NCBI GenBank assembly: GCA_041082215.1
Contig: JBDOIF010000148.1
Span: 1-59,988 of the forward strand
From: Anaerolineae bacterium
GTDB taxonomy: Bacteria; Chloroflexota; Anaerolineae; B4-G1; DUEL01
Length of the DNA: 59,988 nucleotides
Direction of reading: 5' to 3'
Under the pieces are notes generated by a model. It was not told where the DNA came from, did not search any database, and saw only the letters and a list, made by a program, of their open reading frames with translations. Below, in pieces: positions 1 to 59,988 of this stretch. Within the stretch, counting starts at the first letter, position 1. Each line of letters opens with the position of its first letter. The translations under genes and the position numbers were made by a program.

Positions 1-726
1 GGAGCCAGATACAACATCAAGATCAACACCATCGCCCCCATCGCCGCCACCCGCCTCACCCAGGATATCCTCCCACCCGACCTCCACGACCGCCTCACCC
101 CAGACTTCGTCTCCCCACTCGCCCTCTACCTCTGCTCCGAACAGTGCACCGACACCGGGCTGGTGATCAATGCCGGAGGGGGCTTTTTCAGCCGCGCGGC
201 GGTGGTGGCCCCTCCGGGCGTTCTGCTCAGCCAGCAGGAACCTCCCACCGTCGAGGAGATCCACCGGCACTGGGCTGAGATCGACAGCCTCAGAGGGGCA
301 CGGGAGTATCCCGATGCGAACGCGGCGCTGATGGCGATGCTGACGGCGGAGAGACGGGCGGAAGGGGAGACGCGGGGACGCGGTGAGGAGGAGACGCAGG
401 AACGCGGCGGCACGGTGAGGGAAGTGTTTGCGGGATTGGCGGAGCGGTTCCGGGCAGACAAGGCCGCCGGAGTGGATGTGGTGTTCCAGTTCTCCATCTC
501 CGGCCCGGGCGGCGGGGATTGGTTTGTTGTCGTCAAAGACCAGACCTGCACCGTGCAGGAAGGGGTGCACGAACGGCCCACGACCACCCTGAAAATGGCC
601 GAGGCGGACTTCCTGGCGCTGGTCGCAGGGAAACTGCCCGCTATGCAGGCCTTTTCCACCGGCAAGCTGAAGATCGAGGGCGACCTGATGAAGTCGCAGT
701 TGGTGCAGAAGCTGTTTGGGTTGTGA
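1..726 (+). CDS. 5'-truncated MFE-2-like short-chain dehydrogenase with C-terminal SCP2 sterol-carrier domain
   Basis: Frame 1 is open from base 1 (GARYNIKINTIAPIAATRLT...PDFVSPLALYLCSE), typical of the MFE-2 SDR C-terminus. It ends in an SCP2 domain (AMQAFSTGKLKIEGDLMKSQ). Confidence 0.85.
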   Translation, partial: GARYNIKINTIAPIAATRLTQDILPPDLHDRLTPDFVSPLALYLCSEQCTDTGLVINAGGGFFSRAAVVAPPGVLLSQQEPPTVEEIHRHWAEIDSLRGAREYPDANAALMAMLTAERRAEGETRGRGEEETQERGGTVREVFAGLAERFRADKAAGVDVVFQFSISGPGGGDWFVVVKDQTCTVQEGVHERPTTTLKMAEADFLALVAGKLPAMQAFSTGKLKIEGDLMKSQLVQKLFGL

Positions 727-747
727 GACGCCAAAGGAGGAGCAAGC

Positions 748-1956
748 ATGGCCACAGGAATTCGCGACAAGGTGGCGATTATCGGGATGGGCTGCACCCG
801 GTTCGGTGAGCGGTGGGACGTGGGGGCCGAGGAGTTGATGGTCGAGGCGTTCGAGGAGGCGCTGAAGGACGCAGGGGTTGAGCGGACCGAGATCCAGGCT
901 GCCTGGCTGGGTACATGCTTTGAGGAGATCAGCTTTGGCAAAAGCGCCCTTCCCCTTTCGCTGACCCTGCGGCTGCCCAGGATCCCCGTCACCCGCGTCG
1001 AGAACTACTGCGCTACCGGCACCGAGGCCTTCCGTGGAGCCGTCTACGCCGTCGCCTCCGGCGCCTGCGACATCGCCCTGGCCCTGGGGGTGGAGAAGCT
1101 CAAGGACATCGGCTACGGAGGGCTTCCCAACTGGGGGGCCAGCGCCGGCACCCTCACCTGGCAGTGGATGCCCAACGTCACCGCGCCGGGGGCCTTTGCC
1201 CAGCTGGCTACCGCCTACGCCGCCCGATACAGCATCCCTATGGAAGAGCTGCGGCGGGCGCTGGCCCACATCTCCGCCAAGAGCCACGCCAACGGGGCCC
1301 GCAACCCCAAGGCCCATCTGCGGCAGGAGATCACTATCGAGCAGGCGCTGTCCGCCCCCATCGTCGCCTACCCGCTGGGGCTGTTCGATTGCTGTGGGGT
1401 GAGCGATGGGGCCGCCTGCGCCATCGTCGCCACGCCGGACGTGGCCCGCGGCCTGGGCAAAAAGGACTTCGTCACCGTCAAGGCCCTCCAGCTGGCCCTT
1501 TCCAGCGGGGAGGAGATGGGCTACAACGCCTGGGACGGAACCCACTTCGTCACCACCTCCAAATGTAGCACCGAGGCCTACAAGGAGGCGGGCATCACCA
1601 ACCCGCGGGAAGAGATCAGCATGATGGAGGTCCACGACTGTTTCTCCATCACCGAGCTGGTGACAATGGAGGACCTCCACATCTCCGAGCGGGGACAGGC
1701 GATCAGGGACGTGCTGGACGGCTTCTTCGACCTGGACGGGAAGATCCCCTGTCAGCCCGATGGGGGCCTTAAGTGCTTCGGTCATCCCATCGGCGCCTCC
1801 GGCCTGCGGATGCTCTATGAAATGTACCTGCAACTGCAGGGCCGGGCCGGCGAGCGGCAGATCCCGAACCCCCGCTATGGCCTCACCCACAACCTGGGGG
1901 GAATGCCGTATATGAACATCTGCAGCATTGCCATTGTGGGCAGGTATGGGGAGTAA
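748..1956 (+). CDS. SCP-x-type thiolase (acetyl-CoA acyltransferase)
   Basis: Motifs ENYCATG, EVHDCF and GHPIGASG. RBS AGGAGG upstream. Confidence 0.9.
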   Translation: MATGIRDKVAIIGMGCTRFGERWDVGAEELMVEAFEEALKDAGVERTEIQAAWLGTCFEEISFGKSALPLSLTLRLPRIPVTRVENYCATGTEAFRGAVYAVASGACDIALALGVEKLKDIGYGGLPNWGASAGTLTWQWMPNVTAPGAFAQLATAYAARYSIPMEELRRALAHISAKSHANGARNPKAHLRQEITIEQALSAPIVAYPLGLFDCCGVSDGAACAIVATPDVARGLGKKDFVTVKALQLALSSGEEMGYNAWDGTHFVTTSKCSTEAYKEAGITNPREEISMMEVHDCFSITELVTMEDLHISERGQAIRDVLDGFFDLDGKIPCQPDGGLKCFGHPIGASGLRMLYEMYLQLQGRAGERQIPNPRYGLTHNLGGMPYMNICSIAIVGRYGE

Positions 1957-2028
1957 GAGACGGAACACGGAATACGGATTTCGTGCTACATATTGCGTAT
2001 TCCGTAGTGCGTAAGGAACGGCTTGCAG

Positions 2029-2352
2029 ATGGAGTACGCTCATCCGAAGCTGAACCAGCCCGTGACGGCCATCGGCGGGGAATATGTCCTCGTCAAAGAA
2101 GAGCGGCTGCCGTTCCGGGGCCGGGAGGTGCTGTACCTGATGGGCCACGTCGTCTTCAATACTTCCTGCTGCGGGATCGGCGGGTACGGCTACGCCCTGG
2201 TGCCGGGATTCGTGCTGGAGTGGAAAGTATATGCCGACGGGCAGGGCCGCCCCGTCAGCCGGGTCGAACCGATCCGGGACGAGGCTGCCCGCCGGGAGGT
2301 GGCTCAGGCGATCCGGCGACGGGAACCCGTCCACCAGGTGGAGTTCCTGTGA
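2029..2352 (+). CDS. Hypothetical protein with SCCG motif
   Basis: Co-oriented ORF inside the cluster with AAGGA upstream. No family recognised. Confidence 0.65.
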   Translation: MEYAHPKLNQPVTAIGGEYVLVKEERLPFRGREVLYLMGHVVFNTSCCGIGGYGYALVPGFVLEWKVYADGQGRPVSRVEPIRDEAARREVAQAIRRREPVHQVEFL

Positions 2353-2465
2353 TCAGAAACTCTCCCCATAAATACGGGGAACGCGGGTCTCTCCTTTGAG
2401 ACCATCTGGCTTCCGGGCGCTTCATAGCTGGAAAGCTTTTCTACAAGGAAAGGAGGGAGGATCAA

Positions 2466-4208
2466 ATGGAAAGGCCCTGGCTGAAGCATTACGATGAATG
2501 GGTGCCGCCGACGCTTGACTATCCTCCCATCCCGCTCGACCGCTTCCTGACCCACTCGGCAGCCAAACACCCCAATCATACGGCCACCATCTTCGGGGCG
2601 ATGGTCGGCTCCCGGCTGATGGATGCCAGACTGACCTACCGTCAACTGGACGAAGCGGTGAACCGCTTTGCCGCAGGCCTGCAACGGATGGGCGTCGGCA
2701 AAGGCGACCGCGTGGCGATCATGCTGCCCAATTGCCCCCAGTTCATCATCGCTGCCTACGCCACCTGGCGCATCGGCGGCATCGTCGTCTGCTGCAACCC
2801 CCTCTATGTGGCCCGGGAGGTCAGACATCTGGTGGAGGATTCCGGTGCGGAAACCTTTGTGGTGATGAGCAGCCTCTATGAGCGAATCAAATCCATCCGC
2901 GCCGAAACCCCGCTCAGACGGGTGATCGTCACCAACATCAAAGAATACTTCCCTCCCCTGCTCAGGTTTCTTTTCACCCTGACCAAAGAGAAGAAGGAGG
3001 GCCACAGGGTGGACATCTCTGCCGACCCGAACACCTACTGGTTCCAGGATGTCCTCCGGAAGGCCCCCGCCTCCCCCGAACCGGTGGAGATCAACCCGGA
3101 AGAGGTCGCCACGCTGATCTACACCGGTGGCACTACCGGCATCCCGAAGGGGGCCCAGCTCACCCATCGCAACCTGGTCTCCAACGCCTACACCCTCAAC
3201 ATCTGGGCCAGGAGCAAAGAGGCGGAGGATGTGATCCTGGCAGTGATGCCCTACTTCCACTCCTACGGCCTGACAGTGGGGATGAACACTCCCATCGCCA
3301 ACGCGCTGACCATCGTCGTGATCCCCAACCCCCGCGATATGGTCCACGTCCTCACCTCCATCCAGACCTACCGGGTCACCTACTACCCCGGCGTGCCGAC
3401 GATGTTTGTGGGATTCCTCAACCACCCCCGGCGGGACCAGTTCGATCTGAGCTCCCTCCGCTTTGCCGTCAGCGCCGCCGCCCCCCTCCCCCCAGAGGTG
3501 CAGCAACAGTTCGAAGCGGTCACCGGCGGCATAATGGTCGAAGCCTACGGCCTCACTGAGACCGGCCCGGCAGCCACAATGGACCCCATCGGCCATCCCC
3601 GCCCTCGCTCCATTGGCGTACCGCTGCCAGATACCGACCTGAAGATCGTAGACGTGGAGACAGGCGAGCAGGAACTGCCCCAGGGGGAAATCGGCGAGAT
3701 CATTATCAAAGGCCCCCAGGTGATGAAGGGGTATTGGAAGATGCCCACTGAGACGGCCAACGCTCTCCGCACCGGCCCCGACGGCCAGCCGGGATGGTTC
3801 TTCTCCGGCGACCTGGGCTATATGGACGAAGACGGCTATTTCCACATTGTGGACCGCAAGAAGGACCTGATCATCTGCGGCGGCTACAACGTCTACCCCG
3901 CCGAGGTGGAAGCGGTGCTGTACGAGCACCCCAAGGTCAAGGAGGCGGCGATCGTCGGTGTGCCGGACATGACCCGTGGGGAGACGGTGAAGGCGTACAT
4001 CGTCCTGAAGGAAGGGGAGACGGCCACAGAGGAGGAAATCATCGCCTTCTGCCGGGAACGGATGGCAGCCTACCGGGTGCCGCGCATCGTCGAATTCCGC
4101 GACGAACTCCCCAAGTCCATCATCGGCAAAGTGCTGCGCCGGATGCTGAGGGAGGAGGAAAGGGAAGAGGCGAGGAGCAAGAGGCAGGAAGCGGGGAGCG
4201 AGAGATAG
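2466..4208 (+). CDS. Long-chain fatty acid-CoA ligase
   Basis: AMP-binding motif YTGGTTGIPKG, plus EAYGLTE, SGDLG...VDRKKD and PKSIIGK. Confidence 0.92.
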   Translation: MERPWLKHYDEWVPPTLDYPPIPLDRFLTHSAAKHPNHTATIFGAMVGSRLMDARLTYRQLDEAVNRFAAGLQRMGVGKGDRVAIMLPNCPQFIIAAYATWRIGGIVVCCNPLYVAREVRHLVEDSGAETFVVMSSLYERIKSIRAETPLRRVIVTNIKEYFPPLLRFLFTLTKEKKEGHRVDISADPNTYWFQDVLRKAPASPEPVEINPEEVATLIYTGGTTGIPKGAQLTHRNLVSNAYTLNIWARSKEAEDVILAVMPYFHSYGLTVGMNTPIANALTIVVIPNPRDMVHVLTSIQTYRVTYYPGVPTMFVGFLNHPRRDQFDLSSLRFAVSAAAPLPPEVQQQFEAVTGGIMVEAYGLTETGPAATMDPIGHPRPRSIGVPLPDTDLKIVDVETGEQELPQGEIGEIIIKGPQVMKGYWKMPTETANALRTGPDGQPGWFFSGDLGYMDEDGYFHIVDRKKDLIICGGYNVYPAEVEAVLYEHPKVKEAAIVGVPDMTRGETVKAYIVLKEGETATEEEIIAFCRERMAAYRVPRIVEFRDELPKSIIGKVLRRMLREEEREEARSKRQEAGSER

Positions 4209-4221
4209 AACGGAGGTCCGT

Positions 4222-5742
4222 ATGACCGAGAAGTACGACGCCGTCGTGGTCGGCGCGGGGCTGGGAGGGCTTTCGGCGGCGACAATGCTGGCCCGCAACG
4301 GCCTGCGGGTGCTCCTTCTGGAGCGACACAACATCCCCGGCGGGTACGCCACCAGCTTCGTCCGCGGCCGGTACGAGTTCGAGGTCGCCCTGCACGAACT
4401 CTCCGGCATCGGTCCGCCGGAGCGGAGGGGAGGCCTCTACCGGTACCTGGAATACCTGGGCGTCGCCGACAGGGTGGAGTTCCTCACCGTGCCCCACCTC
4501 TATCGCTCCGTCTTCCCCAACCTGGATGTGACGCTGCCGATGGGGCGCGAGCCTTTCGAGGCCCGGCTCTGTGAGACCTTCCCCCACGAGGCCCGGGGGA
4601 TCCGCCGCTTCCTGAAGCGGGTCTTCGACCTGGGCCAGGACTTCGGCCGTGTGGTCCGCCAGCGGGGAGCGGTTCACCCCCTTACAATGCCCTTCCGCTT
4701 CCCCCACCTCTTCCGCTACCTGCCCACCACCTGGGGGCAGGTGCTGAACCGGGACGTGCGCGATCCGCTGGCGCGGGCAGTGATCTCCCAGTACTGGGGG
4801 TATGTGGGCCTGCCCCCCTCCCGCATCTCCTTCCTGTACTTTGCTGTCACCCTTGCCGCTTACGTGCTGCGAGGGGCTGCCTTCCCCAGAGGCCGCTCCC
4901 AGGCCTTATCCAACGCCTTCCTTGCCACCTTCGAAGAGCTTGGCGGAGAGAGCCGCTTCAACTGCCCTGTCCGTCGCATCCTCACCGAGAACGGCCGTGT
5001 CGTCGGCGTGGTCACCGAAGAGGGGGAGGAGGTCCAGACCAACTGGGTCGTCTCCAATGCCGACCCCATCACCACCTGTCGGGACCTGATCGGGGTGGAT
5101 AAAGTGCCCTCTTCTTTCTTCGCGAACCTCCAATCCAGCGAGATCGCCCCCTCCACCGTCAACGTCTACCTGGGCGTGGCCCGCTCGCCGGAGGCGCTGG
5201 GCCTTGCCGAGCACGAAATCTTCATCAACAGCGACCCCGATTTCGACCGTCACTACGAAGCGATGCAGGCCCTCGGGCCGGTGCCCGCCATCGCCCTCAC
5301 CTGCTACAACATCGTCTACCCGGAGGTCTCCCCGCCGGGCACCTCTGTTGTCGTGCTGACTGCCCTCTCCTACGGCCAGCCCTGGTACGATGTACCCCCC
5401 GAGGCCTATGTGGAGACCAAAAACCGGGTCGCCGAGGCGATGATCCAGCTGGCGGAGCGGGTCGCGCCGGGCCTGCGGGAGCACGCCGAAGTTGTGGAGG
5501 TCTCCACCCCCATTACCAATATGCGCTACGCCGGGACGATGGGGGGAAGCATTTACGGCTTCAATCAACCCCCCCGCGACAATATGGTATGGCGGATGGG
5601 CCACCGTGGGCCGGTGGAAGGGCTGTACTTCGTCGGCGCCTGGACCCGGCCGGGCGGCGGCTTCGAGCCGTGTGTGATGTCCGGCCAGATGGCCGCTGGC
5701 GCGATCCTGCACCGGATTAAAAAGGAACGGGAGGGGGCATAA
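4222..5742 (+). CDS. FAD-dependent oxidoreductase, phytoene desaturase/retinol saturase (CrtI/CrtH-like) family
   Basis: N-terminal GAGLGG...LLERHNIPGGY, C-terminal GSIYG and GLYFVGAWTRPGGG. Confidence 0.85.
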   Translation: MTEKYDAVVVGAGLGGLSAATMLARNGLRVLLLERHNIPGGYATSFVRGRYEFEVALHELSGIGPPERRGGLYRYLEYLGVADRVEFLTVPHLYRSVFPNLDVTLPMGREPFEARLCETFPHEARGIRRFLKRVFDLGQDFGRVVRQRGAVHPLTMPFRFPHLFRYLPTTWGQVLNRDVRDPLARAVISQYWGYVGLPPSRISFLYFAVTLAAYVLRGAAFPRGRSQALSNAFLATFEELGGESRFNCPVRRILTENGRVVGVVTEEGEEVQTNWVVSNADPITTCRDLIGVDKVPSSFFANLQSSEIAPSTVNVYLGVARSPEALGLAEHEIFINSDPDFDRHYEAMQALGPVPAIALTCYNIVYPEVSPPGTSVVVLTALSYGQPWYDVPPEAYVETKNRVAEAMIQLAERVAPGLREHAEVVEVSTPITNMRYAGTMGGSIYGFNQPPRDNMVWRMGHRGPVEGLYFVGAWTRPGGGFEPCVMSGQMAAGAILHRIKKEREGA

Positions 5743-6914
5743 TGGCGCCGGAGTTCCTCTACTGGCTGCAAGATGTCTTTGCGTACCTGCGGGTCGCCCG
5801 GGAGCGGCGTCGGCTCCGCCAGCCGGGCCATGGCTTTGACTACACCCGGGACCGGGATACGGTCCACCGTATTGTCTCCCGCATCCACCCCCAGAGGATG
5901 CGGCTGCGGGTGGTCGAGGTGGTGCAGCAGACCCCCACCAGCAAGACCTTTCGTCTGGAGCGGACCGATGGCCCGCTTCCCCCCTTCCGTCCCGGGCAGT
6001 ATGTCAACCTCTTTGTGGACGTGGACGGGGTGCTGACCAGCCGGCCCTACAGCATCGCCTCACGACCGGGCAGCCCCTACCTGGAACTGACGGTGCGGGA
6101 TAAACCGGGCGGCTTCGTCGCTCCCTACCTGCTCAGCCAGATCGAGGCAGGCGACGAACTGGAGTCCTCCGGCCCCGCTGGCCACTTCTACCACGAGCCT
6201 CTCATAGACGGGAACGACCTGGTCTTCCTGGCCGGAGGAAGCGGCATCACGCCGTTTATGAGCATCATCCGCGACGCACTCCACAACAACCGGCCTCTTC
6301 AGATCCATCTCCTCTATGGCAGCCGCTCCCCCGACGACGTCATCTACGGCGAAGAGCTGGCCGAACTGGCCGCCCGCCACCCCAACTTTCGCTACACCCT
6401 GGTCATCTCCGAGCCACCGCCGGGATATGAGGGCCTCACCGGCTTTCTGGACGCCGATCGGATCCGGGAGCAGGTGGGGGATGTGAGGGGCAAGACCTTC
6501 TACATCTGTGGTCCTGCCGTGATGTACGATTTCTGCACGACCGCCCTGGAGAGGCTGGGGGTGCCGCCCCACCGAATCCGACGGGAGCTATATGGCCCCC
6601 CCGACGACGTGACGAAAGAGCCGGGCTGGCCGGAGGGGCTGGCCGCGGACACCCTCTTTGAGGTGGAGGTGGTTGGTCGGGGCACCGTCCGCGCTATGGC
6701 TGGCGAGCCGCTGTTGAACACGCTGGAGCGATACGGCTTCCTTGTGCCGGCCCTCTGCCGCTCCGGAGCGTGCAGCGCCTGCCGACTCCGCCTCCTCTCC
6801 GGCCGCGTCTTCAGCCCCGCCCATGCCACCCCGCGCGAGGCGGACCGGCTGTATGGCTACATCCATGCCTGTGTCAGCTACCCGCTGGAGGATCTGAGGA
6901 TCCGACTGCCCTGA
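5742..6914 (+). CDS. FAD/NAD(P)H ferredoxin reductase with C-terminal 2Fe-2S domain
   Basis: Motifs RPYSI, AGGSGITP, YICGP and CRSGACSAC...C. Start overlaps the upstream stop (TAATG). Confidence 0.9.
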   Translation: MAPEFLYWLQDVFAYLRVARERRRLRQPGHGFDYTRDRDTVHRIVSRIHPQRMRLRVVEVVQQTPTSKTFRLERTDGPLPPFRPGQYVNLFVDVDGVLTSRPYSIASRPGSPYLELTVRDKPGGFVAPYLLSQIEAGDELESSGPAGHFYHEPLIDGNDLVFLAGGSGITPFMSIIRDALHNNRPLQIHLLYGSRSPDDVIYGEELAELAARHPNFRYTLVISEPPPGYEGLTGFLDADRIREQVGDVRGKTFYICGPAVMYDFCTTALERLGVPPHRIRRELYGPPDDVTKEPGWPEGLAADTLFEVEVVGRGTVRAMAGEPLLNTLERYGFLVPALCRSGACSACRLRLLSGRVFSPAHATPREADRLYGYIHACVSYPLEDLRIRLP

Positions 6915-6943
6915 AGCCCGAAACATCCGCCTCCCATATCCTT

Positions 6944-7086
6944 CAGGAGTTACGCACTTGCGACAGGTGAATAACTACAGAGGCACAGAGGGTGCGGAGA
7001 AACCCCGGGAAACCGCCGAATCTTCTGTAGAACTCTGTGTCCTCTGTGTCTCTGTGGTGAGAAAAGATTGAACTGCGTAAGTCCTG
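6944..7086. mobile_element. MITE-like element (143 bp)
   Basis: Terminal inverted repeats CAGGAGTTACGCA / TGCGTAAGTCCTG (1 mismatch in 13), flanked by the 5-bp direct repeat TCCTT (6939-6943 and 7087-7091). It encloses an ACAGAG palindromic repeat. Confidence 0.65.
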
Positions 7087-7106
7087 TCCTTGTTGAGGAG
7101 CCTGCT

Positions 7107-8102
7107 ATGTTCCAGACCCGTGTCACAAAACTGCTGGGGACCCGGTACCCGATCGTCGGCGGCTGCATGATGCACATCTCCGGGCCGGAATTCGTCGCCG
7201 CCATCTCCAATGCCGGCGCGCTGGGGATGATGGCCTCGGCGATGTTCCCCTCCCAGGAGGAGTTCCGCCAGGCCGTCCGCCGCTGCAAGGAGCTTACCGA
7301 CAAGCCCTTCGGCGTCAACCTGAGCCTCTTCCCGGCCCTGCGCCCCATAGACAACAACCTCTACGTCGAAGTGATCCTGGAGGAGGGGGTGCCGGTGGTG
7401 GAGACCAGCGGCCACCGCCCGCCGGAGGAGCTGCTGGCCCGGCTGAAGGAGGGCGGGGTGGTCACGATGCACAAGTGTGTCAGCATCCGCCACGCCCTCA
7501 GCGCCCAGCGGGCAGGGGTGGATGCGGTGACGGTCTTCGGCAGCGAGGGCGGAGGCCATATCGGCGAGCTGGGGTTGAGCACGCTGATCCTGATCCCTAT
7601 CGCCGCCGACGCGCTGGACATCCCGGTGCTGGCCGCCGGCGGCATCGCCGATGGGCGGGGGCTGCTGGCTGCGCTGGTCCTGGGAGCCGAGGGGGTCACC
7701 ATCGGCACCCGCCTCCTGCTCACGGAGGAATGCCCCATCCACCCCAACCTCAAGCGGGCGCTGGCCGAGGCCACCGAACTGGACACCCTCCCCATCCTCG
7801 GTTCCCTTCACAACACCCTCCGCGCCTGGAAGAACGAAGCCGCCCAGAAGGTAGCCGAGCTGGAGGGCCGGGGGGCGGAGATGTGGGAGGTCCTCTCCAT
7901 CGTCGCCGGAACACAGACGAAACGGATGTTTGAGGGAGGCGATGTAAACGCCGGGGTCCTGGCCTGCAGCCAGTCCATCGGCCTCATACGGGAGATCAAA
8001 CCCGTGGCCGACGTAATCCGGGGGATGGTGGAGGAGGCAGCAGCGATCCTGAACGGCCTGGAGGGTTGTGAAAGACCCGGATGGCCTCAGCAAGTAAGTT
8101 AA
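7107..8102 (+). CDS. Nitronate monooxygenase/FabK-like flavoenzyme
   Basis: Motifs YPIVGGCM, PFGVN, EGGGH, AAGGIADGRG and IGTR. RBS GAGGAG before ATG 7107. Confidence 0.85.
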   Translation: MFQTRVTKLLGTRYPIVGGCMMHISGPEFVAAISNAGALGMMASAMFPSQEEFRQAVRRCKELTDKPFGVNLSLFPALRPIDNNLYVEVILEEGVPVVETSGHRPPEELLARLKEGGVVTMHKCVSIRHALSAQRAGVDAVTVFGSEGGGHIGELGLSTLILIPIAADALDIPVLAAGGIADGRGLLAALVLGAEGVTIGTRLLLTEECPIHPNLKRALAEATELDTLPILGSLHNTLRAWKNEAAQKVAELEGRGAEMWEVLSIVAGTQTKRMFEGGDVNAGVLACSQSIGLIREIKPVADVIRGMVEEAAAILNGLEGCERPGWPQQVS

Positions 8103-8113
8103 GGAGGATACCT

Positions 8114-9955
8114 ATGAACACAGCAGAACTTTTCACCGCCAGGCAGTCCAGCAGGGTTGTCCTGGCCTTTGTCCTCTGCCTGGTCTTGCTGATCGGCGCG
8201 GTGGCGCTTGCCTGGCTGGTGCAGAGGGATTTTGGCCGGGTCGAGGTCTCCAACGTCACCTACCCCAACTACAACGGCATCCTCGTCCGCGCCAAACTGC
8301 TCCGACCCAACGACGCCACACCTTCCAACCCGATGCCGGGGATCGTCTACATCCACGGCTATCAGAACAACCGGGAGACCAGCGATGCCTACTGCATCGA
8401 GCTGGCGCGGAGAGGCTTCGTCGTCCTCAACATTGACGCCATCGGACGGGGCAACTCCGGCATCCCCAATGACCCCGCCGACCCCGACTTCGACAAGACC
8501 TACGGCGGCCGCACGTCGCTGGCGTACCTGAAGGCCCTGCCCTTTGTGGATCCCAACCGGGTGGGCTTGATGGGCCATAGCCTGGGCGCAGAGATGGCCT
8601 ACACCATCGCCCTGGGGGATCCCACGGTTCGGGCGCTGGTGATCTCCGGCTTCGCCTACACCACCGACGCCTCGCCGACGATGCCGAAGAACATGCTGAT
8701 GATCATCGGCCAGTACGACGAGTACCGGAAACGGATGACCGGTGTCAACGACATCGCGGCAGAATGGATGAGCAGCCCTCAGACGCGCAGCGCGATCCCC
8801 GTCCAGAACCCCCAGATCGGAGTGACCTACGGGGACTTTGCCCAGGGGACCGCACGGCAGGTCTTCGTGCCCAGGACCATCCACATCCTGGAATCCCACA
8901 GCCGGATCGCCATCGCCGAGGCTCTGCAATGGATGAAGAGCGCCCTCCAGCCCGACGAACAATACTGGATTGACCCTGCCCGCCAGATCTGGCCGATCAA
9001 GGAGTGGGCCACGCTGGTGGCTATGGCAGCCTGCTTCGCCAGCCTGCTGCCGCTGGCGCTTATTCTGCTGCGGACAGGGTTCTTCCGCTCCCTCCAGGGG
9101 CCTGCGGCCGGGACCTATTCCTGCTCCGGGCGAGCTTACCTCAAGCACGCCACCGTCAACGGGCTGCTGATGTGGCTCTACCTGCCGCTGATCTTCGCCC
9201 TTTTCGGCCTTCACGTCTATGTTATTCCCATTGACAGGGTCTTCCCGATGATGATGGTCAATGGGACCGTCTGGTGGTTCCTGTGGATCAACCTGTTCGG
9301 TTTCCTCATCTTCCGTCGGTGGTACAAACGACAGGCCCGAGAGCGCGGGCTCACACTGGCCGACCTGGGCATTTCCTATCGGCAGGACCGATTCGCGCTG
9401 GATTGGGGCCAGATCGGCAAGGCGGCCCTCCTGGCCGTGCTCCTCTTCGGCTTCGCCTATCTCTGCGAGTATATCCTGGAGCAGGTCTTCATCGTGGACT
9501 TTCGCTTCATCTTCCCCTTCGCCAGCGACCTCACTCCCTACCGGTGGCTGATGTTCCTGCTGTACTTCCCCTTCCTCCTCGTCGGTTTCGTCCTGCTGGG
9601 GTTTTTCCTCCACGGGCAACTCCGCCGGCCCAGGAAGGAGACCTGGCTGAGGACCTTCCTTTCCTGGTCGTTCTGGAACACCCTGGCGCTGGTCGCACCG
9701 CTGATCCTCTTTCTGATGGTACAGTACCTGCCTCTGCTGACGACCGGAGCTATCCCCTTCGTCGGCCCGGGAGGGATGCTCGCCTCCTTCACGATGAACC
9801 TCTTTCACATCATTGGCGTACTGATGATCACAACCCCCCTCTCGACCTGGCTCTATCAGCTCACCGGCCGGCCCTACGTCGGCGCGATCCTCAACGCCGC
9901 CATCGTCGCCTGGATGTTCACCTCCTCCCAGGTCATCGCGCCCATCCCGGTCTGA
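8114..9955 (+). CDS. Membrane-anchored alpha/beta hydrolase with polytopic C-terminal membrane domain
   Basis: HG oxyanion motif, GHSLG nucleophile elbow, about 8 C-terminal hydrophobic helices. RBS AAGGAGG. Confidence 0.85.
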   Translation: MNTAELFTARQSSRVVLAFVLCLVLLIGAVALAWLVQRDFGRVEVSNVTYPNYNGILVRAKLLRPNDATPSNPMPGIVYIHGYQNNRETSDAYCIELARRGFVVLNIDAIGRGNSGIPNDPADPDFDKTYGGRTSLAYLKALPFVDPNRVGLMGHSLGAEMAYTIALGDPTVRALVISGFAYTTDASPTMPKNMLMIIGQYDEYRKRMTGVNDIAAEWMSSPQTRSAIPVQNPQIGVTYGDFAQGTARQVFVPRTIHILESHSRIAIAEALQWMKSALQPDEQYWIDPARQIWPIKEWATLVAMAACFASLLPLALILLRTGFFRSLQGPAAGTYSCSGRAYLKHATVNGLLMWLYLPLIFALFGLHVYVIPIDRVFPMMMVNGTVWWFLWINLFGFLIFRRWYKRQARERGLTLADLGISYRQDRFALDWGQIGKAALLAVLLFGFAYLCEYILEQVFIVDFRFIFPFASDLTPYRWLMFLLYFPFLLVGFVLLGFFLHGQLRRPRKETWLRTFLSWSFWNTLALVAPLILFLMVQYLPLLTTGAIPFVGPGGMLASFTMNLFHIIGVLMITTPLSTWLYQLTGRPYVGAILNAAIVAWMFTSSQVIAPIPV

Positions 9956-10011
9956 GACGGGAGTCGCTGCCCCCCCGCAGCCCTGCGCCCTCCGACAAAG
10001 GAGCAGTACCG

Positions 10012-10803
10012 ATGACAGCCGATCCTGTCCTGTTTGAGAAAACCGATGCCATCGCTACCATCACCCTCAACCAGCCCCAGACCCTCAATGCCCTCACCTA
10101 CGAGATGACGCTCCGTCTGCGGGATATTGTTGAAGAGATAGCGGGCGACCCCGAAGTGCGGGCAGTTCTGCTGACCGGCGCAGGCCGGGGGTTCTGCTCG
10201 GGGGCCAACCTGCTTTCCGGCTCCGCCGAGACCCTCGCCGCAGGCGGGATGAGGATGCGGGCGCTGATCCTGACGATGAACGACGTCCTGGCCCGCATCG
10301 TCGAGATGGAAAAGCCCTGGCTGGCGGCGGTCAACGGACCGGCAGTGGGCGGCGGCTGTAGCCTGGCTCTGGCCTGCGACCTGGTGCTGATCGCCGAGTC
10401 GGCCTACCTGTGCCTGGGCTACGTCAACCTCGGCCTGGTGCTGGATATGGGCAGCACCTTCCTGCTACCCCGGCTGGTCGGTCTGCGCAAAGCGGCCGAA
10501 CTGGCCTTTTTCGGCGAGCGGATCTACGGATCAGAGGCCGCCGAACTGGGCCTGGTCAACCGGGCTGTGCCAGACGACGCGCTGATGGATACCGCCCGGG
10601 AGTGGGCTGCACGCCTGGCCGCCGGACCCACGGTCGCGCTCGGGGCGATCAAGCTGGGGATGCACCGGGCCCTCCACGCCTCCTTCCGCGACGCCCTTCA
10701 CTGGGAGGCTATGATGCTCTCCCTCGTCGCCCAGACCGGAGACGCCGCCGAAGGGCTGATGGCCTTCTTCCAGAAACGGAAGCCGGACTTCAAGGGACAG
10801 TGA
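10012..10803 (+). CDS. Enoyl-CoA hydratase/isomerase
   Basis: Motifs FCSGANL, AVNGPAVGGG and AFFQKRKPDFKG. True start is ATG 10012, after AAGGAG. Confidence 0.9.
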   Translation: MTADPVLFEKTDAIATITLNQPQTLNALTYEMTLRLRDIVEEIAGDPEVRAVLLTGAGRGFCSGANLLSGSAETLAAGGMRMRALILTMNDVLARIVEMEKPWLAAVNGPAVGGGCSLALACDLVLIAESAYLCLGYVNLGLVLDMGSTFLLPRLVGLRKAAELAFFGERIYGSEAAELGLVNRAVPDDALMDTAREWAARLAAGPTVALGAIKLGMHRALHASFRDALHWEAMMLSLVAQTGDAAEGLMAFFQKRKPDFKGQ

Positions 10804-10826
10804 AGACGCGGAGACGCAATGGTGTG

Positions 10827-12023
10827 ATGCAAACGAATATGGACACACAAACGTCCCGTCCCCTGGACGGCCTGCGCGTGCTGGACCTCTCCCGTCTACT
10901 CCCCGGCCCCTACTGCTCCCTCATCCTGGCCGACTTCGGGGCGGAGGTGATCCGGATCGAGCCGCCCGACGGAGGGGACTGGCTCCGACATGTGCCGCCG
11001 CTGGAGGAAGGGGTGAGCGTCCTCTTCCGCGCCCTCAACCGGGGCAAGAAGAGCCTCGCCCTGAACCTCAAAGCCCCGGAGGGAAGAGCGGTTTTCCTGC
11101 GGCTGGTGGAGACGGCCGACGTGCTTCTGGAGGGGTTCCGCCCCGATGTGATGGAACGGCTGGGCCTGGGGTATGAGCGGCTGGCCCGGGCCAACCCCCG
11201 ACTGATCTACTGCGCCCTTACCGGCTACGGCCCCGAAGGCCCGTATCGGGACCGGGCCGGGCATGATCTGAACTACATTGGCCTGGCCGGCCTTCTCGAC
11301 CTGACGGGGCCACGCGACGGGCCGCCGGTCATCCCCGGCACCCAGATCGCGGACCTGACCGGTGCGCTCTGGGCGGCGATCGGCATCCTGCTGGCCGTGG
11401 TGGCGCGGCAGCGAACCGGTCGGGGGCAGCGGGTGGATGCCTCCTTCCTGGGAGCGGCGCTGGCCTGCCTGCCGCTGCCGGTCGCCCGACAGCGGGGCGG
11501 CCTGCCGATGGCCCGGGGCGGAAGCGACCTGACCGGCGGCGTGGTCTGCTATCAGGTCTATGAAACCGCCGACGGTGGCTACCTGACGCTGGCGGCGCTG
11601 GAGCCTCAATTCTGGGCCGCCTTCTGCCAGGCAGTGGGCCGGGAGGAGCTGATCGGCGAGCAGTACGCGCCCGCCGTCCCCGGCCAGCCCACCTACGAGG
11701 CTCTGCGCGCCCTCTTCCGGAGCCGCACCCGCCAGGAGTGGGCGGGGATGCTGGCGGAGACGGATGCCTGCTGTGAGCCGGTGTACACGCTGGCGGAGGC
11801 GCTGGCCTCCCCGCCTGTGGAAGCGCTGGAGATGCTCACCGACATCGGGCTGCTTCCCCCCGTCCGTCTCTCGGCCGGGCCGTCTCCCGCCCCTGTCCCT
11901 GCCCCCGCCCTTGGGCAACACACCCTTCCACTGCTGACCGGGTTGGGGTACACTCCCGCCGAGATCGCGGCACTGCGGGAAAAGGGGGTCATCGCCCTGC
12001 CAGCCACGCCACCATCAGTGTGA
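10827..12023 (+). CDS. CaiB/BaiF class III CoA-transferase (alpha-methylacyl-CoA racemase-like)
   Basis: Motifs LDGLRVLDLSRLLPGP, LNRGKKS, GHDLNY and PALGQHT. Confidence 0.9.
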   Translation: MQTNMDTQTSRPLDGLRVLDLSRLLPGPYCSLILADFGAEVIRIEPPDGGDWLRHVPPLEEGVSVLFRALNRGKKSLALNLKAPEGRAVFLRLVETADVLLEGFRPDVMERLGLGYERLARANPRLIYCALTGYGPEGPYRDRAGHDLNYIGLAGLLDLTGPRDGPPVIPGTQIADLTGALWAAIGILLAVVARQRTGRGQRVDASFLGAALACLPLPVARQRGGLPMARGGSDLTGGVVCYQVYETADGGYLTLAALEPQFWAAFCQAVGREELIGEQYAPAVPGQPTYEALRALFRSRTRQEWAGMLAETDACCEPVYTLAEALASPPVEALEMLTDIGLLPPVRLSAGPSPAPVPAPALGQHTLPLLTGLGYTPAEIAALREKGVIALPATPPSV

Positions 12024-15000
12024 GGACCTCCCCGCTGGATGCCAGCCGGTCCGGTTCGATCCGATCGGCGGTGTCGGTGGGCAGGTAGAAGTCCCGCTCC
12101 GCCTCATCCCAGATGAGCTTGACAGTGGGGATGGACTGGCCGCTGAAGGCCGTATGCCACCCCTCGCCGGTGCTCCCTCGCCGCCAGACGCGCCGATCCA
12201 GCAGCGCCGCACCCGCCTCCAGCCGCTGGATCAGGGGCAGGTCGTGTTCCCGGGTGCCGTAGAAGAGCAGCTTGTACCCCCGGCCGCCCCCCACCCCATC
12301 CAGCGCCACCACCCCTACCGTCCGCGTGAGAGGGAGGGCAGGATGAGCCAGGTAATGGGCTACCCCCACGCTCCCCACCTCCTCCGCTCCCCAGGCGGCG
12401 AAGACCACGGTGCGGGCCGGCCGATACCCCGCCTCCCGCCAGACCCGCGCCATCTCCAGAAGCGCCGCCACACCGGAGCCGTTGTGGTTTGCGCCAGGGA
12501 AGAGCACCCCGTCCGGCGAACGGCCGATGTGATCGTAGTGGGCCCCCACGATGAGCACCTCATCCGCAAGCCCCGGGTCGCTCCCCGGCCACACGCCCAG
12601 CACGTTGGCAGTGAGCGTGGTGGTGAGAGGGGTGCGCGGCAACGACAGCCGCACCCGCACCCCCAGCGGCAGCGCCGGCGGCGATGCGGCCAGGTCGCTG
12701 TACTCCACCCCCACGTGGGCCAGCAGCCGTTCAAACCCCTCTTTGCCCAGCACAAAGACGGGGATGGGCGCATCCCCTTCCAGGCCGGGCCGGAGAGGGG
12801 TGAGAGCCAGGGCTGAGGATTCCTCCTCTGTAACGACGATCAGCCCCCCTGCCCCCCGCTCGGCCAGCTCCGTTGCCCGGGCCGGAGGATCATCCACACC
12901 CTGTTCCAGGACCACAGCTCCCCCGAACCGCAGCCCCTCCAGGTCGCGCCCGCGCACCCAAACCAGCTCTCCCTCCACTTCTCCCGCCCCGCTCCGCTCC
13001 ACGAAATCCCGCCGATACTCGAGCGCGAGCGCCACCTGTCCCTCACCGTCCAGCAGCGCGAAGGCGGGGATAGTGAGCATCTGGGTGTGGGAGATGGGGA
13101 ACCACTGGAAATACCCCCGCTTGCCTTCTGCCAGCAGGTCGCCCAGCGGCTCAAGTCCCGCCGCCGCAAACTGCTCGGCGATGTAGGCCGCTGCCCGGTC
13201 CGCCCCCTCTGTCCCTGCCTCCCGCCCCCCCCAGTCGGGGCCGGAGAGCAGGGCGATATCATCCAGCGCCCGGCCAGCGTCGAACCGCTGCGCCACCCCG
13301 ACCAGCTCTTCCGGCACTCCGCTATTCAGTGCGTACTCCCGCCACCCTTCCTGAAAAGCCGCCGGGTCCACCCCCAGCGCTCGCTCCAGCGCTGTGGCCA
13401 GGTCACCGGCGCCCACCGCCCGCTCGATCAGCCGCCGCAGCCCCGCCTGCCCATACCGCTCGGCCACATAAGCGACCACCGACCAGGACTGAGCATAGGC
13501 CAGCTCGACCTGCCCATCGGGCAGTTCTTCAAAAGAGGGGAGCGAATCGAGCGGCAATTCCTGATGGCGGCGAACGGCATCCTGGACCACCGGCATATAG
13601 CGGGCCGCTGTCCAGTGCTCCCCCATCGGCGTCACCTGCCCCCCCTCGTAGGCTGCCACACCCTCCTGCAGCCAGTGATCCTCCAGCCCCCGCGCGAAGA
13701 GCACCTGATGGGCCAGCTCGTGGGCCAGGGTCTGCAGGATCGCCCGGTCGCTCTCCCCCCGCAGCCATAGTTTGATGGACTCCCCCGGCTCGGTCCACCC
13801 GGTGACCCAGCCCGGCAGGGAGAGGGAGATGGAGGTCCGGAAAAGCTCGCCGTCCCCATAGAGCTTGATCTCCTGCGGAAGCGGAGGAGTTGCCCCCAGG
13901 TCGGCTGTCACCCGCCTGTAGGCCGTTTCCGCCAGCTCCAGGACGTGGCGCGCCCACGCCTCGTCGCCGCCCTGATACTTCAGCAGAAAGTGGTCGCTCC
14001 GAAGCTGCCGCCAGGCCACACCTGCGTACCGCCATCCCCCCTCCTCCCGCACGAAGCGGGCGTCGTAAGTCAACCGGCTGGACTGTCCGCCGGAGATGGC
14101 CGAGCTTACAGTCAGCGCCACCGTCGCCTCCCCTCCGCCGGGCGACCAGCCCACCAGCTCCCCGGCAAGGGTGTAGGAAAGGACGGGGTGATCGGTCAGG
14201 TCGGCAAACCAGTTCCCCTCCTCGATGCGCAGGACCGGGTCGGCTGAGGTGACGGTCCCCAGGAATCCCGTCCCATCGCCCGAAAGGACCGCTCCAGCGC
14301 GGGCGTCGAGGACCGCTTTGATGGCCGCTGCGTCCGCCCGCAACGGCTCCAGCCAATCGGCTCGCCAGTCGGCCTCGAACCGGGCAGGAGAGACCCCCAG
14401 CCCTTCCTGGAAGGCGGCTTCGGCGTTGCCCGTCTCCTTCCAGGCGGCGCACAGCGCCCGCAGCCCCGCCGTGCCGTGGCGCTCCAGCAGGTACCCGGCA
14501 AGCCCCCAGGCAGCAGCCTGCCAGCTCTCATCCTCCGGCGACGCCGGGGCGGAGAGCCATTGCAGTTCGGAGGAGGTGACCACCTCGGCGGCGGCAAGGG
14601 CCGGCAGGAGGTCCCGCGCTGCGTCGGGCCGGTAGCGGAGCGCCAGCCCCTCTCGCAGCCAGGGGGCCGCTTCGGACGGGAGGCCCATCTGGCTCAGGAG
14701 GAGGCTCGCCAGGGCTGGGGTGACCGGCTCCCCCCAGGCGATCTCAACCCGCCTCGCCGAGGGGACCAGCCAGCGGCTCTCCCTCCCGACGGCCGGCCGG
14801 GCGATGGCCCGCATCGCGGCAGAGCTGGGATAGAAGATGACGCGCACACCGGGAGCTGGCTCCACCCCCAGGTCCGCAGCGAGGGCCAGGTAGGCCGCCT
14901 GGGTGGTGGAAAGCAGCTCACCAGCCCCCACCGGCACATCCGGGAAGCGGGCCACGGTGACGAGGTCGCCGGAGAGGGTGTCCAGCTCGTAGTCGGCCAG

Positions 15001-16857
15001 GACCCACACCCCATTCCGTTTCACGAAACGGACATCGTAGGAGACCGAAGGCTCCCGCCGGGTCGCATCGGCCCAGCGGTAGGCCACCGTGAGGCCCACC
15101 CTCGCCTCCCCCTCCCCGACCCGAATCCGCTCCGGCTCCATCACCAGTTCGGTCAACTCCCGCGACCAGAGGTTATCGAACCAGCCAGCCTGGGCGGCCC
15201 GGAGATCGGCGTCGGCGGGGTCCACCCCGGCCAGGAACGCCCCCCGGTCCCCCGTAGCGACGGCAGCCCACAGCCGCTCCACTGCCCGCTCCACCTGGAC
15301 GTGCCCGTCGGCCAGCGCGGCCAGGGTGTGGGCAGCGATGACGCCGGAGGCCTGTAGCTTCTCCACCGCGATGGCCTCCGCTGCATCGTCCGGCGTGTGA
15401 TAGACCTCATCGGGCCACCAGATGGGCATCGCTGCCGGGACCCCGGCCTGGATAAAGGTGGCGTGGTCGCTGCGGCCGATGGACGAATGGGTGGCGGTGA
15501 TGCCGAAAACGGAGGCGCTGGCCAGCAACTGAGCCGCCACCGGCTCCTCGCCATCCACCATCAACGCCTCGCCGCCGCCGACCATATCCAGATTGAGCAC
15601 GGCGACGGTCTGGCTAAGGGGAAGGACAGGGTTCTCTACATAATATTCGGAGCCAAGCAGCCCCTGCTCCTCCCCGTCCCAGGCGGCGAAGAGGACGGTG
15701 CGGGCCGGGCGGAACCCGGCTTCGTGCCAGAGCCGGGCGATCTCCAGCATCGTCGCCACACCGGATGCGTTGTCGTTGGCCCCGCGCATCACCTCGCCAT
15801 CCGGCTCCTGGCCCAGGTGGTCGTAGTGGGCGCCGACGATGACCACCTCGTCGCTCCGCTCCGGGTCGGCCCCCGGCAGCAGCGCCAGCACGTTGCGGGC
15901 CTCCACCGCCTCTAGCTCCTCCAGCCGGACCTCCATCCGCACGGTTACCGAGAGGGGGGTGGCGGTGAAGCGCAGGCTGAGATCGTCCAGCGTGTAATCG
16001 GTCCCCACCAGCAGGTCCTCCGCTACCCGTTCGGAGATCAGGTAGGCGGGGATCGTCTCCGGCACCCAGGCGGTCTCCCGGTAGCCGCCCCGCCGGAAGA
16101 TCGGCCCCTCCCGCTCCCGGTCGAGCAGGAGCAGCCCTCCCACCCGGTGCTCGACCGCTTCCCGATAGACCTGAAAGTCGCCGGTGTACCGGCAGAGGAC
16201 GATCCTCCCTACCAGGTCCTGCCCGAGGAAGGCATCGTGGTCGCACCGGTTGAGCCAGACCACCCGCCCTTCCCCGGCCCCTGCGCCGACGTAGCCGCCG
16301 GTGAGGGCGCGGTAGTCGGTGCGGTAGCCGTAGGTATGGGTGAGGACCTCCCCGGTGGGGAGGACCACCTCAAGGGTCGGCAGTTCGACGATCCGGCCGT
16401 AGGGAAGGGTGAAGGTCTGGAAGTAGGTGCTGTTCAGGCCGGCTGGCTCCAGGCCGTATTCGGCGAAGCGGGCGGCGATGTAGTCACCTGCGGCCCGGCC
16501 GCCGGGGGTGCCCGGCTGTCGCCCGCCGCGGGCGTCGGCGGCCAGATAGGCGATATGCTCTAAGGCCTGCTCGACGTCAAACCCACGGGCCAGCGCCGCA
16601 TGGTCGTCGGCAGGGATCAGCCCCTCCGGGACGACCGGGGCTGGCGCGGGTGTTGCCGTCGGCCGCGCCCCCCCGGGGACGATGGTGCCCGCTGAGGGGA
16701 GCTGGAACCGGGGGGAAGCCGTCACCTCCGCTGCCGTTCCCGGCCCGCTGGGCCGCAACAGTATCCCCAGGTAAACGAGGATGGCAGCCTGCAGGAGGGC
16801 CAGGACGATTATCAACGGGATGAGCACACGGCGGTTTACAGCAGGTGGTTTACGCAT
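11989..16857 (-). CDS. Giant membrane-anchored multi-domain metallopeptidase: PA-M28, NTF2-like, MA-like, NTF2-like, MA, PA-M28
   Basis: N-terminal TM helix. First M28 set AHYDH, GANDNASG, GEEQG, NLDM, YHTPDD. Gluzincin HELAH...EG. A second, degenerate M28 set at the C-terminus. Confidence 0.85.
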   Translation of the reverse strand: MRKPPAVNRRVLIPLIIVLALLQAAILVYLGILLRPSGPGTAAEVTASPRFQLPSAGTIVPGGARPTATPAPAPVVPEGLIPADDHAALARGFDVEQALEHIAYLAADARGGRQPGTPGGRAAGDYIAARFAEYGLEPAGLNSTYFQTFTLPYGRIVELPTLEVVLPTGEVLTHTYGYRTDYRALTGGYVGAGAGEGRVVWLNRCDHDAFLGQDLVGRIVLCRYTGDFQVYREAVEHRVGGLLLLDREREGPIFRRGGYRETAWVPETIPAYLISERVAEDLLVGTDYTLDDLSLRFTATPLSVTVRMEVRLEELEAVEARNVLALLPGADPERSDEVVIVGAHYDHLGQEPDGEVMRGANDNASGVATMLEIARLWHEAGFRPARTVLFAAWDGEEQGLLGSEYYVENPVLPLSQTVAVLNLDMVGGGEALMVDGEEPVAAQLLASASVFGITATHSSIGRSDHATFIQAGVPAAMPIWWPDEVYHTPDDAAEAIAVEKLQASGVIAAHTLAALADGHVQVERAVERLWAAVATGDRGAFLAGVDPADADLRAAQAGWFDNLWSRELTELVMEPERIRVGEGEARVGLTVAYRWADATRREPSVSYDVRFVKRNGVWVLADYELDTLSGDLVTVARFPDVPVGAGELLSTTQAAYLALAADLGVEPAPGVRVIFYPSSAAMRAIARPAVGRESRWLVPSARRVEIAWGEPVTPALASLLLSQMGLPSEAAPWLREGLALRYRPDAARDLLPALAAAEVVTSSELQWLSAPASPEDESWQAAAWGLAGYLLERHGTAGLRALCAAWKETGNAEAAFQEGLGVSPARFEADWRADWLEPLRADAAAIKAVLDARAGAVLSGDGTGFLGTVTSADPVLRIEEGNWFADLTDHPVLSYTLAGELVGWSPGGGEATVALTVSSAISGGQSSRLTYDARFVREEGGWRYAGVAWRQLRSDHFLLKYQGGDEAWARHVLELAETAYRRVTADLGATPPLPQEIKLYGDGELFRTSISLSLPGWVTGWTEPGESIKLWLRGESDRAILQTLAHELAHQVLFARGLEDHWLQEGVAAYEGGQVTPMGEHWTAARYMPVVQDAVRRHQELPLDSLPSFEELPDGQVELAYAQSWSVVAYVAERYGQAGLRRLIERAVGAGDLATALERALGVDPAAFQEGWREYALNSGVPEELVGVAQRFDAGRALDDIALLSGPDWGGREAGTEGADRAAAYIAEQFAAAGLEPLGDLLAEGKRGYFQWFPISHTQMLTIPAFALLDGEGQVALALEYRRDFVERSGAGEVEGELVWVRGRDLEGLRFGGAVVLEQGVDDPPARATELAERGAGGLIVVTEEESSALALTPLRPGLEGDAPIPVFVLGKEGFERLLAHVGVEYSDLAASPPALPLGVRVRLSLPRTPLTTTLTANVLGVWPGSDPGLADEVLIVGAHYDHIGRSPDGVLFPGANHNGSGVAALLEMARVWREAGYRPARTVVFAAWGAEEVGSVGVAHYLAHPALPLTRTVGVVALDGVGGGRGYKLLFYGTREHDLPLIQRLEAGAALLDRRVWRRGSTGEGWHTAFSGQSIPTVKLIWDEAERDFYLPTDTADRIEPDRLASSGEVLTLMVAWLAGR

Positions 16858-16858
16858 T

Positions 16859-18007
16859 TCACCGTCCCCACACCCCCAGCCCCTCAAACCCCTCCTCAAA
16901 TGTCAGTTGCTCCAACTGCCCGGAGGCCGGGTCGTACACCCAGAGATCGGCATAAGGAAGGTCGCTATTGGGCCTGCGACGCATCGGCCCCATCGTGAAG
17001 AGGAGCAGGGACGAACGGGAGGCCGCCCCCACGCCCTCAGGCGACCAGTTGGGCCAGACCAGCCAGTAATCCCCCTCCATATAGCTGCCCGGCTCCACCG
17101 CATCCATCTGCCCCGACTCAAGGTCCAGGATGAACAGCGCCTGTCCGTATTCCCGCACTACCTGAAAGGAGGCGGCGAGGGCGATGTGCTGGCCGTCGGG
17201 CGACCAGACGACCTCCTCCGGGTTCCCGGTCATCTGCGCCACTTCCTCCATCTCTCCCTCCCCGCGGACGATGAAGAGGACACAGGCGGAGCCGGTCGCC
17301 ACGGCCACCGCCACCGCTTCCCCGTCCGGCGACCAGGCGGCAGCGCTGGCCCGGCCCCACACCTCCCGCATCTCCCCCCCTTCGACGGGGAGCCGATAGA
17401 CGCCGGACTCTTTCCCGATGGGGGCCGCGACCAGCAGCAACTCGTCGCCAGCGGGCGACCACTTCATCTCGTCCACGACAAACCCGCCGATCTCCAGGCT
17501 CTCCTCCACCCCGCCTCCGTCGGCACGGGCGATGTGGACCGTCGTCGTCAGGGTGCTGCCCTCAGGGGGAGAGGCCTGGGAGACAAAGGCCAGGCGCGTG
17601 CCGTCGGGCGACCAGGCAGCAGGAAGCCCGGCGACAGAGGTGATCCCTTCGCTCACCCGGACCCGCTCCGTACTGTCTGCCGCCGCCACCACGACAACAG
17701 CATCCTCATCCTCCGACCTCCAGGTGATGTAGGCCAGGCGCGTGCCGTCGGGCGACCAGGAGGGGAAGAAAGCCCTCCACCCCTCTTCCGAGACCTGATG
17801 GGGGTTAGAGCCATCCCCCTCCATCACATAGACCGCCGGCTCCCCCTCCTGATCCGACACATAAGCGATTGGCGGCCGGCCCCCCTCCGCCCCGGTCTCC
17901 ACTCCCGCCCCCCGCCGCTCCAAGGTCAGGGCCAATGCCAGCCCTCCGGTCACCACCACCGACACGGCCAGCGACACCGCAATCCCCACCAGCAACCGGT
18001 CCCTCAT
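16859..18007 (-). CDS. TolB-like/PD40 beta-propeller protein with N-terminal TM anchor
   Basis: Repeated WSPDG units after a hydrophobic N-terminus. Confidence 0.88.
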   Translation of the reverse strand: MRDRLLVGIAVSLAVSVVVTGGLALALTLERRGAGVETGAEGGRPPIAYVSDQEGEPAVYVMEGDGSNPHQVSEEGWRAFFPSWSPDGTRLAYITWRSEDEDAVVVVAAADSTERVRVSEGITSVAGLPAAWSPDGTRLAFVSQASPPEGSTLTTTVHIARADGGGVEESLEIGGFVVDEMKWSPAGDELLLVAAPIGKESGVYRLPVEGGEMREVWGRASAAAWSPDGEAVAVAVATGSACVLFIVRGEGEMEEVAQMTGNPEEVVWSPDGQHIALAASFQVVREYGQALFILDLESGQMDAVEPGSYMEGDYWLVWPNWSPEGVGAASRSSLLLFTMGPMRRRPNSDLPYADLWVYDPASGQLEQLTFEEGFEGLGVWGR

Positions 18008-18081
18008 GACGTTTCACACCCCCAGGTCACGCAACACACAATACAAAATACGGAACACGCAACAGGTGTTACCGTGTTCCG

Positions 18082-20538
18082 TCAGTATCTCGGCTCGTGC
18101 GCCGCCGTGATCAGGGTGAGGTTGATCACCTGCGCCGCCTGGCTGAGATGGTCCAGGTCAATGTTCTCCAACCCGTCTGCCGCCAGCGCGGGGACCGGGT
18201 CCCCCCAGGTGACCAGGAGCGTACCATACCGTCCTTTCAGAAGCCCCTGGTAGGGCCAGCGGACCCTTCCCCCCTGTGCTACGGGCACATCCAGCCGGTT
18301 GGCGCTGGCCGCCAGCAGGTTGAACAGGTTGGACTGGCCGGATACCGGCAGCACCACCAGCCCTCTCCCCTGATGACCTCCCAGCCGGTCCAGGTGGAGC
18401 ACGGCGGAGAGCCGGTACGACCCCAGGATGCCAGGCCGATCCTGGAAGGCGTGGGCCCCCGAGTACTGGAGCGGCCCCCCGGCCCAGACGGCAAAGAGGA
18501 CGCTGCGCCTTGGCTGGAAGGACTGCTCCTGCCACAGCCGGGCGATCTCCAGCATCACCGCCACGCCGGAGCCGTTTTCGTTGGCGCCGGGGTAGAGGGT
18601 ACCGTCGGGACCTATGCCCGGCCCGTCGTAGTGAGCGGAGACCACCACCAGCTCGTCGGCCAGGGTCGCGTCCGCCCCATCCAGGAGGCCCATCACGTTG
18701 TAGAGGATGACGGTCTCCGGAGGGGCAAACGATGCCCGCATTCGCACCCGCGCCTCCAGCTCCCGCGCCATCCAGGCCGGGCCATCGTCCCCCAGTGCTT
18801 CGATCTCCTCCTGGAGGGCGCCGAAATCCAGCCCGTCCCCCTCCAGAATGGCGCTGGCCGTCTCCAGGCCGATGCGGAAGACCGGAAGCTCTGGCTGCTC
18901 CAGGTCTCCTTCAGAAAGAATCTGGTTGCGCGGGGCAGCGTCGGTGGAGACGACCAGCACCCCCGCCGCCCCCCGGATCATCGCCTCGGTGTCGAAGTCG
19001 AAGGGAGCGTTGCCCGCCACCACCATCGCCACCCTTCCCCTGAGGTCCAGCCCCCTAAAGCGGGCGTAGCTTTCCGGCGATGGGCGGCGGGTGGCCTCGC
19101 CTGGCCGGAAGAGCACCAGCGTCACCGGGGCCTCCACCTCTCCGCCTCCCCCGTGCCGCTCGACCGACTCGCCGTAGTCGGTCAGGCGGGTGAAGGTACG
19201 CAGCGTCCGCCCGTTCTCATCCACCAGCGTCAGCTCCGGCGGCTCCGCCGGATTGACCAGAGTGACCTCTACGTCCTCGATCCAGGTGGTGAGCCCGTAG
19301 GCCGTCAGCTCGGAAAGGATGTAGTCCGCCGCCTGCCGCGCCTTCTCCGTGCCCACCCCCCGCCCCTCCAGGTCGGGGGCGGTGAGCTGCTCGATGTGGT
19401 GCATCAACCCCGCTTCGTCCACCTGCCGGGCCAGGTGCCGGTAGGAGGGGGCAGGCCCCAGGGTGAGGATCACATAAACGCTGGCAGCGGTGACCAGGCC
19501 AGCCGCCACCAGGACCCGCCAGCTCAGCAACAGGGCAGTGTTGAAGACCCCCCGCTCGATCAGCCGCCGCAGCCCCTCTCCCAGCAGGTTGAAACCGGTA
19601 ACGGAGATAAAGAAGGCCAGCGCGGGGTAGAGGACCATCCAGGGGCGGGAGCGGGCCCAGGCGCGGGAGCCGGCCATCATCGCGCCCCATTCGGGGACGG
19701 TGAAGTACTGACGGCGGGCGAAGTCATCCACCTGGATAGAGATGCCACCGCCGATATAGACCCCCACAAAGCCCAGCTCCCCCAGGATCATCAACACCGC
19801 TCCCATCTCCAGAAGGGTGATGACGATGAGGGCCGGCAGCACATTGGGCAGGATGTGGCGGATCGCCAGCTCCGGCCCGGTCAACCCGATGGCCCGCCCG
19901 CTGTCGAGGAACGGCTCTTTCTTGATGCGGATGAACTCCGCCCGGACGTACTGGGCGATCTCTCCCCAACCTATGGCACAAAGGGCAATGATGAAGACCG
20001 GAAGCCCCCGCCGGATGTCCAGGGCGAAGATGAGGATCACCGCCACCAGGAGCATCGGCAACGAGGCCAGGACCTGCACCGTGCCGGTCACAATCTGGTC
20101 CACCAGCCGACCCTCGCTCCACCCGGCCACCCCTCCGAGGAGCAGCCCCAGTCCGAGCCGGGCCATCGTGATAAAGGCGGCCGCCACCAGGGTATTGCGG
20201 GTGCCGTAGAGGAGCATGCTCAGCGTGTCGCGGCCCAGCTCGTCGGTGCCCAGCGGGTGTTCGGGGGAGGGGGGGAAGGGGGGGCGATAGAAGGTGCCGT
20301 CCCGATATTCCAGAACCCGCCGGCCGTGGAGGTAGGGGTTCTCCGGGGCCAGCGCCGGTCCGAAGAGCACCCCCACAAACAGCGCCAGCACGATCAGCCC
20401 GCCCATCAGCAGCGGGATGTTGAAGAGCACGTGCCGGGGCCGGATGTGCCGGGCGGGAAGCTCATCCGCCGGCACGGTCCGCCCCAGCCGGGAGAGATCG
20501 GCGCGGGGGTTAAGGAGATAAGAGAGAATCCTCCTCAC
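18082..20538 (-). CDS. OppC/DppC-like ABC permease fused to an extracytoplasmic PA + degenerate M28 domain
   Basis: HPLGTDELGRD, EAA-like PFLDSGRAIG...RHILPN and PEWG, followed by SAHYDG and GANENGSG. Start is uncertain (GTG 20538 or ATG 20595). Confidence 0.85.
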   Translation of the reverse strand: MRRILSYLLNPRADLSRLGRTVPADELPARHIRPRHVLFNIPLLMGGLIVLALFVGVLFGPALAPENPYLHGRRVLEYRDGTFYRPPFPPSPEHPLGTDELGRDTLSMLLYGTRNTLVAAAFITMARLGLGLLLGGVAGWSEGRLVDQIVTGTVQVLASLPMLLVAVILIFALDIRRGLPVFIIALCAIGWGEIAQYVRAEFIRIKKEPFLDSGRAIGLTGPELAIRHILPNVLPALIVITLLEMGAVLMILGELGFVGVYIGGGISIQVDDFARRQYFTVPEWGAMMAGSRAWARSRPWMVLYPALAFFISVTGFNLLGEGLRRLIERGVFNTALLLSWRVLVAAGLVTAASVYVILTLGPAPSYRHLARQVDEAGLMHHIEQLTAPDLEGRGVGTEKARQAADYILSELTAYGLTTWIEDVEVTLVNPAEPPELTLVDENGRTLRTFTRLTDYGESVERHGGGGEVEAPVTLVLFRPGEATRRPSPESYARFRGLDLRGRVAMVVAGNAPFDFDTEAMIRGAAGVLVVSTDAAPRNQILSEGDLEQPELPVFRIGLETASAILEGDGLDFGALQEEIEALGDDGPAWMARELEARVRMRASFAPPETVILYNVMGLLDGADATLADELVVVSAHYDGPGIGPDGTLYPGANENGSGVAVMLEIARLWQEQSFQPRRSVLFAVWAGGPLQYSGAHAFQDRPGILGSYRLSAVLHLDRLGGHQGRGLVVLPVSGQSNLFNLLAASANRLDVPVAQGGRVRWPYQGLLKGRYGTLLVTWGDPVPALAADGLENIDLDHLSQAAQVINLTLITAAHEPRY

Positions 20539-20615
20539 AAACCGCCTCGCTCCAGCAGGTCTACAGTTGAAATCGCAGGGCGCATCTTCATACATACCAT
20601 CCGGGGGTCCTTTGG

Positions 20616-20707
20616 CCCTCACCCCTCCCCTGCCGCGCGGGGGAAGGGCGGGGGTGGGGTGAGGGCAACCACTGCCGCGCGGGGGAGGGGCGGAGGCGGG
20701 GTGAGGG
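20616..20707. repeat. GC-rich palindromic REP-like doublet (CCCTCACCCC...GGGGTGAGGG)
   Basis: Two tandem copies of CTGCCGCGCGGGGGA..GGGCGG..GGGGTGAGGG lying between the two permease genes. Confidence 0.6.
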
Positions 20708-20722
20708 TCGCAACAGCTTTTC

Positions 20723-21634
20723 CTACGCCTCCCTCAGCCGCGGGTCAATCCACCGATAGACCAGGTCCAGGAGGAGAGTGATCAGCAGAAAAGTGACCCC
20801 TATACTCAGCGCCAGAGCCGCGACCACTCTGACCTCCCCCTTGAAGATCCCCTCCAGCATCCTCTGTCCCAGCCCTGGCCAGGAGAAGAAGACCTCGACC
20901 ACGGGCAGGCTTCCCAGCCCGAAGCGGAGGGAAACGACGACGGCGGTGAGGATAGGGATGCCGCCGTTACGCAGGGCGTGTCGCCAGAAGACCATTGCTT
21001 CACCCAGCCCCTTGGCGCGGGCGGTGCGGATGAAATCCCGCTCCAGGACCTCGGATAGGGAGACAAAGGTGACGCGGGTGATGTGGGCCAGCGGACGGGC
21101 GGCCAGGACCAGCGCCGGGGCTATCACCTGGGGAAGCAGGCTCCCGGTCCGGTGAAGGCTGACGCCGTAGACAGGGAAAAGGCCGATGCCGGTGCGCTGG
21201 TAGAAGCGGATGTCGGCTACCTGGAGGAGGAGGGCCAGGAAGAAGCTGGGGATCGAGATGCCGATGACCGTCAGCGTGAGGGTGGGCAGGGCGAAGGGGG
21301 AATGCCGCCAGGCCGCCGCCAGCCCTCCGGCCACGACGCCCAGCACCGCTGCAAAGCCGACGGAGACCACAAGCAGCCGCCCGCTGGCCGGATACGCCTC
21401 GACCAGCGCCTCCCGCGCGGCGTGGTCCAGGTCGCCCGCCAAGACGTCGCGGAAGAAGTCGGCCGTTTCCTCCAGCGCCGGGCCGGCCAGGCTCCAGGCT
21501 CCCGGTGAGCGGCCTACAGTGGTGGAGTTGGCCCCCAGGCGCACGCCCAGGATGCAGAAGTATACAATGGCGAAGGCCACCCCGGCAATGAGGAGCAGCC
21601 GTCGCAGGAGGAAGGGCAACAGTCCTCGTTTCAT
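20723..21634 (-). CDS. OppB/DppB-like ABC permease
   Basis: Motifs SIPSFFLALLL, EAA motif DFIRTARAKGL...RHALRN and VEVFFSWPGLG. Confidence 0.9.
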   Translation of the reverse strand: MKRGLLPFLLRRLLLIAGVAFAIVYFCILGVRLGANSTTVGRSPGAWSLAGPALEETADFFRDVLAGDLDHAAREALVEAYPASGRLLVVSVGFAAVLGVVAGGLAAAWRHSPFALPTLTLTVIGISIPSFFLALLLQVADIRFYQRTGIGLFPVYGVSLHRTGSLLPQVIAPALVLAARPLAHITRVTFVSLSEVLERDFIRTARAKGLGEAMVFWRHALRNGGIPILTAVVVSLRFGLGSLPVVEVFFSWPGLGQRMLEGIFKGEVRVVAALALSIGVTFLLITLLLDLVYRWIDPRLREA

Positions 21635-21638
21635 CGCT

Positions 21639-22673
21639 TCAGGCCAGGACTTCCTCCATAACCCTCAGAGTGTATTCGATGTCCTCGTCGGTGATCCAGT
21701 AGTGGGTCACCGCCCGGAAGCGGCCGTCCTCCCGCCCCAGCACCAGCACCCCCCGCTCTGCCAGCCTGCTCGCCACCTCCTCTGGCGACACGTTCGTCTC
21801 GTCGGTGAGCCAGAAGTAGAGGATGTTGGTGCTCACCGGAGAGACCCCCACCCCTGGCAGTTGGGCCAGCCCTTCCGCCAGCCGCTTTGCCCGTGCGTGG
21901 TCCTCCCCCAGCCGGTCGGTCATCTTCTCCAGGGCGACGATCCCCGCTGCCGCCAGCACCCCCGCCTGCCGCATCCCACCCCCCACCACCTTCCGGGCCC
22001 TTCGCGCCTCGGCGATGAAGTCGGCGTCGCCGCAGAGGAGGGAGCCTACCGGCGCGCACAGCCCCTTGGAGAGGCAGAACATCACCGAATCCACCTCCCG
22101 CACCAGCTCCCGCACATCCACCCCCAGCGCCGCCGCCGCGTTGAACACCCGCGCCCCATCCAGATGGAGCCGCAGTCCGTGGGCGTGGGCCAGGCGGGCC
22201 ACCTGAGCGGTGTACTCCGGGGTCAGCGGGGCGCCGTTGCACATGTTGTGGGTGTTCTCCAGACAGACCAGCCGGGAGCGGGGGAAGTGGACGTTGTCTC
22301 CCCGGATCGCCCCTTCGATCTCCTCCAGCCGCAGGGTTCCATCGGCCTGGTTGGGAATGGGGCGGGGGGTGATGCCGCCCAGCGCCGCCATCCCTCCCTG
22401 CTCAAAGAGGAAGGTGTGGCTCTGATCGCCGACGATCGCCTCGTCGCCGCGGCCACAATGGGTGAGGAGCGCCACCAGGTTCCCCATCGTCCCGCTGACG
22501 ACAAAGAGCGCCGCCTCTTTCCCCATCCGTTCCGCCGCCATCCTCTCCAGCCGGTTAACGGTGGGGTCCTCCCCGAAGACATCGTCTCCTACCTCCGCCC
22601 GGTACATCGCCTCCCGCATCTCCGGGGTCGGGTGGGTCACCGTATCGCTGCGCAGGTCAATGACCCTTCTCAT
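21639..22673 (-). CDS. ltaE: Low-specificity L-threonine aldolase
   Basis: Motifs IDLRSDTVT, GDDVFGEDPT, LENTHN, HLDGAR, CLSKGL (PLP Lys) and GGGMRQAG. Confidence 0.93.
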   Translation of the reverse strand: MRRVIDLRSDTVTHPTPEMREAMYRAEVGDDVFGEDPTVNRLERMAAERMGKEAALFVVSGTMGNLVALLTHCGRGDEAIVGDQSHTFLFEQGGMAALGGITPRPIPNQADGTLRLEEIEGAIRGDNVHFPRSRLVCLENTHNMCNGAPLTPEYTAQVARLAHAHGLRLHLDGARVFNAAAALGVDVRELVREVDSVMFCLSKGLCAPVGSLLCGDADFIAEARRARKVVGGGMRQAGVLAAAGIVALEKMTDRLGEDHARAKRLAEGLAQLPGVGVSPVSTNILYFWLTDETNVSPEEVASRLAERGVLVLGREDGRFRAVTHYWITDEDIEYTLRVMEEVLA

Positions 22674-22708
22674 CTGTACCTCCTTCCCCACGCGCTTCGA
22701 ACGGTCGA

Positions 22709-22736
22709 ATTATAATCCTCCTGGCTCCCAAGTCAA
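22709..22736 (-). promoter_or_regulatory. Sigma70-type promoter of the ltaE-permease-peptidase operon
   Basis: TTGACT-16 nt-TATAAT on the minus strand. Confidence 0.65.
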
Positions 22737-22757
22737 AGCTGTGCGCCGGGTGACCGA

Positions 22758-22786
22758 TTGACACCCTCCAGCCCGTGTGATACCAT
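22758..22786 (+). promoter_or_regulatory. Sigma70-type promoter of yjbQ
   Basis: TTGACA-17 nt-TACCAT with an extended TG. Confidence 0.65.
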
Positions 22787-22816
22787 AGGTCCAGACAAAG
22801 ACCGAGGAGGATAAGG

Positions 22817-23233
22817 ATGGTTGTCACAGGGGAGCTTCAACTGCATACCCACGGCCATTGCGACGTGCAGGACATCACAGAGGAGGTGGCGCGGGTGGTG
22901 CGGGCTTCCGGCCTCAAGGCGGGAACGGTGACCGTCTTCTGCCCCGGATCAACCGGGGGGCTGACCACCATCGAGTACGAGAGCGGGGTCATCGCCGACC
23001 TGGAACAGGTGCTGGATGAGGTGGTCCCGCCGGACCGTGAGTACCGTCATCACCTCCGCTGGGGGGACGACAACGGCCACGCCCACGTCCGGGCGGCTCT
23101 CATCGGCCCCTCCCTCACTGTACCCTTCGTGGATGGCCGGCTGACGCTGGGCACCTGGCAGCAGATCGTCTTCTGTGACTTTGACACCCGCCCCCGCTCC
23201 CGCCGGCTCGTGGTGCAGATCATCGGAGAATAA
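22817..23233 (+). CDS. yjbQ: YjbQ/UPF0047 family protein
   Basis: Motifs DNGHAHVRA and LTLGTWQQIVFCDFD. Confidence 0.9.
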   Translation: MVVTGELQLHTHGHCDVQDITEEVARVVRASGLKAGTVTVFCPGSTGGLTTIEYESGVIADLEQVLDEVVPPDREYRHHLRWGDDNGHAHVRAALIGPSLTVPFVDGRLTLGTWQQIVFCDFDTRPRSRRLVVQIIGE

Positions 23234-23293
23234 GCCAATGCACATTATTTACCCACCTGTTTCCTCTGGACCAACCCGAAACGCCGACTTCAT

Positions 23294-23378
23294 CACGAAT
23301 GGCACGAATGGGCCAAATCCCATAAATTATAGAGCGTTTTTTTATTCGCGTGAATTCGCGTGTTCGTGCTATTCGTGA
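23294..23378. repeat. 9-mer (CACGAAT) palindromic intergenic repeat
   Basis: CACGAATGGCACGAAT ... ATTCGCGTGAATTCGCGTGTTCGTGCTATTCGTG. A related copy lies at 25935-26021. Confidence 0.6.
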
Positions 23379-23396
23379 TGGCAGCAAATAGTCACA

Positions 23397-25007
23397 ATGC
23401 ACATCCATAATTCAAGGGAAGAGATTAGGGGTAAGTGGCTGATCCAGGTCCTGGTGCTGGCAGCAACGTTGCTGGCCTTCGGCCTCCGGGCCGGCTCCCT
23501 GACGGCCCAATCCCTGTGGCGGGACGAGGTGGACGCTCTCTGCTACGCCTTTGAGTTCCCCCATCTGCTCGCCAGTTCCATTATGCCGGAAAGGGCAGAC
23601 AGATTGACCACCCCGACCGCCTGTCCACCCCCGCCTCTCTCCCCCCCCGCTGCTCAGGCGGAGGGAAGTCCCCTCCAGAACCTGGTGGAGGTCCTGCGCC
23701 CGATGATCCGGCAGAACGGGCCGCTCTACTTTTTCCTGCTGCGGGGATGGGTCGGACTGGCCGGATCCAGTGAGTACGCCCTTCGTTTCCTCTCCCTCTG
23801 GTTCGGCGTGGTGGCCGTGCCTCTTGTCTACATTCTGGGACGACGGCTGAAGGGGCCGATGACAGGGGCGGCAACTGCGCTTCTGGTGGCTGCTTCTCCC
23901 TACCTGGTGTGGTACAGCCAGGAGGTCAAGATGTACACCCTGTTGCCGGCCCTGGTGCTTCTGGCCCTCTATTCCCTGCGCCGGGCAGCGGATGGGGGAG
24001 GAAAGAACTGGTGGGCGGTCAGCATCGTCGCCTCCAGCCTGGCCTTCTACACCCATATCTGGAGCGCGCTGCTGGTGCCGGTAGAGGGGGTCCTCCTGGC
24101 AAGCTGGTGGCCCCGGTGGCGGAAGCGGTGGCGAGGGGCGCTCGTCAGCCTGGCCCTGCTCACGCTCCCCTACCTGCCCCTGGCCCTCTGGCAGGTCCCC
24201 TCCACTTTCGTCCATCGGGAGACAGGGTTCCCCCCCCACACGCTGGGGGAGATGGCGGCAATTCTGCTCAACGGATGGAGCACGGGGATCGGCGGCAGAG
24301 GGTGGCCCTGGGGAGCGGTTGTCTGCGGGGGGGCGGCGGTGCTGGGCCTGGTCGAGAGAAGGCTCCGCGCCTGCCCGGCACGGGCTGGCTGGCCGACAGA
24401 CCTGGGGCTGGCAGGATGGATGGTTGTGCCACTGCTGGGGATCTGGTTTGTCTCCCTCTGGCAGCCCCTTTTCACCGATCGGTATTTGATCTGGGCTGCG
24501 CCGGCCCTGTACCTGCTGGTCGGGGCGGGACTTGCCTTCCTCTGGCAGAAGGGACGCTGGCCCGCAGTGCTGCTCCTGGCGGCGATCCTGACCTTCTTCG
24601 GCCTGAACCTCCACTACCAGGCAACCCATCCCATCAAATCCGATCTCCGCGCTGCAGCGGCTTATCTGGAGGAGCGATACCGGCCAGGCGACCTCCTGAT
24701 CTTCCAGATCCCCCACATCCGCTACACCTTCGACTACTACTTCGGTCCCGACGATTATACCTGGGCCGACGGCCTCTATACCAACCACCGGCAACCCGAT
24801 GGCTCCTATCTCTTGAGCGAAGCGAGGGCGGAGGCATGGATGGCCCTGTTCACCCAGGGACAGCAGACCGTATGGCTGCTGGCTTCGGAAGTGGAAATGT
24901 GGGACGAGCGAAACCTGGTCCAGCGGTGGCTGGAGGCTAACGGGGAACGGGGGAGCGTCGCCCATTTCGCCCGGGTGGACGTTTTTCAGTACAGGTTGAG
25001 AAAATAA
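23397..25007 (+). CDS. GT-C fold glycosyltransferase (family 39/PMT_2-like)
   Basis: Motifs SLWRDE, PLYFFLL, SEYALRFLS and YSQEVKMY, with many TM helices. Confidence 0.85.
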   Translation: MHIHNSREEIRGKWLIQVLVLAATLLAFGLRAGSLTAQSLWRDEVDALCYAFEFPHLLASSIMPERADRLTTPTACPPPPLSPPAAQAEGSPLQNLVEVLRPMIRQNGPLYFFLLRGWVGLAGSSEYALRFLSLWFGVVAVPLVYILGRRLKGPMTGAATALLVAASPYLVWYSQEVKMYTLLPALVLLALYSLRRAADGGGKNWWAVSIVASSLAFYTHIWSALLVPVEGVLLASWWPRWRKRWRGALVSLALLTLPYLPLALWQVPSTFVHRETGFPPHTLGEMAAILLNGWSTGIGGRGWPWGAVVCGGAAVLGLVERRLRACPARAGWPTDLGLAGWMVVPLLGIWFVSLWQPLFTDRYLIWAAPALYLLVGAGLAFLWQKGRWPAVLLLAAILTFFGLNLHYQATHPIKSDLRAAAAYLEERYRPGDLLIFQIPHIRYTFDYYFGPDDYTWADGLYTNHRQPDGSYLLSEARAEAWMALFTQGQQTVWLLASEVEMWDERNLVQRWLEANGERGSVAHFARVDVFQYRLRK

Positions 25008-25013
25008 GCCTGG

Positions 25014-25520
25014 TCAGGCGATGTGGTAGACCTGGATATGCCTCTGCCCCATAATCAACAAATCACATTCGGTAGGGAAAGGGGAGGGAAACTCCTGCAG
25101 CAGGAAGAGCTGGGCCCGGGTGACCGGGAGGAATGGGTCGGGCATCGTGGCCAGAAAGTCGTTCAGGCGGGCCTCGGCGGGCAGGTGAAACACCCCCTTC
25201 AGAACGGCAAGGGGGGTGTAGGCGATCAGAAGCTCCTTGCGGGCCATCAGGTGGATTTCCCGGGCGGCTTCGGCCTCTTCGTAGAGGAGGAAAACCACCT
25301 CCTGCTTTCGGACGCTGACCTGGCGGCGGGCCAGGCCCCGGATGGGCCCCCCAGGCGTAAGAGGGTTGATGTGGGCCTGACGGAGAACCAGCGCGTCCCT
25401 TGTCCGGTCGTTCAGAAAATCCAGCGGATTACCCACCACCTCCAGTTGCCCGCTGAATTGAAAGGAGAGGGTGACGATCCGGACCCCGAACTCATGGACA
25501 GGTGGCCCTATTCTCTCCAC
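25014..25520 (-). CDS. Hypothetical protein with two similar halves
   Basis: ORF with GAAGGGGG RBS before GTG 25520. Halves contain PLDFLNDR and RLNDFLATM. Confidence 0.6.
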   Translation of the reverse strand: MERIGPPVHEFGVRIVTLSFQFSGQLEVVGNPLDFLNDRTRDALVLRQAHINPLTPGGPIRGLARRQVSVRKQEVVFLLYEEAEAAREIHLMARKELLIAYTPLAVLKGVFHLPAEARLNDFLATMPDPFLPVTRAQLFLLQEFPSPFPTECDLLIMGQRHIQVYHIA

Positions 25521-25522
25521 GG

Positions 25523-25551
25523 TTGCCCCCTTCAATGTTTTGTGGTAAAAT
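25523..25551 (+). promoter_or_regulatory. Promoter for tRNA-His/tRNA-Arg
   Basis: TTGCCC-17 nt-TAAAAT with TGn extension, 10 nt before tRNA-His. Confidence 0.6.
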
Positions 25552-25561
25552 CGCTTTGCTT

Positions 25562-25635
25562 GGTGGGTGTGGCCTAATGGTTAAGGCACCTGGTTGTGGC
25601 CCAGGAGATTGTGGGTTCGAATCCCACCACTCACC
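25562..25635 (+). tRNA. tRNA-His(GTG)
   Basis: Cloverleaf with G-1, anticodon arm CCTGG-TTGTGGC-CCAGG, T-loop TTCGAAT and C73. Confidence 0.95.
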
Positions 25636-25674
25636 CCTGGCGGCCGGGCACATCCCGGCCTCTTTGCATCGGCT

Positions 25675-25747
25675 GCCCCCGTAGCTCAACGGATAGAGCG
25701 CCGGACTTCGAATCCGTAGGCTGCGCGTTCGAGTCGCGCCGGGGGCG
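25675..25747 (+). tRNA. tRNA-Arg(TCG)
   Basis: Acceptor GCCCCCG/CGGGGGC, anticodon loop CTTCGAA, T-loop TTCGAGT. Confidence 0.93.
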
Positions 25748-25754
25748 CCTGCGG

Positions 25755-25797
25755 AGAAGGCCAGCAACGACAGGCAGATGAAGATTGCTGGCTTTCT
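25755..25797 (+). terminator. Hairpin downstream of tRNA-Arg
   Basis: AGAAGGCCAGCAA...TTGCTGGCTTTCT. Confidence 0.45.
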
Positions 25798-25934
25798 GTA
25801 TGCCCTGCGGCCGCCATTATACCACACCTCGTCGGGGAGAGAATTGAAAGACGAGGTCAGGTTCCGCTTCGAACATCCAGACCGCGGGCGTATTTCAATT
25901 TCGGGGCGGGTGGTCCTCTCGCCCGCCGGTGGAT

Positions 25935-26021
25935 CGCGAATCCCACGAATGGCCCGAATACAGCGAACAGGAGGGATAACTGCTCCATTCGCGGTATTCG
26001 TTTCCATTCGCGCCGTTCGTG
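25935..26021. repeat. 9-mer (C[A/G]CGAAT) palindromic intergenic repeat
   Basis: CGCGAATCCCACGAATGGCCCGAAT ... ATTCGCGGTATTCGTTTCCATTCGCGCCGTTCGTG. Confidence 0.6.
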
Positions 26022-26092
26022 TTTCCACAGGTCCGGCCCGGGCCAGGGGCATCTTGCCGCCAAACTGAAACGCACCTCAGACCGCAGAAAGC

Positions 26093-26120
26093 TTGACATC
26101 CCGCAGAAGTGCGGTAGAAT
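26093..26120 (+). promoter_or_regulatory. Promoter for the tRNA-Ala pair (and probably the T-box/leuS unit)
   Basis: TTGACA-16 nt-TAGAAT. Confidence 0.75.
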
Positions 26121-26135
26121 AACAACAAGGCCTGT

Positions 26136-26210
<75 letters not shown>

Positions 26211-26227
26211 TGAGCTTTCCCCGACAG

Positions 26228-26300
26228 GGGCCCGTAGCGCAGTTGGGAGCGCGTCTCAATGGCATTGAGAAGGTCGAGGGTTCGAATCCCTCCGGGTCCA
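26228..26300 (+). tRNA. tRNA-Ala(GGC)
   Basis: GGGCCCG/CGGGTCC with G3:U70, anticodon arm TCTCA-ATGGCAT-TGAGA. Confidence 0.95.
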
Positions 26301-26321
26301 CCTTGTCTGTCAAGCGATAGA

Positions 26322-26603
26322 CGAAAGGCGGCGAACAGGAGTAGTAGGCCATCCCCCCAGCGAGTCGGGAAAAACCGGGTGGAAGCCCGACAGCCGGTGC
26401 CCAGGGGGAGCGCCAGACGGAAAGAGGTCGTCCAAGGCCGAACTCGCCTGGGAGCTGCGCCGGTGAAAGCCAGAGGCCGGTAATCGGCGACGGGAAGCCT
26501 CCGTTATCGGGCCAAAAGAGGGAGACGTTTCCCTGCGGGAAACGCTCTCCAATCAGGGTGGTACCGCGGAGCGCCCCTTCGTCCCTGAGACGAAGGGGTT
26601 TTC
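26322..26603 (+). promoter_or_regulatory. T-box riboswitch, probable Leu specifier (CTC)
   Basis: Stem I with AGTA, AGCGAG bulge, GGTGGAAG loop and GAA-CTC specifier (26443-26445). T-box AGGGTGGTACCGCG at 26555-26568. Terminator CCCCTTCGTC-CCTGA-GACGAAGGGG-TTTT. Confidence 0.9.
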
Positions 26604-26611
26604 TCATACTT

Positions 26612-26697
26612 AACACAGAGGTGCAGAGGACACGGAGTTCCATCAAAGGTCGTGAGGTTTCTCGACGTTTCTCCGTGCTTCCCATATCTCTGTGATG
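26612..26697. repeat. ACAGAG/CTCTGTG palindromic repeat
   Basis: ACACAGAGGTGCAGAGGACACGGAG...CTCCGTG...CTCTGTG. Same family as 6974-7060 and 58819-58910. Confidence 0.65.
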
Positions 26698-26746
26698 AGC
26701 AGTTACCAAAAAGGAGGGAAAATCTGAGGGGTATGAAAACCAACGC

Positions 26747-27265
26747 ATGACGCCCGGAGGACACGCAGGGGCCAGCCTGGTAGCGGCCTATATCGTCGAG
26801 CGCTGCGTGTTCAAGAGCGATACCACGCCGGTGACCCTGGGCCTTGCCGCCCTCACGGGTCTCCTGCCAGACCTGGACGGGCTGGTGTGGATGGCGGGGA
26901 ATCGCGGGCGGGCCTTGAAAGAGAAACTCCGTCATCACGAGTTTCCAACACACACACCGCTCTTCTACCTGATCCTGACACTGGCACTGGGGTTGGTCGC
27001 CCCTCTGAAAGTCGCCGTGCTGTTCGGTGTACTGACTATGGGCCATCTGCTCCTGGATAGCTGGGGGACGGACGATGGGATTATGTGGCTGTGGCCACTG
27101 AGCCGTCGGCAATTCAGCCTGTTCCCCCGCAACCTGCACGCTGGAGGGGCCTACGGGCGGGCGTTCTATCGGCGCCATGTGCGCTGCCCGCGCGTGATCG
27201 TGCCTGAGGTAATGCTGACGGTGACCGGCACACTGCTGGCCCTCCACACACTGGCGCTTTTGTAA
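26747..27265 (+). CDS. YdjM-like membrane metal-dependent hydrolase
   Basis: Motifs GH...LLPDLD...HHEFPTH...GHLLLD...GIMWLWP. Confidence 0.8.
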   Translation: MTPGGHAGASLVAAYIVERCVFKSDTTPVTLGLAALTGLLPDLDGLVWMAGNRGRALKEKLRHHEFPTHTPLFYLILTLALGLVAPLKVAVLFGVLTMGHLLLDSWGTDDGIMWLWPLSRRQFSLFPRNLHAGGAYGRAFYRRHVRCPRVIVPEVMLTVTGTLLALHTLALL

Positions 27266-27281
27266 GAGTGAGGGAAAGGGG

Positions 27282-28184
27282 ATGGAACGGGTAGAGCTGG
27301 CTCCCGACATCTTCCATCTCCAGTCCGGCGTCAACATCGGGCTGGCAGCCCGGGATGGGAAAGGGCTGCTGATTGATACCGGCCTGGATAAAGACACCGC
27401 CCGAAGGGCGTTGCGGATAGCCGAGGAGATGGACGTGCAGATCGAGGCGGTGTTCCTCACCCACGCCCATGCCGACCATTTCGGCGGCGCCCACTTCCTT
27501 CAACAGCGCCTTGGCATCCCTCTCTATGCTCCGGCCCTCGAGGCGGCGATGATGGAAAACCCCATTATGGAGCCGCTCTTCCTCTTTGCCGGGGCAGCGC
27601 CCATCGGCGAGCTGCGCCAGAAGTTCACCCTGGCCCCCCCCTGTCGGGTGGACCGGGTTGTCGAGTCGGGGCCGCTGGAGGTGGGGCCTTTCCGGGTGGA
27701 GGCGGTGCCGCTTCCGGGCCACGCCCTCAACCAGATGGGCGTCGCTGTGGACAATGTGCTCTTCTGCGCCGACGCGGTCTTTCCGGCAGAGACGCTGGAA
27801 AAACACAAAATCATCTTCTGCGCGGATATGGACGCCGCGCTGGAGACGCTGGCGCGCATCCCGGAGATGCCGTATGCCCACTTCGCCCCCGGCCACGGCC
27901 CCGCCTACGCGGCGGGGGACGAAATCCGGGAAATCTGCACAGCTAACCGGGTCCGGCTGGAGGAAATCCGGGCGCGGGTCCGGGAAGCGCTGGCCGAACC
28001 CGCCGACACCGACGCGCTGGTCCGGCACATCGCCGACTCCTACGGCCTGCACCTGACCACTGCCACCGCCTACTACCTCACCCGCACCACCATCCTTGCC
28101 GCCCTCTCCTCCCTGGAGCGCGCCGGAGAGGTAAGGGCGGTGGTGGAGGAGAACCAACTGATATGGGTGAGCGCCTGCAAATAA
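27282..28184 (+). CDS. Metallo-beta-lactamase fold hydrolase
   Basis: Motifs LIDTG, THAHADH, PGH, CAD and PGHG. Confidence 0.9.
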   Translation: MERVELAPDIFHLQSGVNIGLAARDGKGLLIDTGLDKDTARRALRIAEEMDVQIEAVFLTHAHADHFGGAHFLQQRLGIPLYAPALEAAMMENPIMEPLFLFAGAAPIGELRQKFTLAPPCRVDRVVESGPLEVGPFRVEAVPLPGHALNQMGVAVDNVLFCADAVFPAETLEKHKIIFCADMDAALETLARIPEMPYAHFAPGHGPAYAAGDEIREICTANRVRLEEIRARVREALAEPADTDALVRHIADSYGLHLTTATAYYLTRTTILAALSSLERAGEVRAVVEENQLIWVSACK

Positions 28185-28204
28185 CAAATCCGAAAGGGGC
28201 GGCT

Positions 28205-31066
28205 ATGAAAACCCTCAGAATCGCTGGAGGCGTTGTGGCGTTGCTGGCGGTCATCTTTATGGCTGGGAATCTCATCTTCGCCTATGCCCGGTCGGCGCAG
28301 CGCCCGCAACCGGCGTGTCTCCAAAACGCCTGTGCGGCCAACTGTGTGGATAACGTCTATGTACTGGGAAACAACAACCTGGATAGATATGTGCGCCTCT
28401 ACGAGAGCGCCTTCATCAATGCTGGCTGCACGGATCCCGACTGGTGGACCGCTTTCCAGTACCTGGTGGCCATCGCAGCGGAACTGGTCGGGGCGCCCGG
28501 AGGATATACCATGGACTGCCGTTCCATGATCGCCGGGCAATACGCTGTCTGTAGCGGCAGGAATTATTGTGGGGGTAACCCCTGTCTGTACGCGCCCAAC
28601 GCCCGGGTGCGGTTCACCGAATGTGGCCAGGGCGGGGCAAGCGTTACCGTGGACAACGAGCGGGGAGAAACGCTTCCAGAATACGCTCCCACCGCCTACA
28701 CCCGCGCCTTTGACACCTCCCTGTACCTGCAACGGGAGGGCGGCGAGTCATTGCTACTGCACCGGGAATCGGTGACCGCGCTGGCCTATTCCAACTGGGT
28801 GATTTCCGGCGGCTACCAGCAATGCCTGACTCAGTATGGGGATGACCCTCGGTGCCAGTTGCTGAGCCTCTTCGTCCAGCCGACCTCCATCTCGTTCTCC
28901 GTGGACTGGGGGGACGGGCTATACGACATGCGGTCGCTGATCTCCGCAAGCCGCGGCATGTCCGGTTCGCCCGCCAATGGCTACGTGAAACTGATGAGCG
29001 ACGGCGACTCGGTCACCTTCGCCCAGGGCGACGTCTCCGGCTGGGTCTGGCAGCGCACGCGCACCAAAAGCTGGCCTTTGGGAGACTGGAGTGATTGGAC
29101 CCATACCCTGGAACGGTGGGACGCTTCCAGCGGCGCTCGCACCATCACCAACAACGAAACCAACTCCCTGTATCACTGGAGCAGGACTGACCGCGATACG
29201 TTCGTCTTTGTGACCCACGGCCCCTCCCAGTATCTCCTGACCGGAGACTACACCCTCCGGGCCGAGGCATCCCTGCATCACGACAAGGACACGGCCGACA
29301 ACACGGCCCAATGCACCTTTACCGTCTACGGCCCACCTCCGCCGACCCCGACTCCCATGCCGGTCACTCCCACACCCTGCCTGGGACAGCGAACGCAGAC
29401 GCTCAGCCCGGGCGATACGGAGGGCGGCTTCTGCCCGGGCGAGGATCGCCATACCTACACGCTCCTGGTGCCCTCCGGCCTGCGCCGGCTGGACCTGCGA
29501 CTGTTCTTCCCCTGGGAGGGGGGCCATCGCGACTTTGATCTGACCGCCCAGCCCAGCCAGCCGCTGCCAGCCAACAAGGTCGCGTGCGAACCTGAACACT
29601 ACGCTTCAGAGACCGAGCAATACTGCGTCTTCCTTGACCCACCACCGGGTACCTATCAGGTATATGTGGACCGCACAAGTGGTTCGGGGACGTACACCCT
29701 GAGAGTCGCATTTGACTATGCGACGCCCACCCCCGCCCGGACGGCCACACCCTCGCCGACGCCGTGGGGCGGCGATACGGAGAGCGAGCCCAACGATGCC
29801 TTTGACACCGCCACCCGGTGGTCGCCCTCTCGCCCCATGCGCGGCCGCATCGGCGCCCCCGGCGATCAGGACTACTATCGGTTCGTCATCAACGAACCCG
29901 CTATCTACACGCTCCGGTTGGCTAACGTGCCCCCAGAAATCGCGCCTCAGATGACGCTGTACGACGCCAACCGCAACGTCCTCGCCTCCGAATCCGCGCG
30001 CTCCGCCGGGCAGGGAGTCAGCCTGTCCTTTGACGGCAACGCCGGTCAGGTCTTCTACGTTCGGGTCAAAGCAACCAGCAGCCAGCAGACCTCCCAGAGT
30101 TACTACGAATTGTGGCTCACGGCTCTCCCGGACCCCCACGAGCCGAACGATTCGTTCGCTACGGCCACTCCCTGGGACTGGCGTTCCGGCCCCATCCAGG
30201 GCTACTTCTGGGAGTCCGTCACCGGGCCGGGAGACTACTACCGGATAGAGATTCCGCCGGATATGCCCGCCGCGCTGCTCACTGTCCGCCTGCAGGACGT
30301 CCCCCCGAACATCCGGCCCAACCTGGTTCTCTACAACGGCAACCGCGATGTGGTGGCCTCCGGATATGCCAGCAGCAAGGGCGTCGGCCTGAGCCTGACC
30401 ATAGACGTCAACCCCAGCGAGGCCTTCTACGTGCGGGTCCAGCCCGAATATTCCTCCCAGGTCTCCGACCAGCCCTACACGCTCCTGGCGACCACCGTGC
30501 CCGACCCCCACGAGCCGAACGATTCGTTCGCTACGGCCACTCCCTGGGACTGGCGCTCCGGCCCCATCCAGGGCTACTTCTGGGAGTCCGTCACCGGGCC
30601 GGGGGACTATTACCGGATAGAGATTCCCTCGGACATGCCCGCCGCGCTGCTCACCGTCCGCCTGCAGGACGTCCCCCCGAACATCCGGCCCAACCTGGTC
30701 CTGTACGATGGCAACCGCAACGGGGTGGCTTCGGAGTACGCGCCTTCGGCCGGGCAATCCCTGGTTCTGACGGCGACCGTCCGGGGGGCCGGTCCCTATT
30801 ACGTGCGGGTGAGTCCCGAATACGCGAGCCAGACATCCGACCGCCCCTACACCCTGAGCGCTTCGGCGACCCGGATTGAGCCTACCCCGACGCGCACACC
30901 GACACCCACGCGGACCCCGACGCCCACGCGGACACCCACTTTAACACGCACGCCGACGCCCACGCGCACTGCGACGCCGACGCGGACGCCGACACCGACC
31001 CGCACTCCAACACGTACCCCCACCCCCACCCGGACGCCCACACCGACGCGCACGCCTGCACCCTGA
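28205..31066 (+). CDS. Secreted Cys-rich protein with PPC-like (pre-peptidase C-terminal) repeats and a Pro/Thr tail
   Basis: Signal peptide, three EPND.F.TA...DYYR units and a TPTPTR C-terminal repeat. Confidence 0.8.
30131..30860 (+). repeat. Intragenic tandem duplication with 372-nt period
   Basis: GACCCCCACGAGCCGAACGATTCG... starts at both 30131 and 30503. The copies are near-identical over the first ~210 nt. Confidence 0.9.
30882..31060 (+). repeat. 18-nt coding repeat (TPTPTR)n
   Basis: About 9 degenerate hexapeptide units. Confidence 0.85.
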
Positions 31067-31141
31067 GCGCGGAGGAACGCTCAACGGAACACGGAACACG
31101 GAATACGCAATACGCAACACGCACTACCGCAGGAGGTGCCC

Positions 31142-33946
<2,805 letters not shown>

Positions 33947-34001
33947 CCAGACGCACCCTCCTGAGAGAGGGAACCATCGGCCCTCCCGGAACGTCCATAT
34001 A

Positions 34002-34030
34002 TGCAGGACAGGCTTTCAGCCTGTCCTGCA
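34002..34030. repeat. REP-like perfect hairpin
   Basis: TGCAGGACAGGCT-TTC-AGCCTGTCCTGCA, with the same CAGGCT-NNN-AGCCTG core as the two copies inside leuS. Confidence 0.7.
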
Positions 34031-34065
34031 GGAACTCCCATAGTCAGAGTATGTTCGAGGAGGAG

Positions 34066-34596
34066 ATGGTGAAAAGTGCGTGGATCTGGGTACTATTGAC
34101 CATTCTGGCTCTGGTCGGCTGCGCGTCTCATTCTATCAACACGCCTGCCTCCCCCCTTTTCCCGGCCGCTGCTTCCTCGCCCCTTTCGCCGCAAATGCCC
34201 CCCTCAGATGTGGCGCCAGAGAAACCCTGGGGCGGAATGCCGGAAGGGGCGGTGATTCTCTTCCAGCAAAGCGGTGGCTTTGCCGGGATCATGGAGGAAT
34301 GGGCCATCTACGCCGATGGGCGCATCGTCGCAGGGGATGGGCGGGTACTGCAGGTCGAGCCAGCGCAGGTACAGCAACTGCTCGAAGAAGCAGAGGCCAT
34401 CGGCTTCTTTCAGATGAAGGCCGATTACGTGCCACTTGATACCTGTTGCGACCGCTTTCTCTACACCCTCACGGTGCGGAGCGGAGAGTGTGTCCACACC
34501 GTCCGCGCTCTCGAGGGTGCGGAAGCACCAGCGGCGCTGTGGGACCTGCTGGGGGCGGTCAGGCGACTCATCAGCCAACCCGCCGCCCCTTGTTGA
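34066..34596 (+). CDS. Lipoprotein with emfourin (M4 protease inhibitor)-like domain
   Basis: Lipobox LVGC, motifs QSGGFAG and DRFLYTLTV. RBS GAGGAGG. Confidence 0.65.
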   Translation: MVKSAWIWVLLTILALVGCASHSINTPASPLFPAAASSPLSPQMPPSDVAPEKPWGGMPEGAVILFQQSGGFAGIMEEWAIYADGRIVAGDGRVLQVEPAQVQQLLEEAEAIGFFQMKADYVPLDTCCDRFLYTLTVRSGECVHTVRALEGAEAPAALWDLLGAVRRLISQPAAPC

Positions 34597-34612
34597 GGCC
34601 AAACCCAAATTC

Positions 34613-34657
34613 GCCCCCTTCTCCTCCGCAGTGCCGGGAGGAGAAGGGGGCTTCTTT
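34613..34657 (+). terminator. Intrinsic terminator between convergent genes
   Basis: 15-bp stem GCCCCCTTCTCCTCC/GGAGGAGAAGGGGGC followed by TTCTTT. Confidence 0.7.
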
Positions 34658-34690
34658 ACGAGCAGCGACCCCCCGGAATAATCCGTGAGG

Positions 34691-37492
34691 TCAGTGGAAT
34701 ACCCTCGATTTCTCAACCTCCGGGTCTGCCCTGAAGGACTCCGGTTGATCGGACGGCGGCGCTATGGAGAAGGTCGTGCCGGTGGAGATGCTCACATCGT
34801 CGAGGAAGAAGTTGCTGTTCAGGGAACTGTCCGTGGTGACCACAAAGCGCAGGTTTACCGTCTGCCCCCGATAGGCGGCGATGTTGATCTGCTGAGACAC
34901 CCATCCACCTGTATTGTTGCTCTGGCAGAGGTTGTGGGTCCTCAGAGTGATGGAGCCAAAGCGGACGTAGGCATAGTCGTAGCCGCAGGAGTCCTGCGAC
35001 GCTCCCCAGTACCAGTAGTTGAGCGTTGTGGCACTGGAAGGGATCGTCACATCCTGGGAGAGGATCGAAGTTTCATTATTACCGCCTCCCAGCCAGGCCA
35101 GCCAGCTCCCACCGTGAGCATCTACCGGTGTATCACCCTCGTGTATGATCAGAGGCCAGCCGTGGCTGGAGGATTCGCTCCATGAGCCATCGCGGCCATT
35201 TTCGAAATTGCTATTGAGCAGGTGTTTGGGATAGTTGCGCACAACGAGGGGCAGGTAGATATAGGAGTAACTTCCACTGGGACAGGTATAGATGCGCACA
35301 TCGTCAATGAACCAGCCCCAATCCTCGCCGCTGGAGTTGGTACCGATGCGGTAGCGGAAGCGGACGTTCTTCCCGGCCAGCGAAGTGAGGTTGAGACGGC
35401 TGGAGATGTAGCCGTAACTCTCGGCGATGAAGCCGCTGCGCCCTCCCAACGGGTTGCCGGAGCCGGTGGAAATCGTCCCGTCATAACCGTTATAGGTGAA
35501 AAGGGAACCGGCGTCGGTCCATGGCCCCCCGTTGGCGCTGTATTCGAGCACACCTCCGTCGTATGAAGGTCCCTCAAAGTCGTAAGCGTGCTTGAAGTGC
35601 AGAAAGACCTCCTGCCCGGCTGGCAGGCTCACATTGGAGACCATCGCCACGTAGTAATCGGCGGTGCTGGGCTGATCATAGCCGTAGAGGTGATGGGTGC
35701 CGCTGGTCGCATAGACGTTCCAGTAGTACCACTCATCGCTCCCCTGATTTGCGCCACTGGTCCAGTTCCCGACGCCCGCCTCGAAATTGTCGTAGAACAG
35801 GGTAGAGGTGGGATCCCCGAAGTAACAGAGCGGAGCGTCGGTGGCCGCACAGCCGCTCGGTTGCTCGTCCATCTCCGTGGCCTCGGTGGCGTCACGCACC
35901 TCCTGGCAATCGGATGTAGTGATCCCGCCGGTGCCCACAAGGTTGAGACAGGCCTGATAGAGCGCATCGTACAGGTCCTGATAATCGGAGCCGGAGAGGA
36001 GGAGGTTGGTCTGGGCTTCGTACCAGATCTTCACCGTTTTATTGATCCCCAGCGCGGTGACCGTCCGACCGTTGAAGGTCCCGCCGTCCACCATCAGGTA
36101 GGCCGCCTTATTCGCCACGCCGCTGTTGTAATGCACCCCGCCGTTATCCTGCGTGCCACAGTAGTAGTAGGGGCTGGTCATCCTGTCGGGCTGGCCATAG
36201 AGGGGTGGGTTGCTCATACTGCGGCCCGCGCCGACGGGGAGGTTTTCCCCCATGAGCCAGCGGACGCTGGGGGAGTCGTTGTCTTTGCCGTTGGTGTAGG
36301 TCAGATCAACCAGTTCCCCCCAGATATCGGAGAGGGCCTCGTTGATCGCCCCCGACTGCATGTAGTAGAACAGGTTCGACTCGTACTGGGTCACGCCGTG
36401 GGTCATTTCGTGAGCCACCACATCATCGGCAGAGGCGTAGCCGGCCCCATAGACCATCTGATAGCCGTTCCAGAAGGCGTTCTGGTAGGGGCAGTTTGCT
36501 GCATCAGGGCAGTAGCGGACCGTGTTGGTGAGGGCCATGCCAGCGTTATTAAGGCTATCCCGCCCGTGGTAAGTCCAGTAGAAGTCGTAGGTGAACCCGG
36601 CATAATCGTAGGCATTATCCGCGTCGGTGACGCCCGTCGCGGGGCCGCCCTCGGTGCGGACCGGGCCGTTGCCGGGGATGCCGTAGGCAGGGTTGTTCTG
36701 GTTATCGTAGATCCGCCGGTTCTTTGCTGTGTCAATCTGGTTGAATTGAAGCGTCACGAAGCCCCGCTGCGCGTCCACCAGGACCAGCTCGCGGATGGGC
36801 AGCAGGTCCAGTGGAGTTACCTCTATGCGCCAGACGAGCCTGCTGACCGGGATGCCCGGCGCGCCCAGAAGCAACGGGTTGTAGACCCATAGTTCCGGCT
36901 CGCTCGCCGTCAGGTCCTCCGTGGCCAGGCCGTACTCTCTGGCCACCGCTTCCAGCGCATTCAGGCGCGCCGCTTCGGCAGCGACCCTCGGGGTTATATC
37001 GAGTGACAGGTCGGGCAGGATCTCCCCGCTGGCGAAGAGTATGTCGTTGGACGCGTTCACCTGGACAATCAATTCGCCCCCCAACACAGGGATGCTTTCA
37101 TATACCTGCTGGAAGCGGACGGAGGATCGCCCCCGGTCGGCCGTCCTGACCCTCTCCACCTGCAACTCCCTTGCGGGGTCCTTCAGGCCGAACAACAGGC
37201 CATAGACGGCCAGGAAGCCGCGCGCCGCATCCTCTGGGGAGGCCCCGACAGCCAGAAGCGCCGGCTGACCGATCGGGCGGTCCAGTGTGGTGCCGATAAA
37301 ACGGAGCCGTCCGGTCCCGGTGTGGTAAGAGAGCCGGACGGCTCCTCCCGTCTCTCTTTCCAGTTGGGCAATGAGCGCTTCATCCGATCGCGGCGGTGGG
37401 GGCTGGGTCGGCGGCCTGGCCCGTGCTGGCAAAGCCAGACTGAAGATCAACAATACCACGATACTACCCACGATTCTGGATTTATGTCTCAT
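34691..37492 (-). CDS. Secreted thermolysin-like M4 metallopeptidase with propeptide and C-terminal beta-sandwich domains
   Basis: Motifs NAFW, HEMTH, GAINEALSD and DNGGVHYNSG. Signal peptide. Internal YLPLVVR. Confidence 0.93.
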   Translation of the reverse strand: MRHKSRIVGSIVVLLIFSLALPARARPPTQPPPPRSDEALIAQLERETGGAVRLSYHTGTGRLRFIGTTLDRPIGQPALLAVGASPEDAARGFLAVYGLLFGLKDPARELQVERVRTADRGRSSVRFQQVYESIPVLGGELIVQVNASNDILFASGEILPDLSLDITPRVAAEAARLNALEAVAREYGLATEDLTASEPELWVYNPLLLGAPGIPVSRLVWRIEVTPLDLLPIRELVLVDAQRGFVTLQFNQIDTAKNRRIYDNQNNPAYGIPGNGPVRTEGGPATGVTDADNAYDYAGFTYDFYWTYHGRDSLNNAGMALTNTVRYCPDAANCPYQNAFWNGYQMVYGAGYASADDVVAHEMTHGVTQYESNLFYYMQSGAINEALSDIWGELVDLTYTNGKDNDSPSVRWLMGENLPVGAGRSMSNPPLYGQPDRMTSPYYYCGTQDNGGVHYNSGVANKAAYLMVDGGTFNGRTVTALGINKTVKIWYEAQTNLLLSGSDYQDLYDALYQACLNLVGTGGITTSDCQEVRDATEATEMDEQPSGCAATDAPLCYFGDPTSTLFYDNFEAGVGNWTSGANQGSDEWYYWNVYATSGTHHLYGYDQPSTADYYVAMVSNVSLPAGQEVFLHFKHAYDFEGPSYDGGVLEYSANGGPWTDAGSLFTYNGYDGTISTGSGNPLGGRSGFIAESYGYISSRLNLTSLAGKNVRFRYRIGTNSSGEDWGWFIDDVRIYTCPSGSYSYIYLPLVVRNYPKHLLNSNFENGRDGSWSESSSHGWPLIIHEGDTPVDAHGGSWLAWLGGGNNETSILSQDVTIPSSATTLNYWYWGASQDSCGYDYAYVRFGSITLRTHNLCQSNNTGGWVSQQINIAAYRGQTVNLRFVVTTDSSLNSNFFLDDVSISTGTTFSIAPPSDQPESFRADPEVEKSRVFH

Positions 37493-37684
37493 CTTCCTTA
37501 CCTCCTATCACTGGTTGGAACGGTTCCGACCAATAACCAGGGCCTCGGTGAACTGCTGAGAGAGAACTGACAGGAGTCCTCCAGACGAGAGCACTTAACC
37601 TTACGTAGAGAATAGCATATAACGGCTGCAAAGGCAACTCCCTTACGGACACTCACCGGCAGGGGTAAGCCAAAACCGAAAGGA

Positions 37685-37711
37685 ATGGGGCAGGCCAATG
37701 GCCTGCCCCAT
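37685..37711. terminator. Hairpin terminator after the ECF operon
   Basis: ATGGGGCAGGCC...GGCCTGCCCCAT with T-rich flanks on both strands. Confidence 0.6.
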
Positions 37712-37737
37712 CTCTTTAACGATCTCAGGCGCGGATG

Positions 37738-38754
37738 CTATTCCGCCTTCTCTCCAGAAGCGGTCAGCGGAGGGCCGGCAGAGGGATAATCCACCGTGCC
37801 GAACCGCGTCAGCACCACCGCTCCCAGCCCGATGGAGGCCACCAGGAAGCCGCCCGCCCACCCGACGCACGGGATGAGGCCCATGAGGTTGCTGAGGAGC
37901 GTGAGCAGCCCTGCCCCCAGCGCCGCCGTCCAGAAGGGGCTGACCGATCGGGTAGTGAGGGCACTCATCAACCGCTCGCCGATGAGGATGCCCAGGGCTA
38001 CCCAGCCGAAGACCGTCGCCACCCCCAGCGCCACCGCGGCCACCAGCCCCACAGGGGCCAGGCAGAGGGTGATCAGCAACCCCAGGACCACCACCGCCCC
38101 CACCAGCATGGTGAGCAAACCGACGCCCAGGGACGGCAACACACTCTCCAGCGAGGTCCGCCCCACCCGGGAGGCCGGCCCTGGCCACAGCACCGCCACC
38201 AGCCCGGCCAACCCGGCCATCAGCACAACGGTCAGCACCAACTGCACCCCCTGCCACAACAGACGCAGGAGCAGCCCACCAGCCATATCGTGCGGAGGGA
38301 AGTACCATCCCCTGAAGAAGGGAACCCCCAGAGGCCAGCCCCACCGCCACCCTTCCCCCTGGGGGGTGACGACCTGCTGTCCGCGCACCTGGGCTCCCTC
38401 CTCCCGGTCCACCTGACCGCCGACCACCATCAGATCTCCATCAATGACGGCCGTCTCGGCAAGATAGACGTTCCCCCCAAAGACCGCCACGTCTCCCCAC
38501 ACGGTCCCGGCTACCTCCACATTCCCGCCCCAGACAACCGCATCGCCATCCACCTGGCTCTCCTCCTCCAGCGTGACGTCGCCGCCGAAAACCGCCAGGT
38601 CCCCATCTAACGTCTCACCGGCCTCCAGGGTGAAATCCTCCCCGAAGACCACCTTTCCATCCGGCAATGTGCCGCCGAAGGCCAGCGCCGGGCTGGCTAC
38701 CGCCAGCAGCATCACCGCTACCAGAACCGCTGCAGGAACCCGCAGACCACGCAT
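37738..38754 (-). CDS. Membrane protein with bactofilin-like (polymer-forming) beta-helix repeats
   Basis: Repeated (V)xGD(V/L)xVxGG units, then multiple TM helices ending in IGLGAVVLTRFG. Confidence 0.8.
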   Translation of the reverse strand: MRGLRVPAAVLVAVMLLAVASPALAFGGTLPDGKVVFGEDFTLEAGETLDGDLAVFGGDVTLEEESQVDGDAVVWGGNVEVAGTVWGDVAVFGGNVYLAETAVIDGDLMVVGGQVDREEGAQVRGQQVVTPQGEGWRWGWPLGVPFFRGWYFPPHDMAGGLLLRLLWQGVQLVLTVVLMAGLAGLVAVLWPGPASRVGRTSLESVLPSLGVGLLTMLVGAVVVLGLLITLCLAPVGLVAAVALGVATVFGWVALGILIGERLMSALTTRSVSPFWTAALGAGLLTLLSNLMGLIPCVGWAGGFLVASIGLGAVVLTRFGTVDYPSAGPPLTASGEKAE

Positions 38755-38773
38755 CGGATCACCTCCTGACTGT

Positions 38774-39655
38774 TTATTGACCGACCGATTCCAGCACCAC
38801 ACTGCCGATCCCCACTGTCAACTCGATACGGAGATCGGCCCCTCCCTCTCGATAGGCGTTGTTGACATAAGCTCCACCAGAGAGGGAGAAGGACTCATCC
38901 GCGCGGATATTGCTCAGGCCGCCCTCCACCTCCACACGAACGCCCACGTCCTCCGGGAAGCGGAGCGTCAGCGAGCCAGCCCCCGCCGCCACCTTGATCC
39001 GCGCTGGCTCACGCCACTGACCGCTGAAATCCAGGATCATGTTGCCAACGCCCCCTTCCACCCGCCCCCGCTCCGGGCTGGCATTGCCGATCCCTTCCAC
39101 CCGCAGGTTGGCAGCCCCGGCCCGGATCATCAGATCGTCCATCGGCGCAGGGTTGGGGGCATCAAAACGGACCACCAGATCCGAGGCCCCCACTTCCAGA
39201 GCCAGTTCCGTCACCGCCAGCCCTGTGAAGTCCAGCTCCCCATCGGTGGCCCCGATCTGCAACTCCAGGTCCAGAGGGACCTCGGGGGAGAATCGGAGGT
39301 CCCATTCGTTCTCCGCCCCTGGTTCCGGCACCCCACGGGCATCCCCCTGTTCGATGGAGAGCAGGCCGTCCCGCCACGCTACCTCTGGAGCCCATTCGGC
39401 GACGTTCGTGCGGAAGCGGCCAGAGAAAAGGGGATCGGGGTCGCCCGCGGCCAGGCTGATCTCCCCACTGCCCAGCCGGATCTCCACCCGCGCCTCCTCC
39501 ACACCGTCCCGTGGGACCTCCTCCACGTATTCCTCCATCGGCCCCACCTTCAGCCGGGGGATGTTGACCTCCGGCAGGCCAGGGATCGTGATGCTGCACG
39601 CCAGGCTGCTGAGGGCAAGCAGCACTGCCGCAAGAACCAGACCACTCCGTTTCAT
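38774..39655 (-). CDS. LiaF/toast-rack-like lipoprotein
   Basis: Lipobox SLAC and repeated LxxGAG beta units. Confidence 0.75.
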   Translation of the reverse strand: MKRSGLVLAAVLLALSSLACSITIPGLPEVNIPRLKVGPMEEYVEEVPRDGVEEARVEIRLGSGEISLAAGDPDPLFSGRFRTNVAEWAPEVAWRDGLLSIEQGDARGVPEPGAENEWDLRFSPEVPLDLELQIGATDGELDFTGLAVTELALEVGASDLVVRFDAPNPAPMDDLMIRAGAANLRVEGIGNASPERGRVEGGVGNMILDFSGQWREPARIKVAAGAGSLTLRFPEDVGVRVEVEGGLSNIRADESFSLSGGAYVNNAYREGGADLRIELTVGIGSVVLESVGQ

Positions 39656-39658
39656 ATC

Positions 39659-40207
39659 TTACCTCCTTACCAGCACCGTCGCAGGTCGCAAGGACCGCAG
39701 AAGCCCGAACCAGGCCAGACAGGCCGTCAACGTCGTAACCAGGGCACAGAGGCCAAGCGATAGCAGGGCTGGAAGCAGTGCCCCGGCTGTGAGCCGGAGG
39801 GAGCGCAACAACAAACTGCCCACATCGGCCAGGCGGAGCACCAGCAACCCCTGAGTTCGCACCAGCGCAAAGGCTTCCGACGGAGCTGAGAGCGTCCCCA
39901 GCAGTGGAGCCGCCGCCAGCAAAAGAAGGCAGACTGTCCCCACGGCCAGGACGATCCCACCCAGAACTCCCCGCCGGATCCGCTGCCGCCGGTCCAGCCG
40001 GGACAACACCCGGCCGGTGAAGCCGATCGGAGGCCGGACCATCGGGGCCTCGCGAAGGAGTTGCTCCACCGCCTGCAGCCGGCCCCACTCCGCCCGGCAC
40101 CCCGCGCAACGGGCCAGGTGATCCTGCAGGGCCTCCTCCTCGTCCGGGCTGAGCGCTCCGTCGAGCGCGTCCATCATCCAGCCCCAGACCCGTTCGCATT
40201 CCATCAC
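39659..40207 (-). CDS. Zinc-binding anti-sigma factor (zf-HC2) with TM helices
   Basis: C..V...M...LDG.L...E...L..HLARCAGC. Confidence 0.85.
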   Translation of the reverse strand: MMECERVWGWMMDALDGALSPDEEEALQDHLARCAGCRAEWGRLQAVEQLLREAPMVRPPIGFTGRVLSRLDRRQRIRRGVLGGIVLAVGTVCLLLLAAAPLLGTLSAPSEAFALVRTQGLLVLRLADVGSLLLRSLRLTAGALLPALLSLGLCALVTTLTACLAWFGLLRSLRPATVLVRR

Positions 40208-40731
40208 TCCGCCTCCTCCAGAGCCTGGGCGAGCGCCCGACGGGCCCGATGCAACCGCGACTTCACCGCGCTCACCGACAGGCCCAGCATCTCCGCGATC
40301 TCCTCGTAGGAGCTATCGTACCAGTACCTCAGCGTCACCAGCGCCCGATCGGTGGGGGAGAGGATCAACAACAGCCTCTGGATCCGTTCCCGAACCTCCA
40401 GCCTCAGCAGCGCCGCCTCCGGTCCGTCCCTCTCTTCGCTCAGCGAGACAGCTTCCAGCGACAGCGCAGGCCGACGGCGACGGATCCGGTCCACGCAGTG
40501 GTGGGCAGCGATAGCCAGGAGCCAGGTGCGGAACGGCCGGTCAGGGTCGTAGCGGTCCAGGCTTCTGAAGGCCCGCAGGAACGTCTCCTGGGCCGCGTCC
40601 TCCGCTTCCATCCGGTCTCCCAGTATCCTGCAGGCCAGGTTATAGACCGGGGTCTGGTAGAGCTGCACCAGATGACCGAAAGCACTCACGTCTCCCCCCC
40701 GGGCCTGTTGAATCCACGTCGCCTCATCCAT
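40204..40731 (-). CDS. ECF sigma factor (SigW/RpoE-like)
   Basis: Motifs AEDAAQETF, FRTWL and SYEEIAEML...AVKSRLHRAR. Confidence 0.92.
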   Translation of the reverse strand: MDEATWIQQARGGDVSAFGHLVQLYQTPVYNLACRILGDRMEAEDAAQETFLRAFRSLDRYDPDRPFRTWLLAIAAHHCVDRIRRRRPALSLEAVSLSEERDGPEAALLRLEVRERIQRLLLILSPTDRALVTLRYWYDSSYEEIAEMLGLSVSAVKSRLHRARRALAQALEEAE

Positions 40732-40755
40732 TCCGCGCTTCCAGCTCCTGTTAAA

Positions 40756-40784
40756 TATACGCAGTCCCCCCCCACAAAGTTTCA
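40756..40784 (-). promoter_or_regulatory. Probable autoregulatory ECF promoter
   Basis: TGAAAC-17 nt-CGTATA, 25 nt upstream of the sigma ATG. Resembles the SigW consensus TGAAAC-N16-CGTA. Confidence 0.65.
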
Positions 40785-40791
40785 GGGAAAC

Positions 40792-40833
40792 GTAGCGCAA
40801 GATTCATCTTGTGCAAGACAAATCTTGCGCTAC
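40792..40833. repeat. GTAG-type REP inverted doublet
   Basis: GTAGCGCAAGATT...AATCTTGCGCTAC. Confidence 0.7.
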
Positions 40834-40944
40834 AGATCCCTATCTTTTACCGAAGCGGGCAGGCAGTTACGAAGAGGGATGGAGATCAGGAAGCAGAGGC
40901 CAGCAACCAGCAACAAGCAGCGAGCAACCAGCTACCAGCAATCG

Positions 40945-42483
40945 CTACCGCCGCGCCGTCGGCAGGGTATCCAGCGTCTCCCCCCGCAGCGCCCGTCGCA
41001 TCGCCTCCCGGTCGTCCCAGGGGTACTCGACCGTGCCGAAGCACATGGACTGTTCGTGCCCCTTGCCGCAGGCGATGACCAGGTCGCCCGGGCGGGCCAT
41101 CCGGCAGGCGGTGAGGATCGCCTCCCCCCGGTCGGGCACGCGGAAGAGGTCCACACCCTCCCGCTTCCCGGCCTCCGCCGCTGCGGCCGCGCTGGCGGCG
41201 ATGATCTCGTCCAGGTTTTCGGTGCGGGGGTCCTCCGCGGTGAGCACCACCACGTCGGCCAGCTCGGCCGCGATCCGGCCCATCGCTGGCCGCTTCTCCC
41301 GATCCCGCAGTCCGGCGCAGCCGAAGACGACGATCACGCGGCCATTGGTCATCCCCCGCGCAGTCCGCAGCGCCTGAGCCAGCGCATTGGGCGTGTGGGC
41401 GAAGTCCACAACAGCCAGGAAATCCTGGCCTTCGTCTACTCGCTCCATCCGGCCTGGCACTCCACGCACCGCCGCCACACCTGCGGCGACCGCCTCAGGC
41501 GGCAGCCCCAGGCCCACTGCTGCGGCGGCCGCCGCCAGGATATTGGCGACGTTGTAGGCCCCCACCAGCGGCGTCTCCACTGCGACCTCCCCCCGGGGCA
41601 GGCTGAGCACCAGCCGGGTATAGTCGGGGCCGTAACTGATGTCGCGGGCCGTCACATCGGCCTCCGCGCCGACGCTGTAGGTCACCTGCCGGTCGGCGGG
41701 CACCTCTCGCAAGCGTGGGAATGAGACATCGTCCCGGTTGAGCACCGCCACTTTGGGAACCCCCGGCTTGCGGAAGGAGGTCGAGAGGCCGTCGAAGAGC
41801 CGCGCCTTGGCCTCCAGATAGGCCTCGAAGGTGCCGTGGAAGTCCAGGTGTTCATGGGTGACGTTGGTGACCACGGCCACGTCGAAATCGCAGCCCGCCA
41901 CCCGGTGCTGGGCCAGCCCGTGGGAGGTGACCTCCAGCACAGCATGCGTGGCCCCGGCCCCGACCATCCGGGCCAGGTAGTGCTGCAGGTCGGGCGGATC
42001 GGGCGTGGTGGTATGGAGCCCGGTGTCGGTCTCCTCCGCGCCGATGCGGGCAGCGACAGTGGTGACCAGGCCAGCGTTGAGGCCAGCGGCCTGGAGGATG
42101 GCATGGATCAGAGTGGATGTGGTCGTCTTGCCGTCGGTGCCGGTTACGCCGATCAGGGTCATCCAGCGGGACGGGAACCCCTCCCAGGCAGCCGAAAGCC
42201 AGCCCCAGGCCTGGCGGGCGTCGGGGACCCGGACGTAGGTGAAGGAGCCCCAGGGCAGATCGGGGAGCTCCTGCGGCTCCCACTCCCCCACCACCGCCAC
42301 GGCCCCCTCCTCCAGGGCCTGGGGGATAAACCGATGGCCGTCCACATAGACGCCGGGGATAGCGACGAAAAGGTCACCGGGACGGACGCGGCGGGAGTCG
42401 GCCTGGATGCCTGAGACCTCTACATCGGAGCCGACCCGGCTCAGCACAGCAGGCAGGGCCTGCAGGAGCTGGATCAGGCGCAT
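40945..42483 (-). CDS. murE: UDP-MurNAc-L-Ala-D-Glu--diamino acid ligase
   Basis: Motifs GVTGTDGKTT, HTTTP, EVTSHGL, HLDFH, VDFAHTP, EDPR and GKGHE. Confidence 0.93.
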   Translation of the reverse strand: MRLIQLLQALPAVLSRVGSDVEVSGIQADSRRVRPGDLFVAIPGVYVDGHRFIPQALEEGAVAVVGEWEPQELPDLPWGSFTYVRVPDARQAWGWLSAAWEGFPSRWMTLIGVTGTDGKTTTSTLIHAILQAAGLNAGLVTTVAARIGAEETDTGLHTTTPDPPDLQHYLARMVGAGATHAVLEVTSHGLAQHRVAGCDFDVAVVTNVTHEHLDFHGTFEAYLEAKARLFDGLSTSFRKPGVPKVAVLNRDDVSFPRLREVPADRQVTYSVGAEADVTARDISYGPDYTRLVLSLPRGEVAVETPLVGAYNVANILAAAAAAVGLGLPPEAVAAGVAAVRGVPGRMERVDEGQDFLAVVDFAHTPNALAQALRTARGMTNGRVIVVFGCAGLRDREKRPAMGRIAAELADVVVLTAEDPRTENLDEIIAASAAAAAEAGKREGVDLFRVPDRGEAILTACRMARPGDLVIACGKGHEQSMCFGTVEYPWDDREAMRRALRGETLDTLPTARR

Positions 42484-42585
42484 TTCCCTTTCTCCCTACC
42501 ACGCGCAGACGCGGGGACACGGAGACGCGGCGGGGAGAGATGACCTCCGCGCCTCCGTATCCCCGCGTCTCCACCTGGGCAGCCC

Positions 42586-43326
42586 TTATACCAGTGTCTC
42601 CCGGAGTCGCTCCAACTGCCCGGCGAAACTGCCATCCAGGACCCGGTCCCCCACCCGGACGACCAGGCCGCCGAGGATTTGGGGATCCACCCGGAAGGAG
42701 ACCTCCACGGCCTTCCCCAGCCGGGCGGCCAGTTCCTTCTGGATAGTGGCCTGTTCTGCCTCGGTGAGGGGGACGGCGCTGGTGACGGCGACGGGGCCGG
42801 CAACCTGCTCTACCCGCTCGGGCAGGACCTCGACCCGCCCCTCGCGGATGCCGCTGAAGAAAGCGTCCACCAGGGCGCGCTGGCGTCGCTCATCCAGCGC
42901 CTCACCCACCAGCTTATGGGCGGCGGCGATGGCGAGGGCAGCGATATGCTCCCGCATCTGGCCGAGGAGCTGGGCCCTTTCCATCTCCGCCTCCTGCCGG
43001 GCTGTAGAGCGGATTTTCTCCGCCTCTTCGCGGGCCTGGGCGAGCAGTTTCTCCGTCTCCTCGCGCCCTTTCCGGGCTGCCTCAGCCACGAGCCGATCTG
43101 CCTCAGCGCGGGCTTCCGCGAGGATCCTTTCCCGTTCGGCCTCCACTGTTGCCCTGGCCTCCTCGGCCGCTCTGGCGTCCTCCAGCCCTTTACGGATCCG
43201 CTCCTCCCGCTCCCGCAACATCCTCTGGATCGGCCTGTAACCAACCGCCCGCAGGATCACCAGCAACAGGATAAAACTGACGATCTGGGCCAGCAGCATC
43301 CAGGGATTGATCCCCAAGCCTTCCAT
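42586..43326 (-). CDS. atpF: ATP synthase subunit b fused to the delta C-terminal domain
   Basis: b-type N-terminus (LGINPWMLLAQIVSF...REREERI) followed by VTSAVPL...VDPQILGGLVVRVGDRVLDGS. Confidence 0.9.
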   Translation of the reverse strand: MEGLGINPWMLLAQIVSFILLLVILRAVGYRPIQRMLREREERIRKGLEDARAAEEARATVEAERERILAEARAEADRLVAEAARKGREETEKLLAQAREEAEKIRSTARQEAEMERAQLLGQMREHIAALAIAAAHKLVGEALDERRQRALVDAFFSGIREGRVEVLPERVEQVAGPVAVTSAVPLTEAEQATIQKELAARLGKAVEVSFRVDPQILGGLVVRVGDRVLDGSFAGQLERLRETLV

Positions 43327-43335
43327 GGCCCTCCT

Positions 43336-43572
43336 TTACGCCACAAAGATCAGGATCAACGCGATCACCAGAGCATAAATGGCGACAGCTTCAGCAAAGG
43401 CGATGGCCAGGATCATGTTGGTCAAAACAGTGCCTGCTGCCTCCGGGTTTCGCCCGGTAGCCTGTGCTCCACCCAGGCCAACCAGACCGATGCCAATGCC
43501 CGGTCCGATGGCTCCCAGGCCGATGGCCAGGCCAGCAGCCACCAACTTGATGACGTCTTTGCTGATCTCCAT
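43336..43572 (-). CDS. atpE: ATP synthase subunit c
   Basis: Motifs GAIGPGIGIG, GRNPE and FAEAVAIY. Confidence 0.95.
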   Translation of the reverse strand: MEISKDVIKLVAAGLAIGLGAIGPGIGIGLVGLGGAQATGRNPEAAGTVLTNMILAIAFAEAVAIYALVIALILIFVA

Positions 43573-43617
43573 AATCTCCTCCCTCACATTTCGCGTATTG
43601 CGTACTCCGGATTCCGT

Positions 43618-44553
43618 TTAGTGGTGTTCTCCATGTCCCGCGGTCGCTACGGCCGTGAAGGCTGCCGTCAGCATCATAAAGACCAGCGCCTGTACGGCAC
43701 CGACGAACAACTCCAGGATATAAAACAGTACCGGTGCCACGAACGGCACCAGCGATGAGATGACCAGCAGCAGAACCATCCCGGCGAAGATGTTGCCGAA
43801 CAACCGGAAGCCGAAGGAGATGATCTTGGTGAACTCGCTCAACGTCTCCAGCAGGCCCACGGCGAAGTTCATTACCCCCATCAGGCCGCCGCTGGTGAGG
43901 GCCTTGATGTTGATGAACCTGTTGAAGTACGCCCATCCCAGCGCCTGAACGCCGTAGACCTGGGTCATAAAGACGGAGATCAGCGCCATAGCCAGCGGCA
44001 CGTTCAGGTCCGTGTTGGCTGCCCGCAGGAAGGGGACCAGGGCATACTCACCCGGCTCGTGGGTCAGGAACACGAACGGCCCCACCTGGCGAATGGCATG
44101 ACCTCCCTCTCCATGTGCGTGTTCTATGATGCCGATGGTGTCGAAGCCAGGGATCAATTCGATCCAGTTAGCGATCAGGATGAAAAGGAAGAAGGTGATG
44201 AGCAGCGGCAGCATCTTCTCCGCCCGCTCGCCCAGGATACCGCGCAGGAAGTTCGCCAGAAACTCATAGATCATCTCCACCAGATTTTGCAGCCCCCGGG
44301 GCACCATTGCCTCCGGCCGTCCGGCACGAATGTGGCGGGTACCCACCGCAAAGAGTCCGATGAGCACGAGGTCCGCGATCAACAGGCCCATCAGCGTATT
44401 GGGCACCCGTATCGGCCCCACCGGAAAGGCCTCAGCGGGCATCTGGATGTGCGGCTGAACCACCCACTTCTGTCCCAGTGGGCCGATGACACATGAGAAC
44501 GCGCACAGGCCGATCAGGATCAGGACAGCCAGTATCGTGCCGACGCGCTTCAT
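43618..44553 (-). CDS. atpB: ATP synthase subunit a
   Basis: Motifs PRGLQNLVE, SFGFRLFGNIFAG and ELFVGAVQALVF. Confidence 0.95.
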   Translation of the reverse strand: MKRVGTILAVLILIGLCAFSCVIGPLGQKWVVQPHIQMPAEAFPVGPIRVPNTLMGLLIADLVLIGLFAVGTRHIRAGRPEAMVPRGLQNLVEMIYEFLANFLRGILGERAEKMLPLLITFFLFILIANWIELIPGFDTIGIIEHAHGEGGHAIRQVGPFVFLTHEPGEYALVPFLRAANTDLNVPLAMALISVFMTQVYGVQALGWAYFNRFINIKALTSGGLMGVMNFAVGLLETLSEFTKIISFGFRLFGNIFAGMVLLLVISSLVPFVAPVLFYILELFVGAVQALVFMMLTAAFTAVATAGHGEHH

Positions 44554-44864
44554 CCCTCCTCCTCGTCTTTCGGTTTCTCTTCGGGCTTTTCCTCTGCGGG
44601 CGGGTAGGCCCGCCGGGCAGTAGAGAGGGCCTGCCGGACCATCAGGTACAGGCTGACGGGGATGCTGGCCAGGACCAGCCCCAGGGTGAACAACGGCTTT
44701 GTGCCCAACTGGCTATCCAGCCACAGCCCGGCCCCCAGGGCCAGGAAGATCACGACCACCGTCAGGCAGCCGATCTGAGCGGCAGCTTCTGCCAGAAACG
44801 CACCTTCCCGCCAGCCCAACCCTCCGGGCCGCCCCTCTGGTCCGGGTTCTTCCACCTTCCTCAT
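44550..44864 (-). CDS. AtpZ/AtpI (ATPase gene 1) family protein
   Basis: GLWLDSQLGTKPLFTL motif, directly upstream of atpB. Confidence 0.85.
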   Translation of the reverse strand: MRKVEEPGPEGRPGGLGWREGAFLAEAAAQIGCLTVVVIFLALGAGLWLDSQLGTKPLFTLGLVLASIPVSLYLMVRQALSTARRAYPPAEEKPEEKPKDEEEG

Positions 44865-44903
44865 CCCCCAGTCCCCCAGTCACCCAATCACCCGATCACC
44901 CAA

Positions 44904-46346
44904 CTAGAACCACCCCGCACTGGCCTGCCACACCCAGTTGAACACCGGCGCTCCGAGAACACCCAGGAGGACGATCGCCGCCATAGTGAAGCCGAGCACC
45001 CATCGGGAGGGGACCGGCACTGTCAGCGGCTGCTCCTCCTCCTCCGAGCGGCGCTCGAACACCACCTTGACCACATTCAGGTAGTAGTAGAGGCTGATGA
45101 TGACGTTGACCACGCCGATGGCGACAAGCATGATCAGACCGCTCTGCACCGCTCCGGCGAAGAGGATCAGCTTGCCCACGAAGCCAGCGAACGGCGGCAC
45201 GCCCCCCAGCGAGAAGAGGGCCAGCATGAGGGACCAGGCCAGGAACTTCGAGCGGCGGCTCAGGCCGGCGAACGCATCTATGTCCTCGTTTCCGGTGAGG
45301 TTGGAGATCAGGACCACGGCGGCAAAGGCGGCGATATTGGTCACCGTGTAGATGATGAGATAGAAGGCCGCCGCTGCTACCCCCAGCCGGGAGGCCGCCG
45401 CCACACCCACCAGGATGTACCCTGCCTGGGCCACGCTGGAATAGGCCAGCATCCTCTTGATGTTTTTCTGCCAGATAGCGGAAATGTTGCCCAGCGTCAT
45501 CGTCACCGCCGAGATGGCAACGACCAGCGCCACCCACTCATCGCTGAGGGCAGGGAAGACAAAGCGGAGCGCCCGCAGGAGCACGGCGAACCCCGCCGCC
45601 TTGGAGGCCACGGAGATAAAAGCGGTCACCGGCGTCGGCGCCCCCTGATAGACATCGGGGGTCCAGAAATGCATCGGCACCATCGCTACCTTGAAGCCGA
45701 ACCCCACCAGCACCATCAGGAAGGCAAGCATCGTAAAGGAAAAGGGAGCCAGCCTCAACTCCGCCGCCACATCCTCGTAGCCCAGCCCCCCGCTCAGACC
45801 GTAGAGGAGGCTCAGGCCGTAGAGCATCACCGCCGAGGTAAAGGCGCCGAAGAGCATGTACTTCAGGCCAGCTTCAGCCGACTGGGTCGTCTCCCGCATA
45901 TACCCCACCAGGACGTAGGCGCTGATGCTCGTCAGCTCCATCGCCACATAGAGCATCACCAGATTCTCAGCAACCGCCATCAGGCACATCCCCAGCAGGG
46001 AGAAGAGCAACACCCCATAGTAGGGTCCGTCCTGCCGCAGCGGCCGGAAGTCCATAGACATCAGCGCCACCAGGATGCCGCCCAGGAGGAACACGGCCCG
46101 GAACATCCGCCCGAGCGGGTCCGCCCGGACCGTGCCGCCGAAGGCCGCCTCTTCTGGAACGGGGACCAGGAGCGAGGCCGCCAGGATGAGGATCAGGCCG
46201 ATCGCCGTCCACAGCCCCAGGGACCGTTTTCGCCCCGCAGGCAGGGCCAGGTCCACCGCCAGAACGACGAGGGCCAGGGCCAGGAGAAGGAGCTCCGGCA
46301 AGATGGAGAGAAACCAGTTTGCGTTGAAAACCGTCCCGCCTCCCAC
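44904..46346 (-). CDS. nuoN: NADH-quinone oxidoreductase subunit N
   Basis: Motifs EAGLKY, GFKVAMVPMHFWTPDVYQGAP and GFVGK. Confidence 0.93.
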   Translation of the reverse strand: MGGGTVFNANWFLSILPELLLLALALVVLAVDLALPAGRKRSLGLWTAIGLILILAASLLVPVPEEAAFGGTVRADPLGRMFRAVFLLGGILVALMSMDFRPLRQDGPYYGVLLFSLLGMCLMAVAENLVMLYVAMELTSISAYVLVGYMRETTQSAEAGLKYMLFGAFTSAVMLYGLSLLYGLSGGLGYEDVAAELRLAPFSFTMLAFLMVLVGFGFKVAMVPMHFWTPDVYQGAPTPVTAFISVASKAAGFAVLLRALRFVFPALSDEWVALVVAISAVTMTLGNISAIWQKNIKRMLAYSSVAQAGYILVGVAAASRLGVAAAAFYLIIYTVTNIAAFAAVVLISNLTGNEDIDAFAGLSRRSKFLAWSLMLALFSLGGVPPFAGFVGKLILFAGAVQSGLIMLVAIGVVNVIISLYYYLNVVKVVFERRSEEEEQPLTVPVPSRWVLGFTMAAIVLLGVLGAPVFNWVWQASAGWF

Positions 46347-47834
46347 TTATGCACCTCCCAGAAGGGCCAGCACCGACCGCACGCCGGACTGGATAATTGG
46401 AGTGATTGCAGTGGGGAAGATTCCGCCCACGATCAACACCGCGCACATCAGGGCCAGCGCCACCTTATCCAGCACGCCGACGCGCGGCACGTCGGCGTAT
46501 TTTGGCTTCATCTCGCCCAGGAAGACGTATTGGAGTGCCCGCAGGATGTAGGCCGCCGTACCGATGATCCCCACGGCAGAGATGATGGCAATGATCGGAT
46601 ACCACGGCGCCAGATCCGCCGCCCGCCACAGCCCCAGGAAGACCTGCACCTCGGCGATGAAGCCCAGGAAGCCGGGCATCCCCATCGAAGCCAGCCCGGC
46701 GATGACGAAAGCCAGCGCCGGTTCGGGGAGCCTCCGGACCAGTCCGCCCAGCTCCTTGATCTCACGGATATGGGTCCGATCATACACCATACCGACGATG
46801 GCAAAGGACATGGCAGCGATGATGCCGTGGGCGAACATCATCGTCGTCGCGCCGCTCCAGCCCAGCTCGTTCATCGCCGCAAAGCCCATCAGCACCACTC
46901 CCAGGTGGGCGACGCTGGCAAACCCGATGATGTACTTGAAGTCAGTATGGACCAGGGCGACGAAGGTGGCGTAGACCACATTCATCACCATCAGGAAGAC
47001 CACGTAGGGCATCCAGAACTTCGCCCCTTCGGGCAAGATGAGCACCGCCACCCGGAAGGCGGTGAACGCCCCGACATTCTTCAGCACCCCGGCGTGGAGC
47101 ATCGAAACCGCCGTGGGCGCCGCGGCGTAGCCGTCGGGGGACCAGGAGTAGAAGGGCCAGATGGAGGCCAGCACGGCAAACCCCAGAAAGGTGGGCAGGA
47201 ACCAGGTCCGCTGGAAGGACTCCGAGAACTTGACCCCTTCCAGCGCCACCATATCGAATGTGCCCAGGCCGGAGGAGAAGTAGATGACCAGAATCCCCAA
47301 CAGCGACACCAGGCTCCCGAGGAGGAGGTACAGGGTCAGCTTCATCGCCCCGTACTCCCGCAGCGGCTTCCAGCCCCAGTTGACGATGAGGATGTAGATG
47401 GGGAAGAGGACCAGCTCGTAGAAGAGGACCAGGAGGAACAGGTCGAGCATCGTGAAGGCGCCGAACACCCCGACCCCCATCAGCAGGAGGAGGGCGAAGA
47501 ACTCCCGCGGCCGCTCCTCGATACGCCAGGAGATGAGAACGGCGCAGAAGAGGAGAAGGCTGTTCAGCAGGACCAGCATCACCCCCATCCCGTTGACGCC
47601 GACGTGGTAGGAAGAGCCGATGGCAGGGAACCAGGGCATTTCCTCCACAAACTGGTAACCTCCCACTCCCCGGTCGTAGGTCAGAAAGACCCAGAAGGCC
47701 AGAAGCAGCGAAATAAGGGAACCGGCGGCTGCCAGTACCTTTGGCTCCGTATCCCGGTCCTTCGGCAACAACAGAATAAGGACAGCCGTCACCGCTGGAG
47801 CGAAGATGATCACGCTGAGAAATGGGAACTCCAT
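46347..47834 (-). CDS. nuoM: NADH-quinone oxidoreductase subunit M (second, divergent copy)
   Basis: Motifs FYELVLFP, WSPDGYAAAPTAVSMLHAG, YDRTH and PGFLGFIAE. Confidence 0.88.
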   Translation of the reverse strand: MEFPFLSVIIFAPAVTAVLILLLPKDRDTEPKVLAAAGSLISLLLAFWVFLTYDRGVGGYQFVEEMPWFPAIGSSYHVGVNGMGVMLVLLNSLLLFCAVLISWRIEERPREFFALLLLMGVGVFGAFTMLDLFLLVLFYELVLFPIYILIVNWGWKPLREYGAMKLTLYLLLGSLVSLLGILVIYFSSGLGTFDMVALEGVKFSESFQRTWFLPTFLGFAVLASIWPFYSWSPDGYAAAPTAVSMLHAGVLKNVGAFTAFRVAVLILPEGAKFWMPYVVFLMVMNVVYATFVALVHTDFKYIIGFASVAHLGVVLMGFAAMNELGWSGATTMMFAHGIIAAMSFAIVGMVYDRTHIREIKELGGLVRRLPEPALAFVIAGLASMGMPGFLGFIAEVQVFLGLWRAADLAPWYPIIAIISAVGIIGTAAYILRALQYVFLGEMKPKYADVPRVGVLDKVALALMCAVLIVGGIFPTAITPIIQSGVRSVLALLGGA

Positions 47835-47841
47835 AGTCACC

Positions 47842-48188
47842 TCACTCTCTCGCTTCCTTCTGAAGGATGGGTTCCAGCAGCTCCTTCAGCCGGGGGATCT
47901 TGTTCGTCACGACATCCCAACAATTTCATAATCCACGCCAAAATACGCATGGATCAACCGATCCCGCATACCTGCCATTGCCCGCCATTCAACTTCAGGG
48001 TATCTCCGGCGAACTTCTTCCGGGACCCGCTTAGCTGCCTCACCGATGATCTCCAGACTCCGTACAAACGCCCTCTGCAGTGTCTCATCCCGAAGAAATG
48101 CACCATAGGTTAGCTCAACGCTGCGGCTGATAAGATAGTCCGCCTCATCCAGGATGTGACGCAGGTACTCAAGGTACGAGCGAGACAT
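47842..48188 (-). pseudogene. HepT/DUF86 (HEPN) toxin with an apparent 1-nt frameshift
   Basis: Motifs LEIIGEAAK and RDRLIHAY. The ORF stops at 47907, but adding one base near 47920 restores [27 protein letters not shown] ending at 47842. Confidence 0.8.
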
Positions 48189-48480
48189 ACTCCACTTCCG
48201 ACTCAATGTAAGGCCGGATGTAGGGACTTATCGCCTCAGGTGTGACCAGTTCCACCGGCCTCTGGAGCAACTCCTCCAGGAGGAAAGCCAGTTCTATGAA
48301 GTTGTCGAACGTTTTTCGACCCCGCTCGAAGTCCACAAGGACATCCACATCGCTATTCGGGCGTTGTTCCCCTCGGACAAAGGAGCCGAAAAGGCCGAGC
48401 CTGCTTACTCCCAGCGCTCTGATCTGCGCTCTATGTCTCTCAATCACAAGGCGAACATCCGCCACATTCTGCACAGCCAT
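48169..48480 (-). CDS. MntA-like minimal nucleotidyltransferase antitoxin
   Basis: Motifs [20 protein letters not shown] and [13 protein letters not shown]. Confidence 0.9.
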
Positions 48481-48492
48481 CACTGCCCCTAT

Positions 48493-50052
48493 TTAACCGA
48501 TCAGCCGCACCACCGCCGCGTTGAACAGGTTGATCAGCCACGACGGCCACACGCCGATGAGGAACATCAGCACCATCAGCGGGGCGAGGGCGATCGCCTC
48601 GCGGGCGTTGATCTCCTTCATCCCCTCCCAGCGGGGGTTCAGCGGCCCCAGCAGGACCTTCTGAATGGTCCACAGCAGGTAGGCCGCGGTGAAGACCAGC
48701 CCCAGCGTCGCCAGGGCGGTGACCAGGGTGAAGACCGGCCAGGCCCCCCGGAAGACCATGAACTCGCTGACAAAGCCGTTCAGCCCGGGCAGCCCCAGCG
48801 AGGCCAGGGTGCAGAAGAGCAGGACCCCGCCATAGGCCGGGACCGCGACGCCCAGCCCGCCGAAATCCTTCAGGTTGCGGGTATGGGCCCGCTCGTAGAC
48901 CACTCCCACCAGGGCAAACATCGCTGCCGCGGTGATGCCGTGGTTGAACATTTGCAGCACCGCGCCGTTGGCCGCCAGCGCCGCGTCCAGCGGATTCACG
49001 CCTCCACCGAGCGCCTGCGCCGCCACGGCGATCCCCAGCACCACAAACCCCATATGGCCCACCGACGAGTAGGCCACGAGCCGCTTGAAATCGTCCTGCC
49101 CCAGCGCCGCCAGCCCGCCGAAGATCGCCGCGCCCAATCCCAGAAGGGCCAGCACCCACGCAAACTGGACCGACTGGGCCGGGAAAAGGGGCAGCACCAG
49201 CCGCAGAAAGCCGTAGGCCCCCAGCTTCAACAACACCCCGGCCAGGATCATCGAGCCGGCCGTCGGAGCCTCGGTATGGGCATCAGGCAGCCAGGTATGA
49301 AAAGGCCAGATGGGGACCTTGATGGCGAAGGCGATGGTGAAAGCCCAAAAGCCAATGGTCTTGATTACCCCGATCGGCAGGCCGAAGAGGGAACCGGTGA
49401 AGGCCGGCCAGAACTCCTGCAGGCGAACGATGTCGAAAGTGCCCGCCGTCAACCCGATCACCTGGATCGCCAGCAGCAGCCCCAGCGAGCCGAACATCGT
49501 GTACAGCATGAACTTGAAGGCAGCATAGGTCCGTGCCGGCACCCGGAACCGGCCCCACAGCTCCCGCTCTCCCTTCTCGCTCCCCCATCGGTTGATCAGG
49601 AAGTACATCGGCACCAGGCCGATTTCCCAGAAAAGGAAGAAGATCAAAAGGTCCAGCGCCACAAAGACCCCCAGCATCCCCATCTCCAGCATCAGGAAAA
49701 GGGCAAAGTACGACCTGACCTCTTCTTTGATGCTGAACGAGATCAGGAGCGACAGGGGGGTGAGGAGGGTGGTGAGCAGGACCATCGCCAGGCCAATCCC
49801 GTCTATCCCCACGTGATAGGAGGCGCCGACCTGGGGGAACCACTCCAACTGCTCCTCGAACTGGAAGCCAGGGGCGTCGGGCCGGAAGTTGGCCCACAAC
49901 ACGAGGGAGAGGGCAAAGGGGATCAGGCTGATGAGAAGCGAGACCCATTTAATGAGCCGCTCCTGATTCCGGGGCAGGATCGCCACCAGTCCGGCCCCTA
50001 GCAGGGGGGTGAAGGTGATCAGCGTCAGCAGGTGCGTGTGGATAAACTCCAT
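48493..50052 (-). CDS. nuoM: NADH-quinone oxidoreductase subunit M (first copy)
   Basis: Motifs FWEIGLVPMY, AIKVPIWPFHTWLPDAHTEAP, LLKLGAYG and FVSEF. Confidence 0.93.
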   Translation of the reverse strand: MEFIHTHLLTLITFTPLLGAGLVAILPRNQERLIKWVSLLISLIPFALSLVLWANFRPDAPGFQFEEQLEWFPQVGASYHVGIDGIGLAMVLLTTLLTPLSLLISFSIKEEVRSYFALFLMLEMGMLGVFVALDLLIFFLFWEIGLVPMYFLINRWGSEKGERELWGRFRVPARTYAAFKFMLYTMFGSLGLLLAIQVIGLTAGTFDIVRLQEFWPAFTGSLFGLPIGVIKTIGFWAFTIAFAIKVPIWPFHTWLPDAHTEAPTAGSMILAGVLLKLGAYGFLRLVLPLFPAQSVQFAWVLALLGLGAAIFGGLAALGQDDFKRLVAYSSVGHMGFVVLGIAVAAQALGGGVNPLDAALAANGAVLQMFNHGITAAAMFALVGVVYERAHTRNLKDFGGLGVAVPAYGGVLLFCTLASLGLPGLNGFVSEFMVFRGAWPVFTLVTALATLGLVFTAAYLLWTIQKVLLGPLNPRWEGMKEINAREAIALAPLMVLMFLIGVWPSWLINLFNAAVVRLIG

Positions 50053-50070
50053 TCGACTTCCCCTCCCAGC

Positions 50071-52137
50071 CTAGAAGAACAGGATGTACAGCAGGGCAAA
50101 GGCGCACAGGAACATCAACACCTGAAGGAGGTAGTGCTGAACCTGACCGGTCTGCAGGACCTGGCGTAGCTCCCGGCCCGTGACCCCGATCACCTTCGCC
50201 GAGCCGTCCACCATTCCGCCGTCAATGACATAGGTATGGACCCAGCGATTGGCCACGCCGAGAAGCTCGCCCAGACGGGCCACGCCGTGGAGGATGCCGT
50301 CCACAAACCCCCGGTCAAACCAGCGGAAGACCGCGCCCGCCAGCCAGATGGTGGGGCGGATGAAGACCAGGTGGTAGAACTCGTCTATGTAATACTTGTT
50401 TCGCAGAAGGGTATGGACCGGCCCCAGCCAGCGGACCAGCGGGTCCGTCTGCCCGATCTGCAGCGGCCGCCATCCGTAGACCAGCCAGCCGAGCGTCAGG
50501 CCACCCAGCGCTGCCGCCACCGAGATGGCCAGCGGCACCGGGTTGAAGGGCAACGCCTCCGGCGGCTCGCCCAGCGTGGCGCCGACGAAGTGGTGGAACC
50601 AGTTATGCCCGATCAGCGGGCCCAGCACCGGGAAGTCCTCCGGCACGCCGACAAAGCCGAAAAACAGGGCGAACAGCGCCAGCACCACCAGCGGCCCCGT
50701 CATCACCCAGGGGGTCTCGTGAGCGTGGGCAGCGTGCTCCCCCCGCGGCTCGCCGAGGAAGGTCAGGCAGATCTGCCGCATCGTGTAGAAGGCGGTCAGC
50801 AGCGCGCCCGCCGCCAGTACCCAGAAGACCACCGGGTTATGCGCCCAGGCGTGGGCCAGGATCTCGTCCTTGCTCCAGAAACCTGCAGTCAGGATCGGGA
50901 AGCCGGAAAGAGCCAGGCCGCCAGCCAGGAAGGTCCAGAAGGTAATCGGCATCCGCTTCCGCAGCCCGCCCATCTCCATCATATCCTGGGCGTGATGGGA
51001 GCCAATGATGACCGACCCCGAGCCCAGAAACAGAAGCGCCTTGAAAAAGGCGTGGGTCAGCAGGTGGAAGGCCGCGGCGATGTAGGCTCCAATCCCCAGC
51101 GCCGCCACCATATAGGCCAGCTGGCTGATCGTAGAGTAGGCCAGCACCCGCTTGATGTCGTTCTGGGCCACAGCGATGGTGGCGGCGAAGAAGGCGCTGA
51201 AGGTGCCGATGATCGCCATCGCCATCATCGGCGGAGTGCCCGCCGCCTGTTCGAACCCCACCGAAAGCAGGGGAAATATCCGCACCACCAGATAGACGCC
51301 CGCTGAGACCATGGTCGCGGCATGGATCATCGCGCTGACCGGCGTGGGGCCTTCCATCGCATCGGGCAGCCAGACGTGGAGGGGGAACTGGGCCGACTTG
51401 CCCACCGTCCCGGCGAAGAGCAGGATCCCCACCGCCGCCGCCACCGACAGGCCGGAGATCACCGAGGGGGTGACGGCCAGCTCGTGGAGCACTGCCTCAT
51501 CCCGCAGGATGGCGGCAAAGCTCAGCGTGCCTGTCTGGGTGTACAGGTAGGCGATCCCCAGAAGCATAATCACATCGCCGATACGGGTGGTGAGAAAGGC
51601 CTTGATCGCCGCCCGGTAGGCCGAGGGTTTCTCGAACCAGAAGCCGATCAGCAGGTAGGAGCAAAGCCCCATAACCTCCCAGAAGATGAACAGGATCAGC
51701 AGGTTGTCGGCAACCGTCAGCCCGAGCATCCCTGTGGCGAAGAGGCTGATGTAGGCGAAGAAACGGCTGTAGCGAGGATCGCCGTGCATGTAACCCACAC
51801 TGTAGATAAAAATGGCCAGGCAGGTAATGGAGACGAAGAAGAGCGTGACCGCCGTCAGGGGGTCCACCATCACCCCCATCGAGAGCACGTGTTCGCCCGA
51901 CGGAAGCCAGGGCACGCTCACGGCGATCGGGTGCTCATACAACGCCTCCCCGCCCCACCCCACCACCGTCCAGAAGACCGCCTGGGCCATCAGGAAGGAG
52001 AGCGTCATCGCGCCGATGGCAATGGAGTGGCTCAGCCGCCTCCAGCGGTTAAAAAAGAGGACGATGAGGACAAAGGCCAGGAAGGGCGGAAGGGGGATGA
52101 AGACGGTCAGCAGTTCCAGCAGTTGACGGATGTCCAT
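50071..52137 (-). CDS. nuoL: NADH-quinone oxidoreductase subunit L
   Basis: Motifs FWEVMG, GKSAQFPLHVWLPDAMEGPTP, THAFFKALLFL and SKDEI. Confidence 0.95.
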   Translation of the reverse strand: MDIRQLLELLTVFIPLPPFLAFVLIVLFFNRWRRLSHSIAIGAMTLSFLMAQAVFWTVVGWGGEALYEHPIAVSVPWLPSGEHVLSMGVMVDPLTAVTLFFVSITCLAIFIYSVGYMHGDPRYSRFFAYISLFATGMLGLTVADNLLILFIFWEVMGLCSYLLIGFWFEKPSAYRAAIKAFLTTRIGDVIMLLGIAYLYTQTGTLSFAAILRDEAVLHELAVTPSVISGLSVAAAVGILLFAGTVGKSAQFPLHVWLPDAMEGPTPVSAMIHAATMVSAGVYLVVRIFPLLSVGFEQAAGTPPMMAMAIIGTFSAFFAATIAVAQNDIKRVLAYSTISQLAYMVAALGIGAYIAAAFHLLTHAFFKALLFLGSGSVIIGSHHAQDMMEMGGLRKRMPITFWTFLAGGLALSGFPILTAGFWSKDEILAHAWAHNPVVFWVLAAGALLTAFYTMRQICLTFLGEPRGEHAAHAHETPWVMTGPLVVLALFALFFGFVGVPEDFPVLGPLIGHNWFHHFVGATLGEPPEALPFNPVPLAISVAAALGGLTLGWLVYGWRPLQIGQTDPLVRWLGPVHTLLRNKYYIDEFYHLVFIRPTIWLAGAVFRWFDRGFVDGILHGVARLGELLGVANRWVHTYVIDGGMVDGSAKVIGVTGRELRQVLQTGQVQHYLLQVLMFLCAFALLYILFF

Positions 52138-52171
52138 ACTCCGTACTCCGTAGTCCGTGTTCTGTGGGCGG

Positions 52172-52480
52172 TTACCACTTCAGCAGATTGATCTCGTCCA
52201 CATCTACCGTTTCCCGGTTGCGGTAGATGGAGACAATGAGGGCCAGACCCACTGCAACCTCGGCGGCCGCCACAGCGTACACGAAGGCAGCGAACGCCTG
52301 GGCAGCCGGGTTGTTGGGGTTGCCATACCGCCAGAAGGCCAGCAGGTTGATGTTGACAGCGTTGAGCATCAGCTCGATGCCCATCAGAATGGCGATGGCG
52401 TTGCGCCGTGACAGCACGCCGTAAAGCCCCACACAGAAGAGAGCCGCAGATAGAACGAAGTACCACTGCACCGGGATCAT
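52172..52480 (-). CDS. nuoK: NADH-quinone oxidoreductase subunit K
   Basis: Motifs [17 protein letters not shown] and [10 protein letters not shown]. Confidence 0.95.
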
Positions 52481-52978
52481 CTATCGCTCCCTCACAATCG
52501 CTATTGCGCCGATGAGCGCCATAACCAGAAGGACCGATGCCACTTCGAACGGGAGGGCGAACCCCTCCGGGTCAATCAATGCCAGGCCGAGCCAGTTGAG
52601 GCTGTCTTCCGGCACCAATCGGCTTGCCACAACCGGCGGCTGCTGCCAGACCAGCCAGGCCAGGACTCCCAGGAGAATCAGCGCCAGAAGCCCCGCCAGC
52701 CACCACTGATCGTTGACGCGGGGCATCTGCTGCCGCATCATCCCACGGGTGAGCATGATCGCGAAGATGATCAGGATGCCGATGGCGCCCATATAGACGA
52801 ACAATTGCGCCGCGGCGAAGAAGGGGGCCTCCAGCAACACATACAGCCCCGCCACGCCGAAGAAAGCCAGCAGCAGCCACAGCGCAGCGTGGAAGACCCT
52901 CCGCGCCACCACCACCCCCACTGCCGCGCCGAGAGCGATCAGTCCGAAGAGCAGGAAAAGAGCCTGTTGCAGCGTCAT
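52481..52978 (-). CDS. nuoJ: NADH-quinone oxidoreductase subunit J
   Basis: Motifs AAQLFVYMGAI and LPFEVASVLL. ATG 52978 overlaps the nuoH stop. Confidence 0.92.
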   Translation of the reverse strand: MTLQQALFLLFGLIALGAAVGVVVARRVFHAALWLLLAFFGVAGLYVLLEAPFFAAAQLFVYMGAIGILIIFAIMLTRGMMRQQMPRVNDQWWLAGLLALILLGVLAWLVWQQPPVVASRLVPEDSLNWLGLALIDPEGFALPFEVASVLLVMALIGAIAIVRER

Positions 52979-54210
52979 GCGCCTACCTCCAACTCTTCCA
53001 CCTGCGCCGCCTCCCAGGCCACCCGGCGGCGCTCCTGCCGCCGCTCCCCGGCGGCCAGCACCCCCCACGTCGCCAGGGCCACAACCAGATTGGCCACCAG
53101 GAGAATCCCGGCTCGCGTCCAGGCCGACGCACCGGCAGGGAACCACTCCGTGATCCCCCGGTTCACCACACCCACCACACAGAGATTAACCAGCGCCAGC
53201 GGGACCAGAAACTTCCAGTTAAAGGCCAGCATCTGGTCAATCCGCAGTCGGGGCAGCGTGATCTGAACCAGCATCCAGAGGAAGATCATCACCCCCATCT
53301 TGACCAGGGACCAGATCGTGCCCAGAATGGGAGCCTGGTCCACCCATGGCCCCCGCCAGCCTCCCAGGAAGAGGGTGGAAAAGATGGCCGCCACCGCCAC
53401 CGCATTCATGAATTCGGCCAGGTAGAACATGCCGAACTTCATGCCGCTGTACTCGATAAAGTAGCCACAGACCAGCTCCGACTCCGCCTCCAGAAGCTCG
53501 AAAGGCCGGGCGTTGACCTCCGCGAAACTGGCCAGGAGGAAAATCAGAGCGGTGACCGGCATCGCGACCAGGAACACAACGTCCTGCGCTCCCACAATGT
53601 CCTGCATAGAGAGAGAGCCGGCCACCATCACCACGGCCAGGATCGCCAGCAACTGCGGAATCTCATAGCCGATCAGTTGGGCCACAGCACGGAACGCCCC
53701 CACGGTGGCGTACTTGTTGTTGGAGGACCATCCGGCCATCAGGAAGACGACGAGGGCAGCGGAGGAGAAAGCCAGGATGTAGAAGATGCCGATGCTGAGA
53801 TCGGCGCCGATCAGCTCCCGGCCTGGGCCGAAGGGAATCACCGCCCATACCACCACCGAGGCGAAGACGACCAGGATGGGCGCCAGGTTGTAGGGGACGG
53901 GGTCAACCCCCTCGGGGCGGACATCCTCTTTGGTCAACATCTTGATGGCATCGGCAAAGGTCTGAAGGACCCCATACGGGCCGGCCCATGTGCCGGAGCT
54001 GTTGGGACCCAGCCGGCCCTGCATCCGGGCAGCGATCTTCCGGTAGGCCCAGATCAGGAAGATGACCACCACCAGGGGGAAGGAGGCAACAACAACCGCG
54101 CCGATGGCCTTCACCACCAACGCGGCTCCCATCTCGTCCATACCTGCACCGATCAATAACGATCGGAGCCAGGCCCCGATGTTGACGATCAAATTGGAAA
54201 GAAAGTCCAT
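52975..54210 (-). CDS. nuoH: NADH-quinone oxidoreductase subunit H
   Basis: Motifs RMQGRLGPN, ADAIKMLTKED, GWSSNNKY, EAESELV.G..IEYSG and PRLRIDQ. Confidence 0.95.
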   Translation of the reverse strand: MDFLSNLIVNIGAWLRSLLIGAGMDEMGAALVVKAIGAVVVASFPLVVVIFLIWAYRKIAARMQGRLGPNSSGTWAGPYGVLQTFADAIKMLTKEDVRPEGVDPVPYNLAPILVVFASVVVWAVIPFGPGRELIGADLSIGIFYILAFSSAALVVFLMAGWSSNNKYATVGAFRAVAQLIGYEIPQLLAILAVVMVAGSLSMQDIVGAQDVVFLVAMPVTALIFLLASFAEVNARPFELLEAESELVCGYFIEYSGMKFGMFYLAEFMNAVAVAAIFSTLFLGGWRGPWVDQAPILGTIWSLVKMGVMIFLWMLVQITLPRLRIDQMLAFNWKFLVPLALVNLCVVGVVNRGITEWFPAGASAWTRAGILLVANLVVALATWGVLAAGERRQERRRVAWEAAQVEELEVGA

Positions 54211-54255
54211 GGGACGGACCTCCTGGAAATAGGAATCGTCAGGCCACTGAGCCCT

Positions 54256-54612
54256 CTACATCCACTCCAGAGCGCCCTTTCGCCAGACGTACACCAGCGC
54301 TGCGCCCAGGAGCAGGACGAACAGGACCCCCTCGAGCACCGCGTAGAAGGGCAACCAGTTATAGACCACGGCCCACGGGAAAAGGAAAACGGCCTCTACA
54401 TCGAAGATGAGGAAGACCAGGGCGAAGATGTAATACTGGGCTTTGAACTGCACCCAGGACTCCCCATGGGGACGAAGTCCACATTCGTAGATTTCACTTT
54501 TGAGGGGGCTGGGGTGCTTGGGGCGAAGGAGCCATGAAAGACCGATCATCACACAGGCGAGGGCCAGGGCCACGACCAGCAAGAAGCCGACGAAGATGAA
54601 CGATCCCAGCAA
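54256..54612 (-). CDS. nuoA: NADH-quinone oxidoreductase subunit A
   Basis: Motifs YECG, FLIFDVEAVFLFPWA and KGALEW. TTG start after AAGGAGG. Confidence 0.93.
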   Translation of the reverse strand: MLGSFIFVGFLLVVALALACVMIGLSWLLRPKHPSPLKSEIYECGLRPHGESWVQFKAQYYIFALVFLIFDVEAVFLFPWAVVYNWLPFYAVLEGVLFVLLLGAALVYVWRKGALEWM

Positions 54613-54669
54613 GGACGGCCTCCTTGTTCGGTGAATAGAGATAACGCTACGTGGCTCAAAACAAGGCAG

Positions 54670-54697
54670 ATTATAGCATAATCCCAACAAAAGGCAA
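54670..54697 (-). promoter_or_regulatory. Sigma70 promoter of the nuo-atp operon
   Basis: TTGCCT-16 nt-TATAAT with TGn extension. Confidence 0.65.
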
Positions 54698-54736
54698 AAT
54701 CGGTTTTCGTTGTGGTAGTGTATCCCTGCGAGAATG

Positions 54737-54745
54737 TGCTATAAT
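54737..54745 (+). promoter_or_regulatory. Extended -10 promoter of the divergent gene
   Basis: TGCTATAAT. Confidence 0.55.
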
Positions 54746-54766
54746 GGGAAAAAGGGAGGGAAGCCT

Positions 54767-55351
54767 GTGGCCCAGCGCGGTGGCAACGCTTTTCGTCCCA
54801 GCACCGCTCCCCCCGATGCGGAGGTGCTGAACAACCTTCCCGGCCGCTATCCGGTGGAGGACTGGCGTGTGTGCTACTGGGCCGTCACGAGCGATGGCAC
54901 ACTGGTCGAGCACGCCGTCACGCTTCAGTTGCCGATCCATTACGCAGCCGTCTGTCCGCCGATACGGCTGGGCCAGCCCGGCTGCGTCCTCCGTGTACGC
55001 CGATGGGGAGTGGGCTGCAAACCCTCTCTGCTGGAACCGGCTGGCTTCGACCCTCTGGCCGTCGCCGGGGCCGGCGCCTCCGACGAGACGTTGATGTGGA
55101 TCTGCTTTGCCGCCACCCATTTTGACCTCCCTGGGGATTTCGTCATCGCCGATCCCGACTACCCTCTCCTCCTCTTCGACCCCCAGGGCCAACTGAAAGG
55201 CTCCTCGGTCTGGGGGATCAGCCTCCTGGGTGCACTGGCCTACCTGGCCTCCGATGGGCGCGTCGCCTCCGACTTCCAGCGGACCCGCCGGGAGGCCCCC
55301 GGCCTGTACCGGCAGGCAGTAGCACAGGCGCTGGCGGTGCTGGGGGGGTGA
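54767..55351 (+). CDS. Hypothetical protein
   Basis: GTG start after GGGAGG. No family recognised. Confidence 0.65.
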   Translation: MAQRGGNAFRPSTAPPDAEVLNNLPGRYPVEDWRVCYWAVTSDGTLVEHAVTLQLPIHYAAVCPPIRLGQPGCVLRVRRWGVGCKPSLLEPAGFDPLAVAGAGASDETLMWICFAATHFDLPGDFVIADPDYPLLLFDPQGQLKGSSVWGISLLGALAYLASDGRVASDFQRTRREAPGLYRQAVAQALAVLGG

Positions 55352-55415
55352 GGAGGGGATACAGGGACGCGGGGTACGAAGATAGGGAGAGTTTTACCAT
55401 AGAGGAGCCGACGAT

Positions 55416-56999
55416 ATGGAAGTAGAGGCGCTGATCCGGGAGCACGTGTCCATCGCCGAGCCGCTGTTTCGGGAGCATGCTCTGGCCCATTGGGCCGCCC
55501 ACACCACCGGCACCCCCCAGGCGCAGGAGGAGGCAGCCCGTCTCAGCGCCGACGTCATGCGGCTGTACGCCCGGCCGGAGCCCTTCCATCAGCTTTCCCA
55601 GCTCCGCCAGTCGCCCCCTGCCGACCCGTTGCTGGCCCGCCAGATGGAGCGGCTCTACCTCCAATACCTGACCGGCCAGCGTGACCCGGAGACTATCGAG
55701 CGGATTGCAGCTCTGGAAAAAGAGGTGCGGGCAGAGGTGGTCAATTACCGCCCCTTCCTGCGCGGACGGCCCGCCTCCGAAAACGACATCCTCCAGATCC
55801 TGCGGGAGGAGCAGGACCCGGCCCTCCGACAGGAGGCCTGGGAGGCCAGCCAGGAGATCGGCCCCCGCATCGCCGATCGGGTGCGGGAGCTGGCCCGCCT
55901 GCGCAACGAGGGGGCCCGCCGTCTGGGCTTCCCCGATTACTATCACCTGGCCCTGGTCGGTCAGGAATTCAGGCCGGAGGAGCTCGACAGCCTGCTGGAC
56001 CGGCTGGCCGAGGAGACGGAAGAGCCCTTCCGACAGGCCAAGGCAGCGCTGGACGACCGGCTGGCATCCCGCTTCCGCCTCTCGCCCGGCGATCTCCGGC
56101 CCTGGCATTACTCCGACCCCTTCTTCCAGCAACTGCCCGGCGATCCAGAGCTGGACCTGAGCCAATTTCTTGAGGGCCGCGACCTGGAGGAGCTGGCTAA
56201 GCGTACCTGCAAGGGGATGGGACTGGAGGTGCAGGACATCCTGGAACGATCCGACCTGTATGAGCGGGAAGGCAAAGACCAGCATGCCTTCTGCCTGGAC
56301 GTGGACCGTAAGGGGGATGTCCGCATCCTGGCCAACCTCCGTCCGGTCGAGCGGTGGATGGCGACCCTGTTGCATGAACTGGGCCACGGGGTTTACGATA
56401 AGTACATAGACCGGAGCCTGCCATGGCTGTTGCGCCGTCCCGCTCATCCCTTCACCACCGAGGCGGTGGCCATCCTGATGGGGCGGCTGGTACGCGACCC
56501 CCGGTGGCTCCGGGAGGTGCTGGGCCTGACGGCAAGAGATGTGGACCGCCTGGGGCCAGGCCTGGACCGGTACGAGCGGCTCAATTCCCTCATCTTCGTC
56601 CGTTGGGCGCTGGTGATGGTCCACTTTGAGCGGGCCCTTTACGCCGACCCGGAGCAGGAGCTGGACACCCTCTGGTGGGATCTGAAGGAGCGGTTCCAAC
56701 TGCTGACGCGTCCAGAGGGCCGGCACGCGCCGGACTGGGCAGCCAAGTACCATGTGGCGCTGGCGCCGGTCTATTACCACAACTACATCCTCGGAGAGCT
56801 GCTGGCTTCCCAGCTCCGGGACGGGATCGAGCAGCGGTTCGGCGGACTGGTGGACAGGCCCGAGGTGGGGGCCTTCCTGATCGAGCGCGTCTTCGCCCCG
56901 GGTGCTCGACTGGACTGGCGGGAGCTGGTCCGCTATGCCACGGGGCAGCCTCTTTCCCCTGCCTCCTTCGCCAGATGGGCGGTGGGGGCATCTGCCTGA
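55416..56999 (+). CDS. M3/M2-like zinc oligopeptidase (peptidyl-dipeptidase A-like)
   Basis: Motifs HELGH...TEA, PDWAAKYH and PVYYHNY. Confidence 0.88.
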   Translation: MEVEALIREHVSIAEPLFREHALAHWAAHTTGTPQAQEEAARLSADVMRLYARPEPFHQLSQLRQSPPADPLLARQMERLYLQYLTGQRDPETIERIAALEKEVRAEVVNYRPFLRGRPASENDILQILREEQDPALRQEAWEASQEIGPRIADRVRELARLRNEGARRLGFPDYYHLALVGQEFRPEELDSLLDRLAEETEEPFRQAKAALDDRLASRFRLSPGDLRPWHYSDPFFQQLPGDPELDLSQFLEGRDLEELAKRTCKGMGLEVQDILERSDLYEREGKDQHAFCLDVDRKGDVRILANLRPVERWMATLLHELGHGVYDKYIDRSLPWLLRRPAHPFTTEAVAILMGRLVRDPRWLREVLGLTARDVDRLGPGLDRYERLNSLIFVRWALVMVHFERALYADPEQELDTLWWDLKERFQLLTRPEGRHAPDWAAKYHVALAPVYYHNYILGELLASQLRDGIEQRFGGLVDRPEVGAFLIERVFAPGARLDWRELVRYATGQPLSPASFARWAVGASA

Positions 57000-57066
57000 T
57001 CTACGATAACCGCGGGCGCCGCATTGGGCTACCTGCCGACCATACAGGAAACTAAGGAGGTGTACC

Positions 57067-58041
57067 TTGCGAGTGCTGGAGTCGGGACTTGGCGAGCTGA
57101 TCCAACCCCCTGATCTGGACGCGTTCCGGGAATGGAACCGGGAGAAAAAGGCCCACGGTCTGGTAGATAAACTCATGACCGAACAGGAGGCCATCTCCCG
57201 GTTCGTTTATGACGGGTGCTACATTGGCACCGAACTGTACGGAACCGTCCGCTGCCCGATGAGCCTGGCGCGGGAGGTCGTCCGCCAGGGCAGGAAGAAT
57301 CTGCGGGTTGCCGGACAGGGTGTGCTGGAACTGGACCTCTGGCTGGGTGCCCACCTGGTCAAAACCCTGGACATCACCTACATCGGCCTGGAGGTCTACG
57401 GCACCTCCAACTGCCTGCGCCGTGAGGTGGAAAGCGGGCGGGTGGAGAAAGTCGTGGAGTGGTCCAACGGCGGCATCACCTGGCGCTTCAAAGCCACCGC
57501 TATGGGCGTTCCCTTCCTCCCCGTCCGGGCGATGCTGGGGAGCGATACGTTCAGGTACAGCGCGGCCAAGGTGGTGGAGTGCCCTTTCACCGGCATGAAG
57601 GTCTGCCTGATCCCGGCGCTGATCCTGGACGTGGGCCTCATCCACGTTCACCGGGCCGACCGGTACGGCAACTCCCAGATCGAGGGCATCAGCGGCTTTG
57701 CCTTTGAGCTGGCGCGCGCCTCCAAACGGCTCATCATCAGCGCCGAGGAGATCGTGGATACGGAGGAAATCCGCCGCTACCCGGACCGGACGATCATCCC
57801 CTACTACCTGGTGGACGCGGTGGTCCATGCCCCCTTCGGCTCCTACCCCGGCGAAATGGTCTACATGTACGAACGGGACGAGGAGGCTATCCGCGAGTGG
57901 GTGGAGGCGTCCAAAACGGAAGAGGGGACCCAGGCCTATCTGAACAGGTACGTCTACGGCGTCGCCAACCACCAGGAGTACCTGGAGCTGGTCGGCTGGG
58001 AGCGGCTGGAGCGTGTGAAAGCGGCAGTGGAGGGACGGTGA
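57067..58041 (+). CDS. Family I CoA-transferase subunit A (glutaconate CoA-transferase-like)
   Basis: Motifs GVPFLP, IHVHRADRYGN and HAPFGSYP. TTG start after AAGGAGG. Confidence 0.85.
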   Translation: MRVLESGLGELIQPPDLDAFREWNREKKAHGLVDKLMTEQEAISRFVYDGCYIGTELYGTVRCPMSLAREVVRQGRKNLRVAGQGVLELDLWLGAHLVKTLDITYIGLEVYGTSNCLRREVESGRVEKVVEWSNGGITWRFKATAMGVPFLPVRAMLGSDTFRYSAAKVVECPFTGMKVCLIPALILDVGLIHVHRADRYGNSQIEGISGFAFELARASKRLIISAEEIVDTEEIRRYPDRTIIPYYLVDAVVHAPFGSYPGEMVYMYERDEEAIREWVEASKTEEGTQAYLNRYVYGVANHQEYLELVGWERLERVKAAVEGR

Positions 58042-58811
58042 TGGGAACCCCGGACTACAACCCCACCGAACTGATGATCTGTCTGGCGGCCCGCCAGATT
58101 CCGGATGGCGTGACGGCCTTCATCGGCACCGGCATCCCCATGCTGGCCGCAAGCCTGGCCCAGAAGATGCACGCGCCGAACCTGATCCCCGTCTTCGAGT
58201 TCGGCGGGACCGGTGCCATATTGAAGCGACTCCCCCGCGCCGTGGGCGAAGGCCGCACGTTCTATCGCGGGCTGGTCGCTTCAGGTATCTGCGATACCAT
58301 GGAGACCGCCGCGCGCGGCTTCGTTGACTACGGCTTCCTGGGCGGCGCGCAGATAGACCCCTACGGAAACCTGAACTCCACCATCATCGGCCCCCAGCAC
58401 CATCCGCCCAAAGTCCGCCTGCCTGGCTCCGGCGGCGCCAACGATGTGGGGTCGTTCTGCTGGCGCACCATCATCATTATGCGCCACGACAAACTCCGTT
58501 TTGTGCCCAGGGTGGATTTCATCACTACGCCCGGCTACCTCACCGGCCCGGGGGCACGGGAGGCGGCGGGGCTTCCGCCTGGCACCGGCCCCTACCGGGT
58601 GGTGAGCACGCTGGCGCTGCTGGACTTCGATGAGGAGACAAAGTGGATGCGGCTCCTGGCCACCAACCCGGGGGTGACGGTGGAACAGGTGGTCGAAAAC
58701 ACCGGCTTCGAGCTGATCATCCCCGACAGGGTGGGGCAGAACGAGCCCCCCACGGAGGAGGAGCTGCGTATCCTGCGGGAGGAGGTGGATCCGGAGCGGT
58801 TCTATATTTGA
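58041..58811 (+). CDS. Family I CoA-transferase subunit B
   Basis: Motifs GTGIP, VFEFG (catalytic Glu), GGAQIDPYGNLN and RLPGSGGAND. Confidence 0.87.
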   Translation: MGTPDYNPTELMICLAARQIPDGVTAFIGTGIPMLAASLAQKMHAPNLIPVFEFGGTGAILKRLPRAVGEGRTFYRGLVASGICDTMETAARGFVDYGFLGGAQIDPYGNLNSTIIGPQHHPPKVRLPGSGGANDVGSFCWRTIIIMRHDKLRFVPRVDFITTPGYLTGPGAREAAGLPPGTGPYRVVSTLALLDFDEETKWMRLLATNPGVTVEQVVENTGFELIIPDRVGQNEPPTEEELRILREEVDPERFYI

Positions 58812-58818
58812 CATATAT

Positions 58819-58910
58819 AACCACAGAGACACGAAGGGCACAGAGTGTTGTACAGTCAATAAAGAGGGACACCTCTGCGCCTTCTCCGTGTTCTCCGTGT
58901 TTCTGTGGTC
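58819..58910. repeat. ACAGAG/CTCTGTG palindromic repeat between convergent genes
   Basis: ACCACAGAGACACGAAGGGCACAGAG...CTCCGTGTTCTCCGTGTTTCTGTGGT. Confidence 0.7.
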
Positions 58911-59625
58911 AAATCAGCGGCCACGGCAGGTGCACCCGATGCGGGTCCGGATGGGGGAAGCGGCGGAAGGACAGGAGGAACTCCAGCCGCTCCCCCAGTT
59001 TTTCTAGCTCTTTCGGCCTGATCAGCCGGGATAGCTGCCTCGCCAGAGGCCGACCGGCCCTCAGCTCCCCCTTCAGCCGGCGCAGGTCCTCCAGGTACGG
59101 GGCGGGGACCTCCTCCCCAGCGAAATCCCAGATGACGGTCCGCAGCTTTGGCTCGGCGTGGAAGGTAAGGGCGTGGTCAATGGCCCATATCCTCCCCTCG
59201 GGGTCCAAGAGCAGGTGCCCCCCCTTCCGGTCGGCGTTGTTCACCAGATGGTCGAACAGCGCCACGGGGAGCAGCGCTGCCCGGTGCTTCTCCTTCAGGG
59301 TGAAGTAGTTGGCCTCGGGGTCGGCTTCGATGAACTGCTGGACCACCCCCAGGCCGTAGGGGCCATCCCGGAGGACCGTGGGGGGGATGAGGGGCCAGCC
59401 CAGCACGTGGCTGAGACGGTAGGCAGCAACCTCCCGCAGACAAAGGGTGCCCCTGGGGAAATCCCACAGGGGATACTCCCCCGCGCGGGGCTTGTAGATC
59501 GCCATCCCCTCCCGGCTCCCATCGTCCACCCGTACCAGAAAGACCTGGTTCCAGGAGCGGTCCATCTGCCCCACGATCTCCAGATGGCCCCGGGCAAGCC
59601 ACCGAAGCGTCTCCTCCAACGACAT
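58909..59625 (-). CDS. SCO1664-family PI3/4-kinase-like protein
   Basis: Motifs IYKPRAGEYPLWDFPRGTL..REVAAY, NNADRKGGH and IDHALTFH..KLRTVIW. Confidence 0.88.
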   Translation of the reverse strand: MSLEETLRWLARGHLEIVGQMDRSWNQVFLVRVDDGSREGMAIYKPRAGEYPLWDFPRGTLCLREVAAYRLSHVLGWPLIPPTVLRDGPYGLGVVQQFIEADPEANYFTLKEKHRAALLPVALFDHLVNNADRKGGHLLLDPEGRIWAIDHALTFHAEPKLRTVIWDFAGEEVPAPYLEDLRRLKGELRAGRPLARQLSRLIRPKELEKLGERLEFLLSFRRFPHPDPHRVHLPWPLI

Positions 59626-59811
59626 CAACGCCCTCCGCGACCTCTGCAGGATGAGCTTCAGCTTATCCTGCAGCAGTGCAGGATGATACTTCTGTAAGAG
59701 AAATCGCGCAAGGCCTGCTTTTGCGGTATAATACAATGGACGTGACGGCTGTGGCGATACCGTAAAATGTCAGGCGTCAGACGTCAACCGTGGATTGCTG
59801 GGGAGGAAGTT

Positions 59812-59988
59812 TTGGAAGTAGGGAACGTTCGTCAGATCGCGATCGAGCAGGAGATGCGCAGCGCCTATCTGGACTATGCGATGAGCGTCATTGTGGCGCG
59901 GGCGCTGCCGGACGCGCGGGACGGGCTGAAGCCGGTTCAGCGGCGGATTCTGTATGCCATGCACGAGCTGGGGTTGCGGCCGGATGCT
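59812..59988 (+). CDS. gyrA: DNA gyrase subunit A, 5' fragment
   Basis: TTG start, then [37 protein letters not shown]. Runs off the window. Confidence 0.93.

Follow-up and report, generated by a model that had tools for sequence, protein, structure and literature searches.

What can a pair of oligopeptide-type permeases be doing when one of them carries the fold of an aminopeptidase, and when none of the genes expected beside them is there? By the textbook, a type I ABC importer is a three-part machine, in which a binding protein serves two permeases driven by two ATPases. The stretch of DNA analysed here (the window, 59,988 nucleotides from an Anaerolineae bacterium) contains such a permease pair, for which the original prediction had proposed a system that captures and processes peptides, encoded by a single compact operon. 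Five co-oriented genes are indeed present on the minus strand, at 11989-22691, and the features of the region are the following, in the order of transcription of the genes.

22709-22736, minus strand: promoter-like site (TTGACT, 16 nt, TATAAT) 5' of the aldolase gene, agreeing with 11 of 12 consensus positions
21639-22691, minus strand: PLP-dependent aldolase of the GntG/LtaE family, 350 aa, Beta_elim_lyase
20723-21634, minus strand: OppB-like ABC permease, 303 aa, BPD_transp_1 (E 4.6e-29), OppB/NikB-like, about 6 TM helices
20623-20722, no strand: C-rich tandem repeat between the two permease genes, seen in the sequence
18082-20622, minus strand: OppC-like::M28 fusion gene, 846 aa, with BPD_transp_1 at 159-359 and Peptidase_M28 at 642-775
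19543-20538, minus strand: OppC-like transmembrane domain of the fusion, aa 29-360, from profile match, hydropathy and alignment
19459-19536, minus strand: extra seventh TM helix of the fusion, aa 363-388, hydropathy 2.32
18085-19452, minus strand: putatively extracytoplasmic PA-M28 pseudo-peptidase domain of the fusion, aa 391-846, from model and Foldseek
16859-18007, minus strand: accessory PD40 beta-propeller protein, 382 aa, PD40 repeats, membrane-anchored by an N-terminal TM helix
11989-16899, minus strand: giant peptidase-like protein, whole gene, 1636 aa, two M28 stretches and Peptidase_MA_2
15250-16617, minus strand: giant, N-terminal PA-M28 aminopeptidase module, aa 95-550, M28 residues invariant
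13210-15219, minus strand: giant, middle region with two tandem gluzincin (M1-like, clan MA) modules, aa 561-1230, from Pfam MA_2 and model
11992-13209, minus strand: giant, C-terminal PA-M28 module with a degenerate metal site, aa 1231-1636, from Pfam and orthologs

Starting from the aldolase, the genes are separated by 4, about 100-185, 74 and about 0 nt, and the fusion is likely to begin in truth at the GTG at 20538. What stands of the single promoter first proposed is the promoter-like site (22736-22709) just 5' of the aldolase gene, as a consensus match only, in a region where a consensus scan found five such sites against 1.0 expected. The C-rich stretch in the gap between the permease genes displays indel variation in DNA run X2, and a hairpin considered for the same gap was discarded, its fold being no better than that of shuffled sequences (z -0.9). 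An ORF at 10896-11921 on the minus strand was likewise rejected as a sixth gene of the operon: it is without a Pfam match, has an odd composition and shadows a CoA-transferase gene of the plus strand. In an RNA-library run (X8), short contigs of low depth fall on the giant, on the fusion and on the junction of aldolase and OppB, a weak hint of expression in which DNA carry-over is possible and from which a single transcript cannot be read; stretches devoid of RNA cover are uninformative.

The membrane part of the pair has the marks of an importer. The OppB-like subunit has a canonical EAA loop, and that of the OppC-like part of the fusion is retained, nearly invariant, in all 21 aligned sequences, the loop ending in an invariant RH(I/V)LPN; the EAA loops are nearly invariant in all three architectures of the permease family. 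A conserved motif, LNPRADLS, is found at the N-terminus of the fusion, on the cytoplasmic side. An Arg-rich loop precedes the seventh TM helix, which is conserved in A1 and which, to judge from the sequence, would carry the C-terminal domain to the outside. Identity within the fusion family is highest in the membrane part, at 45-88% as against 27-74% for the ectodomain. The permeases remain far below every NCBIfam equivalog cut-off, with 137-150 bits versus 300-590; their best scores against the OppB/C, DppB/C and NikB/C equivalogs are 137 and 150.5 bits, both for a cut-off of 350. In a rare relative (P0131) one polypeptide unites the permease pair, its fused M28 and an additional M28 domain that Pfam matches over its full length, which counts in favour of the view preferred below. 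As had been claimed, the window is devoid of an ABC ATPase and of OppA: tblastn with the OppD, OppF and OppA of the same genome yielded nothing at E<=1e-5, and Pfam revealed neither an ABC ATPase nor a family-5 binding protein in 38 further ORFs of the window.

It might be imagined that these genes are unrelated and merely happen to be adjacent in this genome, a view to which the behaviour of two of the five lends some substance. The aldolase, an authentic member of its family (537.9 bits against NF041359, cut-off 230), occurs upstream in the window and in just one of the 36 related loci (L027), so that the place given to ltaE in the system was abandoned, both as a member and as part of a pathway: it is a local neighbour, the first gene of the window's operon. 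The propeller gene was detected by tblastn in 10 of the 29 loci having at least 3 kb of downstream DNA, and by Pfam in one more locus (L037), which makes it an optional component of the gene set; nor does it deserve the name of TolB-like, as it scores 94.4 bits on TIGR02800 for a cut-off of 343 and matches by its PD40 repeats alone. The three other genes tell against mere adjacency. In all 32 loci where 900 nt or more of upstream DNA is available, the OppB-like gene directly precedes the fusion; the giant follows downstream in 26 of the same 29 loci, with 40-80% identity and in at least two classes as labelled. Where the giant is present (26 sampled genomes, E<=1e-30) the permease family is always present too, matches to both falling within about 7 kb of one contig in 15 of these genomes. 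Chance is thus contradicted for the three core genes, and we find it hardly credible as an account of the locus.

Co-occurrence in relatives, which the original prediction had left for a synteny search, is therefore established for a core made of the OppB-like permease, the fusion and the giant, kept across Anaerolineae and Caldilineae. The permease family as such is found in 99 of 301 sampled genomes of the class (Anaerolineae), roughly one in three. The 36 fusion loci taken from species genomes all belong to Chloroflexota; look-alike clusters of the Atlas are labelled mostly Bacillota, and every named cluster member that was looked up belongs to Chloroflexota. No description of a system uniting a permease and a dead peptidase was found in the literature, as the original prediction had supposed. 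The gene set is a real, undescribed variant of an oligopeptide-type importer locus, and its core genes would constitute a surface module peculiar to Anaerolineae and Caldilineae, with an oligopeptide-type ABC importer as its chassis. Fused forms that stand alone, without the giant, are commoner than giant-linked ones, and the permease with its dead domain must therefore also have a role that is independent of the giant.

The domain fused to the permease is catalytically dead, as had been surmised: in alignment with the leucyl aminopeptidase of Vibrio/Aeromonas, its Glu-Glu pair has become Gly-Pro and its bridging Asp has become Glu. The pair is missing from all 21 aligned relatives; among relatives GG, GP, AN, AE and other forms take its place, and the bridging position is occupied by E, G, D, A or K. 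The fold has been kept (model pLDDT 91), with a Foldseek E of 4e-31 to the PA-domain aminopeptidase 2EK8, followed by PaAP, GCPII and TfR; TfR and nicalin are also among the sequence matches (E about 3e-6). Pfam gave no match to TFR_dimer, the C-terminal helical dimerisation domain, in the fusion, the protein stopping right after the M28 core. Inactive M28 folds act as receptors in TfR and nicastrin, and in OpuA and GlnPQ binding domains are fused to the permeases of importers. It is natural, then, to ask whether the dead domain replaces OppA, capturing the products of the giant and passing these peptides on to the permease, which ATPases acting in trans would power. The kinship with TfR and nicalin speaks for this idea, as does the predicted tethering of the domain right beside the OppC-like subunit, and a family-5 binding protein is encoded in none of the 36 loci, in keeping with the expectation that homologous loci would lack an OppA of their own. 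Yet residues of the former active site vary freely, unlike those of a conserved binding pocket, and at least four Opp-type binding proteins of the window's genome, having no adjacent permease pair, could serve instead. We know, moreover, of no way in which an M28 fold could dock on a type I importer and open it as a binding protein does.

A different function is suggested by the giant, which a signal-anchor TM helix (aa 29-47) would hold in the membrane. It was first described as a multi-peptidase, and it does comprise several modules with peptidase folds, but only the N-terminal M28 keeps an invariant active site, with H358, D360, D376, E410, E411, D438 and H479 found in 23 of 23 orthologs. 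The middle region (model pLDDT 88) has Foldseek matches to M1 aminopeptidases with E about 2e-5; its first gluzincin repeat is without HExxH, and its second has HELAH in the window's copy, though no more than 4 of 18 orthologs keep HExxH intact. Comparison of 19 orthologs shows that the C-terminal M28 is variable at the bridging Asp (His in the window) and at the first Glu; both this module and the HExxH module are degenerate in most orthologs.

When the fused dead domain was modelled together with the N-terminal aminopeptidase of the giant, the complex obtained an ipSAE of 0.74 (0.72, 0.74 and 0.77 in individual runs), and the best control 0.00; 116 of 157 solved complexes attain the mark applied to this score, as against 2 of 215 mismatched pairs, a calibration that is rough here, own alignments having been used, and the score refers to one modelled pairing. 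The interface of the model involves 42-44 contacts, from PA domain to PA domain, at least 93% of them common to the runs, with a pLDDT of at least 88 for the partners. Within the giant-linked subfamily, conservation is 0.73 at the 20 positions by which the dead domain touches its partner, as against 0.57 for the rest (p 0.003); in 13 stand-alone fused forms that lack the giant the same positions are not kept, with 0.09 as against 0.32 (p 0.0002). On the side of the giant, contact residues are not enriched in invariant positions (3 of 20). The modelled partners are paralogs, about 33% identical, and a pseudo-symmetric PA-PA contact could for this reason be a generic pairing of such domains; the C-terminal PA-M28 module of the giant itself could also compete for the same surface. 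Of the membrane-tethered complex of the original prediction, the contact between dead domain and giant thus finds support in a model with clean controls and in subfamily-specific conservation, which fall short of showing the complex. We conclude that the dead domain probably holds the giant aminopeptidase beside the transporter. The most conserved subfamily-specific surface being the PA domain at this modelled contact, and not the old catalytic cleft, a dead domain acting as the receptor in place of OppA appears improbable.

A transporter needs a source of energy, and ATPases are conspicuously absent. No OppD/F-type ATPase (with oligo_HPY) was found within about 10 kb in the 36 related loci, nor on the window's contig (C54); four of these loci have only distant ABC ATPase matches, of 25-39% identity. 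The window's genome (G000, 96% complete) was searched with oligo_HPY and the family-5 binding protein, and with OppB/C/D/F by tblastn, and the orphan OppDF pair that might have been expected of it did not appear: each of the seven OppD/F pairs belongs to a complete Opp operon or adjoins one, two contigs (C24 and C34) looking like the two ends of one such operon. A small contig of this genome (C110) contains a partial fragment of an Opp-type ATPase. Orphan pairs were not found in the genomes G041 and G042 either. Altogether, ATPases are absent from some 50 loci examined, with the exception of one domain, fused to the permeases in sister architectures. This MacB-type ATPase-like domain lacks LSGGQ and the H-loop His in nine cases of nine and has a canonical Walker A in three of nine, and the sister forms are placed behind genes for a MacB-like permease and HlyD. 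Used as bait for a partner ATPase in the window's genome, it retrieved as best matches ATPases of MacB type, and this candidate route was not retained: three of the four best (C134, C14 and C78) adjoin a MacB/FtsX permease, two of them HlyD as well, while at the fourth (C102) only the permease ORF was scanned, and the fifth (C99) is part of an NMT1-type importer.

The degeneracy of the fused domain hints that the family may have left ATP-driven transport. The membrane pair would then have turned into a scaffold, or a conformational relay, for peptidase-like domains of the cell surface, and would hydrolyse no ATP, which agrees with the loci without ATPase, with the lack of orphan OppDF in three genomes and with the many pseudo-enzyme modules present (the fused M28, which is dead, and in the giant a degenerate C-terminal M28 and mostly degenerate HExxH modules). 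However, a single helix would suffice as an anchor, and the giant itself has one; a simple anchoring role would hardly explain why the membrane domains are the best conserved and the EAA loops, which engage ATPases, nearly invariant. Furthermore, the sister forms offer one ATPase-like domain for two EAA loops, implying a second partner, separately encoded. We hold a scaffold of this sort to be rather unlikely.

We can therefore return to the view that we prefer, in which the dead domain docks the giant at a permease that still transports. The OppB-like and OppC-like subunits would form the membrane pair, and the seventh helix would set the dead PA-M28 domain on the outer face, beside the OppC-like subunit. 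This domain would be mainly a docking site, its own PA domain binding that of the N-terminal M28 aminopeptidase of the giant, so that peptides might be trimmed at the very mouth of the permease. As both EAA loops are canonical and hardly vary, and as no part of the protein is better conserved than that in the membrane, the pair would most likely still be a transporter, borrowing OppD/F-type ATPases from one of the seven complete Opp operons of the genome, and free binding proteins may possibly feed it too. ATPases acting in trans, as first proposed, would not be out of place: the C94 operon of the same genome, with a binding protein and two permeases, is also without ATPases; paralogs belonging to the family adjoin complete OppDFABC operons in G042 and G045; and multitask ATPases are documented for sugar importers (PMC7658222). 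Our estimate for this view as a whole, with docking of the active aminopeptidase and transport by shared OppD/F ATPases, is a probability of about 0.4. Gene order, domain composition, the loss of catalytic residues and the joint occurrence of the genes are shown; the outward topology, the docking (from the model and from conservation) and transport with shared ATPases are inferred from them. Counting against it, an aminopeptidase frees residues one at a time, and single amino acids are not what Opp-type permeases usually carry. A more ambitious version would make of the locus a cut-and-import machine that dispenses with a binding protein, the pseudo-aminopeptidase both recruiting the active aminopeptidase and taking the role of the binding protein, with hydrolysis and translocation coupled at one site; this seems to us a long shot.

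Comparison with known systems helps to situate the preferred arrangement, in which a dead domain docks a living enzyme at the permease. With the Opp/Dpp/Nik importers (OppBCDF and OppA) it shares two BPD_transp_1 permeases, canonical EAA loops and the N-terminal loop motif of OppC, but genes for a binding protein or an OppD/F-type ATPase are lacking in 36 loci, and a seventh helix and an ectodomain of 456 aa have been added to the OppC-like subunit. OpuA and GlnPQ also have an extracytoplasmic domain covalently tethered to the permease of a type I importer, whereas here the fused domain has the PA-M28 fold, not that of a binding protein; systems of this type keep their own ATPase genes. Like TfR, nicastrin and nicalin, the fusion has a membrane-tethered ectodomain of M28 type without catalytic residues, but its best matches are bacterial PA-domain aminopeptidases, and it is fused to a subunit of a transporter. 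The secreted PA-M28 aminopeptidases (Aneurinibacillus AP, 2EK8; P. aeruginosa PaAP; B. subtilis BSAP/YwaD) have the same fold (Foldseek E 4e-31 to 3e-25); here the fused copy is dead, while the active copy is one module of a membrane-anchored protein of 1636 aa. In ABC systems of the FtsEX and MacB types, which act on partners outside the cytoplasm, too, the outer domain of an ABC-type membrane unit may hold or control an extracellular hydrolase, yet the membrane domains of the present pair are of the BPD_transp_1 type I importer kind and not of the FtsX fold. Finally, the lactococcal cell-envelope proteinase PrtP and Opp couple proteolysis at the surface functionally to Opp-type peptide uptake; there, the protease is separate from the transporter and no docking of the two is known, whereas here a fused pseudo-enzyme is modelled as the tether.

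What we witness, then, is a permease pair that has lost the genes of its two customary partners and acquired the ectodomain of a pseudo-enzyme. Docking, if real, would be a bacterial counterpart of the eukaryotic receptors derived from dead M28 folds (transferrin receptor, nicastrin, nicalin), and would offer a tangible example, open to testing, of how an enzyme outside the cell can be tied to a transporter. Should the membrane pair no longer transport, it would represent a rare pseudo-transporter scaffold; if cutting and import were truly joined, we would be facing a new class of enzyme-coupled importers, independent of a binding protein. Hot springs, sediments and wastewater sludge harbour the host lineage in abundance. 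Whether or not the pair transports, the outcome bears on how uncultured Chloroflexota harvest carbon and nitrogen derived from proteins.

Five closely spaced genes of one orientation occupy positions 11989-22691 of the window, which is itself an entire contig of a genome assembled to 3.53 Mb in 174 contigs (96% complete):

21639-22691, minus: PLP-dependent aldolase of the GntG/LtaE family (537.9 bits against a cut-off of 230)
20723-21634, minus: OppB/NikB-like permease (BPD_transp_1, E 4.6e-29)
18082-20622, minus: fusion protein of 846 aa, an OppC/NikC-like BPD_transp_1 domain followed by a C-terminal Peptidase_M28 match
16859-18007, minus: PD40-repeat propeller with an N-terminal transmembrane anchor
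11989-16899, minus: giant protein of 1636 aa, with one transmembrane anchor, two PA-M28 modules and a Peptidase_MA_2 region

A promoter-like site, near consensus (11/12 positions), lies immediately 5′ of the aldolase gene, and the operon's end faces a CoA-transferase gene running convergently. The layout that had been read from the DNA, with neither an ABC ATPase nor a binding protein, is confirmed by gene calls, by tblastn, where the genome's own OppD, OppF and OppA gave no further match in the window, and by Pfam scans of 38 further window ORFs, in which neither component was found. An ORF of 341 aa located 3′ of the giant gene (10896-11921, minus) was rejected as a shadow frame, as it is Arg/Gly/Pro-rich, has no family match and opposes a genuine family III CoA-transferase gene on the plus strand, inside 10410-12023. 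The gap between the permease genes (20623-20722) holds a C-rich tandem repeat with a possible hairpin, the predicted fold of which was no better than that of shuffles (z -0.9). Near-identical DNA was recovered in six sequencing runs (X1-X6) labelled hot springs metagenome; in DNA run X2 a related strain has several small deletions within that gap, and a 13-nt insertion at 18071. Transcription is weakly hinted at by an RNA-library run (X8), whose short near-identical contigs fall on the giant and fusion genes and on the aldolase/OppB junction.

By sequence search, 718 proteins of the 8000 candidates scored reached E<=0.001. Within the best 120 listed, 115 display both BPD_transp_1 and Peptidase_M28, the names given by the sources are all Chloroflexota, Anaerolineae or Anaerolineales MAGs, and the existing annotation reads only 'M28 family peptidase' or 'ABC transporter permease subunit'. 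Scanning species genomes produced 36 fusion loci, all from Chloroflexota, with an OppB-like gene directly 5′ of the fusion wherever 900 nt or more of upstream sequence was at hand (32/32), and the giant gene 3′ of it in 26 of the 29 loci having at least 3 kb downstream, the exceptions being L040, L055 and L059. None of the 36 loci carries a family-5 binding protein or an OppD/F-type ATPase, four of them having distant ABC ATPase matches only (25-39% identity). One locus of 36 has the aldolase; the propeller turns up in 10/29 by tblastn, and also in L037 by Pfam. Among 301 sampled genomes of the class the permease family is found in 99 (E<=1e-60) and the giant in 26 (E<=1e-30), all of the latter falling among the former, counts that overstate statistical weight as related genomes are not independent; in 15 of these 26, a single contig carries both matches, no more than about 7 kb apart. 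Co-occurrence in relatives and homologous loci devoid of their own OppA, on which the original prediction depended, are thus borne out, and, because of them, a real system is favoured. Mere adjacency by chance, ranked fourth, is extremely improbable, and for the three core genes (OppB-like, fusion and giant) it is ruled out.

The gene set varies between loci. An Ntn-type amidohydrolase gene (CBAH/AAT) separates fusion and giant at L030:7727-9679, L033:12762-13943 and L034:13738-14943, in L030 together with a caspase-like C14 domain, and represents another hydrolase in the set. In a close relative (L027:13431-20690) about 8 kb are inserted at that place, encoding a Ser/Thr kinase with FG-GAP repeats, a PD40 protein and a Type ISP restriction-modification enzyme. 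L055:939-10094 is a tandem array without giant, where one OppB-like gene is followed by three OppC::M28 fusions, and at L104:10380-18378, again without giant, two OppB-like plus fusion units adjoin a complete OppDFABC operon.

OppC-type permeases have their C terminus in the cytoplasm. The hydropathy of the fusion displays the usual OppC helices and an additional one (aa 363-388), preceded by an Arg-rich loop; because this seventh helix follows a cytoplasmic C terminus, aa 391-846 should be outside the cell. The model of this segment (pLDDT 91, pTM 0.88) is ranked by Foldseek closest to PA-domain M28 aminopeptidases (2EK8, E 4e-31; PaAP), then to GCPII and the transferrin receptor. In an alignment to the Vibrio/Aeromonas leucyl aminopeptidase, Gly-Pro stands where that enzyme has the Glu-Glu pair of general base and zinc ligand, and Glu stands in place of the bridging Asp. 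The pair is present in none of 21 aligned family members, and the bridging position is E, G, D or A. Judged by these residues, the fused domain is a conserved pseudo-peptidase: it belongs to the M28 superfamily by fold while it fails the catalytic test, and its likeness to TfR, nicastrin and nicalin is limited to a dead, membrane-tethered M28 fold. The membrane part, in contrast to the lost catalytic residues, is highly conserved, and canonical EAA coupling loops are retained in the OppB-like and OppC-like permeases alike. A conserved LNPRADLS motif, which ordinary OppC proteins do not have, is seen in the cytoplasmic N-terminal extension (aa 29-57, window 20454-20538). The original prediction gave the dead domain a putative binding role, as a stand-in for OppA; the former active-site residues vary freely and the conserved patch sits on the PA surface, both of which speak against a conserved binding pocket, and we consider this reading, ranked third, quite unlikely.

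The giant had been described as a multi-peptidase, a name that fits it less well than first appears. In its N-terminal PA-M28 module every catalytic and metal residue is kept in 23/23 orthologs; in the C-terminal module the bridging Asp (His in the window copy) and the first Glu vary among 19 orthologs. The middle 670 aa give a good model (pLDDT 88), in which two gluzincin modules in tandem look like M1 aminopeptidases (Foldseek E about 2e-5 across about 330 columns); HExxH is missing from the first repeat, and only 4/18 orthologs, window copy included, have it intact. Since only the N-terminal PA-M28 residues are invariant, constant selection is predicted to act on a single active site, that of an aminopeptidase. 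Five loci encode a giant of about 2000-2200 aa that begins with a polytopic DUF418 (YeiB-like) domain in place of the single anchor helix:

L045:12533-18673
L048:3057-7835
L054:12933-19265
L057:10906-17259
L058:12921-19502

A complex of the fused dead domain (29-sequence alignment) with the giant's N-terminal module, aa 95-550 (23-sequence alignment), was modelled with ipSAE 0.74 (runs 0.72, 0.74, 0.77; best of 3 controls 0.00); the benchmark mark, met by 116/157 solved complexes and 2/215 mismatched pairs, is a rough guide here, as own alignments were used. There are 42-44 contacts, at least 93% of them common to the runs, with partner pLDDT of at least 88, and they join PA domain to PA domain.

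Residues at the modelled interface
Fused domain side: 100, 126-138, 155-161, 181-187
Giant side: 202, 224-230, 242, 246, 249-252, 276-281

In the giant-linked subfamily, the fused domain's 20 contact residues have a mean top-residue share of 0.73 against 0.57 for the rest (Mann-Whitney p 0.003), and these residues are hardly ever retained in 13 stand-alone fused-form ectodomains with no giant nearby (0.09 against 0.32, p 0.0002), in a joint alignment of mutually related sequences where the PA region is uncertainly aligned across subfamilies. HGGSG, GLDLRGR and NAPxDFxTEAxIRGA are motifs of the giant-linked subfamily alone. On the giant side just 3/20 of the residues in contact are invariant or almost invariant. 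The modelled partners are paralogs, about 33% identical, and their contact is pseudo-symmetric, so that domains of this kind may simply pair in this way in general. The C-terminal module of the giant itself could compete for the same surface. The modelling supports binding of the dead domain to the giant's N-terminal module.

A survey of 1.84 billion representative proteins, followed by Pfam scans, revealed three architectures: the split form of the window; a fused OppB::OppC::M28 chain, about 1200 aa long, the commonest in the class sample; and a form of about 1450 aa made of a MacB/LolD-like ATPase domain, OppB-like, OppC-like and dead M28, in this order (P0141, P0155, P0165). Within about 8 kb of the fused forms (12 loci) there is no giant, binding protein or second ATPase. 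The fused ATPase domain is degenerate: LSGGQ and the H-loop His are absent in 9/9 sequences, 3/9 have a canonical Walker A, and 3/9 have another residue in place of the Walker B Glu. This form lies directly 3′ of MacB-like permease and HlyD-type genes in 5/5 loci (L116-L120; L116:8353-16113, minus strand), the gene order being that of an intact MacB, HlyD, ATPase operon on another contig of the window's genome (C134). The evidence cuts both ways: EAA loops conserved in all three architectures imply a partner, and the sole fused partner seen in the family is, by its motifs, unable to hydrolyse ATP. That transport was lost, the membrane pair being now a scaffold or relay, comes second in our ranking and is somewhat unlikely. 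Other metagenomic representatives have DUF7507 and LysM replacing M28 in an OppC-like relative (P0186), or M28 then DUF6624 behind the OppC-like part (P0140), and it seems that different outer domains can be attached to the permease chassis.

In the window's genome, family-5 binding proteins are encoded by 12 genes, and the 14 oligo_HPY ATPases form seven adjacent pairs, each in or beside a full Opp operon; no orphan OppD/F-type pair was found in the assembled 96%. An operon on contig C94 (G000:C94:21226-24645; L133:1783-5652) associates a binding protein with two permeases and no ATPase genes; sharing would therefore be needed elsewhere in this genome too and, if it occurs, would not be unique to the permease-fusion system. 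For sugar importers, multitask ATPases have been documented (PMC7658222). In genomes G041 and G042, three ATPase pairs each stand beside a canonical operon and the fusion family has none; in G042 and G045 paralogous family copies adjoin a complete OppDFABC operon.

The reading ranked first, to which we give a probability of roughly 0.4, combines docking with uptake: the dead domain would hold an active aminopeptidase at the permease, which would still function with borrowed ATPases. The architecture is described nowhere in the full text searched, a coverage that leaves out most subscription journals, and the system falls outside all curated Opp, Dpp and Nik equivalogs, two of the four defining components being missing. 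Closest in its working is the lactococcal PrtP/Opp pathway, which combines an Opp-type importer with a surface peptidase. Elsewhere on the window's contig lie genes for other enzymes that are likely to be secreted or to process peptides, namely a 967-aa PPC-domain protein (28163-31066, plus), a 933-aa M4 thermolysin-like protease (34691-37492, minus), an M3/M2-like oligopeptidase (55416-56999, plus) and an S33/S15-like hydrolase (8081-9955, plus), and this fits a proteolytic way of life.
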